A stretch of 64,000 nucleotides of DNA, from IMG/VR virus record IMGVR_UViG_3300045609_000068, positions 18,501-82,500 of that record; one strand, 5' to 3'. Numbering within the stretch: the stretch's first letter is position 1; the number at the start of each line of letters is the position of its first letter. A model generated the notes under the pieces. That model did not search any database. It was not told the origin of the DNA and saw nothing but the letters and a program-made list of their open reading frames with translations. Source of the DNA: a virus. Its lineage: Duplodnaviria > Caudoviricetes. The translations under genes were made by a program, and so were the position numbers. This document shows positions 1-64,000 of this stretch, piece by piece.

Positions 1-217
1 GCCATCCTCGGCTGTATACCTTTCTCCAATCACCGCCAAGAGATACCACAACATTCCCTAGCCAAGTATTTTCTACATGATCCGATTCACCATTGGAATT
101 ATCACGGGATATCGTTTTCTTTTTGCCGTCGATATATTCCTGAAATCTGTCGTATAAGTCACGGACTTGCTTTTCATCGCCAGTGACAACGTAATTCACA
201 TCAGCCCAGTTCGGCAT
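1..217 (-). CDS. Partial hypothetical protein, MPNW-start family (DUF1281/YubB-like); runs off the window edge
   Basis: Read manually, not in the ORF track: MPNWADVNYVVTGDEKQVRDLY...WLGNVVVSLGGDWRKVYSRGW. The ATG overlaps the upstream TAA (TAATG). Confidence 0.5.
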   Translation of the reverse strand, partial: MPNWADVNYVVTGDEKQVRDLYDRFQEYIDGKKKTISRDNSNGESDHVENTWLGNVVVSLGGDWRKVYSRGW

Positions 218-357
218 TACGCTGCCCTCCTTTCTGCATAGACGAAACCGCCTTGGTGGAATATCTTTCGACCTTTCCACTCGTTCAACAACTGCTCGTT
301 GTGAGCCTTATAATAGAACTCTGCCACCACATCGTAGTGGCTGCTAATTTTCCCCAT
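217..357 (-). CDS. Small hypothetical protein (46 aa)
   Basis: Manual ORF MGKISSHYDVV...AERRAA, tightly packed between its neighbours. Confidence 0.35.
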   Translation of the reverse strand: MGKISSHYDVVAEFYYKAHNEQLLNEWKGRKIFHQGGFVYAERRAA

Positions 358-359
358 GA

Positions 360-707
360 TTATGCGTATATTGGTTTGAATATCAGGGCTTGCGCTCTCT
401 TAACTCTCTCATCGGATGCTCTCTGCACGGCTTCGGCGTGCTGCTGGGCGATTGACTTTACTCCTTGCGGAACTAATGGCACAAGCTGTGCTGATACACG
501 CTGCGCTATTAACTCAGGCGTATTCGCCATTCTGCGAAGACGGCATTTGAAATTATGCTCTATCTGAGATTTTGTACCTGATGTTGCAACTCTGACGACG
601 TTCTTGCCGTTGATGATAATTCTTGCTCTCATAGCTGTATTTTTTTTGATGATGTGTTTATGCTGCCTTTGACTCTTTTTTCTTGTATGTCTTGGTATTG
701 ACTGCAC
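360..707 (-). CDS. Hypothetical protein (true start probably downstream, e.g. MRARIII)
   Basis: ORF track; co-oriented with neighbours; the annotated 5' end overlaps the previous gene. Confidence 0.45.
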   Translation of the reverse strand: MQSIPRHTRKKSQRQHKHIIKKNTAMRARIIINGKNVVRVATSGTKSQIEHNFKCRLRRMANTPELIAQRVSAQLVPLVPQGVKSIAQQHAEAVQRASDERVKRAQALIFKPIYA

Positions 708-1188
708 TTAGATTAAGTCCCAACTCCTTGCATACTTCATCCAGACGTTTCTTGGAGAAGAACCATCCGATATGTTTGCGCTTTGCATCTTCTTCCACGT
801 ATTTGCTCTCAGGAATCTTGTCGCTCTCTGCAAGGGCGCAATAAGAACCCTTCAAGCCCGTCCTTCCGAGCTGCTTGGCTATAGGTTTCGTGTTTCCCCA
901 TAAGATAAAGCAATTGTCGGAATAGTCCGAGATGTGGAGGTCGTATTCCTCAGCAAGACTCTTCTTTGCGGATGTGGCTTTTGCGACTGCCTTTGGAGCA
1001 ACTGGCGCAACCGCTTTGGCTGGTGCAACTGCTTTCTTTGTCTTCAACGTAACGGTCTTCGTTGATTTTGCCGTTGCGAACGTGCTCACCTTGGAATGGT
1101 AAGCATCCATTAAGCTCGTCAGTGCCTCGTCGTATAAGGCAGCTGCTTCTGAAACGTTTGATACACTACTGAACAACTCTGAAAACAT
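658..1188 (-). CDS. Hypothetical protein with an Ala/Lys/Pro-rich linker and a C-terminal domain (YSDNCFILWGNTK...GWFFSKK)
   Basis: 176-aa ORF with protein-like composition. Confidence 0.7.
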   Translation of the reverse strand: MFSELFSSVSNVSEAAALYDEALTSLMDAYHSKVSTFATAKSTKTVTLKTKKAVAPAKAVAPVAPKAVAKATSAKKSLAEEYDLHISDYSDNCFILWGNTKPIAKQLGRTGLKGSYCALAESDKIPESKYVEEDAKRKHIGWFFSKKRLDEVCKELGLNLSAVNTKTYKKKESKAA

Positions 1189-1299
1189 AATATTGGCTAT
1201 GCGGAGAGACGCCGCACAAGCTGCCGGAAAATGTTTTAATTAAGTTTTGGCTCTGTAATAATCGCGCCACATCCGAGCCGTGACGGTGTGCGATATGGT

Positions 1300-1707
1300 T
1301 CATTTGAATTTCTTGTATTGCTCCCTTACGAACCGCCCGATTGTGAAGGCGCATCTGCTTTCAATCGGGTAAAGGTGATACCACGGCTGTCTGTAAGCAC
1401 GTGACACTCTGCTTTGCTCATCATCCGAAAGCAAGTTCCATGACACGGCATCCATGTAGTGGAGCTGCTCAATGTTTGCAACTCCGTTCTCTGAAACGTG
1501 CCGCAACAATCGGGACAATAACCTAAGTTTTGTGGCGTTTCCCAGTCTGTCGGGCTTTCCGTTCATGATGTCCGTGACGGTCTTGTCCGCCAATTCCTTG
1601 TAAAACTCCGCCATTTCCCTGAACGGAATTTCATTGTTCGCATCAATGTGCTCCTGCACATTGTGGCTTGTTGAATATATCAGCATTTTTATTCGTACCT
1701 TGACCAA
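1300..1707 (-). CDS. Hypothetical protein
   Basis: 135-aa ORF in the minus-strand cluster. Confidence 0.6.
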   Translation of the reverse strand: MVKVRIKMLIYSTSHNVQEHIDANNEIPFREMAEFYKELADKTVTDIMNGKPDRLGNATKLRLLSRLLRHVSENGVANIEQLHYMDAVSWNLLSDDEQSRVSRAYRQPWYHLYPIESRCAFTIGRFVREQYKKFK

Positions 1708-2021
1708 CCAGGCATAGGCTTTAACGATTAATATATCGTGAGCACGTTATGCGCTCCGTTTTCAAAAGTTGATTTGTCCGCCTCGCTGTAACCGAAGACG
1801 GATGCAATCTCATTGAATTTCTCACGGGCGATTTTCACCAGCCCGTCTGCTATCTCCGCGTTAAGAAACAGCGCGAGAGAAAGCATTCTAAAATCCTTCT
1901 CCATAGCTCATCCTCCGTATCACCCAGTCGGGTCTCTGGGCGATAAATCTATACCCTTGCGCCTCGCTGTAGGTCTTGAACGACCGTACAACATGTCCAA
2001 AGGCGTCTAGGACTATGTATT

Positions 2022-2453
2022 TCATTTTGCAGGCTTTGCGATGTACATTTTGTATTGGTCAAATGCTGCAAGGTAGTCCTGATACTCGTCTGTCTCTCCG
2101 ATTGTATCATCGAAATTATCGGTGTCTTCGAGAGTTGAAATTGCAGCAATTTTGGTTGACAGATCAGCGTGACCGCTCTGAATTTCACGGGCAATTCTAT
2201 CTGGAAGCACTTCGTACATGCCACCCATATCTTGGCACTCCCATAACACTCTGTCAGCGGCATTATCAAGCGATACCGACGCTTCGTGGAACTGCATTTG
2301 GCTCCACTCTGTAGCACGTTCTTCGCGCTGGGCGTCACTGTCAATGGCATAGATTGCCGTTACACTTGCAACTGAAATTGCTAACACTGTGAATAACTCT
2401 GTCATAATATTCTTCATTTTGTCCAGCGGCTCCCACACGTGAGCGAGCCACAA
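2022..2453 (-). CDS. Hypothetical protein with an N-terminal hydrophobic segment
   Basis: LFTVLAISVASVTAIYAI followed by an acidic domain. Confidence 0.6.
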   Translation of the reverse strand: MWLAHVWEPLDKMKNIMTELFTVLAISVASVTAIYAIDSDAQREERATEWSQMQFHEASVSLDNAADRVLWECQDMGGMYEVLPDRIAREIQSGHADLSTKIAAISTLEDTDNFDDTIGETDEYQDYLAAFDQYKMYIAKPAK

Positions 2454-2786
2454 CCTGCGCTATATTGGTTAAATTGTTGTCTGTTACGCCCACTTTGCGC
2501 AATTTGTTCCCTCGAAGTGGTCAAACCTTACATGGCTGGAAACACGTTTCCGTGTCCGTTTTCCCATGCAAGTATTAAAGATAAAACGCTCTGTTTCACG
2601 CCTTTCTCTGGGCGTGAACAATTCAGATGTGCTGCACTCGCAATGATACGAGTGAGATGTCTTTGCCGAGTTGAAACGGCTACCTAATAATCCCTTCATA
2701 ATTTCGTGTTTTTACAACCGCCCCACCGAAGTGGAGCACGCACCGAGCCTGATGTCTGTTTATACTCGCCCGGTCGAGTGTATGTC

Positions 2787-3509
2787 TTATGCAATCTTTG
2801 CAGCAGCCTTTGCAGATGCTTTCTTTGCTAAAGGTGATTTAGCAATAGAGTTTTCACCAACAGTGGCAAATCTCCAAGCACCGTTTTCACGTATCACCTT
2901 TGCCCATGTTGCGGTCTCTGATTTTGGAGTTGTGTTTACCCATGCAACTGCAAGCTCTGAAACAGCCTTTGCGCTTTCGTCAACTTGCTTGAGCGTTGAT
3001 GTCACGTACACGCTTTGTGCCAAGCCCGTGAATAACGTTTTAGCACTCCAGGCGACGTCTGTCTTCGCTTTCTTGTCAACTGCATTGACAATCGGACATA
3101 ATACAAACTGAGCCACAGCTTTGTGAAGACCGTCTTTGTCAGTCGTAAACAAACGGTAATCTTTGTCGTGCAACTTTGCAGTTACGGGAACGTTCTTCGC
3201 AATCTGAAGAACGCCTTCCTTTGTGAGACGTGCCGACCACGCCGTAATAACATCTTTCGCAACTATCTGATTGCGTCTGATATGCACGCCCAGAGTGACA
3301 AAAGCGTCTAATATCGACATATCGCACACCTTGCCTCTCATGCCTGATATCTGCTTACATACCTGAGTCAAAGACTCGGACTTAACGGTTAATTCACGTG
3401 CAATACTAAAAATCTGTTTTTCAGTTAAATTTGTCATAATTCGTGCCCGTAATGCCGATAGCGCAGCTTTAGTTATTAATTTAAAATTCGTGACTGCAAA
3501 CGAAATCAA
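2787..3509 (-). CDS. Hypothetical basic protein
   Basis: 240-aa ORF; first gene of the leftward cluster. Confidence 0.7.
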   Translation of the reverse strand: MISFAVTNFKLITKAALSALRARIMTNLTEKQIFSIARELTVKSESLTQVCKQISGMRGKVCDMSILDAFVTLGVHIRRNQIVAKDVITAWSARLTKEGVLQIAKNVPVTAKLHDKDYRLFTTDKDGLHKAVAQFVLCPIVNAVDKKAKTDVAWSAKTLFTGLAQSVYVTSTLKQVDESAKAVSELAVAWVNTTPKSETATWAKVIRENGAWRFATVGENSIAKSPLAKKASAKAAAKIA

Positions 3510-4064
3510 TCATTTGCAGCCTATATGGACAGACGCTTGCCGACGCCACCCGGCAACCCACGTGCATTCGCGTATTTCACACGTCTGTTTAATTCAATTC
3601 AAATTCATTGCTTTTTGTATCGTGCATAGTTCGACTTCCCACATCACGGTCGCCCGCTATATGTTATAATTCAGCCTACTGCACGAGTCCCTCTTTTTGC
3701 CCCTGTACCCACATTTATCCGCATATAGTTGCCCATAGGCGAAATACCACTTATCGCTTTAAGTGGCACGTGTATCATGTTATATCCCCAACCCTGTTAA
3801 ACTCTACCAACACGTGATAACTTATATTAGTTATGATAAGTTGGATAACATCTGCAAACGGTTTTGTGCCCAAATCCCCACCTTTGCACGCAAAATTTCG
3901 TACAGACCGCAAAAGGGCGTGACTGTGATACGAATATCAAAAGCGATAATTTGCAGTGCAATATCAGCATGGAGTTCAAACACGTATGTAAATAAATCAA
4001 AGATTACCAAACGAACGGCGAAACACTCTTGTTTCTTTAAATTTTCTGCTACAAGTATATCCTA

Positions 4065-5000
4065 GAAAAACAAACTATGTTCGGCTATTTTGAGATTTTT
4101 TTTATTTTTATTTTTGCGTATAATTTAGTATATAATGTACGCGTATATGTATAAAGATAAATGATTGATAATCAATTAGTTACAAAATATGATTTTTCTT
4201 GAAAAAAGTTTGATTTTTATCGAAAATTTCTTGAAAATCGTATAAAAATACTTGAAAGTTATATTTTAGGAATATTTAACGCATAAAATGGAGACAAAGT
4301 GCATAAATGTAAAGAAATTCTTTACACTTTTTGACCTTCAGTTTAAAAGAATATTGATGAATAATAGGTTATGCGCGCACGCACGAATAAGGGGAAAATT
4401 GCTAAATGTATAATTATGGTAAATAAATGTTAACAAATTGACTTATTCTACTTTTGTACAAAGTAAAACAAAGAAAGCGGTAAAAATAGGCTAAAACATT
4501 GATAATCAGGCAAAAAATAAAAAAAGATGGGAGGGTACACGTCGATGGCTGGATTCCCTACACAAAATTTTTCCCGATTTTGGATTTCATTTTTTGGAAT
4601 ATTTCCTATAATTCCTCTTTTTTATCGGCTGTGACACACCGTTTTCAGGACTGTTTACCTCTATATCAGGACTGTTTTTTCGAAAACATCCATGTATTGT
4701 ATTCCTCAGTTGATGGTTTTGTATGTCGTTTCCACAGAAAAAACGTGCCATTTGCTTTGCCTCTGATGCGTTTTATTTCAAAAAACGTGTTTCTGTACGT
4801 CCGCAACATTTAAACGCCTTACAAGCGAACTTTCGGAGCATTCGTTTTGCATAAAAATTCGGATATTCGGATTCTTCCGTATATGGAATGCTGGATATGT
4901 CCCCATATATGTCCATGTAAAATGCGTAAAAAATGCACATATAAATAACCATACGAAAGGAAAACACCTAACTCACTGATAATCAGTGGGGGTCGTTATC
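4065..5000. other. Long AT-rich non-coding region; candidate origin or control region
   Basis: No credible ORF; very AT-rich over about 4065-4500; lies between divergent gene blocks, next to a RepL-like gene. Confidence 0.4.
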
Positions 5001-5004
5001 TTAT

Positions 5005-5664
5005 ATGATAACGGCGTTATCATATAGGATAATAGGATTATCTTATATGATAATTTGTCGGTGCTTTCCGCCTCTTTTTCGGACTATATATATGAGAGGA
5101 AAATATGGAAGAGGTTTTATGGGTGGAAGATTAATCAAGGTCAAGTCCAAGGTGACGGAGAGGAAGACGATGGACCGTGAAAGCGGGTCTCTGCGCGTCG
5201 ATCGCGAGCAGACCATAGAGACGCCAGTCATGGAGGGCTACGTTGACATGAAGCTGCCCGAGAAGTCGTTCTTCAACAACGGGCGTTTCATCACCGTGTT
5301 CGGGGAGGCATTGCAGCGCATTGCGGTGTACGGCGGCCTGAAGGGGGAGGAGTGCCGCCTTCTGCTGTACCTTATCGGGGCTTGCCAGCACGACAATGCG
5401 GTGGGACTTGACCTGAATGTGCTTTCGGAGCTTTTCGGGGTCAGGAAGCCTAACATATCAAGGGCCTTGGGCGGACTCATCCGAAGGAACATCGTCGTGA
5501 AGAGGAACTATTCCAGGCACAAGGGGGAGAGCCTGCCGTTCAACGTGTCGATAAACTACGACCAGATGAACTACAACCTTGCCTACAACGGCAGGATAAA
5601 GGAATACGGGTATAAGAAGTTGCAGCACCCTAAGATAATGCTGGAGGGTACAGAAAAGAAATAA
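5005..5664 (+). CDS. RepL-like / winged-HTH DNA-binding protein (true start probably 5092 or 5119)
   Basis: ECRLLLYLIG...LNVLSELFGVRKPNISRALGGLIRRNIV is an HTH pattern; ACTATATA motif at 5083. Confidence 0.6.
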   Translation: MITALSYRIIGLSYMIICRCFPPLFRTIYMRGKYGRGFMGGRLIKVKSKVTERKTMDRESGSLRVDREQTIETPVMEGYVDMKLPEKSFFNNGRFITVFGEALQRIAVYGGLKGEECRLLLYLIGACQHDNAVGLDLNVLSELFGVRKPNISRALGGLIRRNIVVKRNYSRHKGESLPFNVSINYDQMNYNLAYNGRIKEYGYKKLQHPKIMLEGTEKK

Positions 5665-5964
5665 GGCGTCTGCATCGCTGCGGTCGCCTTATGTCCGAAA
5701 AATGTTTTAAAATTTCAAAAATAAAAAATCTGTGTGCTTAATTTAAAAATCCATCAGTGAAAAATCAAATATCAGTGTATGAAGTTATTCGTTGTCCAGT
5801 TTCTAAATCGGCAGCGGACGTCGTTTCTAGCGCCGCCACCGATCTGCCAGTGTCACCTGCCTTTGCCCGGTTGAGTAAGTGCCGTGAACCGCAATATCCT
5901 TGCACGTTACGCGCGCTTTTATTATATATAGTCCCTTTACGCATGAAAGGTGACTGAAAAAATG

Positions 5965-6615
5965 TTAATGAGTGTATTTCATCATGTAAGACGGCTTCAT
6001 GTGGTTCTTCTCCGTGATGTCCAGATAGGCCTTGTAAGCAAGCCCGTCCACGAACTCGTTCCACTTGCTGCCGTTGTGCCCCTTGACCCACGAGAACCTG
6101 ACATATCCGAGCTTCGATGCGACTTCGTGGTATTCCCTTATGAGGTCCATGTTCTTCGCGTCGGGCTTTATCTTCGAAGACGGCTTCGTGAACATGAGGA
6201 TGCAATACTGGCTGTCCGTGTTGACCACGACGTTCTCGCCTTCGGGTATGACGGACAGCGCCCTGATGATCGCCAGCATCTCCATCTTGTTGTTCGTCGT
6301 TTTGAGGAACCCCTTCGACTCCTTGTACACCATCTCGCCGTCCATGAGCACCACGAAACCGTAGCCTCCCTGCTTTCCGCCAACGTTGTCGCAGCTTCCG
6401 TCGGTCCATACCTCGTATCTGGAGGACGGGGCCTCGAATGGTTTTTCGGGGAACAGGTTTTCCTGCCTGTTTTCGGACTCTATCTCCCTTTTTCTGATTG
6501 AAACAAGCTCGTTGCAGAGCGAAACGGCCCTCTCTCCGTTCTTTGAAGGCTTGGAAACAAGAAAATGGCGGCGAATTTTTTCGATATTCTGAATCGTTAA
6601 ATCGGTTTTCCCCAT
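5965..6615 (-). CDS. rnhA: Ribonuclease HI
   Basis: WTDGSC, TTNNKMEMLAII, NTDSQY and WVKGHNGSKWNEFVDGLA supply the RNase HI catalytic D/E/D/H/D motifs. Confidence 0.93.
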   Translation of the reverse strand: MGKTDLTIQNIEKIRRHFLVSKPSKNGERAVSLCNELVSIRKREIESENRQENLFPEKPFEAPSSRYEVWTDGSCDNVGGKQGGYGFVVLMDGEMVYKESKGFLKTTNNKMEMLAIIRALSVIPEGENVVVNTDSQYCILMFTKPSSKIKPDAKNMDLIREYHEVASKLGYVRFSWVKGHNGSKWNEFVDGLAYKAYLDITEKNHMKPSYMMKYTH

Positions 6616-7203
6616 AGATTTTGCATTTTTTACGTTGAAATTTTAAAAAAAATCGAGTTTTTTCTATATAATATATATAGTAATATACTATAGGAGAGTT
6701 ATAAACAGCTAATCAGAGAAGGGTTCTGAGTTGAGCAAACCATCCCCTTACCCGTGAAACGCTTGTTATGTGTTCACGTAATATGGGGATGTTTCGAGCC
6801 GCACGTCGAATGGGACATTCATCTCGCCTTACACCTGCAAAATAGGCTTTGGGATATGGATTTTGGAAAATTTGCTTCCGCACACGCATTCCACTCGCAA
6901 CCTGCGTCTCCCTTTCGTGCATCCCTCCATGGGTTTTCACCACGGAACCTTTGAGGAGTTATTATAGACACCATGAGCCAAACGTATATTCACCGATAAC
7001 TCTCATCATGTCTGTCGCCTTCCTCGCGTTTCGGTGCTGTCACAAGTCTCCTCTGCGCAAATCGGGTTAGGAATCTGACTTCCTATAGGTATATAGTGTC
7101 GGAGTCCGCCGAAAGTGACGGCGTTAACCTTTTTTGTGTTTTGAGGGGGGAACGGAAACTGAAATGCAAAAAGCATAAATAACGTTAACAATCAGAACGT
7201 TAC

Positions 7204-7665
7204 GTGCAAATAACAACTATATTTACACGGATAAAGAAAATAAAAAAAATCAGTATGAGATTGAGAATTTTGATTTTGGCTATGATGTTTTCCGTACCTT
7301 TTGCCATTTTCGCGCAAAGGGTTTCGCTTCCCGACGGTACGGCCGTTTGCAGGGTGAGCGCTTCGGGAACCGTTTCGGACGGAAATGGTGCAACGTGCTG
7401 CAAATTCGCCCGAAACGGTGTGATTTTCGACTCCTGCGGCGATGTAGCTGGCAGGGTGTCAGGTAACGAGGTGAGGGACGGGAACGGCTGCGTAGCCATT
7501 TATTTCAAGGGCGGATGCGTGTTCGACCGTTTCCATGTAAAGATAGGCACGGTTTCGGGCGGAAGGGTGTACGATTCCACAGGACGCCTTATCGGAAGGT
7601 ATTCCAACGTCCGTCCCGTCTATGTCGCCGTAATATTCTTCGCAAGGATATTGGATGTCATTTGA
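7204..7665 (+). CDS. Exported protein with beta-flower-like G-x-V-x-D-x-x-G repeats
   Basis: Signal-peptide-like N-terminus; repeats such as GTVSDGNG, GNEVRDGNG and GGRVYDSTGRLIG. Confidence 0.55.
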   Translation: MQITTIFTRIKKIKKISMRLRILILAMMFSVPFAIFAQRVSLPDGTAVCRVSASGTVSDGNGATCCKFARNGVIFDSCGDVAGRVSGNEVRDGNGCVAIYFKGGCVFDRFHVKIGTVSGGRVYDSTGRLIGRYSNVRPVYVAVIFFARILDVI

Positions 7666-7948
7666 CGGCCTTGATTCCGTCCACTGGCTTCCATCCTTTT
7701 TCCTTGAGCAGCTTCTGGAACTTCTCTATGAGATCCACCATGACCGAGTCCGAGACCCGTCCGAGGTGGTAGTATATGCAACCGTCTATGTAGCGGCAGT
7801 CCTTCACGGTCTTTTCCGCTATCCTCATTTCAAGTTTCCCGTTTTCGCCCCTGACCGGCTGCGCCTTGAAGTCGGACAGGCTTGCATCCAGCGCGACTAT
7901 CTTCAGGCCGTCGAATGTCTGGTATTCGAAGTTGATTTTTCTTCCCAT
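7658..7948 (-). CDS. Hypothetical protein
   Basis: 96-aa ORF in an operon-like run. Confidence 0.65.
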   Translation of the reverse strand: MGRKINFEYQTFDGLKIVALDASLSDFKAQPVRGENGKLEMRIAEKTVKDCRYIDGCIYYHLGRVSDSVMVDLIEKFQKLLKEKGWKPVDGIKAVK

Positions 7949-7955
7949 ATCGTAT

Positions 7956-8501
7956 CTATTTGTAAGTTTCGTCTTCTATAGGATCGCCTGTCACCCTGAA
8001 ATTTGCGTTAACGGCGGCCACTGTTTCCTTCGGTATGTCGGGGATGAAGGTGTCGTAGGACATCTTTCTGAGGGCGATCAGCGCGCCAGCCTTCCATTTT
8101 GCCGACATATCGCTGAGAATCTGCATGATTTTGTAGTTGATGTTACGTACCAATACGCCCCTTTTCTTCCGCTCGGTTATCACGCCCATCCTCCCAAGCC
8201 TGTTGCACACATTGTATACTGTGCCTCTTGAAGAGTCTAGTATTACGGCTATCTCTCCGGTGTCAAGGTAACATGCCGTATGCTCCTTTTCCATCCTCAT
8301 TATCAGATAGAACAGCTTCAGCTCTATCGAGTTCAGATATTCCATCGCGGCGACCGGCATGGGCAGTACTGCCCCCTTCATCTTCACCTCGTTCTCGACG
8401 ACCGGCACGTATTTGTATTTCAGTTTGGGGACGACTATCTCGTCCGACTGGTCGCTGACGGGGAGGTTCGTTTTCAGATTGTCTTCGGTGTTTTTTTTCA
8501 T
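7956..8501 (-). CDS. Winged-HTH domain protein
   Basis: ELKLFYLIMR...LDTGEIAVILDSSRGTVYNVCNRLGRMGVI. Confidence 0.6.
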   Translation of the reverse strand: MKKNTEDNLKTNLPVSDQSDEIVVPKLKYKYVPVVENEVKMKGAVLPMPVAAMEYLNSIELKLFYLIMRMEKEHTACYLDTGEIAVILDSSRGTVYNVCNRLGRMGVITERKKRGVLVRNINYKIMQILSDMSAKWKAGALIALRKMSYDTFIPDIPKETVAAVNANFRVTGDPIEDETYK

Positions 8502-8881
8502 AATCCGTATATCTCAATTTGAATTATCTTCGATATGTCGCTGCAAACCTGCAATAGCCTTTTCCGCGCCCTGTATATTATCTGCCTTTCGTTGTCGGGG
8601 ACGTGCCCGTCCTGCGTGAAGGCTTTCAGGTACGCCTCGAACTGCCTTGAATCGTGCGATATGAGTTCCAGCTTCTCAGGGACGCTTTCGTTCGGCATCG
8701 CTATCTTGGTGAACTTTTCGAACGGGAACCATGACAGGCTCCCCTCGTCGTCCTTGACCAGGAATCCGTCCTCGCCCTTAGTGAACAGGTCCAGCTTTTT
8801 CCCTATTTCCTTTTCCGCGTCCCCTGACGGCATCCTCTCCGCCATGACCATTCTTGTGACTCTGTATTTCTTCTTTTTCAT
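8498..8881 (-). CDS. Hypothetical protein
   Basis: 127-aa ORF; its stop overlaps the start of the next gene. Confidence 0.65.
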   Translation of the reverse strand: MKKKKYRVTRMVMAERMPSGDAEKEIGKKLDLFTKGEDGFLVKDDEGSLSWFPFEKFTKIAMPNESVPEKLELISHDSRQFEAYLKAFTQDGHVPDNERQIIYRARKRLLQVCSDISKIIQIEIYGL

Positions 8882-9488
8882 AATCTGTATAGTTTAATAT
8901 TCTGTTCATGTCCCAATATCCCTTTATCTCGGTCACTATATTCAGGAAGGAAGGGCAGCCGCTAGTGCCCGCTACCCAGTCCGACGGGACCCTGTTGAAG
9001 GGTTCGTTCCCTATTTCCTGACGTATGTCGTACATGTAGCACCTATATCTGTCGTAGCATACACGGTTGCGGCATATTATCTTCCCGACCTTCAGCAGCT
9101 GATACGCCCTCGGTGTGATGAGCCATGCGTCCTGCGGGAAATCGAGCACGAATTTTTCAGGTATCTTTCCGACTAGCCATACGTCGTAGCTTATCTCGAC
9201 CCTTTCGTCCGAATAAAGGAGACGCCATTTTTTCCCGTCCCCTCCCAGATATGTTCCGGGCTGCTTCTTTTCGGCAATCCTGCTCGGGTATATGTCGTAA
9301 TAGCTGCCGCCTATCACATGCCCGTACTTGTGAGGGTTGTCTTTCAGCCACATGAAAAACGCGCATCCGTGGCACAGGCCGAATTTTTCCATATATTCGT
9401 CAACCGTGGAAAGGTCGGAATACGACGGGAAATTCCAGAACTCCCTGCCGCATACCGAACATTTTACCTTTTCCACGACTTGTTCCAT
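8778..9488 (-). CDS. Cys-rich hypothetical protein (CxxC pairs)
   Basis: CSVC and CHGC motifs; the 3' end overlaps the next gene by about 100 nt. Confidence 0.65.
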   Translation of the reverse strand: MEQVVEKVKCSVCGREFWNFPSYSDLSTVDEYMEKFGLCHGCAFFMWLKDNPHKYGHVIGGSYYDIYPSRIAEKKQPGTYLGGDGKKWRLLYSDERVEISYDVWLVGKIPEKFVLDFPQDAWLITPRAYQLLKVGKIICRNRVCYDRYRCYMYDIRQEIGNEPFNRVPSDWVAGTSGCPSFLNIVTEIKGYWDMNRILNYTDYEKEEIQSHKNGHGGEDAVRGRGKGNREKAGPVH

Positions 9489-10079
9489 CTATATAACTAT
9501 CGAATTAAACAGGTTTCCGATTTCATTGTCACGAATCCCTATGTACCGTATCGTAGTCCTTATCGACGTGTGCTTGAACACCTGGTTCAGAAGTATCAGG
9601 GCCTCCTCCTTGCGCCCCATAGACTCGTATACGTATCTTCCGAACGTCTTACGGAACGTATGGCTGGAGAAGTTCCCGATGCTGAGGCTGTATTTTTCCT
9701 TGAACGTCTTCAGGACACGGTTCACGTATTCGCGCGACACCGGGAACCCGTTGGATTTCTTCGTCGAGAATATGTAAGTCCGTCTGTTCGGCCTCCCAAG
9801 CTTCTCGTATGCCGCCTTGACATGCTTTTTCACGCTGTCCCCGATCTCTATGCGCCTTACCTTCTTGGTCTTCTTCTCCTCGACCGTGGCCGAGTCCACT
9901 TCAAGGACGTCGTCCCATACGAGATTCAGCACATCGCTTATCCGAAGGGCCAGCCCGAAAGAAAGCACGCAGTAGAGCGACCATTTGTACTCGCCGTCTA
10001 CCCAGAGGCAGTTGACGAGCCTTCTGTACTCCTCGAAAGAGAGATAATCACTTGTCGTTATCGAACCTTTTGCACTCAT
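9489..10079 (-). CDS. Tyrosine recombinase, catalytic domain only
   Basis: LRISDVLNL, SSHTFRKTFG and HTSIRTTIRYIG give R/H-x-x-R/H/Y. Start moved to the ATG at 10079 because a TATATTTG promoter overlaps the track start. Confidence 0.88.
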   Translation of the reverse strand: MSAKGSITTSDYLSFEEYRRLVNCLWVDGEYKWSLYCVLSFGLALRISDVLNLVWDDVLEVDSATVEEKKTKKVRRIEIGDSVKKHVKAAYEKLGRPNRRTYIFSTKKSNGFPVSREYVNRVLKTFKEKYSLSIGNFSSHTFRKTFGRYVYESMGRKEEALILLNQVFKHTSIRTTIRYIGIRDNEIGNLFNSIVI

Positions 10080-10106
10080 AATGATTTTTGTTATTGATTT
10101 CTTGTG

Positions 10107-10114
10107 CAAATATA
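10107..10114 (-). promoter_or_regulatory. Bacteroidota sigma-A -7 element (TAnnTTTG) upstream of the recombinase
   Basis: TATATTTG on the minus strand, about 28 nt before the ATG. Confidence 0.5.
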
Positions 10115-10238
10115 GCCTTTATTGTCTTATGTTGTCATTTTTATCATCATTTATTTAGTTAAATATTGTTATTGCAATGTTTATACCTTATTATAAAAAG
10201 ACTTTTTGACATTATGTTTTGATAAAAGTAAAACAAAA

Positions 10239-10706
10239 TCACTGTTTTTGGCTCTGTTCCTTCCTTGACTCGATAATCTTTTCCAGCACTTCGTTCGGGA
10301 GCCTCGACGATGCCATCATCGCCGCGAATCCGTCGGAGAACGCGGCTCCGTTCGTCGTGAGGTCCGTCATCATCTGGTTGAAGTAAAGGAACACGTCCTT
10401 GCTGACGGACACTAGGAATATGTTCACCAGCGCCGCATTGATCAGCATGTGCCCGTCCTTGTTGACAAAGAACAGGTTGTCAACCTTGGCTTCCCCGGCC
10501 CCGACAAGCGCCTCTATGTTCCTCTTTTCGCAATTAGCAATCAGGTTCATGTCAACCTCGTCCGTCTCGGTCGCGATGAAATAGTTCGTAGCGTCGAACA
10601 CTTCCGTTCCGTTATCCATCTGTCCGAAAAGGACTTCAGGGAAATCGGGTATTTTGCACTTCCCGCATTCCACCTGCGTGTTCAGTTTTGTAGTCTTGTA
10701 GTTCAT
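10239..10706 (-). CDS. Hypothetical protein
   Basis: 155-aa ORF. Confidence 0.7.
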   Translation of the reverse strand: MNYKTTKLNTQVECGKCKIPDFPEVLFGQMDNGTEVFDATNYFIATETDEVDMNLIANCEKRNIEALVGAGEAKVDNLFFVNKDGHMLINAALVNIFLVSVSKDVFLYFNQMMTDLTTNGAAFSDGFAAMMASSRLPNEVLEKIIESRKEQSQKQ

Positions 10707-10707
10707 G

Positions 10708-11127
10708 TCAGTCTTTTTTGATTTTATCCTTCCACCGTTTCGAATATTTGGTCTGTAGGATATTGAAACGTTGTTTGTATTTCGATTCGGGTATTATTTC
10801 CGAGCGGTTCATGCTCTGCGTCGCGTATATGTTCCAGTCGCGCCCCATTTCCGTGTCGAACTCTATCAGCGTGAGCCTGTTCAGGTCGTCCACATCGACG
10901 ATGAACTCGCCAGGAAGCTCCCTGTAATAGAATTCGTCCGACGCGATAATCTTACCGCTACAGCATTTCTGTAGCAGCTGGTGGCTCCTGTGCATCATAC
11001 GTGAGGCGGCGCTGTACGAATTGTATATGGCCGCCAGTTTCAGATGTTTGTCGAACGCCAGTATCTTTGTCGGATTAGAGAACCTTGCCGCCCTTTCCGC
11101 CCCTTCGTCGAGTTCCTTGTCTTGCAT
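10708..11127 (-). CDS. NUMOD1/IENR1-like HTH domain protein
   Basis: IYNSYSAASRMMHRSHQLLQKCCSGK resembles NUMOD1. Confidence 0.5.
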   Translation of the reverse strand: MQDKELDEGAERAARFSNPTKILAFDKHLKLAAIYNSYSAASRMMHRSHQLLQKCCSGKIIASDEFYYRELPGEFIVDVDDLNRLTLIEFDTEMGRDWNIYATQSMNRSEIIPESKYKQRFNILQTKYSKRWKDKIKKD

Positions 11128-11146
11128 CTTTTGTTGCTGTTTCTAA

Positions 11147-11154
11147 TATATAGT
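11147..11154 (-). promoter_or_regulatory. ACTATATA putative phage promoter motif
   Basis: Exact motif about 20 nt upstream of the 11127 start. Confidence 0.55.
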
Positions 11155-11283
11155 CAGTTCTGCAACAAAAGGTGACGGTAAATGTCGTTTTTATTCGGAT
11201 TGACCGCGATTTTACCGATATTCCAAATTTTCCGAAATGTTGCAGGGAGAATATTTTCGGCACCCTCCATGTCCCCATTATCG

Positions 11284-11291
11284 ACTATATA
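11284..11291 (+). promoter_or_regulatory. ACTATATA putative phage late promoter (portal operon)
   Basis: Exact motif 13 nt upstream of the portal ATG. Confidence 0.6.
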
Positions 11292-11304
11292 AAGGAAAAA
11301 GGAT

Positions 11305-12648
11305 ATGAGGAAAAGAACTGAGAATAATTCCCGCGGAGACTTTTTCACCAGTGACGCGCTGGTGGCAGAATACCGCATCGCCAAAAAGACCATTCAGGAA
11401 TACGTGAACGAAATAGTCCGCGATTCGCATTACAGATCAATCGTCAACCAGATAGACGACGGGGCGGTACTGGACGACAGGTCGCGCCTGATAGACCTTT
11501 ACGAGTCGGGGATGATTCAGGACGCACATGTAAGCGCGGTACTGGAGACGCTGTTCTCGTACATGACAGGCGAAAGGTATATGCTGTGTACAATGAACGG
11601 GGAAGGAAAACTCGAAAAGGACAAAGAGCAGTCGGAGAAGATACAGGGGCAGCAGTTCGAGAAAATCATCAAGGAGATTCTTTACTCGCAGTTCTTCGGA
11701 TATTCCGTGATAGAGATTAACCCGAAGGTGGACGAACTGACCGGGCACCTTGCCGAAATCAATTCCATCGAGCGGAGGAATATACTCCCCGGTCAGAGAA
11801 GGGTGGTACAGCGTTCGCACCAATGGGACCCGGGGTGGGATCTGGACGACGAGCAGTACGTACACCGTTACGCCCTGATCGATTCGGGAGGGCTTGGAAT
11901 GTTCGCCCCGATGACACCGCTTGTACTCTCGAAAAAATACACCATAGCCAACTGGGTCAACTTCTCCCACACATACGGCCAGCCGATTATCCATGGCAAG
12001 ACTTCGAGCGAGAGCAAATCAGACAGGCAGTATCTTGCGACGCAGATAGCCAACGCAGCGCAGAAGAAGGTGCTTGTGACAGGAAAGGACGACGAGATAG
12101 ACGTAAAGACGTTCACGATGTCCAACTCGGAGAAGATTTACCAGTCGCTTATCGACTTCTCAAACGCGGAGATAAGCAACCTTGTGCTGGGTTCGGAAAG
12201 TATGGCCGGCGCGACGCAGAGCTATGTCGGTTCCACCAAGGCGCATGAGGATATATTCCGTGCAAGGATAAAGACTTACAGACGCATCGTCGAGAACGAG
12301 ATGAACGAGAAAATCATCCCGCGCCTTGTCTATTGGGGCTTTCTAAAGCAGGGAGTTGTGTTCAAATATTCCAACCAGATAGAGATGTCGATGGACAACA
12401 AGATAAAGCTGTACGACATGCTGACAAACAAATACAAGATAGATTCCGATGTCATCGAACGGGAGTTCGGAATCACGGTCGGGGATCAGCTCAATGCCAG
12501 TTATTACGGCACAGGTGGCATTTCGGAAGACGGAGGTACGGAACCCGAATACGGTAATAGGATGTCCGACGAGGAATACCTGAAAAGATACGGTCATCCG
12601 CGTCAGGAGGCAAAAGTAAATTTTCTCCTAGGGGATGCACGTCCCTGA
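11305..12648 (+). CDS. Portal protein (Mu gp29/DUF935-like)
   Basis: 447 aa; SQFFGYSVIE, WVNFSHTYGQP, NAEISNLVLG and STKAHEDIF resemble DUF935 portals; first gene of the head module. Confidence 0.8.
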   Translation: MRKRTENNSRGDFFTSDALVAEYRIAKKTIQEYVNEIVRDSHYRSIVNQIDDGAVLDDRSRLIDLYESGMIQDAHVSAVLETLFSYMTGERYMLCTMNGEGKLEKDKEQSEKIQGQQFEKIIKEILYSQFFGYSVIEINPKVDELTGHLAEINSIERRNILPGQRRVVQRSHQWDPGWDLDDEQYVHRYALIDSGGLGMFAPMTPLVLSKKYTIANWVNFSHTYGQPIIHGKTSSESKSDRQYLATQIANAAQKKVLVTGKDDEIDVKTFTMSNSEKIYQSLIDFSNAEISNLVLGSESMAGATQSYVGSTKAHEDIFRARIKTYRRIVENEMNEKIIPRLVYWGFLKQGVVFKYSNQIEMSMDNKIKLYDMLTNKYKIDSDVIEREFGITVGDQLNASYYGTGGISEDGGTEPEYGNRMSDEEYLKRYGHPRQEAKVNFLLGDARP

Positions 12649-12659
12649 AGTGTGTCCCC
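12618..12659 (+). promoter_or_regulatory. Putative -1 programmed ribosomal frameshift signal
   Basis: In-frame heptamer A_AAT_TTT (12618-12624), 6-nt spacer, then hairpin GGGGATGCAC/GTGTGTCCCC (12631-12659). Confidence 0.7.
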
Positions 12660-12794
12660 GACGTAAAAGCGGAACTTACCGACGAGGAAAAGGAAAAGGA
12701 GAAAAAGGAATATTCCGACCTTTATGCCCTTTTCGTTGAACTTCTGAAAAATCTGAGGAACGCGGACAGCAGGGAAGACGCGCTGGAGGCGATT

Positions 12795-13529
12795 ATGAGT
12801 CTTCGGGCAGACCTTGCCGTATCTCATGCCTTCAAAGGTTTCCACATGGACGAGGACGAGGCACTCGATCTGCTTAAAAGGGCGGACGACGAAATGCTCA
12901 CCAAGGACGAAAAGGACAAACGGGACAGACTTGTCGCGGCAGTGAGGAACCTCATCGACTTCGCCGTATGCGAGGAATACCAGCTGTACAAAAAGGTCAA
13001 GAAAAGATACGACGAGTTCGACGATGCGATTGACTATGACGAATACCCTGACGATTTTACGGACGACTGCGACGAATGGTGCAAGACGTATAACGACGCC
13101 TACGCCACGGTGGAAAACCACGACATAGAATACGCCATGGGCATCGCGCTCGCATGGATAGGGTATGGCGATAATGTATATCTCACCTACATGACGCAGA
13201 ACGACAACCGTGTAAGGCCGTGGCATTTCGCCTTGCAGGGGGAAACGTACACCAAGGACGATTTTCCCGCATGGATGATTCCGCCTATCGAGTGGGCCTG
13301 CCGATGCTTCCTAGTCCCGTCGTATGACGGTAACGCCAGCAAGGACATGAAACACGTGATGGCCAAGAAAGCGGCAAAGCCTAAGCAGCTTGACGGAATT
13401 TTCAGCGAGAGCGTGGCGAAATGCGGAAGAATTTTCTCCGCGTCGCATCCGTACTTCAAAGTTGACAAGGAAGACAAATCCAGACTGGGCGAAATTGCAG
13501 ACAAACTGAAAGGGAAATATTATGTATAA
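12795..13529 (+). CDS. Head morphogenesis protein (SPP1 gp7/Mu F-like); the reading frame is open from about 12562
   Basis: YMTQNDNRVRPWH...PPIEWACRC is the gp7/MuF signature. Confidence 0.85.
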   Translation: MSLRADLAVSHAFKGFHMDEDEALDLLKRADDEMLTKDEKDKRDRLVAAVRNLIDFAVCEEYQLYKKVKKRYDEFDDAIDYDEYPDDFTDDCDEWCKTYNDAYATVENHDIEYAMGIALAWIGYGDNVYLTYMTQNDNRVRPWHFALQGETYTKDDFPAWMIPPIEWACRCFLVPSYDGNASKDMKHVMAKKAAKPKQLDGIFSESVAKCGRIFSASHPYFKVDKEDKSRLGEIADKLKGKYYV

Positions 13530-14250
13530 TGACGCACCGAAATGGTTCAGAGGGTACGAGAGGTACTTTTCGAGAGGGCTGTACCCAAGTTTAAAGGCGA
13601 AAGGAACGGAAGATGGAGTTACCAAGTATTACAGAACCGCTCACGAAAGAAGAATATTCACTCCGATGAAGTATGATTCACGTCAGATGCGAGGAAGGTT
13701 CAGAAGTAATTCGACCGTTCTGACCCACACGCAATGGATGAATCAGATAAAGTTGCTCCCTGAAAAGATTACATCAAGAGCCATGAGTTTCGTTTCCGTC
13801 ATGAGTTACCGCGCACAGAAGATATTCCAGACTTCTTTCAGCCAGCAACGGTTTTACAGTTCCGACGGAGGTATATGGCAGCGTTTAAGTCCCGTAACAA
13901 TCAAGAAAAGGATGAAGAACGGGACATGGCCGGGCAGCATACTTCACGAAACTGGCGATCTGCTCAGGTCCATAACCGCTAGGGAGGCGGATCGGGAGGG
14001 CTATTATATCCATGCAAGAGTGTTTACGGACCCTAAAGCGTTCAGGTCACACAAGGACAACCGAGGGTTTTTCTGCTATGCAGGACTCCATAACAACCCT
14101 TCCGAAACCGATACGTACGGAAACAGCCGAACACACATCGTGCAAAGGCAGTTCATGGGCCATTCCACCTATTACACGGAGTTCGAGAACAAGATAATCG
14201 ACAAATATCTCTTTTACGACATCTTCCCGAAGATGATGTACAAAAACTAA
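13522..14250 (+). CDS. Phage virion morphogenesis protein (Mu gpG-like)
   Basis: WQRLSPVTIKKR...ILHETGDLLRSI...YAGLHN...QRQFMGHS. Confidence 0.75.
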   Translation: MYNDAPKWFRGYERYFSRGLYPSLKAKGTEDGVTKYYRTAHERRIFTPMKYDSRQMRGRFRSNSTVLTHTQWMNQIKLLPEKITSRAMSFVSVMSYRAQKIFQTSFSQQRFYSSDGGIWQRLSPVTIKKRMKNGTWPGSILHETGDLLRSITAREADREGYYIHARVFTDPKAFRSHKDNRGFFCYAGLHNNPSETDTYGNSRTHIVQRQFMGHSTYYTEFENKIIDKYLFYDIFPKMMYKN

Positions 14251-14262
14251 CATTATTCGGAT

Positions 14263-15036
14263 ATGATTATAGATAAGAAAACAGGTTCCGTGATAAGCGG
14301 AAATACAAAAAGTACCTCTGCGAAAAGTACAGATACATCAACGACGGGCACGACAGTTCCCGTACAGGAATCCGAACCAAGCAGCGGAATCATAGAAGTC
14401 ACGAAAGCTATTCAGGCGATATTGAGGGGTGTAAGATGGGAGTACGGAAATTCGGAAAGCCCCCTCATCTTCAAAACCGTGCAATGGAACGACGGCCAGT
14501 TCGAACGTCTCATCCGAAAGGGAGGGAACACCGAGTTCGCCCTCGGACTTCCCGCAGCGTTCGTGCATTTCGTCGATACGTCATACCTTGTGTCGCAGCA
14601 GAGGATAGGGGAGGGCAGGGCGAAGCTCCGCATCCAGTTTGTCCTTAACCGCCTTAACAGCCATGATGCCGACCACGAGTTGGACCCGCTATATGTCACG
14701 CAGCGCATCGATCAGGAGATAGTCCTTCACAAAAGCGAATACGACTGCCTTTCGGAACGCTGCCAGATAGTATATTGGGATTTCCCCGAAAGCTGGGACA
14801 ACGGTATGCAGATGGGATGGCTCACATACGAGATATGGTTCAAGGAGACGAGTATATGGATAACGAGATTGAAGAAATACACCCATATAGTGATGCCTCC
14901 GTTCACCAACCACTCCGACCAGACTGCGGAAGCCAACGAGCATAACCACACCGATGCGGACCATCCACGGACTTACGACGAAGCCACGTCGTTCAATATT
15001 CCGGGAGAAACGGACGATACGGAAAGCGGAAATTGA
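14263..15036 (+). CDS. Structural hypothetical protein (possible neck or tail terminator)
   Basis: 257-aa ORF; call is by position only. Confidence 0.55.
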   Translation: MIIDKKTGSVISGNTKSTSAKSTDTSTTGTTVPVQESEPSSGIIEVTKAIQAILRGVRWEYGNSESPLIFKTVQWNDGQFERLIRKGGNTEFALGLPAAFVHFVDTSYLVSQQRIGEGRAKLRIQFVLNRLNSHDADHELDPLYVTQRIDQEIVLHKSEYDCLSERCQIVYWDFPESWDNGMQMGWLTYEIWFKETSIWITRLKKYTHIVMPPFTNHSDQTAEANEHNHTDADHPRTYDEATSFNIPGETDDTESGN

Positions 15037-15081
15037 CACAACAGGTAAATCGTACGAATGTAACCTTTTGAATGTCAGACA

Positions 15082-15089
15082 ACTATATA
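15082..15089 (+). promoter_or_regulatory. ACTATATA putative phage late promoter (protease/capsid)
   Basis: Exact motif 17 nt upstream of the ATG at 15107. Confidence 0.6.
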
Positions 15090-15106
15090 TAAGAAAAACA
15101 CAGTTT

Positions 15107-16351
15107 ATGGCAGAACAAAAGGAATTGAAATATGTGAAAGGCGAATACCGCAAGGGTTCGCCCGCAGACATGTACTTTTATGACGATGTGGACGACTGGA
15201 GCGTCAAGGATTTCTTATCGGAGTTCCAGTATCTGACCAATTATGTCGCCCCTTCCGTAATCAGGGTCCATATCATTTCATGCGGCGGCGTATGCGTGGA
15301 GGGCATAAAGGTATTCTCCATGATTCTCGGTTCGCAGATACCCGTAGAGACCATCAACGACGGCTTCGCGGCTTCCATGGCATCCGCTATCTGGGCGGCT
15401 GGAAGTGTACGCTATATGCGCGATTATGCAATCCTGATGATACACAACCCTTGGACGGACGAAGAGAACCCTTCCGCAGACACAGCCAAGATGACTGATT
15501 CGTTCAGGAACCAGCTATCTTTGATTTACAAGGAGCGGTTCGGGCTTGACGACAAGTCGGTCAAGGAAATCATGGACGGCAAGGACGGCGTGGACGGGAC
15601 ATGGTATACCGCCGAAGAATCCGTTACGGCTGGTTTCCTCGATGCAGCCAATGTCATCAAAACTTCGGGAGACGTATCGGAAAAGGTCGCTGCGTCGTTG
15701 AAGGGAATCAAGACGATGTACGCCAAAACCGACAAGAAGAACACAGAGATTGTGACAAATCTAATCAATAATATTAATCAAAAGAAAAGCGAAATGACAG
15801 AAAACGAGTTCAAAATGGTCGCCGCCCAACTGGGGTTCGACGATCAGAAATCGACAGGTGCCAATGTCACTGCAAGAATCAACGAGCTTCTCGACAAGGA
15901 GAAGAAGTTTGAGCAGATCAGCAATGACTTGAAGGGCGCTCAGGAACAGCTGAGCAAGGTAAGCACCGAATTGGAAGGTAGCAAGGCGTCAGTCACCAAT
16001 CTGACGAAAAGCCTTGATGAAGCGAAGGCTAGCCTGAAAACATATCAGGAGACCGAAAAGGAAAACATGCGCAAGCGCAATGAGGAGCTTGTGGATGCAG
16101 CCATTTCGACAAGCCGTATCGGGAAAGAATCACGCGAAACATGGTTGAAGATGGCAGAGGACAACTTCGACTTGGTTAAGCAGACTCTCGCAAGCATCCC
16201 AGCCGCAAAACAGTTGTCGGCAGAGATCGCCAAAGACCCCGAAAATCTGAAGGATGCCGAAAAGGGCAGACAAAGCGAGGAGGAAAAGGTTAAAGCAAAG
16301 GTAAAGGCAATTGTCGGTGACGACTTCAAACCGCTCACCCCTGAGTTCTAA
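15107..16351 (+). CDS. ClpP-like prohead protease with a C-terminal coiled-coil scaffold region
   Basis: GFAASMASAI (Ser), ILMIHNPW (His), TWYTAEESVTAGFLD. Start set at MAEQKELKY after the promoter motif. Confidence 0.88.
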   Translation: MAEQKELKYVKGEYRKGSPADMYFYDDVDDWSVKDFLSEFQYLTNYVAPSVIRVHIISCGGVCVEGIKVFSMILGSQIPVETINDGFAASMASAIWAAGSVRYMRDYAILMIHNPWTDEENPSADTAKMTDSFRNQLSLIYKERFGLDDKSVKEIMDGKDGVDGTWYTAEESVTAGFLDAANVIKTSGDVSEKVAASLKGIKTMYAKTDKKNTEIVTNLINNINQKKSEMTENEFKMVAAQLGFDDQKSTGANVTARINELLDKEKKFEQISNDLKGAQEQLSKVSTELEGSKASVTNLTKSLDEAKASLKTYQETEKENMRKRNEELVDAAISTSRIGKESRETWLKMAEDNFDLVKQTLASIPAAKQLSAEIAKDPENLKDAEKGRQSEEEKVKAKVKAIVGDDFKPLTPEF

Positions 16352-16377
16352 ACACAACAACACAAACACAAAATACA

Positions 16378-17424
16378 ATGGCAACATTCAATTTCAATCA
16401 AGGAGCACAGGACTATACGGGTGAAGTCCTGAATGATGTCCTCACTTACGACATCAGGGAAAACGAGACCTACAAACAGGGCCTTATCCATATACACCCC
16501 GGTATTCAGAAGCGTTTCACCATCCCTACCATGCAGGTAAGCGGTATCATTCAGGATCACAAGGAAACTCCTGATACGAGCAAGGGAGATGTCAAGTTCA
16601 CACACCGTTATCTGGAGCCTTCCGACTTCATGATTTTCGTTCAGTTCAACCCACGAAACTTCGAGCTGTATTACAAGGAGTTCCAGCCTGTCAACGAGTT
16701 GATTATGCGCGAGCTTAACCCGAGCATTCAGATGAAGATGATACGCGCCATCCTCCAGCTGAAGGGTTCATATATCGACGATTCAATCTGGCAGGGCGCA
16801 AAGACTGCCACCGCAGCAAAAATCATGGACGCGGCAGGTGCGGCACAGACCACCATCGGCGGTTCCGACGACGCAGGTGACATGAAGTATTTCGACGGTG
16901 CAATCGCACGTATGCTTGCCAACGCAGCAGCAGCCGACACAACCGAAGACGCTCTCGGAGGTAAGATTACCACCGCAGGAACTGGCACGTTCGCTAACGG
17001 TGAAGCAGTACAGACCGAAATGTACAACATGTGGCAAAAATGCCCGTCCACAACCCGCCGCAAACCGGGTCTGAAATGGCTTGTAGATGATGAGACTTGG
17101 GACAAGTACGACCAGTATCTGTCAAGCCAGGTATTCAAATACGTGGACAACCGCAGCGAGAACGAACTGAGATTCAAAGGCAAACCAATCATCGCCCTTT
17201 CTTCTCTCCCGAAGGACACTATCATCCTCGGTAACTTCACCAGCGGGCTGGATTCCAACCTTTGGATGGGTGTTGACTACGCCAACGACGAGAACGTCCT
17301 CCAAATCGAAAAGTGGCGTCCAGAGTCCGAGCTTTGGTTCCTCAAGATGTTGCTCAAGATGGATGTCAACATCGTGAAACCAAAGGAGATTATCGCCCAC
17401 ATTCCATTCTCTTGGAAGGCTTAA
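16378..17424 (+). CDS. Major capsid protein (probable)
   Basis: 348 aa directly after the protease/scaffold gene, followed by a stem-loop. Confidence 0.75.
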   Translation: MATFNFNQGAQDYTGEVLNDVLTYDIRENETYKQGLIHIHPGIQKRFTIPTMQVSGIIQDHKETPDTSKGDVKFTHRYLEPSDFMIFVQFNPRNFELYYKEFQPVNELIMRELNPSIQMKMIRAILQLKGSYIDDSIWQGAKTATAAKIMDAAGAAQTTIGGSDDAGDMKYFDGAIARMLANAAAADTTEDALGGKITTAGTGTFANGEAVQTEMYNMWQKCPSTTRRKPGLKWLVDDETWDKYDQYLSSQVFKYVDNRSENELRFKGKPIIALSSLPKDTIILGNFTSGLDSNLWMGVDYANDENVLQIEKWRPESELWFLKMLLKMDVNIVKPKEIIAHIPFSWKA

Positions 17425-17435
17425 TTAACCAGTAC

Positions 17436-17458
17436 GGAGGGAATTGAACATTCCCTCC
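17436..17458 (+). other. Stem-loop after the capsid gene
   Basis: GGAGGGAAT-TGAAC-ATTCCCTCC; no U-tract. Confidence 0.4.
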
Positions 17459-17476
17459 TACATAAAACACACAAAT

Positions 17477-17743
17477 ATGCCAAGAAGTAAAACTGACAAT
17501 TCAGAGCAAGTGACTGACATCGACAAAGCCAATGAAACTATCGCCAACGCGGGCAATAATGCCGACGCAGCAGAAACGGCAGTTGACGCCAAAGCCGACT
17601 CTAAAGTTGACAAGGTTCTTAAATGCTTTCCGCATTACGAACAAGCATACGTGAGCGAAGAAGGGTTCCTTTACCCTAAAGACGCTCCCGAATATCAGCG
17701 AGGCAATGCCAAGCTGTACAAAAACAAGTATTTCAAAAAGTAA
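17477..17743 (+). CDS. Small structural hypothetical protein
   Basis: ATG at 17477 (MPRSKTD); lies between capsid and sheath. Confidence 0.65.
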   Translation: MPRSKTDNSEQVTDIDKANETIANAGNNADAAETAVDAKADSKVDKVLKCFPHYEQAYVSEEGFLYPKDAPEYQRGNAKLYKNKYFKK

Positions 17744-17749
17744 AATATT

Positions 17750-19099
17750 ATGCCGACAAACACAAAATTAGGTGGTGTATTCACCACCGATCTTGACAAT
17801 AACATTGGTGGAACTGTGAACGTCTCTACTGAAAACGTATGCGGAATCATCTTCGACACCAAGATTGTGGGCGGTTTGGCAACAGCACTGGGCACTGGTA
17901 CCACTGCTGCTACGAAATTCGCCAATGGAGCCGTAGTCGAGCTTAATACCTCCAAGGACGTTGAATCCGCAGGTATAGACGCCACGGTCATGAGCGGTCT
18001 CCCGTTGCACCATCTGAGTAATTTCTTTACTCTTGCAGGGGAAAACCAACGTATATTCGTCTCTTTCATGGACTCGACTACCGACACGAACTTCGAGGCC
18101 GTCGAGAAGATGGTATTGGCTGCAAACGGTATCATATACCAGATTGGTGTATGGACGGGTGAAGCTTTATGCAAGAAGACCGATTCCACTGTCACTATCG
18201 TTGACGGAGGCATCCTTTCCAAACTTCAGGCACAGGCCGAAGTAGTGGGAGGAAAAATCGGGCACGTCAACTACGACGGGAACGCGCCTATAAACATTCT
18301 GGTGAATGCCCCTATCGTTACGGATGCAACGTTCGATGTGGCTTCACTCCCTGACATGTCATCGCTGAACCTGCCAAAGGTTTCCGTGATTCTCGGACAG
18401 CCGGCAACAGATGCGGTACATACGATACAGGCCGCTCTTGGCGGTATGTGTCCAGTGGGCAATGTCGGTGCAGCCCTTGCCTGCCTTGCAGTGGCACCTG
18501 CCGACATAAGCATCGGATGGGTCAAAGAGTTCAATCTGTCCAGCGTTATGACCAATGCGGAACTTGGATTCGGTAACTTGGACATAGATACCACATCGAA
18601 GGCATTCAAGGCTGATGCGGCATTTACGAACATCAAGACTCTCGGATATAGCGCACGCAACACCATCCATAGCAAGGGATATATTTTCCTTACGAATTTG
18701 GACGGAATCGAAAACGGTGTGTTCTTCTCCAGCGACCAGACGCTTAGCACTGGTGACTACAGGACTCTGATGCGTTGCCGTGTTATGCACAAGAGCCGCA
18801 GGTCTGTCAGAAAAGCCCTTCTTCCTTTCGTGAACCAGAGCGTGGAAGTTGATTCGACAACGGGCCAGCTTTCTTCATCCATGATTACGACATACCAGAA
18901 TGCAGTCTTGGCGGCACTTGACGACAATATGGTTGAACCTGGGACATCAGTTCCGCAGATTAGCGGACGTACATGCACTATCTCGTCCACACAGGATATC
19001 CTGACGAATGACGAATTGCAGATATCTTATAGCCTTGTACCAGTAGGATGCACTTCGGTCATCATGGTGACGGAGGGGTTTGTTACTTCTGTATCTTAA
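17750..19099 (+). CDS. Tail sheath protein 1 (DUF2586-like)
   Basis: 449 aa upstream of the tube gene; motifs VGAALACLA and RVMHKSRRSVRKALLP. Confidence 0.75.
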   Translation: MPTNTKLGGVFTTDLDNNIGGTVNVSTENVCGIIFDTKIVGGLATALGTGTTAATKFANGAVVELNTSKDVESAGIDATVMSGLPLHHLSNFFTLAGENQRIFVSFMDSTTDTNFEAVEKMVLAANGIIYQIGVWTGEALCKKTDSTVTIVDGGILSKLQAQAEVVGGKIGHVNYDGNAPINILVNAPIVTDATFDVASLPDMSSLNLPKVSVILGQPATDAVHTIQAALGGMCPVGNVGAALACLAVAPADISIGWVKEFNLSSVMTNAELGFGNLDIDTTSKAFKADAAFTNIKTLGYSARNTIHSKGYIFLTNLDGIENGVFFSSDQTLSTGDYRTLMRCRVMHKSRRSVRKALLPFVNQSVEVDSTTGQLSSSMITTYQNAVLAALDDNMVEPGTSVPQISGRTCTISSTQDILTNDELQISYSLVPVGCTSVIMVTEGFVTSVS

Positions 19100-19124
19100 C
19101 ATTTAAAAAGAAAGGACAATAAAA

Positions 19125-19622
19125 ATGGCAACATTAATAAATCACGTGGCCTATTCATGGTCAATGATACAGCTACAGACAAATCTTTCAGGCGAAAGCG
19201 AAAGTTCACCAATATTTGTTGACGCTACATCAATCACATGGAACTCCGACCGTAAGGTCGAGAACATCTACGGACTGGGCGGACAGCCAAGAGGACGCGG
19301 CTTCGGAAACGTCACTTACGAGGCATCAATCACTCTTCCTTACGCGACACAGGTTTCATTGAGGGACAAGTCTTCCGACGGGACACTGATGGGCCTTGGG
19401 GAGTTCAACCTCATCGTTTCGTTCCTCAACGACTTGGCGCAGAACGTGACAAAGGAAACGGTGACTCTTTCGGAGTGCTTCCTTAGCCAGAGCGGTATGC
19501 AGTCCAGTCAGGACGATACCTCCATCACCAAGGAGTTCGACCTCCATCCGTACCGAATCTTCAACCCGACGGTAGCCAACAACAAGAAGATGGGCTGGGG
19601 ACATGAGCTTTATGCTGGTTAG
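19125..19622 (+). CDS. Tail tube protein (probable)
   Basis: INHVAYSWSMI...NIYGLGGQPRGRGFGNVTYEASITL; follows the sheath gene. Confidence 0.75.
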   Translation: MATLINHVAYSWSMIQLQTNLSGESESSPIFVDATSITWNSDRKVENIYGLGGQPRGRGFGNVTYEASITLPYATQVSLRDKSSDGTLMGLGEFNLIVSFLNDLAQNVTKETVTLSECFLSQSGMQSSQDDTSITKEFDLHPYRIFNPTVANNKKMGWGHELYAG

Positions 19623-19649
19623 TTTATACGACTGACTTCTTCCATATTT

Positions 19650-19679
19650 CCGGGGCGTTTCATACGTCCCGGTTTTTTT
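19650..19679 (+). terminator. Intrinsic terminator
   Basis: CCGGGGCGT-TTCAT-ACGTCCCGG followed by T7. Confidence 0.75.
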
Positions 19680-19704
19680 ATGATACCAATCGGCATACGT
19701 TTTT

Positions 19705-19712
19705 ACTATATA
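19705..19712 (+). promoter_or_regulatory. ACTATATA putative phage promoter
   Basis: Exact motif just after the terminator and upstream of the chaperone gene. Confidence 0.55.
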
Positions 19713-19749
19713 TATTAAGAACTTATGTTTCACATTAAATAGATTTAAA

Positions 19750-20193
19750 ATGGAAGAAAAAGTTAATGCTTCTAAAAGCACAAAGCAAGATGGAAACGGG
19801 CTTGCTTCACGGGTAATCCTGACAAATTCCAACGTGTCACTGTCTAATGAAATTAAAGAGCAGATCGCAGAGAAAATCGAGGACCTGAAGAAGTCCAAGA
19901 AACTGAAGCGTGTCTTCGCCATTGTAGTCAAGGGCGAGGAAGACGATGAAAAGCCTTTGTATATAGGCTACTTCAAACGCCCCAGCCTTTCATCGTTCTC
20001 GGCATGGCTCAACTTCGTACAGAAGGACACCGTTCAGGCTAACAAGATGCTTGCGCAGGATACTTTCATCGAGGGCGACAGAGACCTCATCGACGATGAC
20101 GACCTGTTCCTGTTCGGTTGTATGGCGCAGCTCACGAGCATTGCAGAATCCCGTAATGCGGATCTGGTAAAAGTTGCGAGCGTTGCAAAGTAG
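19750..20193 (+). CDS. Tail assembly chaperone (G-like)
   Basis: Follows the tube gene; the -1 frame continues past its stop. Confidence 0.7.
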   Translation: MEEKVNASKSTKQDGNGLASRVILTNSNVSLSNEIKEQIAEKIEDLKKSKKLKRVFAIVVKGEEDDEKPLYIGYFKRPSLSSFSAWLNFVQKDTVQANKMLAQDTFIEGDRDLIDDDDLFLFGCMAQLTSIAESRNADLVKVASVAK

Positions 20194-20384
20194 CAGACAC
20201 CGACACTTTCAGACAGCGCATGATTTACATCCGCCATTATTTCCCCGGTGTCAAAATTGAGGAAATGTCCTTCGATGATTTTGCCATGCTGAGCGAGGAC
20301 GCTCTATGGATGCACAGTCAGACGCTGATGGTGCAGCAGGCAAATTCCTTGGGGATGCTAGGTGGAGTGAAACCGAAAAAATAG
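20166..20384 (+). CDS. Tail assembly chaperone -1 frame extension (T-like)
   Basis: The -1 frame from G_GTA_AAA reads KSCERCKVADTDTFRQRMIYIRHYFPGV...KPKK* (TAG at 20382-20384); internal ATG at 20220. Confidence 0.6.
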   Translation, partial: GKSCERCKVADTDTFRQRMIYIRHYFPGVKIEEMSFDDFAMLSEDALWMHSQTLMVQQANSLGMLGGVKPKK

Positions 20385-20416
20385 AGCGTGGCGGATTAAT
20401 TTCCGCCACGCTCTAT
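20381..20416. terminator. Perfect 15-bp inverted repeat; probable bidirectional terminator
   Basis: ATAGAGCGTGGCGGA-TTAATT-TCCGCCACGCTCTAT between convergent genes. Confidence 0.65.
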
Positions 20417-20422
20417 GTAATA

Positions 20423-21124
20423 TTACTGGTTTACCTCATCGCAAACTGGCTCCTCATTCTGTACATACCCCTTTTCCGTAAGCAATTTGCGGATAAAGTC
20501 GAGACCTTTCTGGAACACTACCGTCTGGTGGGCCACATTCCAAACCCCGTTCAGTACATACCCTTTTTCAATCACGTTGAAATACTTGCTTTCGATGTAT
20601 ATCTGACGAGGCAGATTTTCTATCGTGAGAACTTTTTCCAATCTAAGGAATTTGAACAGATTGTTTCTCCCTATATCTTTGAAGTTTAAGATTTTTGCGG
20701 CCTTTTCCATGCTGATTGCACGTTTGCTATGGACTACCGCATCGTAGAAGTCAACCTTTTCGGCATCGGACTTTATCTTCTCTTTCTGCTTCTTTATCGT
20801 TTCGGACTGCTTTTCAATCACATGCTGCTTATGGTCGATCACAATTTTCTGCTCCTTGTTCTCGATGGCAAGTCTCTGACGCTCCTTTTCCTCTCCAATC
20901 CAGCACTCGGCACGTTTGATACGGTCGTCTATCTGATAGGAAGGTGTGTCCTTTTCTTTCAGCTTCTTTTCACATTCAATAAAATAGAGCCTTGCTTGTT
21001 TCCCTCGTTCCGATTGAGACATCATAGAAATTTCCTTTGCAGCGTCAATAGTCAACACGTATTCTATTTTATTATTTCCGCCCCTTCCTGTCTCTTTGTT
21101 TTGCTCGCCCAAAAGGGCGAGCAA
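20423..21124 (-). CDS. Antirepressor-like protein (partial AntA plus KilAC/ANT domain); appears 5'-truncated
   Basis: EYVLTIDAAKEISMM...GKQARLYFIECEK (AntA C-half); KVDFYDAV...IGRNNLFKFLR...TVVFQKGLDFI (KilAC). Confidence 0.7.
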   Translation of the reverse strand: MLALLGEQNKETGRGGNNKIEYVLTIDAAKEISMMSQSERGKQARLYFIECEKKLKEKDTPSYQIDDRIKRAECWIGEEKERQRLAIENKEQKIVIDHKQHVIEKQSETIKKQKEKIKSDAEKVDFYDAVVHSKRAISMEKAAKILNFKDIGRNNLFKFLRLEKVLTIENLPRQIYIESKYFNVIEKGYVLNGVWNVAHQTVVFQKGLDFIRKLLTEKGYVQNEEPVCDEVNQ

Positions 21125-21190
21125 AATTTAAAGCGACTATTTTCCCATCAACATAATGTTGGTTAGTAAAAACAATAAAAATATTAATAT

Positions 21191-21946
21191 ATGGACAATC
21201 AATTGGAAGTGAGCGACACTATAACCGTAAAAGAGACTATGACTTCATTGGAAATAGCAGAAGTTACTGGTAGACAACACTCAAACGTATTGCGTGATAT
21301 TCGTAATATATTGGAGCAGATAGAAGATAAAGCCCAATTCACTTTTGAATTGGGGTCGTATTTAGACGCAAACGGTCAGTCAAGACCTATGTATAGTCTT
21401 ACAAAGAAAGACAGCATCCTGCTTGCAAGCGGGTATGATGCTAATCTTCGTGCTAAGATAATCAATCGTTGGGAACAACTGGAAATAGAAAAACGCAATG
21501 GTGGGTTTGAAATACCGAAGACTTATTCGGCGGCCCTTATGTTGGCAGCAAAGCAAGCAGAAGAGATAGAAAATCAGCAGAAGCAATTAGAAATTAAAGA
21601 AACACAGATTGCAGAACTCAAACCGAAAGCGACATATTACGACAGCATCCTTGCAAGTAAAAGTGCTGAATGTGTTACCAAATTCGCGAAAGCGGATTAT
21701 GGAATCAGCGCGCAAGCAATGAATAAACTTCTGCATGAATTTGGAATACAATATAAAGTAGGTGAAACGTGGCTTCCTTACATACAGTTTGCAAAGTGCG
21801 GATATACACAGACAGAAACAATTCCGATTAAGACAAATCATGGAGAAGAAAGCAAATTGCAGACTAAATGGACGCAAAAAGGCCGTCTGTTTATTTATGA
21901 ACAGATGAAGAAGCACGGATATTTGCCTATAATAGAACAAAACTAA
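21191..21946 (+). CDS. Rha family regulatory protein with a KilAC domain
   Basis: MTSLEIAEVTGRQHSNVLRDIR...YSLTKKDSILLASGY; C-terminal KPKATYYD...TKWTQKGRLFI. Confidence 0.88.
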   Translation: MDNQLEVSDTITVKETMTSLEIAEVTGRQHSNVLRDIRNILEQIEDKAQFTFELGSYLDANGQSRPMYSLTKKDSILLASGYDANLRAKIINRWEQLEIEKRNGGFEIPKTYSAALMLAAKQAEEIENQQKQLEIKETQIAELKPKATYYDSILASKSAECVTKFAKADYGISAQAMNKLLHEFGIQYKVGETWLPYIQFAKCGYTQTETIPIKTNHGEESKLQTKWTQKGRLFIYEQMKKHGYLPIIEQN

Positions 21947-21971
21947 TTCAATAATTTAAAACATTAAAGAC

Positions 21972-22223
21972 ATGGAAATTATTATTCAATCTATCAACAC
22001 CCCATCGGGAATGATTAAGATAACGAAAGTCAACGAACGATACAAAATGTATTTTGATGGAAGATATATAAGTCCATTGGAATTGCTATCATACGCATTG
22101 AATATGGATGGAGTTATGGCATGGAAAACGATTCACTATGCCGATATTCTTGCATCATCCAAAGACAATTTGTATTGGAAAATGAGAGATGCTGTATGTA
22201 TGTGTATTACTACTCAATTTTGA
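21972..22223 (+). CDS. Hypothetical protein
   Basis: 83-aa ORF followed by a terminator. Confidence 0.55.
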   Translation: MEIIIQSINTPSGMIKITKVNERYKMYFDGRYISPLELLSYALNMDGVMAWKTIHYADILASSKDNLYWKMRDAVCMCITTQF

Positions 22224-22257
22224 GTTGATGGTGATTTTCAATTGATTACATTATTAT

Positions 22258-22292
22258 GGGCTGCCTAAGTTGAAATTAGGCAGCCTATTTTT
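22258..22292 (+). terminator. Intrinsic terminator
   Basis: GGCTGCCTA-N9-TAGGCAGCC followed by TATTTTT. Confidence 0.65.
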
Positions 22293-22598
22293 ATCAATAG
22301 CCATAGTCCAAAAATGGACTATGGTGATTTTCAACGAGTTAGACCCGCCAATTTTGGCGACAATCCTTTTATAGATAGTTAGTTATGAATTATTGACAGT
22401 ATCAACTTTAAGTTATTGTAATGGTATATCGCTAAATAGCGATATGCTTGATTTACAGCTACTTATGGTTAAAGTACAATCAAAATCATTAACCAGCAAA
22501 TCAACCAATAAACTAACCAACAAAATTATGTTGTACATACATTAACGATATTATCGAGCAGCAGAACGAGCAGCAGATTAACCAGCACCGATAGGTTA

Positions 22599-22645
22599 CA
22601 AAGATAACCCCAAAGATAACCCCAAAGATAACCCCAAAGATAACC
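22599..22645. repeat. 12-bp tandem repeat, about 3.9 copies
   Basis: CAAAGATAACCC three times plus CAAAGATAACC. Confidence 0.9.
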
Positions 22646-22888
22646 ACGTCTTATTTCCTGATAAAGATTTTGAAGCCACTAATAGTTTTTCCGTTAATGT
22701 TAATATCATTTAAAATACAGTTGGTTTAACATTATAAGCGATTATTTTATTATAAATATTGCAGCAAAGAATACAACAAAGGAAATAATTGCGTATATTT
22801 GTATCAGAATAATTAAATGTTATGTGCATTTTTCTACTGGGAAATACACAAATTCTAAGTACGTAAACATACAAATTCTTACATACAC

Positions 22889-23245
22889 ATGTGTGAACAA
22901 AATCTTGAAATTATTAAAACTAGAGATATCTTTCTAAAAAATGGGGAGAAATCTGATGTAGTTCTGTTAAAGGATCCAGAAGGAGTTGTGGATATGCACT
23001 TTACCTTTTGTTTGAAATACGTTGGCGATAACGTCCAGACTCAGACGCATTATAAAGTGGCAGACAAGTCTAGTGCTGATTTTATTATTGAAACGAGGCC
23101 CAATTCCTATACTGAGCTAAAGCAGCCATTTCGCATTGGGACATTCGGAAAAGAAGAAAAAGGATTGTTTATAAATTTTAAAGTATATCCATGCGATGAA
23201 AGCAATACGCACCACATGTACTTGTCTTTTTTAACATCAAAATAA
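22889..23245 (+). CDS. AT-rich accessory hypothetical protein (weak DUF6864-like resemblance)
   Basis: 118 aa; TATATTTG at 22794-22801 upstream. Confidence 0.6.
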   Translation: MCEQNLEIIKTRDIFLKNGEKSDVVLLKDPEGVVDMHFTFCLKYVGDNVQTQTHYKVADKSSADFIIETRPNSYTELKQPFRIGTFGKEEKGLFINFKVYPCDESNTHHMYLSFLTSK

Positions 23246-23254
23246 ACTAATGTT

Positions 23255-23680
23255 ATGGCTCTAATTACAGAAGGTGAAATCGAAGTAAGCGAAACTATTT
23301 GCAATCTGACGGTAGTACCTATACAGATAACAGAAGATAAACTTAAAAATATACTTACGCAGCATATTGAAAAAATAAAGAAATCGCACGGGTGGATTCC
23401 AGCGTTGGTCACTGTTGTGTCTTTCGTATTGACTATAGATACATCTGATTTCCATGATTCATTCGGCTTTAATGCGGACACCTTAAAAGGATTTTTTGGA
23501 TGCCTTATTTTGCTCTTCTTTTGTTATTTCCTTTACGTTTCATGGAATTGCATCAAAAATAGAGACAGCGTGGATAATATCATAAAAGATATAGAAAACA
23601 AACAAGTAGCTAAAAAAGATAATTCTATAAAGAGCTTTTTTAAAAACTCCGGAAAGCGTAAGATTGATATAAAGGCTTAA
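23255..23680 (+). CDS. Two-TM membrane protein (accessory)
   Basis: WIPALVTVVSFVLTI and FFGCLILLFFCYFLYVSW. Confidence 0.7.
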   Translation: MALITEGEIEVSETICNLTVVPIQITEDKLKNILTQHIEKIKKSHGWIPALVTVVSFVLTIDTSDFHDSFGFNADTLKGFFGCLILLFFCYFLYVSWNCIKNRDSVDNIIKDIENKQVAKKDNSIKSFFKNSGKRKIDIKA

Positions 23681-23867
23681 TTGGAAATACGGAATTACCA
23701 TTAACGTGATTGCATTATTCGCCTTTGTCGCGAAATATCTTTTCCATCCAAAGGACTAGCATACAACAAATGGGATCAGTAATGCTGACCCCATAAATTT
23801 TATATATTTGTCTCAACACCGATTGGTTAACTTTATTTTGTATTAACGGATATTTCTGTTAATATGT

Positions 23868-25577
23868 ATGAATACTTTTGCCGAAAGAATACAACATGGT
23901 CGATTTTTCGATATATTTGCGCTACTAAATCTTGTTATGGATATTAATGGTGAATACATAGAGGAAAACTTTCTTCATCCCGAAAAATACGAACTGGTTT
24001 ATTCCAACGAAGTGGAGGCCAGCATCCTTCGAATCATGAGGAGACGGAAACATGAGTTATTCGGTGATAGTCACGACCCGTCGGAAGAGCAGTGGAGAGA
24101 GTGGGCCGATTATCTTGAAGAGAACTATATAAGGATGATACATACGGATATAGATCCGTTTTGCATACTTATCAGACACGACTTGCTACTGATACGAAAT
24201 TCATACGGAAGCATTATTGATACGATTGAATGGTTTAAATCCATTGGTATGCCTTATAATTTTGATGAAAGAAAATTTAATAGCAATTTTATGAACATAA
24301 TGCGATCTTATAATTCAGATTGGAAGTTATCAATTTCTGATTTGGATTTATTTAAGGTCGATAAAGAAAAAATTGAGGAAGAAAACAAAAAAAGACAGGA
24401 ATTAGAAGAAAAAAATAAGAAGAGACTAGAAGTATTATGTGCTGGACGCGACAAGTATCTTGCAAAAAAGGCAGAAGAAAAACGAATAAAAGAAGAGGAA
24501 GAAAAAAGGTTGTTAAGACTTCGCAAAAAGGAAGAACGAAAAGCCAAGATTATTGAGGAACGGCAGAGAATAGTTACAGAAAACTATTTAATGAGTTTCC
24601 CTTTCCCTTATATAAACGATGAAATAGGCATAAAATTTATTAATGATTACAGAATTGAAAATGGGCATCTCCCGATGTTTTATATTTTGTGCAATTATCT
24701 AAAGATATATGGGCATTTGCAATGTATCGACAATTTGTCAAAAGCATATTGTGTATATATGGAGTATGAGCATGTCAAGTACGGTCCAACTGAAGAAATA
24801 TGGGAAAGTTATGGGATTACAAGAGTTCAGGCCAAGGCAGCAATGAGAAAACATAAGCCGAACAGGATGCTGAAATTAATCCTCGACCACGAAGACTGGA
24901 ACTATTATGAGGTTAGAAATATGAAATTCATATCTAAAGATAATTTCGACATAGAACTTTTCTGCAAGACAGAAAAAGTGAAATTGAATTTTGTTCAGTT
25001 TTTCTTTATGCTGAAACTTGTATATAACAGATATGGGCTGTGTCGTATATACACTGAAGATTTAGAGCCGTTTAGAGAATCGAAAGATAGTGTTTATTGC
25101 TATGATTACATAATATATGAAGACTTTAATATATATAACTTTTCTGATGCAATAAAAGATTTATCAAAGATTGCAAATCTGCATAAACTTATTGAAGGAG
25201 CAAAGACTATCCAAGATGATTATATTATGAATGAAAAATATTGGGATATAGATCTGAAAGAAAAAATGCCGGCGTTCGACATACATAATATATACAGAAT
25301 CCTTTTTACCATATTCAATGATGTAATGGGAGAATGGATAAAAAATAATAAAGACATTTTCATTGAAGATAATTTTCATAGGACACCTAATGTTAAGTCA
25401 ATTTTAAAAGAAGCCTCCGTTCCTCTTACGTGCCTGGAAGTATTTCAAACATACACAAAGGATTACCCGGAAGATAAGACTATAACGTTGGAGAAGGTGA
25501 GAAGTATATTGAAAAGTAATTCCAAGATAATCAGACGTGGTGACATATATAATACGAAACTTTTTTACAAAATATAG
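23868..25577 (+). CDS. Large AT-rich hypothetical protein with a central coiled coil
   Basis: 569 aa; K/E-rich stretch; TATATTTG at 23803-23810 upstream. Confidence 0.75.
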   Translation: MNTFAERIQHGRFFDIFALLNLVMDINGEYIEENFLHPEKYELVYSNEVEASILRIMRRRKHELFGDSHDPSEEQWREWADYLEENYIRMIHTDIDPFCILIRHDLLLIRNSYGSIIDTIEWFKSIGMPYNFDERKFNSNFMNIMRSYNSDWKLSISDLDLFKVDKEKIEEENKKRQELEEKNKKRLEVLCAGRDKYLAKKAEEKRIKEEEEKRLLRLRKKEERKAKIIEERQRIVTENYLMSFPFPYINDEIGIKFINDYRIENGHLPMFYILCNYLKIYGHLQCIDNLSKAYCVYMEYEHVKYGPTEEIWESYGITRVQAKAAMRKHKPNRMLKLILDHEDWNYYEVRNMKFISKDNFDIELFCKTEKVKLNFVQFFFMLKLVYNRYGLCRIYTEDLEPFRESKDSVYCYDYIIYEDFNIYNFSDAIKDLSKIANLHKLIEGAKTIQDDYIMNEKYWDIDLKEKMPAFDIHNIYRILFTIFNDVMGEWIKNNKDIFIEDNFHRTPNVKSILKEASVPLTCLEVFQTYTKDYPEDKTITLEKVRSILKSNSKIIRRGDIYNTKLFYKI

Positions 25578-25580
25578 CTT

Positions 25581-25835
25581 ATGAAAAAGAAATATTTAAA
25601 AATAGTGTTGATAGTAATTTGTTTTATCTTATTTGGGTGGTATGTATATTCTTCAAGCCAAAGAGTTGAACAAGGGTACAAAGGAGCAGATGAAACGACA
25701 AAGAGAGTTGAAAAGTATTCCAACCAAGCTTTGAAAAACGGGTATAATGAAACGTCTGGCGGCATAGGTGCTAAACCTGTTGTTGTCAAAAAGTCAGATT
25801 TGGAAAAAGATAATATAGGACAGGATGATGAATAG
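25581..25835 (+). CDS. Small single-TM protein homologous to a tape measure segment
   Basis: N-terminal TM helix; aa 33-67 match TMP aa 1269-1303 at 21/35 identities. Confidence 0.75.
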   Translation: MKKKYLKIVLIVICFILFGWYVYSSSQRVEQGYKGADETTKRVEKYSNQALKNGYNETSGGIGAKPVVVKKSDLEKDNIGQDDE

Positions 25836-25854
25836 TTTCACCCCGCCCCATATT

Positions 25855-28800
25855 CTACACTTTGCCCATAAGAGAAAGCTGTGAGTTCACTTGTGATGTA
25901 AGCATAGCAATAGCTTGTGCAAGACGATCCTCGACAGACTGAATCATTGCTCTTTCGTCAGCGTTACCAGCAATCGTAGTTTTGTCGAAATTGGCAAGAT
26001 TTTGTATTGTTATATTGATTTGCGTCGGAGTTGCGGCTTGCCTTCCGTAAGTGTTTTCGTAACCCTTGTTAGGATTGCTGCTCCCTCCGGTTCTGCCGCC
26101 TTTTCCTCCTGTTGCTGCTGGAAGTGAATTAGTAGCGTTACTAGAACCCGAATTATTCCATCCAGTTCCAAACCCATTGTCAACAGTCCCTTTTTTGTTT
26201 TTGTTGTTCTTTTTAGCACCGGGTATGGATTTTACTATATTATTTTCTTTAGTTCCAGGTCTGGTAATATATGCCAGTTTACCTTTATTCTGTTTCTTAT
26301 CGTCAATTGCTTTTTGCAGTGGATTATATGGCTGATATCCCATATTCCAAGCATATCCGAACTTTTGTTTTCCTGCCTTGTATGGTATCTTTACTTTATT
26401 ACTTTTTGGTTGGAGAACATTATTTGTACTAGGATTCTCTCCTGAATTCCAATTTACATTAGTCCATCTCGAAGCCTCAATCTCTTGTTGTTTAAGATAT
26501 TCTATCAAAGCCTTTATTCTACCAGCAACGCCTTGTAACCCAGGTATGTTATCTAATGAATTGGCAATATTTTCGAGAAGTGATACATGCGCGTTAACCG
26601 TATTAGGAACTTGTATTCCAAGCGCATTTAACATGTCGTAGAAACCTTCCCATTGTGGTTGCCCGTTCTTGAATTGCAAGAATACATTTTGCATCCTTCC
26701 ATACATATCAGGCAATTTGATTGGTATTGTCCCTAGATAACTACTAGCCGCATTCATAAATTTATCAGAATACAGTCCAGTAAGATTAACTAAATTCTGA
26801 TAAGTTTTCCAAACTTGTGTAAGTTTATTATATGCGCCAGAATACCATTGAGTAAATTCAGATAAATCAGGTGAATTAAATATCTGTTTATACCCATAAT
26901 TGTTTACATCTTTCCCAATATTAAGAGCAGGATTAAATTGCTCAATCATATTGTTAATAGCCTCTTTATTCTTTGCAGATAATTTTCCTTTTGAATTTTC
27001 TACAATAGAAGTTATCTTTGATTCTGCATTTTTTGTTTCATTTGATTCTGCTCCATATCTATATACTGATGCACGAGCTATTAAATTACGAACCCCGTTA
27101 TAGTATTTATTATCGACCCCTAATGTCTTATATGTTTTAATTTTGGTTCCATCTTCTGCTGTGTATTCTTGCAATAAATTTCCACCAGCATCAGTTTCTA
27201 ATTGATTCTTGATAGCTGAAAATGAATAGTTTTTGCTATCTTTACCATAAGCATATTTGTATGGAACAATATATTTATCGTACCAGTTTTGTAAAATAGG
27301 CAGGAAATGCGTATCTTTTCCTAACTTACTTGTAAGTTGTCTGAAATCAGATATTTGTGACAACTTTCTTTTAGATGCTTTTGGTTTATTTGATACGGAT
27401 GGTATATCACCGACATAAGTATTATTATTTAGTTGCGGATTTGATTTCAACCAATTTGTAAGATCAATTGGTTTTGTCCCAATTCCGCCAGCCATTTGAT
27501 TATATCCATTTTTTAAAGCGGTTTTAGAATATGCTTTAACCCTATCGCTTGTCTTGTCAGCATCTTCGTATCTCTTGCTAATATGTTTAACATAAGCAAC
27601 AAGTAAAGCTATACCTGCAAGTGCTGCAAGATACGGTAATGCTGCTGTAAACATTCCAGCAATTTTTGCTAAGAAAATAGGTATTCTTAAAATGGAATTT
27701 TTTATCATATTAATTAATGGCATCAGCGTAAACCCTGTGAGCATGGCGTTTCCTGCCTTGTATGCAAGTCCCATCCTTGCACCAGTGCCTAATTTGTTCA
27801 TTGCGGCGAAGCGTTCGATAAGTGCGGAATTACGGAATTGTTCTGTACGTCTCATATCCCTCAATACGTTCATGTAGGCATTGCGTTCTGCAACCAATCT
27901 GCGTTCGTTAGCATAGTTCTGTTCAGCCCTTGCGCCATAGTGTGCGGAAAGTTCCGACTCACCAGCTCTTTCCCAATATTCAGAACCTTTGGTGTACATA
28001 AATCCGTTTGTATGGGCGTTACGTATATAATTATAATACGAGCCTCCGTTTCTATACATCGCATTTTGGCGTTCCAACAGTGTATTGGCACTTGCTCGTT
28101 CAGCGGCAATTGCCTCTGGAGCAGCGACCGCCCCTGCAACGGCGGCACTCGAACCTCTTGGATGGCGAAGCGTTGCCCACAGCAAAGAACCGTTAAGAAG
28201 AAGGCTTGTCAGCCCTCCTCCCAATCTTGACATTCCAGAAGTTGCAGCCCCTCTGCGGACTACAGATTTAACGGCATTTGCCTCCATTACTCTCGGAACA
28301 GCCCCTCCAGCCATCATCGCACCTGCAATACGGGCAGAACTGTAACGTGAAGCGATTCCGCCTCCAGCAGCCAAGCCACCAACGGCATACGCGCCACCAG
28401 CTACACCTGCCGCACCGGGCAGCAATCCTCTGAACGAAGACAGCATTCCGAGCATCTGCACGAACGGGGTAATGAGATAACCAATCTGTGTCATTGCCAT
28501 CTGCATGACAACAATCGCTTTGATGAATCCGGGGAATGCGTTATATATCTTTAGCCAAATGCTAACAGATGCTTTGAAAATACCCAATATGGCTTTGAGC
28601 AAGTCGAATACGTTCTTCAAGTTCTGCACAGCTTCTGGCTTGGCGAGATATTTAAGCGCATCTCCCATAGCTCCCTTAATGGTTTTCTGCAATCCACTGA
28701 ATACGGTTAATGTATCATCGGTCAACGAGCTCTCGACCTGTTTCCACAGACCCTCAACGGTGTTCTGTTTCTTTAGGGATATTTCATTTGCTATTCCGTT

Positions 28801-31374
28801 TGCCGCAAGGTTAGCATTTGCCACGCTGCGGGTCTTCTCGACATCAATGGTAGCGGCGGCAGCACCTTGTGTTGCGGTTACACGGAACAGTCCGGACATC
28901 CATTTCGCTATATTCTTATCGTTGACTTTAGGATTATGCTTGATTTTCTCTATAAGGTCAAGCATATCGACAGGACTTCCGTCCTTGTTCGTCAGGCTGA
29001 TGCCAAGCGCGTCCCAGTATTTCTGCGATTTCTTTGTTGGTTGAAGGACATTCTGATACATCATACGCAAGGTAGTACCAGCACGGCTTCCTTGAATACC
29101 AGAGTTACCCATGACACCTATCATCGCCAACGCTTCGGCAAGGGAATTTACATTTCCTTTCTGATGGTTGGCCAGATAAGCGTAACCGCCTCCATAGGAC
29201 AATGCCTCCGCCAGCTGAATCATGTTGGTGTTGGTAGAGGTATATGTGTTGGTAAGCATATCCGCCAGCTTCGGCATATCCTTCGGCTTGATTTTGAACT
29301 CCGTCATGATGTTCGTCATCTTATCGGCCATAGTTGCCAAATCCTGATCGTCAATGACTGCCACATCTGCGATAGGCTTGATTGCCGCTGCGGAAGTGGG
29401 GACATCCAAACCTGCCATCGCCATGAAACGTGCCGCACCCGCTGCATCGGGGGCGGTGAACTTAGTCTTCCTTGCCACGTTTCTTACGTTCTTAGCCAGA
29501 TTTCCGAAATCTCCGTTGAAGTTGTTTCCTCTATAGTTATTCCTGTAAATAGCTTTAGCCGTTTCCATCAAATTCTGATATTGTACGGATTGGCCGAAAG
29601 TATCGGAAATGACGCTCATGGCACCGCCTACGGCAAACATGGTTCCCATGCCTTTAGCCATTGAAAGAGCGGCTGGGGTGGATGCTCCGAACGAGGTGTT
29701 GCCAGTAAGTGGGTACGCCCAACGGCGAGCCCTTGCGTAAAGCCCTTCATTATTGCCTCCAGCCAAAGCCATTCCCTCTTTCCCTGCTGGGATTCTCATC
29801 CTTGCATATCCCGTCCTTGCGTAAGGCAACATGCCATACGTGCTTCCAAGGCGTGCTGCGGTTTCAGCCGAACGTGAACCATAAGGAAGAGGCTGTTCGC
29901 TTGTATATCCGGGCCCAGAAGTCGTGCGCTGTCTGGAACCTCCTCCTGTAGCTAATGTGACGGGTATAGGTCTTTCCAAAGTCATCAGCGCTTCCCTGAG
30001 CTTGGCAATCTGCTCCATGGCACCAGTGATATTGAGATTTACTTTGACATCGTTAAGTCCCTCACCGAGCTTTTTGGAGATCGCGTTTCTGTTAGCCGCA
30101 CCCTCTTTGGCGTTTGTACCCCATACAGGTTCTATCCTCGCCTTGATGGTAAGGGCTTTCATCTTTTCGGCAGCCTTTGCTAAGGAGGCCTCGATGCCTG
30201 CCGCATCCACAATGGCCTTTACAGGGACTTCCACCGCAGCCTTTGGAGCTTTTATCCTTTCGGCGGCAAGTGTACCTTGCAGCTTGACGGTTCCGATAGC
30301 CTTTACACTGTCCGCGTTGATTTCGGCAGTCGCCTTGATGTTAAGTTCGGACTTAACTGGAAGAACACGGGTAACTTCGGCAACGGTCTCCACAACGTTA
30401 GGGCCAGTGGGTTTTGGCAGTACACGTGTAACTTCGGCAACAACAGGTATCGTTATTTCAGCAGCACCCTTCGCGGCCTTTGCGCCTTTTCCTCCCTTGC
30501 CAGCTACACCTTTTGACACTGCTTGCATCTGCTTGGTGATGTCCTCCCAGTTGGACATTACATCTATCTTGTAAGAGAAAGTCTTTTTCTTTACAAGGGA
30601 TAGTTTTTCGAGCGCGGATGCCAGTGAACGGATGGCGGTGGCGTTAGCCTGCGTCGTGGAAGGCGCTGGCGTTATGCCGACATTGACCATCCCTTCCGTC
30701 TTGGATGACGAAGCGCCTCCTGAAATGAGACCGGGGTATTTCTTGACTAAGTCATTTTGAAGTTTTCCGAGTCTTTCCAGTTCTTTGTTATAATTGGTAA
30801 TCTGTCTGTTGGCCTCGGCAGTCAGGTTGGCGTAATGCTTTTTCTGGTTTTCCCTCCACTTGTTGAGCTTGTCCCCGGAATACCCCATAGGTGTAGCGGT
30901 AGACACTCTGCTGGACTGCGCATTTAACTTATCAAGCTCTTTTTGCGTATCCGTAATTTTTTTACGGTAATCCTTTATGCCTTCTTTGTAAGCGTTCAGC
31001 TGCGATTTCCTCAAACCCCTTCCGTCGAGTTTCCCGACGCTTTCCATGAACTTCGCAGCACCAGCCTGACCTCCGAAAACGGATTCAAGGGTGTCGCGCA
31101 TCCGTATCGCGGACGCCGTTACCATCCTTTCCATGGTACCAAGGTCCGTTCGTATTCCTTCGGTATTAATCTTAGGGTTGATCTTTGTCGCTGCATTGGA
31201 AAGCGACTGTATGGTCTTTGTTATGGACTTTACATCGCTGTTAAGCAAAGAGAACCCCTTGCCCTTTCCGGACAGTTGATGTATTCTACCAAGCAAAGCG
31301 TCCAACGCCTGCGATACTGGCAGTGTGTTGGCGGTTATATTATAGTTAACGATATAATTTCTTTCAGGAGCCAT
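25855..31374 (-). CDS. Tail tape measure protein
   Basis: 1839 aa; TP901/PhageMin_Tail-like core TKFTAPDAAGAARFMAMAG...GNSGIQGSRAGT; hydrophobic TM segments. Confidence 0.92.
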   Translation of the reverse strand: MAPERNYIVNYNITANTLPVSQALDALLGRIHQLSGKGKGFSLLNSDVKSITKTIQSLSNAATKINPKINTEGIRTDLGTMERMVTASAIRMRDTLESVFGGQAGAAKFMESVGKLDGRGLRKSQLNAYKEGIKDYRKKITDTQKELDKLNAQSSRVSTATPMGYSGDKLNKWRENQKKHYANLTAEANRQITNYNKELERLGKLQNDLVKKYPGLISGGASSSKTEGMVNVGITPAPSTTQANATAIRSLASALEKLSLVKKKTFSYKIDVMSNWEDITKQMQAVSKGVAGKGGKGAKAAKGAAEITIPVVAEVTRVLPKPTGPNVVETVAEVTRVLPVKSELNIKATAEINADSVKAIGTVKLQGTLAAERIKAPKAAVEVPVKAIVDAAGIEASLAKAAEKMKALTIKARIEPVWGTNAKEGAANRNAISKKLGEGLNDVKVNLNITGAMEQIAKLREALMTLERPIPVTLATGGGSRQRTTSGPGYTSEQPLPYGSRSAETAARLGSTYGMLPYARTGYARMRIPAGKEGMALAGGNNEGLYARARRWAYPLTGNTSFGASTPAALSMAKGMGTMFAVGGAMSVISDTFGQSVQYQNLMETAKAIYRNNYRGNNFNGDFGNLAKNVRNVARKTKFTAPDAAGAARFMAMAGLDVPTSAAAIKPIADVAVIDDQDLATMADKMTNIMTEFKIKPKDMPKLADMLTNTYTSTNTNMIQLAEALSYGGGYAYLANHQKGNVNSLAEALAMIGVMGNSGIQGSRAGTTLRMMYQNVLQPTKKSQKYWDALGISLTNKDGSPVDMLDLIEKIKHNPKVNDKNIAKWMSGLFRVTATQGAAAATIDVEKTRSVANANLAANGIANEISLKKQNTVEGLWKQVESSLTDDTLTVFSGLQKTIKGAMGDALKYLAKPEAVQNLKNVFDLLKAILGIFKASVSIWLKIYNAFPGFIKAIVVMQMAMTQIGYLITPFVQMLGMLSSFRGLLPGAAGVAGGAYAVGGLAAGGGIASRYSSARIAGAMMAGGAVPRVMEANAVKSVVRRGAATSGMSRLGGGLTSLLLNGSLLWATLRHPRGSSAAVAGAVAAPEAIAAERASANTLLERQNAMYRNGGSYYNYIRNAHTNGFMYTKGSEYWERAGESELSAHYGARAEQNYANERRLVAERNAYMNVLRDMRRTEQFRNSALIERFAAMNKLGTGARMGLAYKAGNAMLTGFTLMPLINMIKNSILRIPIFLAKIAGMFTAALPYLAALAGIALLVAYVKHISKRYEDADKTSDRVKAYSKTALKNGYNQMAGGIGTKPIDLTNWLKSNPQLNNNTYVGDIPSVSNKPKASKRKLSQISDFRQLTSKLGKDTHFLPILQNWYDKYIVPYKYAYGKDSKNYSFSAIKNQLETDAGGNLLQEYTAEDGTKIKTYKTLGVDNKYYNGVRNLIARASVYRYGAESNETKNAESKITSIVENSKGKLSAKNKEAINNMIEQFNPALNIGKDVNNYGYKQIFNSPDLSEFTQWYSGAYNKLTQVWKTYQNLVNLTGLYSDKFMNAASSYLGTIPIKLPDMYGRMQNVFLQFKNGQPQWEGFYDMLNALGIQVPNTVNAHVSLLENIANSLDNIPGLQGVAGRIKALIEYLKQQEIEASRWTNVNWNSGENPSTNNVLQPKSNKVKIPYKAGKQKFGYAWNMGYQPYNPLQKAIDDKKQNKGKLAYITRPGTKENNIVKSIPGAKKNNKNKKGTVDNGFGTGWNNSGSSNATNSLPAATGGKGGRTGGSSNPNKGYENTYGRQAATPTQINITIQNLANFDKTTIAGNADERAMIQSVEDRLAQAIAMLTSQVNSQLSLMGKV

Positions 31375-31394
31375 GATTTATATTTTTAGTGAAA

Positions 31395-32711
31395 TTAAAC
31401 TTCGAATGTTTCAAGTGCCGTGATTGCCGTTGAGGAATCGGCGGGTACGACATCGGTTTTTATGTTGATGCTGTCCGTCTCGATGATATTCCCGTTTGCT
31501 GATACGGAAACGTTTCTTCCGTCGATCTGTTTATATCCCAACGGATTGACCATGGCGGTGTCTATCAGCGACAAAACGTCGTTGACTATCTGCGCCTTGC
31601 CTGTTTCGGTAATGTCCCCGGTTGTCGTTTCAAGATAGAACGTGGCATTGATATAAGGTATAAGCGCCCTTCTTACAACCCTGCGTATCTTGTGCATGAC
31701 TCTGTTGCGGGACAACGAGCAATAGTCCCCGTCGGAAAGCGTCGTGTCGTTGCTGAAATAAACGGCACCTGGCTTGGGCACATAGGTGACTGGGACGACA
31801 TATCCTTTGTTGGCTATCTGATTCAGTCGGTATTGGCTCATTCCGCTTATCGGGGAGTAATCGTCGCTTGACGATTTCAATGTGCCGAAACCGAGTTCCG
31901 CGCTTTTGAAGTCGTCGTTCTTGTTGAGGTCGTATTTTGAAACGTATGCGATGCTTTCCTCCGCTGGTGCAAGGCACAAGCAGGCCAAAACCTTTCCGAG
32001 CATCCCAACTGGAGAATAGTTTATGTCGCTATTTTGCATGGTATGTACAGCATCTGTTCCGTTCTGCCCAAGGATGACGCTCAACTTCGGAAAATCAAGG
32101 TTTATGGCGTTCGGAATGTTTCTGTAGTCCATGATATACGAATCAGCCCCGTCCGCTTTTGTATGCGCGGTATTTGCATTCAGCACGATATTCATGGGAA
32201 GCAGCGCCGATGCCGTCTTCCCGATGATTCCAGAAAGTATTTCCGCACGTGCCTCTATCTCGCCTAGCAGCGCAGTGAATCCGATTGTTCCGCCCGTTGA
32301 CTTCCATAAGTCCTGTTCCGTCCATATACCTAGCTGGAATAACTTCCCTGATGCTTTCTGCTGGAAGTCCTCTATACAGGTAAATGACGGGGAGCCGTTG
32401 TCAACGCAGTTTGCGAACATCACGTATATGGCCGCATCCTTTCCGATATAGCTATAAAATTCCTTGATATGATAATAGGGTATGCCGCCCATTATTCCTC
32501 CCTCTTTGATTCCGAGATACACGGCCTCGTCGATGTTGTTTATCTGCTGTACCTGTCCGTCTCCGAAATTCAGAGCCGCAGTGTCATATCCATAAAAGGC
32601 ATTCGACCTTAACCCGTAGTCGAAAACCATTCCGCATACGCTTTCGTCGTATGAAACATCCAATACGTTGCTTTGCAGTTTGCCTACGTTCGCCTTTCCT
32701 ATATTGCCCAT
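31395..32711 (-). CDS. Tail sheath protein 2 (DUF2586-like paralogue)
   Basis: Colinear motif matches to 17750-19099; start set at MGNIGK (32711) after the ACTATATA motif. Confidence 0.75.
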   Translation of the reverse strand: MGNIGKANVGKLQSNVLDVSYDESVCGMVFDYGLRSNAFYGYDTAALNFGDGQVQQINNIDEAVYLGIKEGGIMGGIPYYHIKEFYSYIGKDAAIYVMFANCVDNGSPSFTCIEDFQQKASGKLFQLGIWTEQDLWKSTGGTIGFTALLGEIEARAEILSGIIGKTASALLPMNIVLNANTAHTKADGADSYIMDYRNIPNAINLDFPKLSVILGQNGTDAVHTMQNSDINYSPVGMLGKVLACLCLAPAEESIAYVSKYDLNKNDDFKSAELGFGTLKSSSDDYSPISGMSQYRLNQIANKGYVVPVTYVPKPGAVYFSNDTTLSDGDYCSLSRNRVMHKIRRVVRRALIPYINATFYLETTTGDITETGKAQIVNDVLSLIDTAMVNPLGYKQIDGRNVSVSANGNIIETDSINIKTDVVPADSSTAITALETFEV

Positions 32712-32728
32712 ATTAATAGTATTTCTTA

Positions 32729-32736
32729 TATATAGT
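32729..32736 (-). promoter_or_regulatory. ACTATATA putative phage late promoter (sheath 2/TMP)
   Basis: Exact motif 17 nt upstream of the ATG at 32711. Confidence 0.6.
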
Positions 32737-33060
32737 GTTTTTCGGAGATTTGAAGTCATTACGTTTTTGATGCGGTTTGTAAGTTAATGTAAGTTAATTA
32801 ATACACCTTTGGTTCATAAGGTAACTATATCAAGGTAGAGCATAGGTTGGAGTAGCTACCAATCGACAAGGGGTAATCCGAAGGCCCCTTGCTCTTTCTT
32901 TATTCTTCGGGGTAACTTAAACATTCGGATTATGGACACTTCTTGATTTCACCTTATTTATAGTCGGCATCAGCTTAATGATACCCAAAAGCCCTTAATG
33001 GCTGGGTTAGACCCGTCGAGATGATTTGAGGTCAGTTTCGATGTTTCCGAAAATCGGGCA

Positions 33061-33750
33061 TTGTCAATAAACGTAATTATTATGAAAATGAAAACGAATG
33101 TAACCATGACACGAAATATGGGAAATTTTTCTGTGTATCAGAGAACATCTGATGGTATGTTTAACGCGACATCTTTGCTTAAACAGTGGAACGCTTTCAA
33201 CAACTCAAAAAAGGAGTTGAAAGAATATTTCAAACTTAATAGTACAAGCGAGTTCGCAAATACCATTGCAGAAAAGGAAAATCTTGATGGGTGGAAATCC
33301 ACCTATCATACTTCTCACGCAAATAAAGGCGAAAATGCAGGTACGTGGATGCACCCTATGTTATTTATAGATTTCTGTATGTGGATAAATCCATCTTTTA
33401 AATATGATGTATTGAAATTTGTTTACGACCAGATGATTAAATACAGGAACGATGCCGGAGACGCATATTGTGAACTGGGAGCTTCCATTCAAAAAATCGT
33501 TTCAAGGGATTTTATGAAAACGGCAATGAAGAAAACTGGAGAAGCCATTAACTGGGTCATATTCAATTGCCATGAGCAAGGAATGCGTAACAAGGTTGGT
33601 GAGGAAGGCAAACAGAGAGATTTGTATGAGTTCGAACATAAGATTGCGGAACTCATCAATGACGGATTCATCAAGAGTTATGATGAGCTCATCAACTATC
33701 TTAGGAAACAATACACAAAACGGAATTATCCGAAAGTGTTCCTTAAATAG
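33061..33750 (+). CDS. KilA-N domain protein (true start probably 33082 or 33088)
   Basis: QRTSDGMFNATSLLKQWN...GTWMHPMLFIDFCMWINPSF. Confidence 0.88.
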   Translation: MSINVIIMKMKTNVTMTRNMGNFSVYQRTSDGMFNATSLLKQWNAFNNSKKELKEYFKLNSTSEFANTIAEKENLDGWKSTYHTSHANKGENAGTWMHPMLFIDFCMWINPSFKYDVLKFVYDQMIKYRNDAGDAYCELGASIQKIVSRDFMKTAMKKTGEAINWVIFNCHEQGMRNKVGEEGKQRDLYEFEHKIAELINDGFIKSYDELINYLRKQYTKRNYPKVFLK

Positions 33751-33775
33751 ATTTCACAGAATTAATCAAAAAAAA

Positions 33776-33804
33776 GAATGGGGTCGGCATCAGCGACCCC
33801 ATTC
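33776..33804. terminator. Intrinsic terminator, possibly bidirectional
   Basis: GAATGGGGTCG-N7-CGACCCCATTC, flanked by an A-tract and CTTTGT. Confidence 0.65.
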
Positions 33805-33919
33805 CTTTGTAGAGAATAGACAAAGAAATTTATCGGAGAACCGAAAATGGATTTTATGGATTCACAAAATGCTTATATTCAAATAGATATAAAGATAATG
33901 AATGTTATTAAGGTAGAAT

Positions 33920-34447
33920 ATGAAAAAGATTGTCTATACTTCGATTGACGATTTTACATTGAATAAACAGATTGTAAAATCATACAAGGAACTAGGAAGT
34001 GATTTTGTAGCATGGATTGAGGAAAACACAATCAAGCTGATAGAAAACAGAACACGAGCCGAAACACTTGCTTATGAGAAAATATCATCAACGAACTTGC
34101 AAATTGATTCGCAACCATTCTTTATGATTAACGGACACAGCTATTTCCTTGACATTTATGTTCCGAAATTAAAATTGGCAATAGAAATTGATGGTGGTTA
34201 TCATTCATATCGTAGACAGATAGACATAGTAAGGGATAAGGATTTCGATTCTATTGGAATAAGAACTATCCGTGTATCGAATAAGAACGTTTTGGATGGG
34301 AATCTATTCGCTATTATTAGAGAAAAACTGACAAATAGCAAACATGTCAAAAAGAAAAAATCGAAATCCCCAGTTGGAAAAAGCCGTAAGCGAGAATTGG
34401 CTGAAAAGAAAAGATACCGAAATAGGTTCAAATTGAAGTATGCTTAA
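33920..34447 (+). CDS. DUF559/Vsr-like PD-(D/E)xK endonuclease
   Basis: YFLDIYVPKLKLAIEIDGGYH...RDKDFDSIGIRTIRVSN. Confidence 0.8.
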   Translation: MKKIVYTSIDDFTLNKQIVKSYKELGSDFVAWIEENTIKLIENRTRAETLAYEKISSTNLQIDSQPFFMINGHSYFLDIYVPKLKLAIEIDGGYHSYRRQIDIVRDKDFDSIGIRTIRVSNKNVLDGNLFAIIREKLTNSKHVKKKKSKSPVGKSRKRELAEKKRYRNRFKLKYA

Positions 34448-34560
34448 TACATAAGGCAAAATGAATATAGCACGTCTGTTCATTTTGCCTTTTTACATTA
34501 TATGGCTAAAAACACAGTTTCCATGGTGGCGGGGAAAATACTATATTTAAGAAAAGGATT

Positions 34561-35622
34561 ATGTCACTGTTCGATAATTTAAGTATTACCGCCGCCAATG
34601 CTGCTTACGACGCCTCGTTCGAATACGGGATGGGGAAAGTCAGGGACTGGATAAGCAGAGGGTTCGGTGCGAGTCAAGACACCCTTCACTTCTATTACGA
34701 CTACAGCCGTGGAGGAAGCGTGTTGGAGGTGATCGCTAAAAAGGCGGCACTTGGTGTCGCACAGGTGCTTAAAAACGAGGCGCTTGAACAATATAAGAAG
34801 CTGATAGGGCTGAACAAGAAGAAAGTGACGCTCGCAAAAAGCGACACTTCGCGGTCCATCATCATCGAGAACACTTATAAGAACCAACAGAAAAGATACG
34901 GTTACATAAAGGTTAACGACGGGAAAGTCACTGTTCCGGCACTTGATCCATACGGGAATGTATGTACAGAAGCGTTGATGTTGAGCATTCCTGTTAAGCC
35001 GAACATAAATCTTACCATTCAACGTGTGTCCAAGAACGGAACAGAGTCGGACGGAAGCTCGCAACTGGTGAGCGACCACCTCGTGTGGTACGATTGTACC
35101 GCCATCGTAACGGTCGATTCCGACAAGAACTACGTTCTGACAAAAGTCGTCGGCAGGGATTATACAAGAAAAGAGCTTGTGTCGAACGGAGACTTCAACT
35201 TTTCCGTTTCAGGGCATCTTCTAAGCAATACTCCCGACGTAATGCCTAGCGAGGAAATCAAGAAGTTTACCCAGATAATGCGATACAAAGGTGTCGTGGA
35301 GGTAAACAGCGAGGTTCTTGACCAGTTCAATGTGAAGAAACTCCTCATCACCAACTTCAACATCAGCCCGCAGGAGGGTGATAAATCCAATATACCGTAC
35401 ACGTTCAATGCGGTAGGAATACAGCCCGCCGAGGAGATAAAGATGAGGGAGGACACCATCACCACTTTCGACAATGCACTTACGAGCGCAAGCAGTTCCA
35501 CGACCACCAAGACGAAGTGGCAGCAGATGATAGACGACAAGCTGGACGGACTGAAGACCAATTCGGTAAGCATCGTAGACCAGGGACTCACTTTGTCCAC
35601 AGGCCTTCTTAACCAACTGTAA
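34561..35622 (+). CDS. DUF6046-like tail/baseplate protein
   Basis: KNYVLTKVVGRDYTRKELVSNGDF...VEVNSEVLDQFNV; ACTATATT at 34540. Confidence 0.65.
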   Translation: MSLFDNLSITAANAAYDASFEYGMGKVRDWISRGFGASQDTLHFYYDYSRGGSVLEVIAKKAALGVAQVLKNEALEQYKKLIGLNKKKVTLAKSDTSRSIIIENTYKNQQKRYGYIKVNDGKVTVPALDPYGNVCTEALMLSIPVKPNINLTIQRVSKNGTESDGSSQLVSDHLVWYDCTAIVTVDSDKNYVLTKVVGRDYTRKELVSNGDFNFSVSGHLLSNTPDVMPSEEIKKFTQIMRYKGVVEVNSEVLDQFNVKKLLITNFNISPQEGDKSNIPYTFNAVGIQPAEEIKMREDTITTFDNALTSASSSTTTKTKWQQMIDDKLDGLKTNSVSIVDQGLTLSTGLLNQL

Positions 35623-35633
35623 ATCCGACGCAC

Positions 35634-37178
35634 ATGGCAACATATACACTGAACCCGACATATCAGGAACACGGAGCCGACGAGGACGTAGTAAACATTC
35701 TCGTATGCCAGATAAAGGTATGGGCCGCATCGCCGTCCAACTGGAACAGCGTGCCAACTTCATGTACGTTAATCACTGAAGTGGAAAGCGTAGAGATCAA
35801 GGACTCCTACAAGGAGGTCGTCGGTACCGCGGTGGTGAAGCTGCCGCAGGGCGCAATGGTCGAAAAGACCATCATCGTGGACGGAAAGGACGATACGGTA
35901 ACGACGGGTAATCAGACAAATCAGGATTCCGAGACCTCCATGAGGAAGGCGACCGTTGCAGGAGACATGCTCCCAAGGGAGGGAATGATTTCCGACAAAG
36001 GAGACCCTACATTGTCGCTGAACGTGAAACGTAACGACATGGGAATCATAGAAGTCAGTCAGGCGCTTGAGCATCTTGCTACCGCCAACGATTTTGCAGT
36101 GGGAAACCGCATACAGATAAAACTGGGATATGTGACGACGGAGGAGAAATGGGAAATGGTCAAGCAGAAACGCGATGTTCCGGAACTTAAACTATGCTTT
36201 ACGGGATTCATCACGGGATGTTCCGCAACCACTCCTGTGGAAGTGTCATGCGAAAACATGGCTAGCGTCCTGAGGAAGAAAAGCTGTCCAAGGATAGTGG
36301 CCAAAAAAGATTATACGGTCAACGATTTCCTCGCTCCCGACGGTCTTTTCAAAATGCTGAGCGGAACAGGCATATCATTGTCGGACGCGACAAAAGGCTG
36401 CACGATAAACATCGGCAAGGTTGGACTAACCACGAATGTCACCGTAGCCGATGTCCTTGAGACATGGAAGGACTGGGGAATATACTCGTTCATGGAACCC
36501 GACGGATTCACTTTGCGCGTTGCACGTGTTATGTTCACAAAAGCGGACGGGAGCATGGGGGACACGAAAGAATACATAGACTACAGATACGCCAACGACA
36601 TCGAAATGATAGAGTTCGACTGGGACGTCGCAAGCGACAATATGGAAGTGACGCTTCGGGACAAAAACTTCCTTGCTGTGGAGGCGCACGGTATTACGAA
36701 AGACAAGAAGATGTTCAAGGTGACTTGCCTCCATAGCGATTCCGATACGCAGGGTATTCCAATGCCGAGGTATTTAAACGAAAGAGAGCCAGTCAAGAAG
36801 AAGGCGAGAAAGCGCAAGGGAGGCGAATCGGTCAACAACAACGATAAGACAAAGATTGACATGAGCCCTTACGAGATAGTTCCTTATTTCGGGAGCCATG
36901 TGGGAATCACGATGGAAGAGCTGAAAAAGGAGGCATGGTCTTATCTGAAAAACTACAACGAGACAGGAATAAAGGGAAGTGTTTCCGTTTTCGGGGACAG
37001 AATGATTTATCCGACGCAATGTGTCGGCCTTATTGATGTCATGCACCCCGAAAAGGACGGATATTATCTTGTGGAATCGGTCAACACCACATTCGGGCTT
37101 GACGGTTTCAGACGCGAGCTGGAGCTGCCGTACAGAGTGGGGAACTTTACAAACACACCAAAAATAATAAGGGATTAG
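35634..37178 (+). CDS. Baseplate hub / late control D-like protein
   Basis: EVESVEIKDSY, IQIKLGY and GYYLVESVNTTFGLDGFRRELEL pattern. Confidence 0.7.
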   Translation: MATYTLNPTYQEHGADEDVVNILVCQIKVWAASPSNWNSVPTSCTLITEVESVEIKDSYKEVVGTAVVKLPQGAMVEKTIIVDGKDDTVTTGNQTNQDSETSMRKATVAGDMLPREGMISDKGDPTLSLNVKRNDMGIIEVSQALEHLATANDFAVGNRIQIKLGYVTTEEKWEMVKQKRDVPELKLCFTGFITGCSATTPVEVSCENMASVLRKKSCPRIVAKKDYTVNDFLAPDGLFKMLSGTGISLSDATKGCTINIGKVGLTTNVTVADVLETWKDWGIYSFMEPDGFTLRVARVMFTKADGSMGDTKEYIDYRYANDIEMIEFDWDVASDNMEVTLRDKNFLAVEAHGITKDKKMFKVTCLHSDSDTQGIPMPRYLNEREPVKKKARKRKGGESVNNNDKTKIDMSPYEIVPYFGSHVGITMEELKKEAWSYLKNYNETGIKGSVSVFGDRMIYPTQCVGLIDVMHPEKDGYYLVESVNTTFGLDGFRRELELPYRVGNFTNTPKIIRD

Positions 37179-37181
37179 GAT

Positions 37182-37976
37182 ATGTCGCTAAGAGGAAAGA
37201 TACAGAATGTCACGGGTGACTTCATGGCCGCGGTCAAGAAGACGGCCAGAAAAGGAATCATCGACGAGAGGGGAGGAGTGTTCGGAACAGGGAAAATACT
37301 CGGTTACGTATGCGCCATACACGGTGACGACGACAAGGATGAGGAGCTTCGGGGTACTGTTGACGTGCAGGAATACAACTGCTACGAGGAGGACAACAAC
37401 CATCAGGCGATAGGTTTCCATGAAGGCGTTATGCTTTCCGCCGTGCAAGGGAATACGGACGGTTTCAGGATAGTCCCGCAGATGTATTCGGATGTGGTGA
37501 TATCCACAGACCCGACCACGATGAAGGAATACGTAGTCATGTATTCCCATATATCCAAGATGCAGGTTAAATCAACGGATTCGATAGAGCATACCGTAAC
37601 GGAATACGAGGATTTTTCCGAGACTTCCGAAGGGGGACTTGACAAGGACTATGACGAGCTTGACAGGACAGGGAACGGCTCGACTGTATCGCAGTCGTGT
37701 TCGGAGATAAACCATACGGTAGGTTCCAAGGATGGCAGCTCGAAAGTGAAGCAGACCCCAGTGTTACATTCCGAGGAAGCCAAGAAAATAACGCACAACG
37801 GGGACAAATACCACCATGTGAAATCGGAAACACTTGAAGATATACTGAAACAGCTGCTCGACCTGCTTGCTACAGCCACCGCAGCGGGTTCGCCTCTGTC
37901 AACGGCGGCGGCTATAAGGGCTTTGGAAAACCAGCTGAAGGAAATAGAATCCGATTCCGTTTACCTCGGACATTAA
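37182..37976 (+). CDS. Baseplate spike (gpV/gp5 OB-fold-like)
   Basis: Position after the hub; GTVDVQ...VMLSAV...VPQMYSDVVI. Confidence 0.55.
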   Translation: MSLRGKIQNVTGDFMAAVKKTARKGIIDERGGVFGTGKILGYVCAIHGDDDKDEELRGTVDVQEYNCYEEDNNHQAIGFHEGVMLSAVQGNTDGFRIVPQMYSDVVISTDPTTMKEYVVMYSHISKMQVKSTDSIEHTVTEYEDFSETSEGGLDKDYDELDRTGNGSTVSQSCSEINHTVGSKDGSSKVKQTPVLHSEEAKKITHNGDKYHHVKSETLEDILKQLLDLLATATAAGSPLSTAAAIRALENQLKEIESDSVYLGH

Positions 37977-37989
37977 AAATACGACATAT

Positions 37990-38466
37990 ATGGCAACAAT
38001 AAAGGAGACAAGGGACGCACTGAACGGGCTTTCTTCGGGGAAGCTCGGACTGAAACTAGATGCGGTAAAAAGGGAATCGGCACGGAACACGCTGATAGCC
38101 AACGGCAAGAAGGCTACTGACGACGAGATAAACGATGTCCTTGATACATGGAAGAAGAACGGAACCGAAATAGACGCATATTTCCAAAGCGGAATAAGCG
38201 AGATAGAGGCGTCGTTCGCCTCGTTGAGCAACAGCATCAAGAACGTTTCTTCGCAGTTCGCAGGCATCACGGCCACCGCTGCAAGTACGACGGCGAGTCC
38301 CGCGGCAGTCCCGATGCTGGTTCAGATAAAGACACAGGTGTCCGATATACAGGGTACGCTGGCAAAATGCCTTGCGGCCTGCCTGAAAATAAATATCGGA
38401 GCACCCGATCCACTTGTGAATCTGGTGAAGCTGCTGAATACCGCCAAGGGCGTGGTGGGCTTGTAA
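37990..38466 (+). CDS. Hypothetical protein
   Basis: 158-aa ORF in the baseplate operon. Confidence 0.65.
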   Translation: MATIKETRDALNGLSSGKLGLKLDAVKRESARNTLIANGKKATDDEINDVLDTWKKNGTEIDAYFQSGISEIEASFASLSNSIKNVSSQFAGITATAASTTASPAAVPMLVQIKTQVSDIQGTLAKCLAACLKINIGAPDPLVNLVKLLNTAKGVVGL

Positions 38467-38496
38467 TTTTGTGCAAACTCACATCGCGCTAGAAAC

Positions 38497-38504
38497 ACTA
38501 TATA
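38497..38504 (+). promoter_or_regulatory. ACTATATA putative phage promoter
   Basis: Exact motif 7 nt upstream of the 38512 start. Confidence 0.5.
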
Positions 38505-38511
38505 TATACAG

Positions 38512-39891
38512 ATGGCAAAGGATATACTGACAAATGTACACAACGGCAACATCCTTATAGGTGACAGCCGCGGAGTCGCAACAACCGTATACACGGCTGT
38601 GTGGGGAGACTTGCTTGGGGAAAAGGACGGGAAGCTGTACCTTAACATCATCATTTCCCGAAGACAGGTCGGAATGACCGTTGGGAACGGAGACACCATC
38701 CCCATAAACGCCCCTTACTGCCCGAGCGACAGCGTTTTCTACGTGAGGATAATTGTCCGCGCGGAAGACGGGACCTATTCAAAGACGGATATCCTTCCCA
38801 TAAAGAGGCCTGTGTATGTACCTAGCGACGTTTCGAAATCGGGCACTACCATCAACGCATGCGAACTTTTAAGGATAGACCGTGACGGGCAATATCTGAT
38901 ATCCGTGACGATAGACAGCAATCCCGAACTTTCTTTTGCGACATTGTATTCGGGAAAGCAGTCGGACCTCCTTGTCGGTGACAGCGACGACCAGAGCGCG
39001 CAGCTTCTTTCATTGTGCGCACCTGGAAAATATTACAGATATCCTCTGACGGGAATAGGCGTCCACGATTATATCAGCAGCGTCGTAACCCATACCAACC
39101 TTGCGGACAAGGTCGTTGACCAGTTCAACAATGACGGAAGGGCGGTAAGCGATGCGGAATACGACACGAAAACGGGGGAGCTTGACATCTATGCCACTGC
39201 CGGCGAAGTGCAGGAAGACGAAGAGACGCTGACCGCCGTGGCGGATTTGGACGAAGAGCCGTTGAAGTTGCAGTCGGACTATTATATCGCAGAGATTATG
39301 TCGGCTTATACCGACGTCAGTATTGACAACAGCGATTTCGTCAACTCCCTGTATCTTTTCGACAGTTTCTTCGGGCTTTATCTGTTTACCGAAAATGCCG
39401 AATACAAGAGGATTTCCGATACCGTGCAGCAAGGATATGTCATCGGCGAGGACGGAACCGTCACCGCAGCAAGCAATACAGATTACGCTGTAGCGTCCGA
39501 AAAGCTGTATGCTGGGGACATCATCGCTTTCAGGCTTGACGCATACAACTATGCGACCAATCCCGTGTTCATCCTGAAGGACTCGGACAGCACCGTTTAC
39601 GTGTCTCCAATTTCAGACACCGACCTTTCCGACGAAGACTATATGAAATGCGCGGTCATCCTGAAGGAATGCACCATAAGCTACGGTATTTCATACAGCG
39701 CATTTACGGGCAATACGGACAGGGGAGTTTTCCTAGTTTCCCAAAACGACAACAACTACAACCGCATGGCAGCCGTCACGGTTGACGAGAAGACTGGCAG
39801 GGTGATATGCTCGATAACGCAGAACTCCGTCGTCACCGACGCCGTAATCCAAGGGGAAGACAATGTTTTACACATGAATATAAATCTATAA
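38512..39891 (+). CDS. Baseplate protein containing a gp25-like wedge segment
   Basis: QSAQLLSLCAPGKYYRYPLTGIG...VVDQFNNDG. Confidence 0.55.
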   Translation: MAKDILTNVHNGNILIGDSRGVATTVYTAVWGDLLGEKDGKLYLNIIISRRQVGMTVGNGDTIPINAPYCPSDSVFYVRIIVRAEDGTYSKTDILPIKRPVYVPSDVSKSGTTINACELLRIDRDGQYLISVTIDSNPELSFATLYSGKQSDLLVGDSDDQSAQLLSLCAPGKYYRYPLTGIGVHDYISSVVTHTNLADKVVDQFNNDGRAVSDAEYDTKTGELDIYATAGEVQEDEETLTAVADLDEEPLKLQSDYYIAEIMSAYTDVSIDNSDFVNSLYLFDSFFGLYLFTENAEYKRISDTVQQGYVIGEDGTVTAASNTDYAVASEKLYAGDIIAFRLDAYNYATNPVFILKDSDSTVYVSPISDTDLSDEDYMKCAVILKECTISYGISYSAFTGNTDRGVFLVSQNDNNYNRMAAVTVDEKTGRVICSITQNSVVTDAVIQGEDNVLHMNINL

Positions 39892-39895
39892 CACA

Positions 39896-40249
39896 ATGAG
39901 CAGCAAATACATATCAATAGCGTCGGTTCCAGTGGAACGTGGAAGTTATTCTTCAAGCGAAAGATACTATGCGTACAATAACGTCACGATGTGTTCGTGC
40001 CGGTTCCAATGCAAGGGGAACGGAATTGTCAACGTACCTCCTCTCGTCCCCATCAAGGATTCGGCTGGAAACGACACAGCGCAGTACGAGTTCGCGAATA
40101 CGGCACAGTGGACCTGCATACTGGATAACCTTAACATCTACAATGCTAAGGTCATAGCCCATATATTCACTACGGAAGACGACATGAAAAAACTGATTGA
40201 CGCCAAGACGTACAACGAGGACGCAATATACTTAACGCTGGAGGAATAG
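39896..40249 (+). CDS. Hypothetical tail-associated protein
   Basis: 117-aa ORF. Confidence 0.6.
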   Translation: MSSKYISIASVPVERGSYSSSERYYAYNNVTMCSCRFQCKGNGIVNVPPLVPIKDSAGNDTAQYEFANTAQWTCILDNLNIYNAKVIAHIFTTEDDMKKLIDAKTYNEDAIYLTLEE

Positions 40250-40251
40250 CC

Positions 40252-40425
40252 ATGATATACAAAAGCGGGAAACAGATATCCCAGTTATTCTACAGGGGGA
40301 AAGCCATTACCGCCGTGTACCACGGAGCGGAACTGATATGGCAGGCGGTGCGCAGCTGCTTCGGTTCGGGTTTGTGGTTAAACCTGAAAGTATGGGAAGA
40401 CGCTGACCCGTGGAAAAATAATTAA
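40252..40425 (+). CDS. Small (57 aa) protein preceding the DGR target fibre
   Basis: Manual ORF MIYKSGKQI...WQAVRSCFGSGLWLNLKVW; fills the gap exactly. Confidence 0.65.
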   Translation: MIYKSGKQISQLFYRGKAITAVYHGAELIWQAVRSCFGSGLWLNLKVWEDADPWKNN

Positions 40426-40436
40426 ACAAATTAGAT

Positions 40437-43400
40437 ATGGAAAAGAAAATAGACGAAGAGATAAATTCCCTCGCGACCGAATGGGAGGGTTATCTGGGAA
40501 GCCGCGTACAGGCGTTCATCAAATCAGAGTTCAAGAAAAGTTTCGGATATTCCAAGAGAAGCGACAACAAGGAGGATGACGGATTCTTCCATCTGCGTTT
40601 TTTCAGGACCGAGGATGATTTCAACAACTGGAACACGGATAAGGAAACTTATGCTAGCAATGTCCTTTCCGATGTCACGCTGCCCGATTCCACGAGCAGC
40701 GCAGTGAGCTATATCGTCGCATTGGAGAACAAGAGCGACAAGATAATAACCACTACGGACAAGAGCGTAAAGGTGAACATCCGCTTCACTTCGCAGGTTT
40801 ACAACCCTATCACGCAGACGACAAAGAACACCGACGAGCAAGGCGAGCTGACCATACAGACGAAAATGGAAGGAGCAACCGCATGGACCACCAAGGTGAC
40901 GCATACGATTAACAGCGACGATGCCGACGACCCTACGTCTTATCAGACCGTAGACATATCGGATTATCTTGTTACGGGTACGCAGCTTGTGCGTATGATA
41001 GTCAAAGGAAGTACGTCAGGCGCGGCTTCCACATACATTTCGTTAAGTGTCACGATGACGAACCTTTCCATGCAATACAGCGTGGATTGGGAGAATGTGT
41101 TCACATACGCCAGATATCCAGTCATCAGCATTCCGATATTCGTTACGGGAACCGTAGCTAAAGTCCTGCATCTTAATGTCGCAGGCACTAACTACAGCAA
41201 GGACTATACATATACCTTGGGCACAAGCGTTTACAGCTCGACGCCTTACGTGGCTTCCATAGACCATCCTAATGCGCATGGTGTGTATACCATAACAGGT
41301 TATCTGGAAAGCGGTTCCGTTAAGACAGCCAGCGTGATACTGAGAATCATGTGTACGGTAGAAGGCGGTAATACGAACCTTATCGTGCTAAACGACGTGC
41401 AGCAGAGCATAGCGAACTGGAGTAACGTCATTCCGTTCAAATATGCGATTTACAATCCATCCTCCCAATCCACCGATGTCACGTTCAACCTGATGAACGA
41501 CGGGAAGACCGCAAGCTACTGGAGCGAAAAGGAAAGTGCGGTCGCCAACGGGGTGCAGAAGACATTGCAGTTCTCGCTCGAAGTGGAAACTGACACTACG
41601 GACAGTTTCAATGCAAGAATGGAGTTCTTGGCCGACGACGGTTCGAACATAAGGGATATTCTTCTGTTCAAGATAGACAATTCTGAAAACTTCGCCCCCA
41701 CATCAGGCGCGGATTTCATCCTCAACCCTAAAACGAGGAGCAACAACGAGACAACTCCTGAAACTATCATCAACACAGCCAATGGAAGTACCGTACCAAG
41801 CACATGGACGGGATTCGTGCATCATGCCGACGGATGGGTCGCCGATGAAAGTCTGAACAGATGTCTCCGTGTACTTTCAGGAGAAAGGCTTAATATATCA
41901 TACGAACCTTTTTCGGATGATACAGGCACATACGGGCTTACGATGGAGTTTGACATAGCAGTGAGAAATTCAACCGACGAAACTGCACAGATACTTGGTA
42001 TAAACACGACTCTTTCGGCTGACAACCAGCCTTTGGGCCTTATGATTTGCCCTCATCAGGTATTCTTCATGACGAAGAACAAGCGTGTGAAACTGGATCA
42101 GGACGCAGGCTTCGAGGAGGATGTGCGCACGCATATATCAATCAATATCGTGAACAACCTGTATGCAAGCAAGATAAACTACGTGAGGATTTTCGTCAAC
42201 GGAACAAATGCCCGCGAATTTGTGTATACCGATACGGACGCTTTCTGGCAGGCCGTCAACGGCGTGAAGTCGAGCGGAGGCATACAGATAGGTTGCGACA
42301 CCGCAGATGTTGATATATACGGCATAAGAATATATAAGGCTAACCTTTCGGAAAGCAGCATCAGAAAGGACTTTATGGCCACGATTCCAGATGTGACGGA
42401 CAAAAAGCGGTACAAGTACAACAATGAAATCGTGGGTGACAGCGGAGAGATTGACTATCAGAAAGTTCTTCTAAGATACAATACGATGGTGCTTACAGGA
42501 AGACGTCCAAGTCTTGCAAGCCCTTCTTCAGGGACTTGCGACCTTTCAATCAACATTATCGGTGATGCCGCCCACAGCGGAACCATCAATCACATGACGA
42601 CCAAAGGTCAGGGTTCTACCAGTAAGAAATATTGGAAATGGAACTGTCAGTACGGGTTCTCTTCCGATTCGGTATGGACAGACGGAAACGGAACGGCGCA
42701 TGGCGCATGTTATCAGATAGCCGAAGGGCAGCCATTGGCGAAGAAGCTGGTTGATAAAATAAATTGGGCATCTTCTATGCAGTCGCATAAGCCAGGAGCT
42801 ACGGCGGCATATAACGACTTGTATAAAGCCGTTGTCGGAAACACAGGTATAACAGCGACGGAAGGGTACGAGAATTGCCGTGTTTCTGTATATCAGCGTC
42901 CGTTCTTCCTTTTCGTGAAAGACACAGAAACGTCCGACCCTGTATTCTACAGTCTTGTGACATTCGGTGCGGCAAAAGCGGATGCGCCTACATTCGGTTA
43001 CGATAAGACCAAATTCCCCGACTATCTTCTCATAGAAGGAAGCGACAACAACCCGGCACTTACCTTGTGCCATGTTCCATGGATAACGGAAGACGTGGTG
43101 TATTCTGATGATGAAGGCGGTTGGGTGTACAACGGAATCACATCGTTCGACTATGATTTGGGAAACAAGGACCGTATTGACAAATTCATTGCGGCCCATA
43201 ATTTCGTTTGGCAATGCAGCAACAGGCTGAAACCTTATGCAGGTACGGCAGAAGCATTGCAGGCCGACGCAACACTCGACAAGACGTATCAGTATTGGGT
43301 CACTAAGTCAAGTACGGGAGCGGCGCAATACGACCTTTTCAGATATGATTACCTGACAAGTTCTTGGGTCGGAAGCGGCCTGACAAAATCGGGTAGCGGA

Positions 43401-46310
43401 ACATATTCCGTTCTGAATTTGAAGACGCAGCTATCAAGCTATCTATTAGGGTTCGATACTAATTCCGACGTAGTTAACGAGGAATGGGACAACGTCAACG
43501 GATTGTTCATCAGCGCGCGCCTTATGATGTTCAAGGATGGGGCAAGCAAATATTACAACATACAGAGTATGCTGTTTGCCATGAACTTCCTGAAGATGCA
43601 CGGAGCATCCGATAACAGGGCGAAGAACACATATTTGTTTGTAGATCCTGTATCAGGGCTGATTTGCTTCGCGCAAGACGACCTTGATACTATCATCATG
43701 ACAAACAACCAAGGTCAGAAAGACAAACCATACTATGTGGAAGAGCACGACAAGGACGCAAACGGAAAGTTCTATTGGAACGGTGAGAACAACACTCTTT
43801 ACAATGTGGTGGAACAGTCATTCGCGGACGAACAGAGAAGTAATATGCGCGCCATGCTCACGGAAGCCGCTAAACTTGGCGGAGGCACGCTGGATGGATA
43901 TTTGCAGAAATATTTCTATTCGGTGACGGACTATTTCCCTTCAGTGGCTTACAATCTTACCGCAAAACTTCTGTATGAGGAAGCGGAGAAACATTACGGA
44001 GTAGACTATACGAACGATACAGACCCTATCACGCAGTCGCTTGGAAGTCAGGCAGAGTGCGAGAAACAATGGTGGAAGCAAAGAATCCCTTACATATCAT
44101 CATACGCATGTTACGGGGAGTTCTCTTCCGAACCTACTGGCGGCTCCATAACATTCCGTACTACAGAAAGCACTACGGTGCATTTCGACTTGACACCGTC
44201 AATGTGGCTATATCCTACCGTAACCTTGGGACAGACACTTGTCCAGTTCGGAAAACGAGTTAAAGCAGGTGAGACCTTATCGCTGAATGTTCCGACGGAC
44301 AGCAATACGCAAATGTACATCACGGGTGCTAATTATATGGACAGCATCGGAAAGTGGGTTGACAAACCTGCAAACGGAGCCTTCACATTCATCGGAAGCA
44401 AGATTAAGGAACTTGTGGCAGGAACCACGACAGGCGAAACAGTCCACCTGAAAATAACTGGCGTAACCGTCAAGAGCATGAAGAACCTTCGGACACTCAA
44501 TCTCGCCAACCTTACTACCTTAACGGGTGAACTCGATGTGTCCGAACTTAGCAAGCTACAGACGTTGAATATGTCAGGCACAACCATAACATCAGTCGAT
44601 TTGCCAGCCAATTCGCAATATCTCAAGGAGGTGCATTACCCTTCAACTATCACCGACATCAGACTTGACAACATAGCAAGCCTAAAAACGGTTAAGTTCG
44701 ACGGCGTAACGAATCTGCAAAATGTCTATATCAACCAGAAAGACATTAGCAGCGTTGACACGTATTCCCTCATCAAGATGATAGCGGCACAGTCTGCAAA
44801 TATAGAGTCCATAGAACTTTATAACGTGAACTGGTCCAACTGTTCAGTCGATATACTGAACTATCTCCTAAAGATGGGCGCAAAGGTAACTGGAAAGATA
44901 AATGTAGCCGACGAAAGTACAGACAAGAAATATTTCTCCTATTCCCTGAAAAAGACGATGGTTGACACATTCGGGAATATCGACAGCGAGAGCAATGCCC
45001 TTTACGTCACGTATACGAAGAAATACACCACCACATTGGGAATGAGACATACCAACGATTTGTATGTGATCGGAAAACATACGCTGACGCTGGTTCCTTA
45101 TCCGCCTTCGGCAAACGATATATCTGTAACGACAAATTCTCTCGGAAAAGCCGTGATGAACACGAAGTGGTCCATAGAAACAGCGGCGCAGAATTATGTG
45201 ACCGTCACCGACGAGTATAACGGAATATTCGAGACGACGAACAATACGTCATCAAGCGCTTTCGAGGTCACTTGCACTGTTACATTACAGGACGGTACGA
45301 CGAAAGTTGTTACTCAGAAAATGGAATTTTACCGAAGAATACCTCACGTGGGCGATTTCGCCTATTGTGACGGTAGTTTCTCTGCGGTATACAATTCCAA
45401 TGTATCCATCGTAGGAATTGTATTCAAGGTTGACAAACTTTCTGACACACAATATAAGGCGACGAGTGTTTCCCTAAGCGACTTGACTTCATATCCATGG
45501 GGACTTTATCCTGACGGCTCTTCTAGCAACGGATTTACGAATGGAAGCGGTTCGACGACTATTGAAACGATAATCAATAACGCAGTTAAGGATAGCGACG
45601 AGGCAAAGGCCATCAGCTATACAGACTGCTTTGATATCAACAGTATTCCTGACATCCAGTCCACTGGACTTACTGGCAGTATCAGCGACTCCACTTATAT
45701 CGACGATACGAAGGACGACGGATATAAAGTCCTTACGTCAGGAACATGTAATGACTACGAAGGAAAGACTTATACGGAGCAGATAATACTTCATTCAAAG
45801 TTGATTCTCAAATACTATCTGGGTGGAAGTTATGCAACATATCCTTCCGATTACAATGCACTGCTTACTGCAATTGAAGCCATTTCGACAGCCCACGACG
45901 CAAGATACAAACAGTTCTACTATCCGGCAGCCGCGCAATGCTATTTATACGAACCTGCCGTTAACGAGGACGAAACGCTTGCGGACCAATACAAGGCTAC
46001 CAACTGGTATCTTCCTTCTACGGGTGAAATTAGTCGTATATATAACTTCAAACGGTTGGGAATGGATTCAGCGTCACTGTCAACAAGTGCCACTTCCGTG
46101 AACGAAGCTAGGACGCCTATATTCGCAAACGCCAACAAAGCCAGCGGAACGAGCCTTATATCATTCTCTAACGACTGGTATTGGACAAGTAGTGAGTGCA
46201 ATGCCAGCGGCGCTTGGATGGTCAATTTTGGCAGTGGTGGTGTCAACGGCGGCAGCAAGTTCTACAGTTATAGAGTGCGGGCGGTTGTAGCATATACTTT
46301 TACACTTTAA
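40437..46310 (+). CDS. DGR target: large tail-fibre/receptor-binding protein (LamG-like, CotH-kinase-like, LRR and C-terminal CLec variable domain)
   Basis: 1957 aa; ends in WYWTSSECNASGAWMVNF...YRVRAV, which is encoded by the variable repeat. Confidence 0.85.
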   Translation: MEKKIDEEINSLATEWEGYLGSRVQAFIKSEFKKSFGYSKRSDNKEDDGFFHLRFFRTEDDFNNWNTDKETYASNVLSDVTLPDSTSSAVSYIVALENKSDKIITTTDKSVKVNIRFTSQVYNPITQTTKNTDEQGELTIQTKMEGATAWTTKVTHTINSDDADDPTSYQTVDISDYLVTGTQLVRMIVKGSTSGAASTYISLSVTMTNLSMQYSVDWENVFTYARYPVISIPIFVTGTVAKVLHLNVAGTNYSKDYTYTLGTSVYSSTPYVASIDHPNAHGVYTITGYLESGSVKTASVILRIMCTVEGGNTNLIVLNDVQQSIANWSNVIPFKYAIYNPSSQSTDVTFNLMNDGKTASYWSEKESAVANGVQKTLQFSLEVETDTTDSFNARMEFLADDGSNIRDILLFKIDNSENFAPTSGADFILNPKTRSNNETTPETIINTANGSTVPSTWTGFVHHADGWVADESLNRCLRVLSGERLNISYEPFSDDTGTYGLTMEFDIAVRNSTDETAQILGINTTLSADNQPLGLMICPHQVFFMTKNKRVKLDQDAGFEEDVRTHISINIVNNLYASKINYVRIFVNGTNAREFVYTDTDAFWQAVNGVKSSGGIQIGCDTADVDIYGIRIYKANLSESSIRKDFMATIPDVTDKKRYKYNNEIVGDSGEIDYQKVLLRYNTMVLTGRRPSLASPSSGTCDLSINIIGDAAHSGTINHMTTKGQGSTSKKYWKWNCQYGFSSDSVWTDGNGTAHGACYQIAEGQPLAKKLVDKINWASSMQSHKPGATAAYNDLYKAVVGNTGITATEGYENCRVSVYQRPFFLFVKDTETSDPVFYSLVTFGAAKADAPTFGYDKTKFPDYLLIEGSDNNPALTLCHVPWITEDVVYSDDEGGWVYNGITSFDYDLGNKDRIDKFIAAHNFVWQCSNRLKPYAGTAEALQADATLDKTYQYWVTKSSTGAAQYDLFRYDYLTSSWVGSGLTKSGSGTYSVLNLKTQLSSYLLGFDTNSDVVNEEWDNVNGLFISARLMMFKDGASKYYNIQSMLFAMNFLKMHGASDNRAKNTYLFVDPVSGLICFAQDDLDTIIMTNNQGQKDKPYYVEEHDKDANGKFYWNGENNTLYNVVEQSFADEQRSNMRAMLTEAAKLGGGTLDGYLQKYFYSVTDYFPSVAYNLTAKLLYEEAEKHYGVDYTNDTDPITQSLGSQAECEKQWWKQRIPYISSYACYGEFSSEPTGGSITFRTTESTTVHFDLTPSMWLYPTVTLGQTLVQFGKRVKAGETLSLNVPTDSNTQMYITGANYMDSIGKWVDKPANGAFTFIGSKIKELVAGTTTGETVHLKITGVTVKSMKNLRTLNLANLTTLTGELDVSELSKLQTLNMSGTTITSVDLPANSQYLKEVHYPSTITDIRLDNIASLKTVKFDGVTNLQNVYINQKDISSVDTYSLIKMIAAQSANIESIELYNVNWSNCSVDILNYLLKMGAKVTGKINVADESTDKKYFSYSLKKTMVDTFGNIDSESNALYVTYTKKYTTTLGMRHTNDLYVIGKHTLTLVPYPPSANDISVTTNSLGKAVMNTKWSIETAAQNYVTVTDEYNGIFETTNNTSSSAFEVTCTVTLQDGTTKVVTQKMEFYRRIPHVGDFAYCDGSFSAVYNSNVSIVGIVFKVDKLSDTQYKATSVSLSDLTSYPWGLYPDGSSSNGFTNGSGSTTIETIINNAVKDSDEAKAISYTDCFDINSIPDIQSTGLTGSISDSTYIDDTKDDGYKVLTSGTCNDYEGKTYTEQIILHSKLILKYYLGGSYATYPSDYNALLTAIEAISTAHDARYKQFYYPAAAQCYLYEPAVNEDETLADQYKATNWYLPSTGEISRIYNFKRLGMDSASLSTSATSVNEARTPIFANANKASGTSLISFSNDWYWTSSECNASGAWMVNFGSGGVNGGSKFYSYRVRAVVAYTFTL
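46188..46293 (+). repeat. DGR variable repeat (VR)
   Basis: 106 bp matching 46840-46945 with 9 mismatches, all at template adenines. Confidence 0.96.
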
Positions 46311-46315
46311 ACTTC

Positions 46316-46339
46316 GGTCTCCTGCTCCAGCAGGAGACC
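46316..46339. promoter_or_regulatory. DGR post-VR hairpin/cruciform (retrohoming recognition element)
   Basis: GGTCTCCTGC-TCCA-GCAGGAGACC, starting 5 nt after the target stop. Confidence 0.85.
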
Positions 46340-46342
46340 ATA

Positions 46343-46759
46343 ATGAATATGAACGAAATAACAAAAGACATAAACAAAGGGGCCACCAAGGCCAAAAGTA
46401 TACGGGGGACTGCACAGCTTTCCGTATACCGTGAAGCATGTAACATCCTATACATGCTAGTGGTGTTGACAAAAAAGACACCACGGAAAATGATTAGGTT
46501 CACAGACAAGGTTATCGAGGACGCATCCGAAATTCCAAAAACTATAGCACTTGCCAACCAAGCGAATGGTGAAGAAAGGGTTTACTATATCAATCTAGCC
46601 ATTGCGAACGTGACATTGATTAAAAGCTATATTACGATTTTTCAAAAATGTGATGTGATATCTGACGATGACAAGCTTTTATACGCAAAAATGCTGAAAA
46701 GGCTGTTGTCAGAACTTAAATGGTGGGCAAATTCCATAAAGCGGGAGGGTCAAAAATGA
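46343..46759 (+). CDS. avd: DGR accessory variability determinant (Avd-like four-helix bundle)
   Basis: 138-aa helical basic protein between the target gene and TR/RT; QLSVYREACNILY. Confidence 0.8.
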   Translation: MNMNEITKDINKGATKAKSIRGTAQLSVYREACNILYMLVVLTKKTPRKMIRFTDKVIEDASEIPKTIALANQANGEERVYYINLAIANVTLIKSYITIFQKCDVISDDDKLLYAKMLKRLLSELKWWANSIKREGQK

Positions 46760-48132
46760 GAGTCCGCGGAATCCGAATAAATGGGAACTTCACTGACGTG
46801 GCCAGATGCCGCGTGAGTTACGATGATGCAGAAGTTCATAGTAGTGAGTACAATGCCAGCAACGCTTGGATGGTCAATTTTGGCAGTGGTGATGTCAACA
46901 GCAACAACAAGTACTACAGTTATAGAGTGCGGGCGGTTGTAGCATTTGACGGATGGTGGCCCTTTGTTTTATCTGTGCGCGAAGCGTTTTTTGATTGTAT
47001 AAGAACCAAGAGGACTTCACCGCAGGGACTTGAGTATATGGATATAGACCTGTGGGATGTGGATCTGTTGGCCTTGCAACTGTATATGCGTGCATATACC
47101 ATATCCGCATCTACCTGTTTTATGGTAACATTTCCAAAATTACGTGAAGTTTTCGCCGCAGCGTTCAGGGACCGAATAATACATCACTGGATATGTATCC
47201 GTCTGAATCCTTTGTTCGAACAAAGATGCAAGGAACTTGGAGATGTAAGTTTCGCATGCCGAAAAAAATTCGGAACCAAAGCGGCGATTAAACGTGTCCA
47301 TGACGGGATGCTGCGTGTTTCTGGAAATCTGCAAAATGATGCCTGGATATTCAAGGGAGACATTATCGGATTTTTTATGCACATAAGGAAGGACTTGATG
47401 TGGGCGATGCTATATGCGCTCATCACAGAAAAATACGAAGGGCCGTTCATGGACACCCTTTTATGGGTGACGAAAATGGTTGTTATGAATAACCCGGAAA
47501 AGAATTGCATTGTAAAATCGGATAAAGATTATTGGAAAATTATAGATAAGGAAAAAAGCCTTTTCTTCATTCCGGATAATATGGGCGGTCCGATTGGAAA
47601 CCTTACCACACAGTTATTTGCGGGTTATTACATGAGTTTTTTCGATGAGTTCGTGGAGAAATATTTCCGTGGTAAAAATTATGAATACACGCGTTCCGTT
47701 GACGATTTTATCATAATTTGCGATGATAGGAACTTTTTGAGGGAATCTGTACCGAAGATGTCGGATTTCCTTAAAAAAGAATTATTCCTAGGTTTGCATA
47801 ATGACAAGATTTATTTTCAGCCTGTCAAGCATGGGGTAAAATTCCTAGGGAATTATATCCATCCCTATAGGCTCCATATAATCAACAGGACACTCGGACG
47901 TATGATTAACCGTATCAGGGGATTCGAAGAAATGGCGAGTCATGGAGAATTGAACGGGATGCAACTGAAAAACATGGTAAATGTACTAAACTCCTATATG
48001 GGGTTCCTTGTGCAGACACGTAGCTATAGGATAAGGCATGATATAACCTTGAACTTGTCCAAAGATATTTACAAATATGTATATATCGTAAATTTCAGAA
48101 AATTCAGAATCAAAAATAAATACAGATTATGA
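46756..48132 (+). CDS. DGR reverse transcriptase
   Basis: REVFAAAFRDRIIHH, IFKGDIIGFF, GGPIGNLTTQLFA, TRSVDDF, VKFLG; ATG at 46756 overlaps the avd TGA. Confidence 0.93.
   Translation: MRVRGIRINGNFTDVARCRVSYDDAEVHSSEYNASNAWMVNFGSGDVNSNNKYYSYRVRAVVAFDGWWPFVLSVREAFFDCIRTKRTSPQGLEYMDIDLWDVDLLALQLYMRAYTISASTCFMVTFPKLREVFAAAFRDRIIHHWICIRLNPLFEQRCKELGDVSFACRKKFGTKAAIKRVHDGMLRVSGNLQNDAWIFKGDIIGFFMHIRKDLMWAMLYALITEKYEGPFMDTLLWVTKMVVMNNPEKNCIVKSDKDYWKIIDKEKSLFFIPDNMGGPIGNLTTQLFAGYYMSFFDEFVEKYFRGKNYEYTRSVDDFIIICDDRNFLRESVPKMSDFLKKELFLGLHNDKIYFQPVKHGVKFLGNYIHPYRLHIINRTLGRMINRIRGFEEMASHGELNGMQLKNMVNVLNSYMGFLVQTRSYRIRHDITLNLSKDIYKYVYIVNFRKFRIKNKYRL
46840..46945 (+). ncRNA. DGR template repeat (TR)
   Basis: Adenine-rich (AAC) copy of the VR, inside the 5' part of the RT ORF. 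Confidence 0.93.
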
Positions 48133-48719
48133 AACATGTTATCGAAGACACGATTTTTGGGAGACGTCCACACAAATCGTACACAGTGAACTACAATGTA
48201 GACGGAGACAAATGCGACAGCGTTATCGTAGAAAGTGCATCGTTGACCGAATTTATCAATGCCATAGGAAAGGGCATATCCCAGACGGAGATACAAGATA
48301 TTGAAGACGGGCTTGATGAATACAGGACGGAGAAGACCACGGACGAAGAGAAACTGGAATGCGAGAAACAGAACCTGATCAGACTTATCACCGATTACGA
48401 TGAAAGCGGCAATGTAAATTCTTTCCTGCTAAACGGAAATTCGTTATGGATGGGAAAGGATATAAGGACAGGTCTGGTACTAAGATTTAATGCAGAAAAA
48501 GCAAACGGGAAAACAGACACGACGTTATGGACCGAAACGCAGTGCATCCCTTTGGCTATTGATACCGCCATCGGGCTTCTGTACAAAATAGAACTGTACG
48601 CCTCTTCCTGCTATGACAATACCGCACAGCATAAAGCTAACGTATTGAAAATTACGGAGCTTGATGGCGTTAGGAAATACGAGTACAAAACTGGATATCC
48701 TGATAAAATCAGCATATAA
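48129..48719 (+). CDS. DUF4376-like tail fibre assembly/accessory protein
   Basis: VNSFLLNG...TTLW...IELYASSCYDNTAQHK...YKTGYP. Confidence 0.6.
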   Translation: MKHVIEDTIFGRRPHKSYTVNYNVDGDKCDSVIVESASLTEFINAIGKGISQTEIQDIEDGLDEYRTEKTTDEEKLECEKQNLIRLITDYDESGNVNSFLLNGNSLWMGKDIRTGLVLRFNAEKANGKTDTTLWTETQCIPLAIDTAIGLLYKIELYASSCYDNTAQHKANVLKITELDGVRKYEYKTGYPDKISI

Positions 48720-49018
48720 TGGTACATACCAAACCAAACGGATGCGGATGCAGCAAAGGGATATTCAAATATCTGAAACCTCCTTACCACGATATGTTCT
48801 ATTCGGTGTGCTGTATGCACGACGACGCATACGATCGCGGGGGAAGCGAGAAAGACAGAAGAATGGCCGATATAAACTTGTTTGAAGGGATGATGAAAAA
48901 GTCCCTTCAAGAGGGAGGTTGCGCCCCGTTCAGAATAGTTTGGATGACCTTTATTGCAATTTTGTACTATATAAATGTAAGAGCGTTCGGTTGGAATTAT
49001 TTTAACTTTAAAAAATAG
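48719..49018 (+). CDS. Small phospholipase A2-like / DUF1353-like protein
   Basis: NGCG...CCMHDDAYDRGG...RRMAD. Confidence 0.5.
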   Translation: MVHTKPNGCGCSKGIFKYLKPPYHDMFYSVCCMHDDAYDRGGSEKDRRMADINLFEGMMKKSLQEGGCAPFRIVWMTFIAILYYINVRAFGWNYFNFKK

Positions 49019-49029
49019 GAGATAAATTT

Positions 49030-49317
49030 ATGGTAAGAAAGTACGTAAAAAAACCAGTTGAAATTGAAGCAATTCAATGGAAAGGAGATTACGAGTCAGT
49101 TGAAGAAGTAAAAAATTTTGTAGGGGAAGATGCGGTATTTAATACTGAATATGCGCAAAATAATGCTGTTCCTCCACAAATGAAATTGGCTATTCACACA
49201 TTAGAAGGTGAAATGCAAGCAAATTACGATGATTACATCATCAAGGGTGTAAATGGAGAATTCTACCCATGTAAGCCAAACATTTTTGAAAAGACTTATG
49301 AACTTTGTCATGATTAA
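49030..49317 (+). CDS. Conserved phage hypothetical protein
   Basis: KYVKKPVEIEAIQW...TLEGEM...DYIIKGVNGEFYPCKP. Confidence 0.8.
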   Translation: MVRKYVKKPVEIEAIQWKGDYESVEEVKNFVGEDAVFNTEYAQNNAVPPQMKLAIHTLEGEMQANYDDYIIKGVNGEFYPCKPNIFEKTYELCHD

Positions 49318-49342
49318 TAACTAAAAAACAGGAGATAAGATT

Positions 49343-49603
49343 ATGTTAAACAAATTAATGAGCAACAAGTTGATTCTTGCAGTAGTTGCAATGATTCTCG
49401 CAGCGGTATACGCTTTGCAGGAAAAGAATCTGGGTACTCCAGAAGTAAACGTAGCGATATTCTCGGTATTGTTCGGAGCGGTGTGCGGAGCTTTCTGCGA
49501 ACTGGCACGTATGCTGATGATGCGTGAAAAGTACAATTACACCAACATCATATCATGGGTGATAGGTGCAGTTGCAGGTGCAATCATCATATTCGTGATA
49601 TGA
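49343..49603 (+). CDS. Three-TM membrane protein (holin/antiholin candidate)
   Basis: Hydrophobic helices; lies in the lysis region. Confidence 0.55.
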   Translation: MLNKLMSNKLILAVVAMILAAVYALQEKNLGTPEVNVAIFSVLFGAVCGAFCELARMLMMREKYNYTNIISWVIGAVAGAIIIFVI

Positions 49604-49842
49604 ACATAATCCGATGGATTAAGGAATCCAACCGCTGGAAACACTTGGTCTACGGATATGCTATCGGACTCGGTGCCGACGATGCCTACTGCGCAGCTTA
49701 TACGGGCGTGGGCATTGCCTCGGCATTGGAGTTCAAAGACCGAGCATGGGGCGGGTCGTGGGACTGGGCTGACTGGGCACTCACCGTTGCTGGTGTTGCG
49801 GCTGGATATGCAACGCGATTATTAATTGGAAAATTATTATGA
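49600..49842 (+). CDS. Small membrane protein
   Basis: Start MNIIRWIKESNRWKH overlaps the upstream stop (ATGA). Confidence 0.65.
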   Translation: MNIIRWIKESNRWKHLVYGYAIGLGADDAYCAAYTGVGIASALEFKDRAWGGSWDWADWALTVAGVAAGYATRLLIGKLL

Positions 49843-50300
49843 CAGACATTAAGACACTCTTCGCGACACTCTTCGCTGCACTCGTCGCATTCGTACATCC
49901 GATACAGGATTTCATGGTAGCTGCGGTAATGCTATTCTCGCTGAATTATATTTTCGGGCTTACCGCTGACATATCCACTGGAGGTGGATGGAGCTTCCAT
50001 AAAAGCATGGTTTTCTTCTACCATTCGTTCCTGTTTTTCGGGCTTGCATTTTTCGTATTCGCAATAGGGCATTTCCTCCATAACGATGTAGGGGCTGTGC
50101 AGTGTGTGTCTTTTCTGTGCTATGCTGCCGTATATTTTTTTGGTACTAATATTTTCAGAAACATGTTGCAGATTCTTTCATACGGATCACCCATGTGGCG
50201 GCTCGTATCTTTTCTTTATTATATTTTCAGTTTGCAGTTCACGGAAAGGCTGCCGCTTCTGAAAAATTATCTAAAAAACAAAAAAGAAAAAAATGGATAA
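49839..50300 (+). CDS. Holin-like multi-TM protein
   Basis: Three to four TM segments and a basic C-terminus; directly upstream of the endolysin. Confidence 0.6.
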   Translation: MTDIKTLFATLFAALVAFVHPIQDFMVAAVMLFSLNYIFGLTADISTGGGWSFHKSMVFFYHSFLFFGLAFFVFAIGHFLHNDVGAVQCVSFLCYAAVYFFGTNIFRNMLQILSYGSPMWRLVSFLYYIFSLQFTERLPLLKNYLKNKKEKNG

Positions 50301-50808
50301 AAAACAATTTGTCAAATGGATATATCCGCAGGCGAAAAAGAACGCTGACATTTCACCTGTGTTCGTCACCGCACAAGCGGCACTGGAAAGCGGATGGGGA
50401 GCCAACGCAATAGGCAACAACCTGTTCGGGATAACTGTAGGCAGCCATTGGAACGGGAAGAAGCGTCTTGTGCTTACCCATGAGAATTTCAGCCGTTCCG
50501 ACGTAAAGTTCAATCCTCCCGAAAAAGTAACCGACATCAAGCATCTGTCTCAGAAGAACTACAGATATACTGTGTATAGATATTTCCGCGATTATGACAA
50601 TGTTTCCGACTGCCTTGCAGACCATACGTCCATCCTTAAAAAGCCTCAATTCGCCGACGCTTGGCCTTACAGACACGATGCCGTGGAGTTCACCAGACGC
50701 ATCGTCGATAATATCGGGAGCAAATATGCCACTGACACACGTTATGTATCGACTTTGCTTTCCGTGATATCGGACGTAAGCTCCATCGTAAAACAGTTAA
50801 ATCTATAG
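50293..50808 (+). CDS. GH73 glucosaminidase/FlgJ-type endolysin
   Basis: AQAALESGWG, NNLFGI, FRDYDNVSDC, KYATD. Confidence 0.9.
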   Translation: MDKKQFVKWIYPQAKKNADISPVFVTAQAALESGWGANAIGNNLFGITVGSHWNGKKRLVLTHENFSRSDVKFNPPEKVTDIKHLSQKNYRYTVYRYFRDYDNVSDCLADHTSILKKPQFADAWPYRHDAVEFTRRIVDNIGSKYATDTRYVSTLLSVISDVSSIVKQLNL

Positions 50809-50811
50809 GTT

Positions 50812-50973
50812 ATGGAAAAAATGACAATAGACATCCACGTACAGGTCACGACCGACGGGACGAGGGATGATGCAATCAAAGACTTGAGGGACATGCTGGA
50901 CCTTGACGGGATGGAGGACGAGGAACACGGACTAACCACGATTGACGATATAACTATAGAGGGGGAGAAATGA
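50812..50973 (+). CDS. Small acidic hypothetical protein (53 aa)
   Basis: Manual ORF MEKMTIDIHVQ...; ATGA overlap with the next gene. Confidence 0.5.
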   Translation: MEKMTIDIHVQVTTDGTRDDAIKDLRDMLDLDGMEDEEHGLTTIDDITIEGEK

Positions 50974-51386
50974 AAAGGATACGAGTTGAAAGAATGTCAT
51001 ACAAACTTACGTACACAATCGGGAAATTATACGTTTCCGACGACGAAAAGGGAGGCGCATGGACGTACTTTTGCGACACGCTTGAAGACCGATACCGCGG
51101 CGATGACATGGCGAACAAGGTGAAAGGAAAAACCGCCATCCCGAAAGGGAGATACCGTGGAGTCGTAGATTATTCCCAGCACTTCAAAAAGATGATGTTG
51201 CATATATTGGGAGTCCCTGGGTTCGATGGTATCAGAATACACAGCGGAAATACGTCGGAAGATACGGAAGGCTGCATACTCGTTGGTTACAATACAGACA
51301 AAGGGAAACTGACGAAATCACGTGCCGCATGTAGCAAGCTGATGACTTTCATCAAAGGGGAAAACTTCGAAATAGAGATAAACTAA
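50970..51386 (+). CDS. DUF5675 family putative peptidoglycan peptidase
   Basis: TIGKLYV...CDTLED...TAIPKGRY...GIRIHSGNTSEDTEGCILVG. Confidence 0.8.
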   Translation: MKRIRVERMSYKLTYTIGKLYVSDDEKGGAWTYFCDTLEDRYRGDDMANKVKGKTAIPKGRYRGVVDYSQHFKKMMLHILGVPGFDGIRIHSGNTSEDTEGCILVGYNTDKGKLTKSRAACSKLMTFIKGENFEIEIN

Positions 51387-51405
51387 ATATTTTAAACTTG
51401 TAATT

Positions 51406-51876
51406 ATGAGTATTATTGAGAAAATCAAATCCTTGTCCAACAAGGTTGCAAACTGGTTTACCAACCTCCTTGCAAAAAATGACAGCATGGTAAAGGTTTC
51501 AGCACCTATCGCCGTGCATGTGCTCAACATGATAAAGAATGCGAACGCTTCCGGTGTGACGGACGTCCTCGGTCTTATCGTACAGTCGGTGGGCGTAAAA
51601 TGGGGCAACTCGGCAGCTTCCCTTGTCAAGAAATGGATTAGCGAGAATATCGACAAGATTATATCAGGTGTCGGTATCGCTGATGCAGCCGCACAGTCCC
51701 CTGACGTAAACGTAAAGATTAAACTCGTGAGCCAATACATAGCATCGCTGAATGTAGATATCAAGGGAGTAAAGATTTCGGAGCTTGCATCAATGCTGGC
51801 TAAAGACCTTGACGACAGCAAACTGAGCATCGTGGAGATTGTAGCGATCGTGACCGCAATATATAAAACCGAATAG
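51406..51876 (+). CDS. Hypothetical protein
   Basis: 156-aa ORF in the lysis operon. Confidence 0.7.
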   Translation: MSIIEKIKSLSNKVANWFTNLLAKNDSMVKVSAPIAVHVLNMIKNANASGVTDVLGLIVQSVGVKWGNSAASLVKKWISENIDKIISGVGIADAAAQSPDVNVKIKLVSQYIASLNVDIKGVKISELASMLAKDLDDSKLSIVEIVAIVTAIYKTE

Positions 51877-51878
51877 CC

Positions 51879-52523
51879 ATGGGTACGAGCGTGCAAGTAA
51901 CCAACAATGACGGGAAGGGAGGCACGATAGTCTCCATCATCGTCATCGTCATATTGCTTTCCGTTTCTGGTTTCCTTTACGTGCTTTACAACAAAGCGAA
52001 CAAAGAGCTTAAAACGGAACAGGACAACAAGGAAAAATTGTCGCAGAGCATGAACGCCTTGTCCGACAGCTGCAAGACCTATCAGATCAAGTGGGGAAAG
52101 GACAAAAAATTATGGGCAGCCAAGGTGCAGACACTGTATATGGAGAAACAGAACGTTTCAACCATACTTTCCGATAAGGCATCCGACCTGAAAAGAATGG
52201 GCATCAAACTGAAAGACGTGTCCTCGCTGGCATATTCCAACACTAGGACACACGACAGCGTTACCGTCCCTGTATATATCGACAGCATAAAATCGCTCCA
52301 TGCCGACTATAAGGATAACTTTGTTGACATATCCGCGACAATATACCGCGACATGACTTCCAGTATCAGGTACGAAAGCAGGGACAGCTTTACGCTCGTA
52401 AATTACATTTCATACAAGCGTTTCCTCTTTTTCAAATGGGGAAGAAAAGACGTGTTCCTTCTGACTGCGAAGAATCCGAAGACAAAAGTGGAGGGACTTA
52501 AAATATATCAGATACTAAAATGA
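51879..52523 (+). CDS. Inner-membrane-anchored coiled-coil protein (DUF6549/spanin-like)
   Basis: Single N-terminal TM, coiled coil, KRFLFFKWG near the C-terminus. Confidence 0.6.
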   Translation: MGTSVQVTNNDGKGGTIVSIIVIVILLSVSGFLYVLYNKANKELKTEQDNKEKLSQSMNALSDSCKTYQIKWGKDKKLWAAKVQTLYMEKQNVSTILSDKASDLKRMGIKLKDVSSLAYSNTRTHDSVTVPVYIDSIKSLHADYKDNFVDISATIYRDMTSSIRYESRDSFTLVNYISYKRFLFFKWGRKDVFLLTAKNPKTKVEGLKIYQILK

Positions 52524-52605
52524 CAACTGTTGACAGGAAGGAGGTGTTCATCATGCAGAAGCTTCAAGGCAAGTGCGGAGGCGGCGGTAAGAAACGCTAA
52601 CCGGG

Positions 52606-52631
52606 AAGGCGGGGTCAATCCCGCCTTTTTT
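52606..52631 (+). terminator. Intrinsic terminator
   Basis: AAGGCGGG-GTCAAT-CCCGCCTT followed by T-tract. Confidence 0.75.
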
Positions 52632-52676
52632 CTTTCTGTCAAGTGCATTTCGTTGTTCCTTTTTAAACGCATACGG

Positions 52677-52684
52677 ACTATATA
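52677..52684 (+). promoter_or_regulatory. ACTATATA putative phage promoter
   Basis: Exact motif 17 nt upstream of the 52702 start, after the terminator. Confidence 0.6.
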
Positions 52685-52701
52685 ATAATAAAGAGCATTG
52701 C

Positions 52702-53547
52702 ATGAAAACGTACACAGTTAAAAGTGGCGAAAACATATTCGACATCTCGCTGAAGCTGTTCGGCAGCATTGAGGGCATATTCGATATTCTTGTGGAGAAT
52801 AGCGGATTGTCGTTCGACGGAGATCTCACGTCAGGCATGGTGCTCAGCTACGACGAGGATTTCGTCATCAACTCGAACATAACGAGCCAGCTTGACGAGG
52901 TGGATGCCGACGTGCGTAACGGTCAGGACTATTACAGGCATACGGACATCGAGGACTGCGTGAATGAAGTCATAGACGCGCACAATAGCCAGATAGTCGC
53001 ACAGATTACGGAACTCTCAAAGGACATCCCGACGAATGCGGCATCAATCCTTTCGCTGATATCCAAATATCATCCGACGACCTTATCGGGGTTCGAAACG
53101 AAAATGGGATATTGCGACTTGGTGTACAACGGGACCACATCGGCAACGGACAAGGAATCCGCAAACACCATGAGAACCGCCATAGAGGGAATGTCGTATG
53201 ACGAGAAACAGAACGAGATAACCACAAAGCAGACCCCTGTGATACTCTGCATCCAAAGCGGTAATTTCGCATCAATGGCACTATGCGCAAGCGACGACAG
53301 CGTGATAGCGGTGGACTGGGGTGATGACAATACGCCCGACGTTTACACGGGTTCCGACGAACCCATCTACCCCGAACACGGATATGCGGACGACGGAACG
53401 CATTATATCACCGTATACGGATGCACCGACTACAAACTGCTTGACCTTTCGGGGATAAGCGGAAGCATATACCCGATGACTACGATAAGGACGAATAAGC
53501 TGATTACGGCAGATAACAAGAAATACAACTTAATCATAACAACATAA
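52702..53547 (+). CDS. LysM-domain baseplate protein (gp53/tail X-like N-terminus)
   Basis: YTVKSGENIFDISLKLFGSIEGIFDIL..N. Confidence 0.7.
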   Translation: MKTYTVKSGENIFDISLKLFGSIEGIFDILVENSGLSFDGDLTSGMVLSYDEDFVINSNITSQLDEVDADVRNGQDYYRHTDIEDCVNEVIDAHNSQIVAQITELSKDIPTNAASILSLISKYHPTTLSGFETKMGYCDLVYNGTTSATDKESANTMRTAIEGMSYDEKQNEITTKQTPVILCIQSGNFASMALCASDDSVIAVDWGDDNTPDVYTGSDEPIYPEHGYADDGTHYITVYGCTDYKLLDLSGISGSIYPMTTIRTNKLITADNKKYNLIITT

Positions 53548-53548
53548 A

Positions 53549-54466
53549 ATGAGCGAGACATTAAGCCAGATATACGCCAAGGCGAAATTGACCAGGGACA
53601 ACTACCTACAGATTACGGAGCTGAATACAGGGAGGACGGACAGCAAGTTATCAATACTGAACCTCCTCACGTATGTGGTCAGTTCCATGATATACGCCTA
53701 CGAGACGATTTTGGACGTGTTCGAGGTTGACATAGCCAAGATGATTACGTCTAGAATTAACGGTACGCCGCTATGGTATGCTAAGATGGCACTTCTCTTC
53801 CAGTACGACAGCGACACGAACACCGGCGACAAACTTGTCGTAAACGACGATACGCTGAAACTGGAATATGAGACGGTCAACGAGAACCACCGCATCATTT
53901 CCAATGCCTCATACGACGAGGAGAGTGACGGAAGCCTGACGCTGAAAGTGTGCAAATCCTCATCCGATGATGCCGTTTCGCCGCTTACACCACTTACCAG
54001 CATGGAACTTTTCGCCTTTCAGAACTATATGGACGATCTGAAATTCGTCGGTTCCGTCATCAACTGCGTAAGCCGCCCCGCCGACATCCTCACATTGAGG
54101 AACTGCGTGATAACATACAATTCAAAATACGCGACGGAAAAGGACGTAATCAGCAATATCAAGACGGCGCTTTCCAAGTTCACCAAGGAGATAGACTTCA
54201 ACGGATATATCTATTTCGAGGCGGTAATGAACACCATCTACAGCGTCGATAACATCATCAACATCGACGATGCTGCTGAGCTTTATGTCGCTTCATATAA
54301 CGACCAGACCGATTCCTACGATACATATTCTCCTACGGACAACAAATACGGGGATTCCATATCAGGGAAAGCAAAGGCAAAGGCAGGGTATGCAGCATTC
54401 TATGACAGCGACGGGGAATCAACCGTCACTACTGGCAATATCACATTAAGGGCACAGTATGAATAA
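53549..54466 (+). CDS. Baseplate J-like wedge protein
   Basis: GTPLWYAKMALLFQY; VINCVSRPADIL; position in the module. Confidence 0.65.
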   Translation: MSETLSQIYAKAKLTRDNYLQITELNTGRTDSKLSILNLLTYVVSSMIYAYETILDVFEVDIAKMITSRINGTPLWYAKMALLFQYDSDTNTGDKLVVNDDTLKLEYETVNENHRIISNASYDEESDGSLTLKVCKSSSDDAVSPLTPLTSMELFAFQNYMDDLKFVGSVINCVSRPADILTLRNCVITYNSKYATEKDVISNIKTALSKFTKEIDFNGYIYFEAVMNTIYSVDNIINIDDAAELYVASYNDQTDSYDTYSPTDNKYGDSISGKAKAKAGYAAFYDSDGESTVTTGNITLRAQYE

Positions 54467-54477
54467 ACGGACGATAT

Positions 54478-55053
54478 ATGGACACGAATAGATATAACAT
54501 CACCGACTACAAGCTGATATGCCGACTCCTTCCGTTCTTTGTCAGGGGAAGATTTACGGTACTTCTGCTAGAGTCCCTGTTCTATCCGCTTTCATTGGTC
54601 CATGCCAAATTTTTGGTATGGGCACTGGAGAGGATGGTGGAGGCGTCGATAACATCACAGCCTAAGTCGCTGATATGGTATCTGAACCATTGTTTCAGAG
54701 CGTATTTTTCCGATAGCAGCGCATCGTTCGATATAGCGGACCCTACTTGCAGGAACTTCTCCAGCGCGATGATATACCACAGCTACGAATACAACTTCCT
54801 CGCCACTTCGATATTGCGATGCTACAGACTCGCGGACACGCCAAAGGAACCGTATGAATCCATCACGATATATAATACGTATGAGGATGTTAAGTCCAAT
54901 ATATCCGCACTGACTCTTTTCGCCCCGGCAACCAAATACGGAGGCGATTCAATATCCCGTGAAATTTTACACGACTACAAGGTTAAAATAATGTCAAAAG
55001 CGGACAATTACGTTCTCATGGGTGTGGATTACGAAATACATATAACTAAATAA
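54478..55053 (+). CDS. Baseplate gpI-like protein
   Basis: Position between the J-like gene and the fibre; QPKSLIWYLN. Confidence 0.5.
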   Translation: MDTNRYNITDYKLICRLLPFFVRGRFTVLLLESLFYPLSLVHAKFLVWALERMVEASITSQPKSLIWYLNHCFRAYFSDSSASFDIADPTCRNFSSAMIYHSYEYNFLATSILRCYRLADTPKEPYESITIYNTYEDVKSNISALTLFAPATKYGGDSISREILHDYKVKIMSKADNYVLMGVDYEIHITK

Positions 55054-55064
55054 ACAATCAAGAT

Positions 55065-57581
55065 ATGAAAGAATTTCAGTCAGACAATGGCGGCCGTCGT
55101 CTATATATAGAGGACATCGAGAATCTACAGAACATAGCGCTGCTGCTACAGACATTCTTCTGCGGGACTGCTTACAACGGAGCGACGCCCAGCCTTAATT
55201 TCGTTCTTTCGGGTTGCACGTACACAAACACGGACGGCATAGCCGTGATTTCGGATGGGTATGTGTACCTTAACGGCAAGATACGGAAAGTGCCTTCAAG
55301 GAATGTAAGCGGAGCCGCCAGCGTGTATATATGCGAAGACAACGTGACAACTGGGCACGACATCGTGTATGCGGACAATCTGTCCCATAAAGGGCAGCAG
55401 TATTACGACTATGCAGCCAAGATAGTCGTCGGCACGGAAACGAAATCGGGTTCTTATATCACGATGGACAACACCACGCATCTGTTCCCGAACCTAGGCA
55501 ACACGTTCTTCCCGTATTACAACATCGTACACTCGTCTAATACAGTACAAAAGGTGAGCGGAGGATTGCAATTGGATGATTTGACGCTGCTTGAAATACT
55601 TTCTATGGGTAAGGGCCAGGTTACATCAAATTCGGATGGTTCCGTCATGTTATCATATCATGATTACAACAGTTCCAATTCCCGTGTATATAAGTTCTCA
55701 ATACGTGAAGACCGTCCAGAATTGGCGATATATAAGAACGGGGAACTCGTTGAGAATATCGACTATTTCCAAAATATGCTTTCAGACAGCAGTTTGGATT
55801 TCGTTGTTAACGGATGTATAACATACATTGAAAGCGGGAACAGATATGTAAGAATATCAGATGGACGTGTTTTCATCGGAGGCCATTTGGTTTCCGTTAC
55901 CGGTACTGAATTAAGTGCATCAACTGCCAGTACATATTTCATTGTGCTTTCTGAAAAATGGGATACTGACAGAACTGTTTACACAGCAACTATTCAAAGC
56001 AACTTGACAGATGCAGATCTTGTAGGGAAGAAATATATTAAATACGATTCTGTTACAGGATGGCCGACATTAGCCAATACTTGGTTCCCGCATTATTGCA
56101 TATCAAGAGAAAGTGCAACTCCACAAGTAATAAAAGGCGGATTAGTAAGCGACGGGGACCTTGTTGTTGAAGGCGAGCTTGATGTTACAGAAGGTGCAAT
56201 AATAAACGGAGGTGCAACAATAAACGGAGGCGCAACTGTGAACGGAGGTCTTAATGTAGATACACTTACCGTCGATATCATAAATGTAAAGAAGTACATC
56301 AATTTCAGCGGTATTAAATTAGGATTAGACCCTAATAACAGACTGCGTGTCTTATTGCCAGAGGACACTGACAAGCACATGTATGGATATGCTATAAATC
56401 CCGCGCATGATAGCACTGTGAATGAATTTGATTTCGGATATTGGGAACGTACAGACTACTCCCATGCTTTGCTGTTAACCGTAACCGCATTAAGCGAACC
56501 GACGATAACCGTGCATGAAGTGAACGGATCAGACATATTCGTAGGAGCATTCACGGGTACAAAATATTTCAAGTTGACAGGCGGCAAATCATATACCATC
56601 AGCGGCTCTGATATCAGCGGCTATAAGACACCGTCCATGAAAACTATAGTAATGCCTGAAAGCGGTCCTTATTCCGTTGATTTCACATACGTTAAATATG
56701 GTGTTCTTATTCAGTTGATAAGTGGTAATCTTATTGAATTGGCAAATTATAAAGATACGATGAAAGCTAGTGTAAACGGAATATACGTTGCTGATTCAAA
56801 CGGAATATTTATCATTGATTACAAGCTGCGCGAAACATTTACTAGCCGTTATGTAAGCAATGCCGAACATACAGTTTCAGTACATCCGTTCCCGAACGGA
56901 CATTCCGCATCTTTAATTAATGATAGTAAAATCGCAGCCATTAACAATAATTTCGCTGATTTCAGAAAAGCATTGTATCTTTTGAATGGCGCATATAACT
57001 TTGCGTATTCGTTAGAAGGTCAGGAATACGGATCTGTTGGAGTAGCCTCTACGAGTATGGAGAGCTTTGGAAGTGATTTGTATACATATCAATATTGGAA
57101 GAATCATGATCAATCTTCCAACCCTCTTGATTACGGTTATTACAAATTAGCAGATTTGGCAGCTATGATGGGAATTGAATCAAGTGCAATCATGGCGGTA
57201 TTCGATTACAAATTCGATTATCAACAAGTATATGACAAAGTGTTCTGGAGGATATATTCGTCACCTGATTCAGGAAGCGACGTGCATCTGCTTACTATGA
57301 GCGATACTGGTATGGTTTCAGCGGCATCCTCATCGTCTGACGATTTCATAGGAAAAGTCGATGGTTCTGTTGATATTGCTGCTACTGCGAAAGAAGGTTC
57401 GTTTTATGATGTATGGAACGGAAAAGATGGAAATGTAACTGAATTAAGAGCAATGGACACAGGTGGTTATGCTGTATATTATATGCACAAAGATGATAGC
57501 GGTGACGGTATCATAGACTATTATGCCAAAGGAACGGACCATATTGCGTTCGTATTACCAACTTATGAAATAGAAATATAA
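55065..57581 (+). CDS. Tail fibre protein 2 with a duplicated N-terminal domain
   Basis: 838 aa; repeated (N/D)FV-x-x-GC...ISDG-x-V...FP-x-Y...GGL units; GGATIN repeats. Confidence 0.7.
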   Translation: MKEFQSDNGGRRLYIEDIENLQNIALLLQTFFCGTAYNGATPSLNFVLSGCTYTNTDGIAVISDGYVYLNGKIRKVPSRNVSGAASVYICEDNVTTGHDIVYADNLSHKGQQYYDYAAKIVVGTETKSGSYITMDNTTHLFPNLGNTFFPYYNIVHSSNTVQKVSGGLQLDDLTLLEILSMGKGQVTSNSDGSVMLSYHDYNSSNSRVYKFSIREDRPELAIYKNGELVENIDYFQNMLSDSSLDFVVNGCITYIESGNRYVRISDGRVFIGGHLVSVTGTELSASTASTYFIVLSEKWDTDRTVYTATIQSNLTDADLVGKKYIKYDSVTGWPTLANTWFPHYCISRESATPQVIKGGLVSDGDLVVEGELDVTEGAIINGGATINGGATVNGGLNVDTLTVDIINVKKYINFSGIKLGLDPNNRLRVLLPEDTDKHMYGYAINPAHDSTVNEFDFGYWERTDYSHALLLTVTALSEPTITVHEVNGSDIFVGAFTGTKYFKLTGGKSYTISGSDISGYKTPSMKTIVMPESGPYSVDFTYVKYGVLIQLISGNLIELANYKDTMKASVNGIYVADSNGIFIIDYKLRETFTSRYVSNAEHTVSVHPFPNGHSASLINDSKIAAINNNFADFRKALYLLNGAYNFAYSLEGQEYGSVGVASTSMESFGSDLYTYQYWKNHDQSSNPLDYGYYKLADLAAMMGIESSAIMAVFDYKFDYQQVYDKVFWRIYSSPDSGSDVHLLTMSDTGMVSAASSSSDDFIGKVDGSVDIAATAKEGSFYDVWNGKDGNVTELRAMDTGGYAVYYMHKDDSGDGIIDYYAKGTDHIAFVLPTYEIEI

Positions 57582-57582
57582 T

Positions 57583-57807
57583 ATGAAAGAGTTCAAAGGG
57601 CTTGGAAATGACTACGCATTCCGTGAAAGCCTGAAAAAAGTCGTAGCAGCAAAGAACGAAGAAAAAGATGTTGACAATCAAGTTGCCGCAACCGAGGACG
57701 TTGAGCGAGATAAGGTCGCAGAAGCAGACCCCGATAACGTTCAAAAAGAAGAAGACGAAAAGAGGGAGGAACAGACTTCGGAAGAGGAAAAGGAAGAAAC
57801 CTTCTGA
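57583..57807 (+). CDS. Acidic hypothetical protein (possibly the N-terminal half of a frameshifted gene)
   Basis: 74 aa; overlaps 57668-58147 in another frame. Confidence 0.5.
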   Translation: MKEFKGLGNDYAFRESLKKVVAAKNEEKDVDNQVAATEDVERDKVAEADPDNVQKEEDEKREEQTSEEEKEETF

Positions 57808-58147
57808 CAAGATTGAAAATACCAAGACAGAGCGCGTAAAGAAATGCAGCTTTGCACAGTCTGCCTTGTGCGCCATGATGAAAGACGAGGCGCCGATCGA
57901 GTACAGTCTTATCGTCCAATACGCAAAATACTATAAGGTGAAAGTTTCGATGGAAATCGTCGAGAACATCATATACGCATCTGGTAATGTCGTTTTCGGG
58001 TCTTACAGATTCCAAAAAGCCCTAATGGACTTTTCGAATGGAAAGCCCGATGACAGGCGGATTGATATTCTCACAAGGATAAAATCGGAGCTGAAACACA
58101 AACTGGACAGAATTAACGGACAATGCAAAAGGCGCAAACGGGCCTAG
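57668..58147 (+). CDS. Hypothetical protein (first ATG at 57876)
   Basis: ORF followed by a terminator. Confidence 0.5.
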   Translation: MLTIKLPQPRTLSEIRSQKQTPITFKKKKTKRGRNRLRKRKRKKPSDKIENTKTERVKKCSFAQSALCAMMKDEAPIEYSLIVQYAKYYKVKVSMEIVENIIYASGNVVFGSYRFQKALMDFSNGKPDDRRIDILTRIKSELKHKLDRINGQCKRRKRA

Positions 58148-58166
58148 GCATTGCCCGTTTTTGTTT
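58136..58166 (+). terminator. Intrinsic terminator
   Basis: AAACGGGC-N9-GCCCGTTT followed by TTGTTT. Confidence 0.6.
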
Positions 58167-58461
58167 CACTTTTTTCTGCTAGGTTAATTATTGCAAAAAT
58201 TGTATGCCGATAATGACAACCTATAAAATTAATTATTATATTTGCGATGATTTTGATGCCTGCCAGCCGAGGAGACGGTTACAGGGTCAAGCGCAAACCG
58301 CAAGGAATGTGCATTTTAATCTCCTAAACCTTCACATCATACGAGAGTGTGGTGTGAAGTTGATTTAGGATATATAGTTCCGTCGGCTAAGCGGAACCTT
58401 TTTGTTTTATGCAAAAGCCATATCCATTTTCCTTTAGCTAAAATTAATCGGAAAATGGGGA

Positions 58462-59031
58462 ATGAACGGAAACAATTTTACGGATGGGGAGCAGCAGCGC
58501 ACCCAGCTAACTCGTGAAGAACGCATGACGCTCTTCAACAAATTTATCATGCCAAACTTGGAGACTATAAGGAGCATCTGCATGCTGTACACAAACAGGC
58601 AGCAGGACCTTGACAGTAACTACAACATGATACTCACCGACCTGTATGTGAGCATACACACATACAATCCCGACAAGCCGTTGAAGACATGGCTTTTCAC
58701 CGTCGTGAAGAACAATATCTGTTCTAATAACAAGAGGGAGCAGCAGTCAACTTCCCATTATCAGGACACGGAGATATTCCCTGTATGCGAAGAATGCGTT
58801 ACCTATATCGACGGGCTTTCATTCGAGGACTCGATATCTGACGACCTTTTAGATGCCATGATACGCACGCCACCCGCATGGCTCAAACCTTTCCTTATGA
58901 GACTAAGAGGCTATACCAATTCGGAGATATCTTCGATGCTCAAAATCACACCCACAATTACAAAAACAAGAATTTCCAAGACGAAGAAATTCCTGAAAGA
59001 TTATTTACGACAGCACAATTTCAAACGGTAA
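58462..59031 (+). CDS. Phage-encoded ECF-like RNA polymerase sigma factor
   Basis: Region 2-like YNPDKPLKTWLFTVVKN; region 4-like GYTNSEISSMLKITPTITKTRI. Confidence 0.8.
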   Translation: MNGNNFTDGEQQRTQLTREERMTLFNKFIMPNLETIRSICMLYTNRQQDLDSNYNMILTDLYVSIHTYNPDKPLKTWLFTVVKNNICSNNKREQQSTSHYQDTEIFPVCEECVTYIDGLSFEDSISDDLLDAMIRTPPAWLKPFLMRLRGYTNSEISSMLKITPTITKTRISKTKKFLKDYLRQHNFKR

Positions 59032-59037
59032 AATATC

Positions 59038-59874
59038 ATGAGATTCAAATACGATACAACAGAAGAAGAACAAAAGGAAGACCAGCGCGCGAACGAAAAC
59101 ATGAAGTACGCAACTGGCAAAAGGCAGCTTAAATACGTCCGCCGCAAGAGGGAGGAAGCAAAGAAGCTGAAAGGGATAAAGAAACGTTATGACGGAACCA
59201 AATCGGGATTGAACGCAAAGAAAACCGAAAAGGAAGTCATGGAAAGACTACGTGAGACCGCCCCTTATTCGAGGGCTCGCGTAGGAAGGAAAGAAGTCAA
59301 CGCAATCCTCAAGGCGGAGGCTGTAGGGAAGGCGACACGTTTCAGGGAACAGGGAACGAAGCACATCAGGCATCTGCTTTGCATCACAGGTGGGAGACTG
59401 ACTGGAAGGATGCTTTGCGCATTGCACCTGAAATACCACTGCGGGGCCGATATGGTATGCACGTTTACCCGCAGGCCTCCTACATGCACGGAAGTTGAGG
59501 GGCGCGAACACCATTTCGTCGATATCAGACCTCCCGAAGAGGACATATTGTTCGTACAGCGTGACATCAACTATAAATCATACGCCACGCTCAATACGCT
59601 GAAAGATTACAGCATCGTGGTCGTCAACTACGACGGTTTGTCCGATTTGTACAAAAGGTCTTTCGAAAATCTTGACATTGTAACCGTAAGGATAATGCGG
59701 AAAAGGTCGCTGCGTTACATGTTCGGATATACCGAAAGCGACAAGCTGAGCGATCTGGCAAGAGAAAGGGAATGTGCATTTCCGTTCGACTACACGATAG
59801 AAAACAACGGGACAAAAAAGGAATTGTTCGAGTCGCTGGAAAAGATATACGCACAATTCATGGAAAGAAGATAA
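59038..59874 (+). CDS. Guanylate-kinase-like protein with a degenerate P-loop and a basic N-terminus
   Basis: TFTRRPP..EVEGREHHFV and FPFDYTIENNGTKKEL are GK motifs; the P-loop position reads GGRLTGRM. Confidence 0.65.
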   Translation: MRFKYDTTEEEQKEDQRANENMKYATGKRQLKYVRRKREEAKKLKGIKKRYDGTKSGLNAKKTEKEVMERLRETAPYSRARVGRKEVNAILKAEAVGKATRFREQGTKHIRHLLCITGGRLTGRMLCALHLKYHCGADMVCTFTRRPPTCTEVEGREHHFVDIRPPEEDILFVQRDINYKSYATLNTLKDYSIVVVNYDGLSDLYKRSFENLDIVTVRIMRKRSLRYMFGYTESDKLSDLARERECAFPFDYTIENNGTKKELFESLEKIYAQFMERR

Positions 59875-59893
59875 CACCAAAGCAACAAAAAAT

Positions 59894-60229
59894 ATGGAAA
59901 ATTGGAAAATAAATCCCGACAACGGGACATTGGAAAAGGTTGAAGGAATATCTGCTACAACGAAAAAGAAGATAATCTCATCCGCTCCTGAAGTTCAGGA
60001 AGTCCCTAACGAGAGAATACTTAACTTCAAGGAACATAGCGATTTGTCAATAGTTCAAATTGTGGACAATGACACAAGAACCGTATTGGGGTATATCGCA
60101 GGATATGCCCTCGATATGGAGTTCAACATGAAGGAACTTAACAGCGTAGAGCAGATAGAGAAGTTCCTTGACGGCATGAAAAAGGCTTTCAGGCAGATAA
60201 TACTCGAAAAGACATTAAACAAAGAATGA
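59894..60229 (+). CDS. Hypothetical protein
   Basis: 111-aa ORF. Confidence 0.7.
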   Translation: MENWKINPDNGTLEKVEGISATTKKKIISSAPEVQEVPNERILNFKEHSDLSIVQIVDNDTRTVLGYIAGYALDMEFNMKELNSVEQIEKFLDGMKKAFRQIILEKTLNKE

Positions 60230-60258
60230 TTTTTCCGTTCTTTTTTGCCATAAATTAC

Positions 60259-60266
60259 ACTATATA
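60259..60266 (+). promoter_or_regulatory. ACTATATA putative phage late promoter (terminase operon)
   Basis: Exact motif 13 nt upstream of the ATG at 60280. Confidence 0.6.
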
Positions 60267-60279
60267 TATAAAAACGACA

Positions 60280-60789
60280 ATGGATGACAAGAAAGAACTA
60301 TTAACGCAAGAGGAGGCTGACTTCTGTCTGATGTACGTGAACGCTCCAGCCCCCTATACATACAATGCGACAAAATGCTACGAATATGTGTTCGGTTCGG
60401 AAGAGAACGACCCAATGGCGCAGGCGAGACTGACGGGAGACGCAAGGCATCTTCTCGAAAAGGAATGCGTCATGCGCCGTATAGAGGAACTGCAAAAAAT
60501 AAACCAGCAGGACTCTACCGCGCTCAAAGGACATCTTAATTCCACTTTGGTACACATCATGGACGAATGTTCGACAAGGGAGTGTAAAGACAGGCTTGGT
60601 ACGTCACTTTCCCCCGCGGCATTACGTTCCGTTGCCGTCAGTGCAGCGAAAATGCTGATGGATATGAATGGGATAAAAGAAGAGACAGACATGAAAATAC
60701 AGCTCGGAGGTTCGGCCGGGAATGGTATCACATTTAACTTGATTGCTCCACAGGAAAACAAAAACAAAGATGTAACAGATGATAAATAA
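60280..60789 (+). CDS. terS: Terminase small subunit (probable)
   Basis: LTQEEADFCLMYV...YNATKCY...ARHLL...RRIEEL; upstream of terL. Confidence 0.7.
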   Translation: MDDKKELLTQEEADFCLMYVNAPAPYTYNATKCYEYVFGSEENDPMAQARLTGDARHLLEKECVMRRIEELQKINQQDSTALKGHLNSTLVHIMDECSTRECKDRLGTSLSPAALRSVAVSAAKMLMDMNGIKEETDMKIQLGGSAGNGITFNLIAPQENKNKDVTDDK

Positions 60790-60791
60790 AT

Positions 60792-61049
60792 ATGCTGAAA
60801 ACTGGAGAATACGTTAAGATAGTATGTTCCGATGAACTTGTAAGCCAGCGACTGGTGGGTTTGGTCAATCAGAAGGGATATATAACCCTTTGTAAAAACG
60901 GAAATACGAAGTCAATAGGTGCATGGGTAAAGATAACAAAGGGACGTAACAAAGGTGAGGAGTGGTTCATACCGAAGCAGTCGATACAGACACAGATGGA
61001 CGTTGACTGCGCGAGAAACGACGCGATTCTACGATCGATTAAAATCTAA
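60792..61049 (+). CDS. Hypothetical protein
   Basis: 85-aa ORF between terS and terL. Confidence 0.65.
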   Translation: MLKTGEYVKIVCSDELVSQRLVGLVNQKGYITLCKNGNTKSIGAWVKITKGRNKGEEWFIPKQSIQTQMDVDCARNDAILRSIKI

Positions 61050-62657
61050 TTGGCGATGAAGAAACTTATAGCGCCTAACCTGAACATCAACTTTGCGCCG
61101 TCCGAACGTCAGTACGAACTATGGAAAGCATTACAGCCTAACAGATGCGACAAATGCGGAGGAAAGCTGGAAATGCGCCCGTCTGGGCACGACCGCACTG
61201 GACGTGTCATATATGAGCCTACGTGCGTCGATTGTGGCAATACAGATATACCCGAACGCATTCTCGGAGGTGGAGCTGCGGGCGGCGGAAAATCTTACTT
61301 AGGATGTTCGTGGGTGCTATTTTCTTGCATTAACTTCCCCGAAATGCTCTTTGCAATAGGACGAAGGGAGCTGAAAAAGCTAAAGGAATCCACATGGCTC
61401 ACCCTTTTGAGGGTTATGAAGCAATGGGGTCTTAAAGAAGACGTAAACTATCACATCAACAATCAGGCGGGAACCGTGACGTTCTGGAACGGTTCCGTAA
61501 TCATGCAACTTGCATTGGCCCCCAGCCTTGCAGACCCCGAATATAGTTTCCTTGGCTCCCTCGAACTGTCAGGGGCGTTCATCGACGAGGTGTCGGAAGT
61601 GCCTGAAAAGGCGATAGACATACTTGCATCCCGTATTCGTTATCGAGTTGCTGAAACGTTTATTGTAGGAAAACTGTTTATGAGCACCAACCCCAGCACG
61701 AACTGGGTGCGCTCCATATTCGTGCAGGACGATGACGGAACACCTGTGGTATTGGCCAAAGGGGACAGATTTGTAAGGTTCTCCCTGTTCGACAATCCAG
61801 ACGAGGGATTCCGAAGGACGTATTTCAATAAGCTGAACAAGATAAAGGACAAACACACAAGAGACCGTCTTATCTACGGTGACTGGGACAGTCCTACGCA
61901 GAATGACATGGCTGCCTATTGGAACTTCGACGGAGAAAAGCATCTCGTCTATGCACTGAAAGAGAAATATTACGATCCGATGAAACCGCTCATCCTCAGC
62001 TTCGACTTCAACGTGAGCCCATATATGACTTGCTTGCCGTCGCAGATTAACTTCGAGAAGAAAGAGATATACATATTCCCAGAATACATCGGCAGACCGT
62101 CAGACCCCAACAAAAAGGGGGCGTCGCTGAACAACACGCCAGCGTTCTCCCGATATATCCGTGACGAATTGCAGAAGGACCGTCAGCTCGGAGGCGTTAT
62201 AGTGACTGGAGACCCGGCAGGAAAGGCACGGTCAACGCAGACGGAAGAGGGCATCAACAACTTCACAATCGCAGACGACACGTTTGTAGGTGCAGGACTT
62301 CGCCCTGAGCTTAAACTGTTCAACAAGCAGCCGGCGCAGAAGACGAGGTTGGAGTTCATCAACGAAATGCTGAACGGATATGGAGGGTGGAAGATTATGG
62401 TCGATGTACGTTGCAGAAGGCTTACGGACGATTTCATCCATCAGCGCAAGAACATGGACGGTACTAAGGAAAAGAAGAAAGTCATGGACGACAACAGGGA
62501 CAAAATAGAGAAATACGGCCACGCATCGGACGCTTTCGATTACATAATAACGTATTTCTGCAAGTCGGACTACGACAAATTCAAGGAGGGCACAGACGGA
62601 CTGATAATAACCACCGTCAGCGACTTCGAGGATGTATATAATGATTTCGGATATTAA
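61050..62657 (+). CDS. terL: Terminase large subunit (start possibly 61056)
   Basis: Walker A GGAAGGGKS, Walker B AFIDEV, STNP, nuclease SFDFN and GHASDAFDY. Confidence 0.93.
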   Translation: MAMKKLIAPNLNINFAPSERQYELWKALQPNRCDKCGGKLEMRPSGHDRTGRVIYEPTCVDCGNTDIPERILGGGAAGGGKSYLGCSWVLFSCINFPEMLFAIGRRELKKLKESTWLTLLRVMKQWGLKEDVNYHINNQAGTVTFWNGSVIMQLALAPSLADPEYSFLGSLELSGAFIDEVSEVPEKAIDILASRIRYRVAETFIVGKLFMSTNPSTNWVRSIFVQDDDGTPVVLAKGDRFVRFSLFDNPDEGFRRTYFNKLNKIKDKHTRDRLIYGDWDSPTQNDMAAYWNFDGEKHLVYALKEKYYDPMKPLILSFDFNVSPYMTCLPSQINFEKKEIYIFPEYIGRPSDPNKKGASLNNTPAFSRYIRDELQKDRQLGGVIVTGDPAGKARSTQTEEGINNFTIADDTFVGAGLRPELKLFNKQPAQKTRLEFINEMLNGYGGWKIMVDVRCRRLTDDFIHQRKNMDGTKEKKKVMDDNRDKIEKYGHASDAFDYIITYFCKSDYDKFKEGTDGLIITTVSDFEDVYNDFGY

Positions 62658-62669
62658 CAAAATAAGATT

Positions 62670-63710
62670 ATGGCATACAGAAGATTTCTAAACGACGAAG
62701 ACTATCTCGCGTTGATTACGGAGGAAGGTCTTGACATGCTTATAAGGGACGTACACGACAGAATCCCTATGGCAGAGCAGAGCGCAAAGGTTTCCGTCAT
62801 GGAGTATCTTTCGCAGTATTACGAGGTTGAAAAGGAGTTCGCCAAAGGTGAAACTATCAGGGACTACACCGCGATGATAACATATCCCGCTGGTGTATAT
62901 TTCCTTAATGGTAAATACATATACCGCACATTGACGGCAGTGAACGGATACAAAAAGCCCACATCTTCGGTCTATTGGGAAGAGACGACGGACGTTTCTA
63001 CCGATCCGAGGGAGCTGGAAAAGATTCCGACCTACAGCCAGCTTGGTACATATATGGCGGGGACCGTGGTAAGGTTCGGTACTGGCTACTGGAAATGCCT
63101 TGTGAACAACGGGTTCGAATATAACGACATCAGAATACCAGGAGAAAGGATATGGGACGAGGTAATAGTAGCGGAATGGGACAACGGTATGCCTTACAAG
63201 AAGAACGACCTTTGCACGAACGGAGGGTTGTTCTATATCTATACATCCGATACGCCAACCGTAAGTACCGACGTGCTGCCGAAGGATGACACAAACTGGT
63301 CGCTTATCGGGTCGTATTCCAACGAATACAACTACGACTATTCGGCCTCCACGATAGATTATGTCGTAAGCGGGAATAAGCTGTACAAGCCGATTGCCAA
63401 CCCCAATGCCGACACCCTTACGGAGAATGTAAATTACGTCCGTGACGACCCTAGGAATCCGAGTCTTGTCAAGCACATGACGCAGTTGTCCCTTTACCAG
63501 CTCCACATGCTTATAAGCCCTACCAACATTTCGGAGACAAGAAGGATAGCTTACGAAGACAGTATGGACTGGCTACTTAAAGCATCAAAATTCAAGATAA
63601 CGATAGACATTCCAAGGAAATGCGACCATGACAACAATCAGATGAACGAGTACGCCACCGAAACTTTCGAACGGAAATTCAATCCGTGGGAGAATCCGTG
63701 GCTAGTATAA
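62670..63710 (+). CDS. Head-tail adaptor (DUF1320/Mu gp36-like) with inserted carbohydrate-binding-like modules
   Basis: N-terminal AEQSA..SVMEYLSQYYEV; C-terminal RNPSLVKHM...YEDSMDWL; internal WDNGMPYKKNDL and YMAGTVVRFG..YWKCL. Confidence 0.65.
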   Translation: MAYRRFLNDEDYLALITEEGLDMLIRDVHDRIPMAEQSAKVSVMEYLSQYYEVEKEFAKGETIRDYTAMITYPAGVYFLNGKYIYRTLTAVNGYKKPTSSVYWEETTDVSTDPRELEKIPTYSQLGTYMAGTVVRFGTGYWKCLVNNGFEYNDIRIPGERIWDEVIVAEWDNGMPYKKNDLCTNGGLFYIYTSDTPTVSTDVLPKDDTNWSLIGSYSNEYNYDYSASTIDYVVSGNKLYKPIANPNADTLTENVNYVRDDPRNPSLVKHMTQLSLYQLHMLISPTNISETRRIAYEDSMDWLLKASKFKITIDIPRKCDHDNNQMNEYATETFERKFNPWENPWLV

Positions 63711-64000
63711 AATTTATTAAAAAATAGACATAACCGCGTGCGAATAGTATATAATTTCATATATTTGCACGCGGTTTTCCGTGCATACCGACATGCAATT
63801 GTGCATGAAATGTGCATTTGATAGCTGATGGAAATGAAGTAAGTTGATGGATATCAACAAGATAGCGAGGAAATGAGGCGTTTCCCTCTCTCTCCGCTGA
63901 AAGCGCTGAATTGCAGCGACTTAGAAAAATAACTTGCAGAATTACTTGTAAAAAAGTAAGATTGCAAGTTTTTTTATGCCCTATGATAATATTGATTATC

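Follow-up and report, generated by a model that had tools for sequence, protein, structure and literature searches.

A putative -1 frameshift cassette at the portal-MuF junction of a Bacteroidales phage clade

Introduction

Programmed frameshifts in phage structural genes are textbook knowledge for tail assembly chaperones and for a few capsid proteins. Many of the chaperone sites, known as G/GT, lack an obvious stimulator. The G/GT-type -1 frameshift is found in lambda and in most tailed phages (Xu, Hendrix & Duda 2004, as cited in PMC7911831 and PMC7302621). Here, we describe a locus in a 64,000-nucleotide stretch of tailed-phage DNA, hereafter the window. As in G/GT, a conserved -1 shift would take place where an X_XXY_YYZ heptamer lies close to the 3' end of the upstream gene, which is a phage structural gene, and a short product and a longer fusion would be made in a fixed ratio, the downstream open reading frame having no start of its own. 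However, the gene pair consists here of portal and MuF, both virion components and not tail chaperones, and the site has a strongly covarying hairpin. Moreover, the two reading frames belong to the head module and do not lie between the major tail and tape-measure genes. The portal-MuF signal works like G/GT but is therefore not a member of it.

A heptamer followed by a short spacer and a downstream stem-loop or pseudoknot is also the arrangement of dnaX tau/gamma and of IS3/IS911 orfAB (PMC5009743; PMC4066793), with A_AAA_AAG as their heptamer whereas A_AAU_UUU is used here. The latter belongs to the H_HH.U_UU.Y class, which in E. coli ranks with the most efficient -1 motifs, given a stimulator (PMC4066793). 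The dnaX shift truncates the protein, whereas the portal-MuF shift would extend it. In addition, dnaX has an upstream Shine-Dalgarno-like stimulator; no conserved upstream element was seen in the portal-MuF junctions. In T3/T7 gene 10, Lactobacillus phage A2 and retroviral Gag-Pol (PMC5009743), ribosomes shift shortly before a structural gene ends, so that a minority of subunits acquire a C-terminal extension and co-assemble with the rest, which is the outcome proposed here. As with Gag-Pol, a structural protein would bring cargo into the particle at a set ratio. In contrast to the capsid extensions, the carrier would be the 12-subunit portal and the cargo the internal head protein MuF. Because the 12 portal subunits sit at one unique vertex, only a few copies per virion are possible.

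Two systems involve the same proteins. Microbacterium phages of clusters EA3/EA5/EA8 and EB carry single-ORF portal-MuF fusions, in the same order as here (PMC7302621), showing that a covalent portal-MuF chain can work. That fusion is obligatory, with MuF on every subunit and no recoding, whereas here most subunits would be plain portal. In SPP1, gp7 is present in few copies and is targeted to the procapsid by binding to the portal (PMC6316719; PMC5576092). Within the MuF family, SPP1 gp7 is the only member for which such a role as a low-copy, portal-bound protein of the head interior is known. The MuF-family gene is immediately downstream of the portal gene in both cases, but SPP1 gp6 and gp7 are separate and bind non-covalently, and the portal families differ (SPP1 gp6 type versus the Mu type PF06074). 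By analogy, the portal-MuF fusion would be the covalent equivalent of the gp6-gp7 interaction.

The sequence-only reading from which this study started knew of no description of a portal-gp7 frameshift, and our literature search agrees with it, having found no published frameshift in a portal gene or at a portal-MuF junction. The word 'portal' does not occur in the available text of the large 2016 recoding review (PMC5009743), nor is it used in this context in the PRFect paper or in the paper on the MuF superfamily (PMC5576092).

Results

The portal gene occupies positions 11305..12648 of the + strand (codon phase 1) and encodes the 447-residue product expected if no frameshift occurs. It was identified from its ORF coordinates and from a match of residues 64-390 to Pfam PF06074 Portal_Mu (E 5.9e-51; 174.2 bits for a cut-off of 23.9; profile positions 2-336 of 336). 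The downstream protein matches PF04233 Phage_Mu_F with 31.8 bits for a cut-off of 29.6, over profile positions 62-111 of 112 only. It also matches PHROG 324 (head morphogenesis) and PHROG 220 (minor head protein and DNA pilot), and its core motif reads RPWH..LQG...WMIPPIEW.CRCF. The MuF gene lies directly 3' of the portal gene, in agreement with the rule stated for the family in PMC5576092, by which it is immediately downstream of portal. A Foldseek comparison of the MuF model with the PDB gave nothing below E 0.48, so that there is no structural homologue to lean on for this protein.

The 3' end of the portal ORF reads GCA AAA GTA AAT TTT CTC CTA GGG GAT GCA CGT CCC TGA. Rechecking the sequence and its register confirmed that it contains a slippery heptamer of the X_XXY_YYZ type, A_AAT_TTT (12618..12624, + strand), in the portal register, with TTT as the eighth codon before the stop TGA (12646-48). 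A spacer of 6 nt, CTCCTA (12625..12630, + strand), separates the heptamer from a predicted stimulatory hairpin (12631..12659, + strand; computed fold). In its 10-bp stem, GGGGATGCAC (12631-40) pairs with GTGTGTCCCC (12650-59), with two G-U pairs, and the portal stop sits within the 9-nt loop. The stem is retained in both the MFE and the centroid folds of the window, and the spacer and hairpin first described stand. Upstream of the slip site, the portal C-terminal motif R-M-S-D-E-E-Y-x-K-R-Y-G-H-P-R (12559..12603, + strand) is kept in all relatives, including the phage BS-TP1 and the loci L154 and P0001 described below, with codons that vary synonymously. It is preceded by a variable Gly/Ser/Asp-rich linker and, being just 5' of the slip site, is contained in both products.

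The -1 frame is the frame of MuF, as had been proposed, and is open from stop to stop at 12561..13529 (+ strand, 322 codons). From the slip site it encodes a transframe linker, S-P-R-G-C-T-S-L-K-C-V-P-D-V-K (12624..12668, + strand), and then the MuF N-terminal helical part (12669..12794, + strand), which falls in the stretch annotated as a 'gap' and for which the window offers no separate start codon. The earliest ATG, GTG or TTG in this frame is the ATG at 12795..12797 (+ strand), residue 60 from the slip site, which gene callers would use; hence the 'gap' of 146 nt. A GGAGG is indeed located 5 nt 5' of this ATG, at 12785-89. The remainder of the MuF/gp7-like head protein, with its Pfam and PHROG matches, extends over 12795..13529 of the + strand. 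The predicted fusion comprises 440 portal residues and 301 further residues, which gives the 741 aa estimated beforehand. The motif AAATTTTCT occurs three times in the window for 1.6 expected. The window alone is not beyond chance, and significance comes from conservation in the relatives.

We collected 129 loci from viromes, metagenomes, isolate genomes and one isolated phage. They gave 74 distinct junction sequences (24 clusters at 70% identity) with MuF proteins 37-56% identical to that of the window; 44 junctions were aligned and 65 used in a codon-usage comparison. A contig profile search with a two-sequence alignment returned no loci; repeated with 30 sequences, it returned 10. In 74/74 distinct junctions, MuF is encoded in the -1 frame and its open frame overlaps the end of the portal gene, beginning 5' of the heptamer in every one. 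The 0 frame ends within a few codons at all 129 loci. The signal is present in the isolated Bacteroides phage BS-TP1, whose host is Bacteroides salyersiae BG8, and in prophages of cultured Prevotella (Prevotella sp. MGM2), Lepagella (Lepagella muris NM04_E33) and Segatella (Segatella copri HF1825). The phage that carries the window is a gut/rumen Bacteroidales phage.

The sequence-only reading had raised the objection of an assembly indel in a single fused gene; here, an error of assembly or of sequencing would have broken a portal-MuF gene within the A3T4 run. One relative, P0001, does have a single in-frame portal-MuF ORF of 729 aa. However, its linker is different and lacks the heptamer residues, and this fusion may itself be an assembly artefact. 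Since an identical heptamer and the same two-frame layout, with the rapid stop in the 0 frame, are found at 129 independently assembled loci, we exclude an indel, the probability of which is practically negligible. The frameshift arrangement is nevertheless not universal among Mu-like heads: MuF has its own start in the +1 frame in phage Mu (gp29/gp30), in Flavobacterium phage FPSV-S1 and in an Alistipes MAG (L154), which serves here as outgroup.

The expectation that the heptamer would be conserved in relatives was borne out, A_AAT_TTT being invariant and in register in 74/74 distinct junctions. Asn-Phe at the slip site is encoded by AAT TTT in 65/65 junctions, whereas AAT and TTT account for 56% and 46% of background usage in the same genes. 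A few codons upstream, the invariant R-Y-G residues use 5, 2 and 4 different codons, respectively. The codon before AAT is GTA, ATA, GAA, CTA, TTA, AAA, GGA or ACA; across the seven amino acids that it specifies, its third base is A without exception. Elsewhere in these genes, A-ending codons make up only 13-25% of Val, Ile and Leu codons. This pattern points to selection of the heptamer at the RNA level, beyond the amino-acid requirement. N-F-L is also kept at the portal C-terminus of outgroup L154, where MuF starts from its own ATG, and part of the heptamer conservation could therefore be at the protein level.

The last observation would suit two separate genes, with MuF translated only from ATG 12795 (from variable ATGs in the relatives), the heptamer kept for the N-F-L tail of portal and the hairpin for mRNA stability or processing. 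The annotators of BS-TP1 likewise called portal and MuF as two separate genes, and a GGAGG does precede the ATG. Yet the synonymous sites of Asn, Phe and the preceding codon are frozen while neighbouring invariant residues vary, and MuF is in the -1 frame throughout the junction set. With the evidence from the gap given below, we consider separate genes very unlikely.

Two other candidates were set aside. An upstream Shine-Dalgarno-like stimulator is suggested in the window by a GGAGG 8 nt before the heptamer; the relatives have none, and it was not counted as part of the signal. Transcriptional slippage was ruled out on general grounds, as the A3 and T4 runs are too short.

Judged alone, the window hairpin is only modestly more stable than shuffled sequences, its z-score being -1.4 within 83 nt of sequence and -2.6 within 52 nt. 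Across the junctions, a hairpin of 8-16 bp is present in 74/74 cases, with differing sequences and a mean z of -3.6. Of the stem cells, 93.8% are paired; shuffles reach 74.9% and slid partners 35-65%. Double-change cells number 78 for 19.7 expected. Changes on both sides were seen for 8/10 stem pairs, and 9/11 stem pairs were compensatory in the alifold analysis. The first two spacer nucleotides, CT, are invariant across the 44 aligned junctions; the distance to the core stem in relatives is mostly 5 nt (range 0-6), depending on extra basal pairs. The predicted compensatory stem changes and spacer thus hold, and a covarying hairpin accompanies every junction. An Rfam search with the hairpin found no matching family. 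Scanning the junction revealed neither an intrinsic terminator, the lack of which argues against separate genes, nor a meaningful promoter. A pseudoknot between the hairpin loop and downstream sequence was unsupported in the window (z +1.6) and suggestive only in two other clades.

The portal stop lies in or beside the hairpin in every junction. This would fit termination-reinitiation or non-canonical initiation, in which ribosomes restart in the -1 frame after the stop in the loop and make free full-length MuF without any fusion, and overlapping stop/start coupling does exist in L154 and in phage Mu. But no candidate start is conserved downstream of the stop as far as the conserved helix, and the window has no ATG, GTG or TTG there. 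Reinitiation also leaves unexplained the invariant in-register heptamer and the -1 frame that is open back to it in every junction. It is, in our opinion, highly improbable.

The coding status of the gap was then compared across the relatives. Stops in the gap of relatives would have spoken against a frameshift; none is found in the -1 frame, as compared to 193 and 323 in the other two frames. In 21/44 aligned junctions, there is no ATG, GTG or TTG before the conserved LLALF motif. Within these 21 start-less junctions, pN/pS over the region corresponding to 12669..12794 is 0.39-0.45 for the -1 frame, as against 0.9-1.6 for the others; inside two close clades, the -1 frame value is 0.21-0.36. 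These comparisons show that purifying selection acts on the gap, upstream of the ATGs, and does so in the -1 frame only, which is not expected for separate genes. The transframe linker is open in every relative, with length differences that are all whole codons. It is poorly conserved and weakly constrained (pN/pS 0.75-0.81), a point against the frameshift reading, with pLDDT values of 48-77, and is probably flexible.

Several features bear on the ATG at 12795. The position of the first ATG varies from codon 17 to codon 122 among the junctions, and the 'Met' column of the aligned junctions contains ATG (18), CTG (11), CTT (8) and TTG (3), as would be expected for an internal Met/Leu residue. 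In the AlphaFold2 model, residues 22-44 form a helix (pLDDT 92-97) and ATG 12795 falls within a predicted helix at 49-74. A start there would, according to the model, truncate a confidently predicted helical domain. The 20 nt upstream of ATG 12795 are 40% A+T, whereas the 57 other ORFs average 71% and every one of them is richer in A+T; this GC-rich context is unlike that of the phage's other starts. The GGAGG encodes the conserved L-E-A, and only 7/59 ORFs of the window phage have a Shine-Dalgarno-like motif, which makes it poor evidence for initiation. The proposal that gp7 starts only at 12795 is accordingly disfavoured, and ATG 12795 is probably an internal Met. Because 18/44 aligned junctions have an ATG just 5' of the conserved helix and the window has its GGAGG and ATG 12795, free MuF could also be made.

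Discussion

Overall, the heptamer, the covarying stem and the open coding gap of the relatives support the frameshift interpretation. The 3' end of this Mu-type portal gene very probably carries a programmed -1 ribosomal frameshift cassette. The comparison of homologous junctions shows that selection acts on the signal and also on the gap as coding sequence, and frameshifting is the only evident route to translating the conserved MuF N-terminal helices in the window.

In the mechanism that we propose, most ribosomes would pass the slip site, read the seven codons that follow TTT and stop there, releasing the 447-aa portal. A fraction would pause on the hairpin, which begins 6 nt past the heptamer, while tRNA-Asn and tRNA-Phe on AAU UUU slip back by one base to AAA UUU. 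These ribosomes would then read the -1 frame through the short flexible linker into the MuF/gp7-like protein, yielding the 741-aa fusion. Fusion subunits may co-assemble into the portal dodecamer and thereby bring a small number of MuF copies to the portal vertex, on the inside of the head. The MuF copy number would then be set by the frameshift efficiency, and we infer that the number of portal subunits bearing MuF is in this way held at a fixed, sub-stoichiometric value.

A stronger reading, which we put forward tentatively and with less than even confidence, is that full-length MuF is never free in this large Bacteroidales phage clade. MuF would reach the head only where a frameshift has added it to the end of a portal subunit, as in a minority of them. 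The efficiency of recoding would directly count its copies at the unique portal vertex, and a head protease may release it afterwards. If full-length MuF is indeed never free, the relatives would display three solutions to one problem of assembly: separate coupled genes (Alistipes MAG, phage Mu), frameshift fusion and obligatory in-frame fusion.

Translation initiation is unusual in Bacteroidota, and we know of no characterised recoding signal from this phylum. If the interpretation is true, the junction supplies a naturally occurring -1 frameshift stimulator with strong covariation from Bacteroidota, and it is directly testable since the signal is carried by an isolated phage and by prophages of cultured strains. 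It would also correct the annotation of MuF genes across a widespread family of human-gut and rumen phages; at present, as in BS-TP1, these genes are called from ATGs within the coding sequence, and an unexplained 'gap' is left before them. Finally, it would explain how an internal protein present in few copies at a single vertex is counted into the capsid.

A conserved frameshift signal at the portal-MuF junction

In profile searches, the upstream protein of the junction was identified as a Mu-type portal (PF06074, E 5.9e-51) and the downstream protein as a member of the MuF/gp7 family (PF04233, 31.8 bits as compared to a cut-off of 29.6). The portal open reading frame (11305..12648, + strand) ends in GCA AAA GTA AAT TTT CTC CTA GGG GAT GCA CGT CCC TGA, with A_AAT_TTT (12618-12624) in the X_XXY_YYZ register of a slippery heptamer. 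After a 6-nt spacer, positions 12631-12640 (GGGGATGCAC) pair with 12650-12659 (GTGTGTCCCC) in a hairpin of 10 bp, including two G-U pairs; in the fold of the window, the portal stop codon sits in its 9-nt loop. Between 12561 and 13529 the -1 frame is uninterrupted by a stop, ATG, GTG and TTG being absent upstream of the ATG at 12795. The predicted product of tandem slippage has 741 residues (440 + 301). All these elements are as described in the sequence-only reading. A_AAU_UUU belongs to the H_HH.U_UU.Y class, which is among the most efficient in E. coli given a stimulator (PMC4066793). Taken alone, the window site is statistically unremarkable: its 9-mer occurs 3 times in the window for 1.6 expected, and the z-score of the hairpin is -1.4 to -2.6.

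The junction was considered across 129 loci, obtained from three IMG/VR scans, one metagenome scan, one of two scans of species-representative genomes (the other gave no locus) and two added INPHARED records. The portal end and the MuF frame were placed by tblastn in each locus. Window included, 74 distinct junction sequences were obtained; clustering at 70% identity gives 24 groups and clustering at 60% gives 16; MuF identity to the window was 37-56% over the whole set. Whatever the junction, MuF occupies the -1 frame with respect to the portal and this frame is already open 5′ of the portal stop (74/74). A_AAT_TTT was in register in all 74, at 19-28 nt 5′ of the portal stop in 73 and at 10 nt in one. 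A stem of 8-16 bp, usually starting 5 nt past the heptamer, was also present in every junction (mean z -3.6). Both elements, whose conservation in relatives the sequence-only reading had proposed to check, are thus retained throughout.

The same layout was found in 9 of 10 loci from bacterial genomes, the carriers including cultured Prevotella sp. MGM2, Lepagella muris NM04_E33 and Segatella copri HF1825, as well as in the isolated Bacteroides phage BS-TP1 (MuF 40% identical) and in a Mexican faecal phage record (MuF 35% identical). Because of its presence in these genomes and phage records, the hosts are taken to be Bacteroidales, with temperate lifestyles in at least some members. In the prophage of Segatella copri HF1825, the sequence at the slip site (L153:2432-2441) is GAA AAT TTT TTC, so that A_AAT_TTT shares bases with another in-register heptamer, T_TTT_TTC; downstream lies a different hairpin, of 10 bp. 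A second T-run heptamer occurs in 6 of the 74 junctions (five T_TTT_TTC and one T_TTT_TTG).

Selection on the heptamer and on the hairpin

At the slip site, Asn was coded by AAT and Phe by TTT in 65 of 65 scorable junctions, as compared to 56% of Asn codons and 46% of Phe codons outside the site in these genes. As a control in the same sequences, the invariant R-Y-G a few codons 5′ of the site uses 5, 2 and 4 codons. The codon 5′ of AAT was GTA, ATA, GAA, CTA, TTA, AAA, GGA or ACA, corresponding to seven amino acids with A always in third position; elsewhere in these genes, A-ending Val, Ile and Leu codons account for just 13-25%. Judging from codon usage, the X_XXY base is fixed while the amino acid before AAT is free, and the heptamer is under selection as RNA. 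Part of the N-F conservation seems nevertheless to be at the protein level, since the portal of an Alistipes sp. MAG relative still ends in A-N-F-L, coded GCA AAT TTC. With AAT and TTT frozen while the R-Y-G codons vary, protein-level conservation cannot, on this synonymous-site control, be the whole explanation.

Stem sequences are diverse, as illustrated by AGGGTATGCGA / TCGCATACCCT, GGGGAGCGGAA / TTCCGCTCCC and the BS-TP1 stem, GGAGAGGGG / CCCCTCTCC. Compensatory changes, which had also been proposed as a check, were found in 9 of 11 pairs (RNAalifold, 37-sequence alignment). In a 10-pair helix, 93.8% of cells were paired as compared to 74.9 ± 1.4% in shuffles, and 35-65% with slid partners. 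Both-side changes occurred in 78 cells versus 19.7 ± 4.0 expected, a value reached in 0 of 500 shuffles. Overall, the comparison shows a canonical -1 signal, under selection, at the portal-MuF junction.

A terminator was ruled out because the helix has no T-tail. An Rfam search with the helix matched no family. A putative H-type pseudoknot was observed in the junction regions of two clades (L012, L014-L020 and L041-L045, L053). In one clade, the hairpin loop reads AAAGGC(U) and could base-pair with an AGCCUU located 12-13 nt past the stem; in the other, it reads CAGGG, for which a CCCUG 10-13 nt past the stem is a potential partner. Since each loop has its own matching partner, loop and partner change together between the clades. 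This pseudoknot was looked for in the window and was absent.

Evidence for translation of the gap, and the ATG at 12795

Within 225 nt past the heptamer in 44 distinct junctions, the -1 frame contained no stop, as compared to 193 and 323 in the other frames. Stops in the relatives' gap, which the sequence-only reading had named as evidence against frameshifting, were thus not encountered. Junction lengths always differ by whole codons, and the position of the first -1-frame ATG varies from codon 17 to codon 122 past the slip site. In 21 of the 44 junctions, including the window, ATG, GTG and TTG are all absent before LLALF, a conserved motif. From the hairpin end to LLALF, pN/pS in these 21 junctions was 0.45 in the -1 frame versus 0.89 and 1.59 in the others; in two close clades it was 0.21-0.36 versus 0.63-2.8. 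A column holding Met in some lineages is coded by ATG (18 junctions), CTG (11), CTT (8) or TTG (3), the pattern of an internal Met/Leu residue and not of a start codon. The first 15-25 residues past the slip site are weakly constrained (pN/pS about 0.75-0.8), which fits a flexible tether also encoding the hairpin.

Initiation of MuF only at ATG 12795 had likewise been named as a refuting outcome. The GGAGG before this ATG is indeed present, though it is no more than the coding sequence of a conserved L-E-A. Shine-Dalgarno-like tetramers are rare 5′ of the window's ORFs (7 of 59). The A+T content of the 20 nt 5′ of the ATG is 40%, below all 57 other starts, which average 71%. A/T-rich start contexts and rare Shine-Dalgarno motifs are the initiation style expected of Bacteroidota. 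In an AlphaFold2 model from 30 relatives (mean pLDDT 80.5, pTM 0.82), residues 22-44 from the slip site form a helix (pLDDT 92-97) and Met60, corresponding to ATG 12795, is in the middle of helix 49-74. ATG 12795 is probably not the main start; it may give a truncated minor product. For the MuF N-terminus in the window, no translation route other than frameshifting is evident.

Separate, frameshifted and fused states

In the Alistipes sp. MAG relative (L154:2430-2560), MuF (34% identical) is in the +1 frame, and its own ATG overlaps the portal stop (ATGcgTGA), directly before the conserved N-terminal helix. Separate MuF starts are likewise found in phage Mu and Flavobacterium phage FPSV-S1. 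Conversely, P0001, from one 31.7-kb Logan contig (SRR13001973), is a single-ORF, in-frame portal-MuF fusion of 729 aa, 44% identical to the window's MuF, with a different, Lys-rich linker lacking the N-F-L or K-F-S residues; it may be an assembly artefact. With these separate genes, the frameshifted junction set and P0001, all three states appear to occur. In Microbacterium phages, portal and MuF are covalently fused as single genes (PMC7302621). A full-text literature search returned frameshifts in tail chaperones, capsids and similar, and none at a portal gene; BS-TP1 is annotated with two genes separated by a 113-nt gap.

In Winogradskyella phage Peternella_1 (MT732475.1; L065:2570-2720), the upstream CDS, labelled 'head morphogenesis protein', has A-runs at its 3′ end (cct aaa aaa aaa agt cta aaa aaa gtg). 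The CDS after it carries the label 'head morphogenesis/portal' and lies in the -1 frame, which has no stop from the A-run onward. This marine Flavobacteriia phage may carry an analogous candidate slip site.

The portal C-terminal motif R-M-S-D-E-E-Y-x-[KR]-R-Y-G-[HR]-x-R (window 12559-12603), preceded by a variable Gly/Ser/Asp/Asn-rich linker, is kept in every relative, including those without a frameshift. MuF is followed 3′ by genes for a gpG-like protein and a Clp-type head protease/scaffold. The parent virus record is 82.5 kb long, and the phage is probably a myovirus, since sheath-like, baseplate-hub-like and tape-measure-like proteins are encoded in the window. Two tail-sheath-like genes lie on opposite strands (17750-19099, +; 31395-32759, -), together with a tape-measure-like gene of 1839 aa (25855-31374, -) and a low-GC block (22000-28000, 33-36% versus about 48%). 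Either an exchange of modules or the presence of two tail modules within a single record may explain this arrangement.

In SPP1, gp7 enters the procapsid in few copies via portal binding (PMC6316719), its copy number being one to two (PMC5576092). At the junction studied here, fusion subunits would co-assemble with plain portal subunits, MuF perhaps being freed later by the head protease, and the MuF copy number at the vertex would then be set by frameshift efficiency, in a manner that can be likened to Gag-Pol.

What the first reader, a model, noticed from the sequence alone, without database searches (positions are those of the whole stretch)
25581..27570. Small membrane protein that mimics a segment of the phage's own tape measure protein (candidate TMP-decoy superinfection exclusion)
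Seen: the 84-aa ORF 25581-25835 (+) ends 20 nt from the stop of the convergent TMP gene. Its residues 33-67 (YKGADETTKRVEKYSNQALKNGYNETSGGIGAKPV, nt 25677-25781) align without gaps to TMP residues 1269-1303 (YEDADKTSDRVKAYSKTALKNGYNQMAGGIGTKPI, nt 27466-27570) at 21/35 identities. In both proteins this segment directly follows a TM helix, so the topology matches. Identical residues often use different synonymous codons (TTG/TTA, AAC/AAT, GGG/GGA, ATA/ATT, CCT/CCA), which points to conservation at protein level rather than a recent DNA duplication. The small gene sits 4 nt behind the 569-aa gene, which has a host-type TATATTTG promoter, so it could be expressed in a lysogen. Established: TMPs cross the inner membrane during DNA ejection, and some exclusion proteins (HK97 gp15, TP-J34 Ltp) act at this step. 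Inference: this protein is a TMP fragment decoy that occupies the host ejection receptor or poisons the incoming TMP channel. I do not recall this mechanism being described.
Basis: partly seen in the sequence, partly recalled or inferred. Interest (0 to 1): 0.88.

Follow-up and report, generated by a model that had tools for sequence, protein, structure and literature searches.

The report
Membrane mini-protein copying tape-measure segment
A Bacteroidales phage carries a small membrane-anchored protein that copies the membrane-insertion segment of a tape measure protein. In related phages the copy changes along with the tape measure allele, so it most likely blocks DNA entry by rival phages through molecular mimicry, although no experiment has tested this.

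Summary
The 84-aa ORF (25581-25835, +) is an N-terminal TM helix followed by a ~41-aa segment. That segment is 51% identical (E 2e-12, z 17) to tape measure protein (TMP) residues 1263-1303, which lie directly after the TMP's TM hairpin. About half the identical residues use different codons.

New here: the same design recurs in relatives.
- A TMP only 30% identical (L014) has a 214-aa neighbour that copies its own equivalent segment.
- A third family of 71-75-aa proteins (L030, Lepagella muris prophage L050, L070, L071, L072) comes in two alleles. Each matches the corresponding TMP allele (41-62% against 21-37%). A recombination breakpoint inside the small gene swaps the matching helix.
- One prophage (L068) carries a copy that matches other phages' TMP allele, not its own.

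In L030 the gene lies in an 855-bp insertion, convergent to the TMP gene. The insertion is absent from siblings with the same TMP, so it is a dispensable moron.

Best reading (~0.55): a prophage-encoded exclusion protein that interferes with TMP membrane insertion by mimicry, functionally like T4 Imm or HK97 gp15. There are no expression or binding data. I found no publication of this mechanism. This scan has noted analogous TMP-motif copies on other DNA (P1 sim locus and others).

The parts
25581..25835 (+). Gene for the 84-aa TMP-segment mimic (P0001). It has a lysine-rich N-terminus, one TM helix, the copied segment and a short acidic tail.
   Evidence: Homologue P0004 (54% identical) keeps the frame, dN/dS 0.33. 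The region is 100% identical on 9 metagenome contigs.
25602..25649 (+). TM helix of the mimic, residues 8-23. The N-terminus carries 4 Lys, so an N-in/C-out topology is predicted.
   Evidence: Kyte-Doolittle scan, coordinates. Topology is inferred from the positive-inside rule.
25659..25781 (+). Copied juxtamembrane segment of the mimic, residues 27-67.
   Evidence: BLASTP E 2e-12, shuffle z 17, codon table.
25855..31374 (-). Tape measure protein gene (1839 aa), convergent to the mimic gene.
   Evidence: PF10145 and PHROG TMP families. G+C falls from about 50% to 30-40% in the part encoding the C-terminal third.
27589..27693 (-). TM hairpin of the TMP (TM1 residues 1228-1246, TM2 residues 1248-1262). 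It is a local conservation peak in the TMP family.
   Evidence: The AF2 model of the fragment shows two helices joined at a conserved Pro, at low confidence.
27466..27588 (-). TMP segment that the mimic copies, residues 1263-1303, directly after TM2.
   Evidence: The equivalent position is copied in L014, L030, L050, L070, L071 and L072.
23868..25577 (+). 569-aa gene of unknown function that ends 3 nt before the mimic gene. The two are probably one transcription unit.
   Evidence: No Pfam, PHROG, PADLOC or Atlas match. It is truncated in the relative L012.
23770..23810 (+). Hairpin (23770-23794) followed by a Bacteroides-type -7 motif, TATATTTG (23803-23810). This is a possible start of the accessory transcription unit.
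   Evidence: The motif is not enriched in the window, so this is weak.

Best explanation
The 84-aa protein is an inner-membrane-anchored copy of the TMP module 'second TM helix plus the helix that continues from it'. I propose that it is made from an accessory (moron) transcription unit, probably in the lysogen, and sits N-in/C-out with the copied segment in the periplasm. When a phage with the matching TMP allele ejects its TMP, the resident copy acts in one of two ways. It may take the place of the TMP's own TM2/juxtamembrane helix in the packing needed to build the DNA conduit (a dominant-negative subunit). Or it may occupy the host site that this helix must engage. Either way DNA entry fails. 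This is superinfection exclusion whose specificity is written in the copied helix and is re-set by swapping that helix.

Shown: the homology, its position, its co-variation with TMP alleles, purifying selection, and the moron context.

Inferred: topology, timing of expression, binding, and the exclusion phenotype.
For: (1) Significant, position-specific homology.

(2) Independent recurrence.
- P0008 in L014/L015 copies residues 1273-1336 of its own TMP (28/64, E 1e-12). It has no similarity to P0001, and that TMP is only 30% identical to the window's.
- The 75-aa family in L024, L030, L031 and L050 copies the same position of its TMPs.
- Apart from two borderline hits in the window (E 4e-4 and 1e-3), no other ORF matched its own TMP in a BLAST of each of the 35 IMG/VR and window loci against its own TMP (E<=1e-3). 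An HMM scan of their 4935 non-TMP ORFs gave the same result.

(3) Allele tracking. Variant-A copies are 41-49% identical to type-A TMP cores and 21-37% to type B. Variant-B copies are 50-62% identical to type B and 21-27% to type A. P0016 pairs with a type-B TMP and P0011, P0013 and P0014 pair with type-A TMPs.

(4) Helix swap. The L030 and L070 copy genes are about 90% identical for the first ~120 nt and about 50% after that.

(5) No recent gene conversion. Nucleotide identity to the TMP is 60-68%, and many identical residues use different codons. dN/dS is 0.33.

(6) Moron anatomy. In L030 an 855-bp insertion after the TMP stop holds the copy, a 114-aa gene and a hairpin plus T-run. It is absent from seven loci with the same TMP segment. 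The same slot in L048 holds a lipoprotein.

(7) L068 carries a copy that matches other phages' TMP type and not its own. This fits a weapon against other phages and does not fit a helper for the phage's own TMP.

(8) Prophage state. Relatives lie in bacterial contigs of 141-251 kb, including Lepagella muris and a Bacteroides sp. MAG. P0001 occurs on contigs up to 730 kb.

(9) Precedent. T4 Imm, a small inner-membrane protein, binds the TMP domain next to TMP_TM and displaces the TM helix (10.64898/2026.03.06.709160). The HK97 gp15 moron and TP-J34 Ltp also act through the TMP (PMC10883804).
Against: - There is no functional, expression or binding evidence of any kind.
- No integrase or repressor was found in the part of the phage I examined. 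The promoter call is weak. Expression in a lysogen is therefore assumed.
- There is no terminator between the convergent mimic and TMP genes in the window.
- Most TMP relatives lack any copy, so this is not a general feature of the phage group.
- The copied helix may be needed for something other than exclusion.
Confidence: 0.55

Rival explanations
1. Counter-defence decoy. The copy titrates a host or rival-prophage factor that recognises this TMP segment, for example a Tab-like or SNIPE-like system that docks on the TMP, and so protects the phage's own TMP.
For: Defences that recognise TMPs exist. Tab targets the TMP C-terminus and is neutralised by a phage protein (PMC10884400). SNIPE binds TMPs at the membrane (PMC13190303). 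Allele tracking is also expected under this model.
Against: L068 carries a copy that does not match its own TMP. The gene is antisense to the late operon in every lineage, which is odd for a factor needed alongside the TMP. No partner defence gene is evident.
Confidence: 0.14
2. [quoted passage not shown] The copy pairs with newly made TMP in the infected cell to stop its TM hairpin from inserting into, or permeabilising, the producer's membrane before assembly.
For: The TMP carries a conserved TM hairpin. The T4 preprint draws the colicin-immunity analogy for Imm. Matching the phage's own allele is the rule: eight phages carry a copy of their own TMP allele and one (L068/L069) does not.
Against: The gene is dispensable in close siblings with the same TMP. 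It is convergent to the late genes. The predicted periplasmic location of the copied segment would keep it away from cytoplasmic TMP (inference). There is the L068 mismatch.
Confidence: 0.1
3. A membrane protein of the lysis or another pathway (i-spanin-like or holin-like) that shares a generic TM plus coiled-coil design with the TMP and has no functional link to it.
For: The architecture is N-terminal TM plus a helical periplasmic part. There is a weak sub-threshold DUF2570 hit for the L030 copy (E 0.049).
Against: The similarity is specific (E 1e-9 to 1e-13 after composition adjustment, z 15-18) and it tracks alleles. The window's motif ALKNGYN...GGIG.KP is not coiled-coil-like. There is no o-spanin partner. 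The gene is dispensable.
Confidence: 0.05
4. A neutral remnant of partial TMP duplications created by recombination near the 3' end of the TMP gene.
For: The gene lies next to the TMP gene in a recombination-prone, low-G+C mosaic region.
Against: Each copy has its own start codon and TM helix and an intact frame. dN/dS is 0.33 at dS about 1. The same TMP segment is copied in three unrelated families. There is an allele-specific helix swap. The L030 unit ends in a hairpin plus T-run.
Confidence: 0.03

Closest known systems
T4 Imm (superinfection exclusion protein of a contractile-tailed phage)
   Same: A small inner-membrane protein encoded by the phage. It acts on the TMP at the region next to its TM helix and disturbs the TM/helical-bundle interplay (preprint 10.64898/2026.03.06.709160).
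   Different: Imm has about four helices and that preprint describes no sequence similarity between Imm and the TMP. Here the protein is a single TM helix plus a literal copy of the TMP's post-TM helix. No homology to Imm was found (no Pfam or PHROG hit).
HK97 gp15 moron
   Same: A moron next to the TMP gene that encodes a predicted inner-membrane protein and blocks DNA entry in a TMP-dependent way (as summarised in PMC10883804 and PMC3594210).
   Different: No TMP-like sequence is described for gp15 in the summaries I read. There is no sequence relation to P0001. HK97 is a siphovirus of E. coli.
TP-J34 Ltp and lactococcal Sie2009-type proteins
   Same: Prophage-encoded, envelope-located exclusion proteins whose target is the TMP (PMC3952083, PMC10883804). 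A lipoprotein occupies the same moron slot in L048.
   Different: Ltp is a lipoprotein with its own fold, not a TMP fragment.
Tab/anti-Tab of Pseudomonas phage JBD26
   Same: Prophage-encoded, specific for the TMP C-terminal allele, and faced with the problem of self-targeting (PMC10884400).
   Different: Tab is soluble and blocks tail assembly in the cytoplasm. It is not a TMP copy.
SNIPE N-terminal adaptor regions
   Same: Defence proteins whose membrane-targeting N-termini resemble phage or host envelope proteins, for example the P22 tail needle. This is borrowing of a phage entry part to reach the injection site (PMC13190303).
   Different: SNIPE carries a nuclease effector. The mimic here has no effector domain, except for the extra ~110-aa C-terminal domain of unknown function in P0008.
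Earlier notes of this scan: exported proteins with TMP motifs (P1 sim locus and others)
   Same: An accessory, exported or membrane protein carries a 20-45-residue copy of the phage's own TMP or injection protein (e1-398564, e1-407738, e1-341838, e1-251342, e1-218567).
   Different: They concern other phage groups and other TMP regions, and they are unverified AI notes. None was reported with allele-level co-variation or a helix-swap breakpoint.

Membership tests
Phage tape measure protein (PF10145 PhageMin_Tail), for the 1839-aa ORF | Match to the TMP core domain above the curated cut-off | tested here: met
   PF10145 at 106.8 bits against a cut-off of 33.2, and 11 PHROG TMP families.
Phage tape measure protein, for the 1839-aa ORF | Position in a tail module, with sheath, tube and chaperone upstream and baseplate downstream | tested here: met
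   In L014 the order is sheath, tube, DUF6848 chaperone, second sheath, TMP, accessory genes, DUF6046 and baseplate hub. In the window the second-sheath/TMP block is inverted.
Moron (independent accessory transcription unit inside a late operon) | Present or absent as a discrete insertion between conserved late genes | tested here: met
   An 855-bp insertion in L030, L031 and L024 compared with a ~65-nt gap in L023, L025-28, L032 and L045.
Moron | Own promoter and terminator | tested here: inconclusive
   L030 has a hairpin plus T-run after the second gene, seen by eye. The window has a hairpin and TATATTTG upstream, but that motif is not enriched.
Moron | Base composition different from the flanking late genes | tested here: met
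   30-34% G+C at 20800-25600 against about 50% in the structural genes.
Superinfection exclusion proteins that act at DNA entry (Imm, gp15, SieA, Ltp as a functional class) | Located in the cell envelope or inner membrane | tested here: met
   A single strong hydrophobic helix at the N-terminus of P0001, P0008 and the L030 copy. This is a prediction only.
Superinfection exclusion proteins that act at DNA entry | Expressed from the prophage or early in infection | not testable with these tools
There are no RNA data.
Superinfection exclusion proteins that act at DNA entry | Blocks DNA entry of specific phages, with escape mapping to the TMP | not testable with these tools
   This needs plating and DNA-entry assays.
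T4 Imm, HK97 gp15 or P22 SieA sequence families | Detectable sequence homology | tested here: not met
   No Pfam, PHROG or PADLOC family for P0001, P0008 or the L030 copy. A profile search of 1.84 billion representatives found only P0004.
i-spanin (Rz, DUF2570-like) | Family match above threshold, plus an o-spanin partner in a lysis cassette | tested here: not met
   DUF2570 at 14.1 bits against a cut-off of 26.6. No lysis-cassette context and no o-spanin partner were seen at the mimic genes.

The most novel reading that the evidence does not exclude
Phages repeatedly build entry inhibitors by cloning the TM2/juxtamembrane helix of a tape measure protein onto a membrane anchor. They then retarget these inhibitors to other TMP alleles by swapping that one helix. 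This would be a programmable, self-derived 'dominant-negative peptide' immunity, conceptually like peptide fusion inhibitors of enveloped viruses. It would identify the post-TM helix as the element that must self-associate or dock for DNA translocation.
Probability: 0.4. Interest if true: 0.88.

Novelty: new variant of a known kind. Interest (0 to 1): 0.78.

Why it matters
How tailed-phage TMPs open the inner membrane is still poorly understood. The first structural evidence, T4 Imm bound next to the TMP's TM helix, dates only from 2026.

A natural inhibitor that is a literal copy of one TMP helix would point to the exact element that has to pair or dock during DNA translocation. It would also give a simple rule for predicting which prophage excludes which phage directly from sequence.

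In addition, it would show that exclusion specificity can be re-programmed by swapping about 30 residues. This matters for phage competition in the gut (Muribaculaceae and Bacteroides prophages) and for choosing phages that evade resident prophages.

The hypothesis is directly testable, because one carrier is a cultured strain, Lepagella muris NM04_E33.

Tried and rejected
- Complex prediction: TMP fragment (alignment A3) with the mimic (A4) gave score 0.00, no verdict. This counts neither for nor against binding.
- AF2 model of the TMP fragment: low confidence (pLDDT 56). I used it only for a rough secondary-structure picture.
- Searches that found no further relatives of P0001:
  - phage GenBank collection, by DNA and by protein;
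  - IMG/VR, with the small-protein alignment and with the TMP C-terminus;
  - metagenome contigs;
  - GTDB genomes.
- Profile search of 1.84 billion representatives: only P0004, plus one spurious low-complexity hit, P0005.
- TMP-segment model against 400 Bacteroidales genomes: only six weak or distant TMP hits, and no new copies in their neighbourhoods.
- The contig carrying P0004 (L012, 1747 nt) ends before the TMP segment. Co-variation inside the window's own family could therefore not be tested.
- Inverted repeats that could explain the inversion of the second-sheath/TMP block: nothing convincing.
- Is the copied segment more variable than its surroundings? No. The whole C-terminal third of the TMP is variable, so I make no claim of special diversifying selection.
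- The 569-aa neighbour and the C-terminal domain of P0008: no family assignment.
- A recent fusion origin for the TMP C-terminal third, suggested by the G+C drop: rejected as an explanation for the similarity. The distant TMP P0007 has a homologous C-terminal extension.
Full report
**1. The observation**

The window holds an 84-aa ORF at 25581-25835 (+). Convergent to it and 19 nt away is a 1839-aa ORF at 25855-31374 (-). The long ORF is a tape measure protein (TMP): PF10145 at 106.8 bits and 11 PHROG TMP families.

BLASTP between the two gives one ungapped match. Small-protein residues 27-67 align with TMP residues 1263-1303, 21/41 identical, E 2e-12. The Smith-Waterman score is 122, against 37 +/- 5 for shuffles (z 17). 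Twelve of the 21 identical residues use different codons, and nucleotide identity is 61%.

The small protein begins MKKKYLK, followed by a hydrophobic helix (residues 8-23). In the TMP the matched segment directly follows the second helix of a TM hairpin (1228-1246 and 1248-1262). The one weak point is the 'host-type promoter', which rests on a consensus match that is not enriched in the window.

**2. Context**

The phage is a myovirus with a Mu-type portal, a Clp-type protease and two DUF2586 sheath paralogues. It also carries a diversity-generating retroelement noted by other readers. The record is an 82.5-kb IMG/VR contig.

Relatives sit in bacterial contigs of 141-251 kb from Lepagella muris, Prevotella sp. 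MGM2, a Bacteroides sp. MAG and others. P0001 itself is on contigs up to 730 kb. These are therefore prophages of Bacteroidales.

The mimic lies at the end of a low-G+C (30-34%) accessory region at 20800-25600. This region contains antirepressor-family genes and ORFs of unknown function.

In the relative L014 the order is sheath, tube, chaperone, second sheath, TMP, then a convergent accessory cassette, then baseplate genes. In the window the block from the accessory cassette to the second sheath is inverted, but the convergent mimic/TMP arrangement is kept. All nine metagenome contigs that carry P0001 are 100% identical over this region, so they add no variation.

**3. The gene is real**

P0004 (80 aa, contig L012) is the only relative found among 1.84 billion cluster representatives. 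It is 54-56% identical, keeps the reading frame, and gives dN/dS 0.33 at dS about 1. Nucleotide similarity between L012 and the window begins abruptly inside the small gene, which indicates mosaic evolution.

**4. Recurrence in relatives, the key result**

I collected 33 IMG/VR loci and 5 genome loci with related TMPs. In each locus I compared every non-TMP ORF with that locus's own TMP. Apart from a few borderline hits (E 4e-4 to 1e-2), all significant hits are small proteins with an N-terminal TM helix that match the segment right after the TMP's TM hairpin, about 575-620 residues from the TMP C-terminus. They fall into three families:
- (i) the window's protein;
- (ii) P0008 (214 aa) in L014/L015, which matches its own TMP at 1273-1336 (28/64, E 1e-12);
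- (iii) a 75-aa protein in L024, L030, L031 and the Lepagella muris prophage L050 (E 1e-9 to 6e-11).

The three families have no detectable similarity to one another. The TMPs of (i) and (ii) are only 30% identical, and their juxtamembrane segments are unalignable by sequence. All three genes are convergent to the TMP gene and lie just downstream of it.

**5. Allele tracking inside family (iii)**

A database search found variants of the 75-aa protein. Their genomic contexts were recovered.

| Copy variant | Members | Identity to type-A TMP core | Identity to type-B TMP core | TMPs they sit next to |
|---|---|---|---|---|
| A | P0011, P0013, P0014 | 41-49% | 21-37% | type A (L030, L071, L072, L050) |
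| B | P0016, P0017, P0020 | 21-27% | 50-62% | P0016 next to type B (L070, E 1.7e-13) |

The L030 and L070 copy genes are about 90% identical over the first ~120 nt and about 50% identical afterwards. A recombination breakpoint has therefore swapped the ~30-residue helix that determines which TMP allele is matched. Copy-to-TMP nucleotide identity is only 60-68%, and about half the identical residues use different codons. The match is thus maintained at protein level and is not refreshed by recent gene conversion.

There is one exception. P0017 (variant B) lies next to a type-C TMP in L068/L053, which it does not resemble (E 1.2). It matches the TMPs of other phages in the group.

**6. Moron status**

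In L030, L031 and L024 the copy lies in an 855-bp insertion directly after the TMP stop. The insertion holds the copy gene, a 114-aa gene, and a hairpin plus T-run. Seven loci with the same TMP segment have only about 65 nt at that position. In L048 the slot holds a 200-aa lipoprotein instead. The gene is therefore a dispensable, mobile accessory unit in a slot used for envelope proteins.

**7. Interpretation**

Four facts point to selection for resemblance to a particular TMP allele:
- the same TMP module is copied every time;
- the copy is fused to its own membrane anchor;
- it is kept similar at protein level;
- it is retargeted by helix swapping.

The moron context, the orientation antisense to late genes, the dispensability and the L068 mismatch together favour a role against incoming phages. 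They disfavour a helper role for the phage's own TMP.

The best mechanistic precedent is T4. Imm, a small inner-membrane protein, binds the TMP helical-bundle domain adjacent to TMP_TM and disturbs their interplay (preprint 10.64898/2026.03.06.709160). HK97 gp15, a moron next to the TMP gene, and TP-J34 Ltp also act through the TMP (PMC10883804; PMC3594210).

I therefore propose exclusion by mimicry. The resident copy either intercalates into the incoming TMP's TM/juxtamembrane assembly or occupies the host site for that helix. I cannot distinguish these two modes. Complex prediction gave no verdict, and no RNA data could be obtained.

Rival readings are listed with their weights in the rival explanations: a counter-defence decoy, producer-cell immunity, a spanin-like protein, and a neutral remnant.

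**8. Novelty**

Literature searches found TMP-targeting exclusion and defence systems (Imm, gp15, Ltp, Tab, SNIPE). They found no description of an exclusion protein that is itself a copy of a TMP segment.

This scan has earlier noted similar TMP-motif copies in exported proteins of P1-like and other phages. The idea is therefore not unique to this window, but those notes are unverified.

What this case adds is allele-level co-variation, a mapped helix-swap breakpoint, and a carrier in a cultured strain. I class it as a new variant of a known kind: an entry-blocking exclusion protein with a self-derived mimic as its working part.

Noticed in passing
window 21191-32759, compared with L014:4724-13785: Relative to the colinear arrangement in L014, the block containing the accessory cassette, the TMP and the second sheath gene is inverted in the window. 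As a result the TMP and second sheath are read against the rest of the tail module. I found no convincing flanking inverted repeats.
   Followed up: partly
window 17750-19099 (+) and 31395-32759 (-); L014:1945-3318 and 4724-6049: There are two full-length DUF2586 sheath paralogues. The second lies immediately upstream of the TMP gene. The arrangement is conserved in the distant relative L014, so it is an old feature of this phage group.
   Followed up: partly
window 25855-28000 against 28000-31374: The TMP gene is compositionally mosaic. The part encoding the N-terminal two thirds has about 50% G+C and the part encoding the C-terminal third has 30-40%, like the adjacent accessory DNA. The C-terminal extension is nevertheless homologous to that of the distant TMP P0007.
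   Followed up: partly
L048:13666-14268 (-): In the slot where relatives carry the TMP mimic, this phage has a 200-aa predicted lipoprotein with an LTGC lipobox. It could be an Ltp-like exclusion lipoprotein.
   Followed up: no
L014:11904-12632 (-) and L030:13668-14012 (-): The mimic genes have different operon partners: a 242-aa protein with an N-terminal TM helix in L014, a 114-aa soluble protein in L030, and the 569-aa protein in the window. None has a family match.
   Followed up: partly
window 48129-48719 (+): A 196-aa ORF downstream of the retroelement reverse transcriptase shows a weak match to the TMP N-terminus (30% over 60 aa, E 4e-4). It is probably a coiled-coil composition effect.
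   Followed up: no
L012:1-147: In the only diverged relative of the window's mimic, the upstream 569-aa gene appears to be cut down to its N-terminal part, ending 13 nt before the mimic gene. The 569-aa protein is therefore not needed for keeping the mimic.
   Followed up: no
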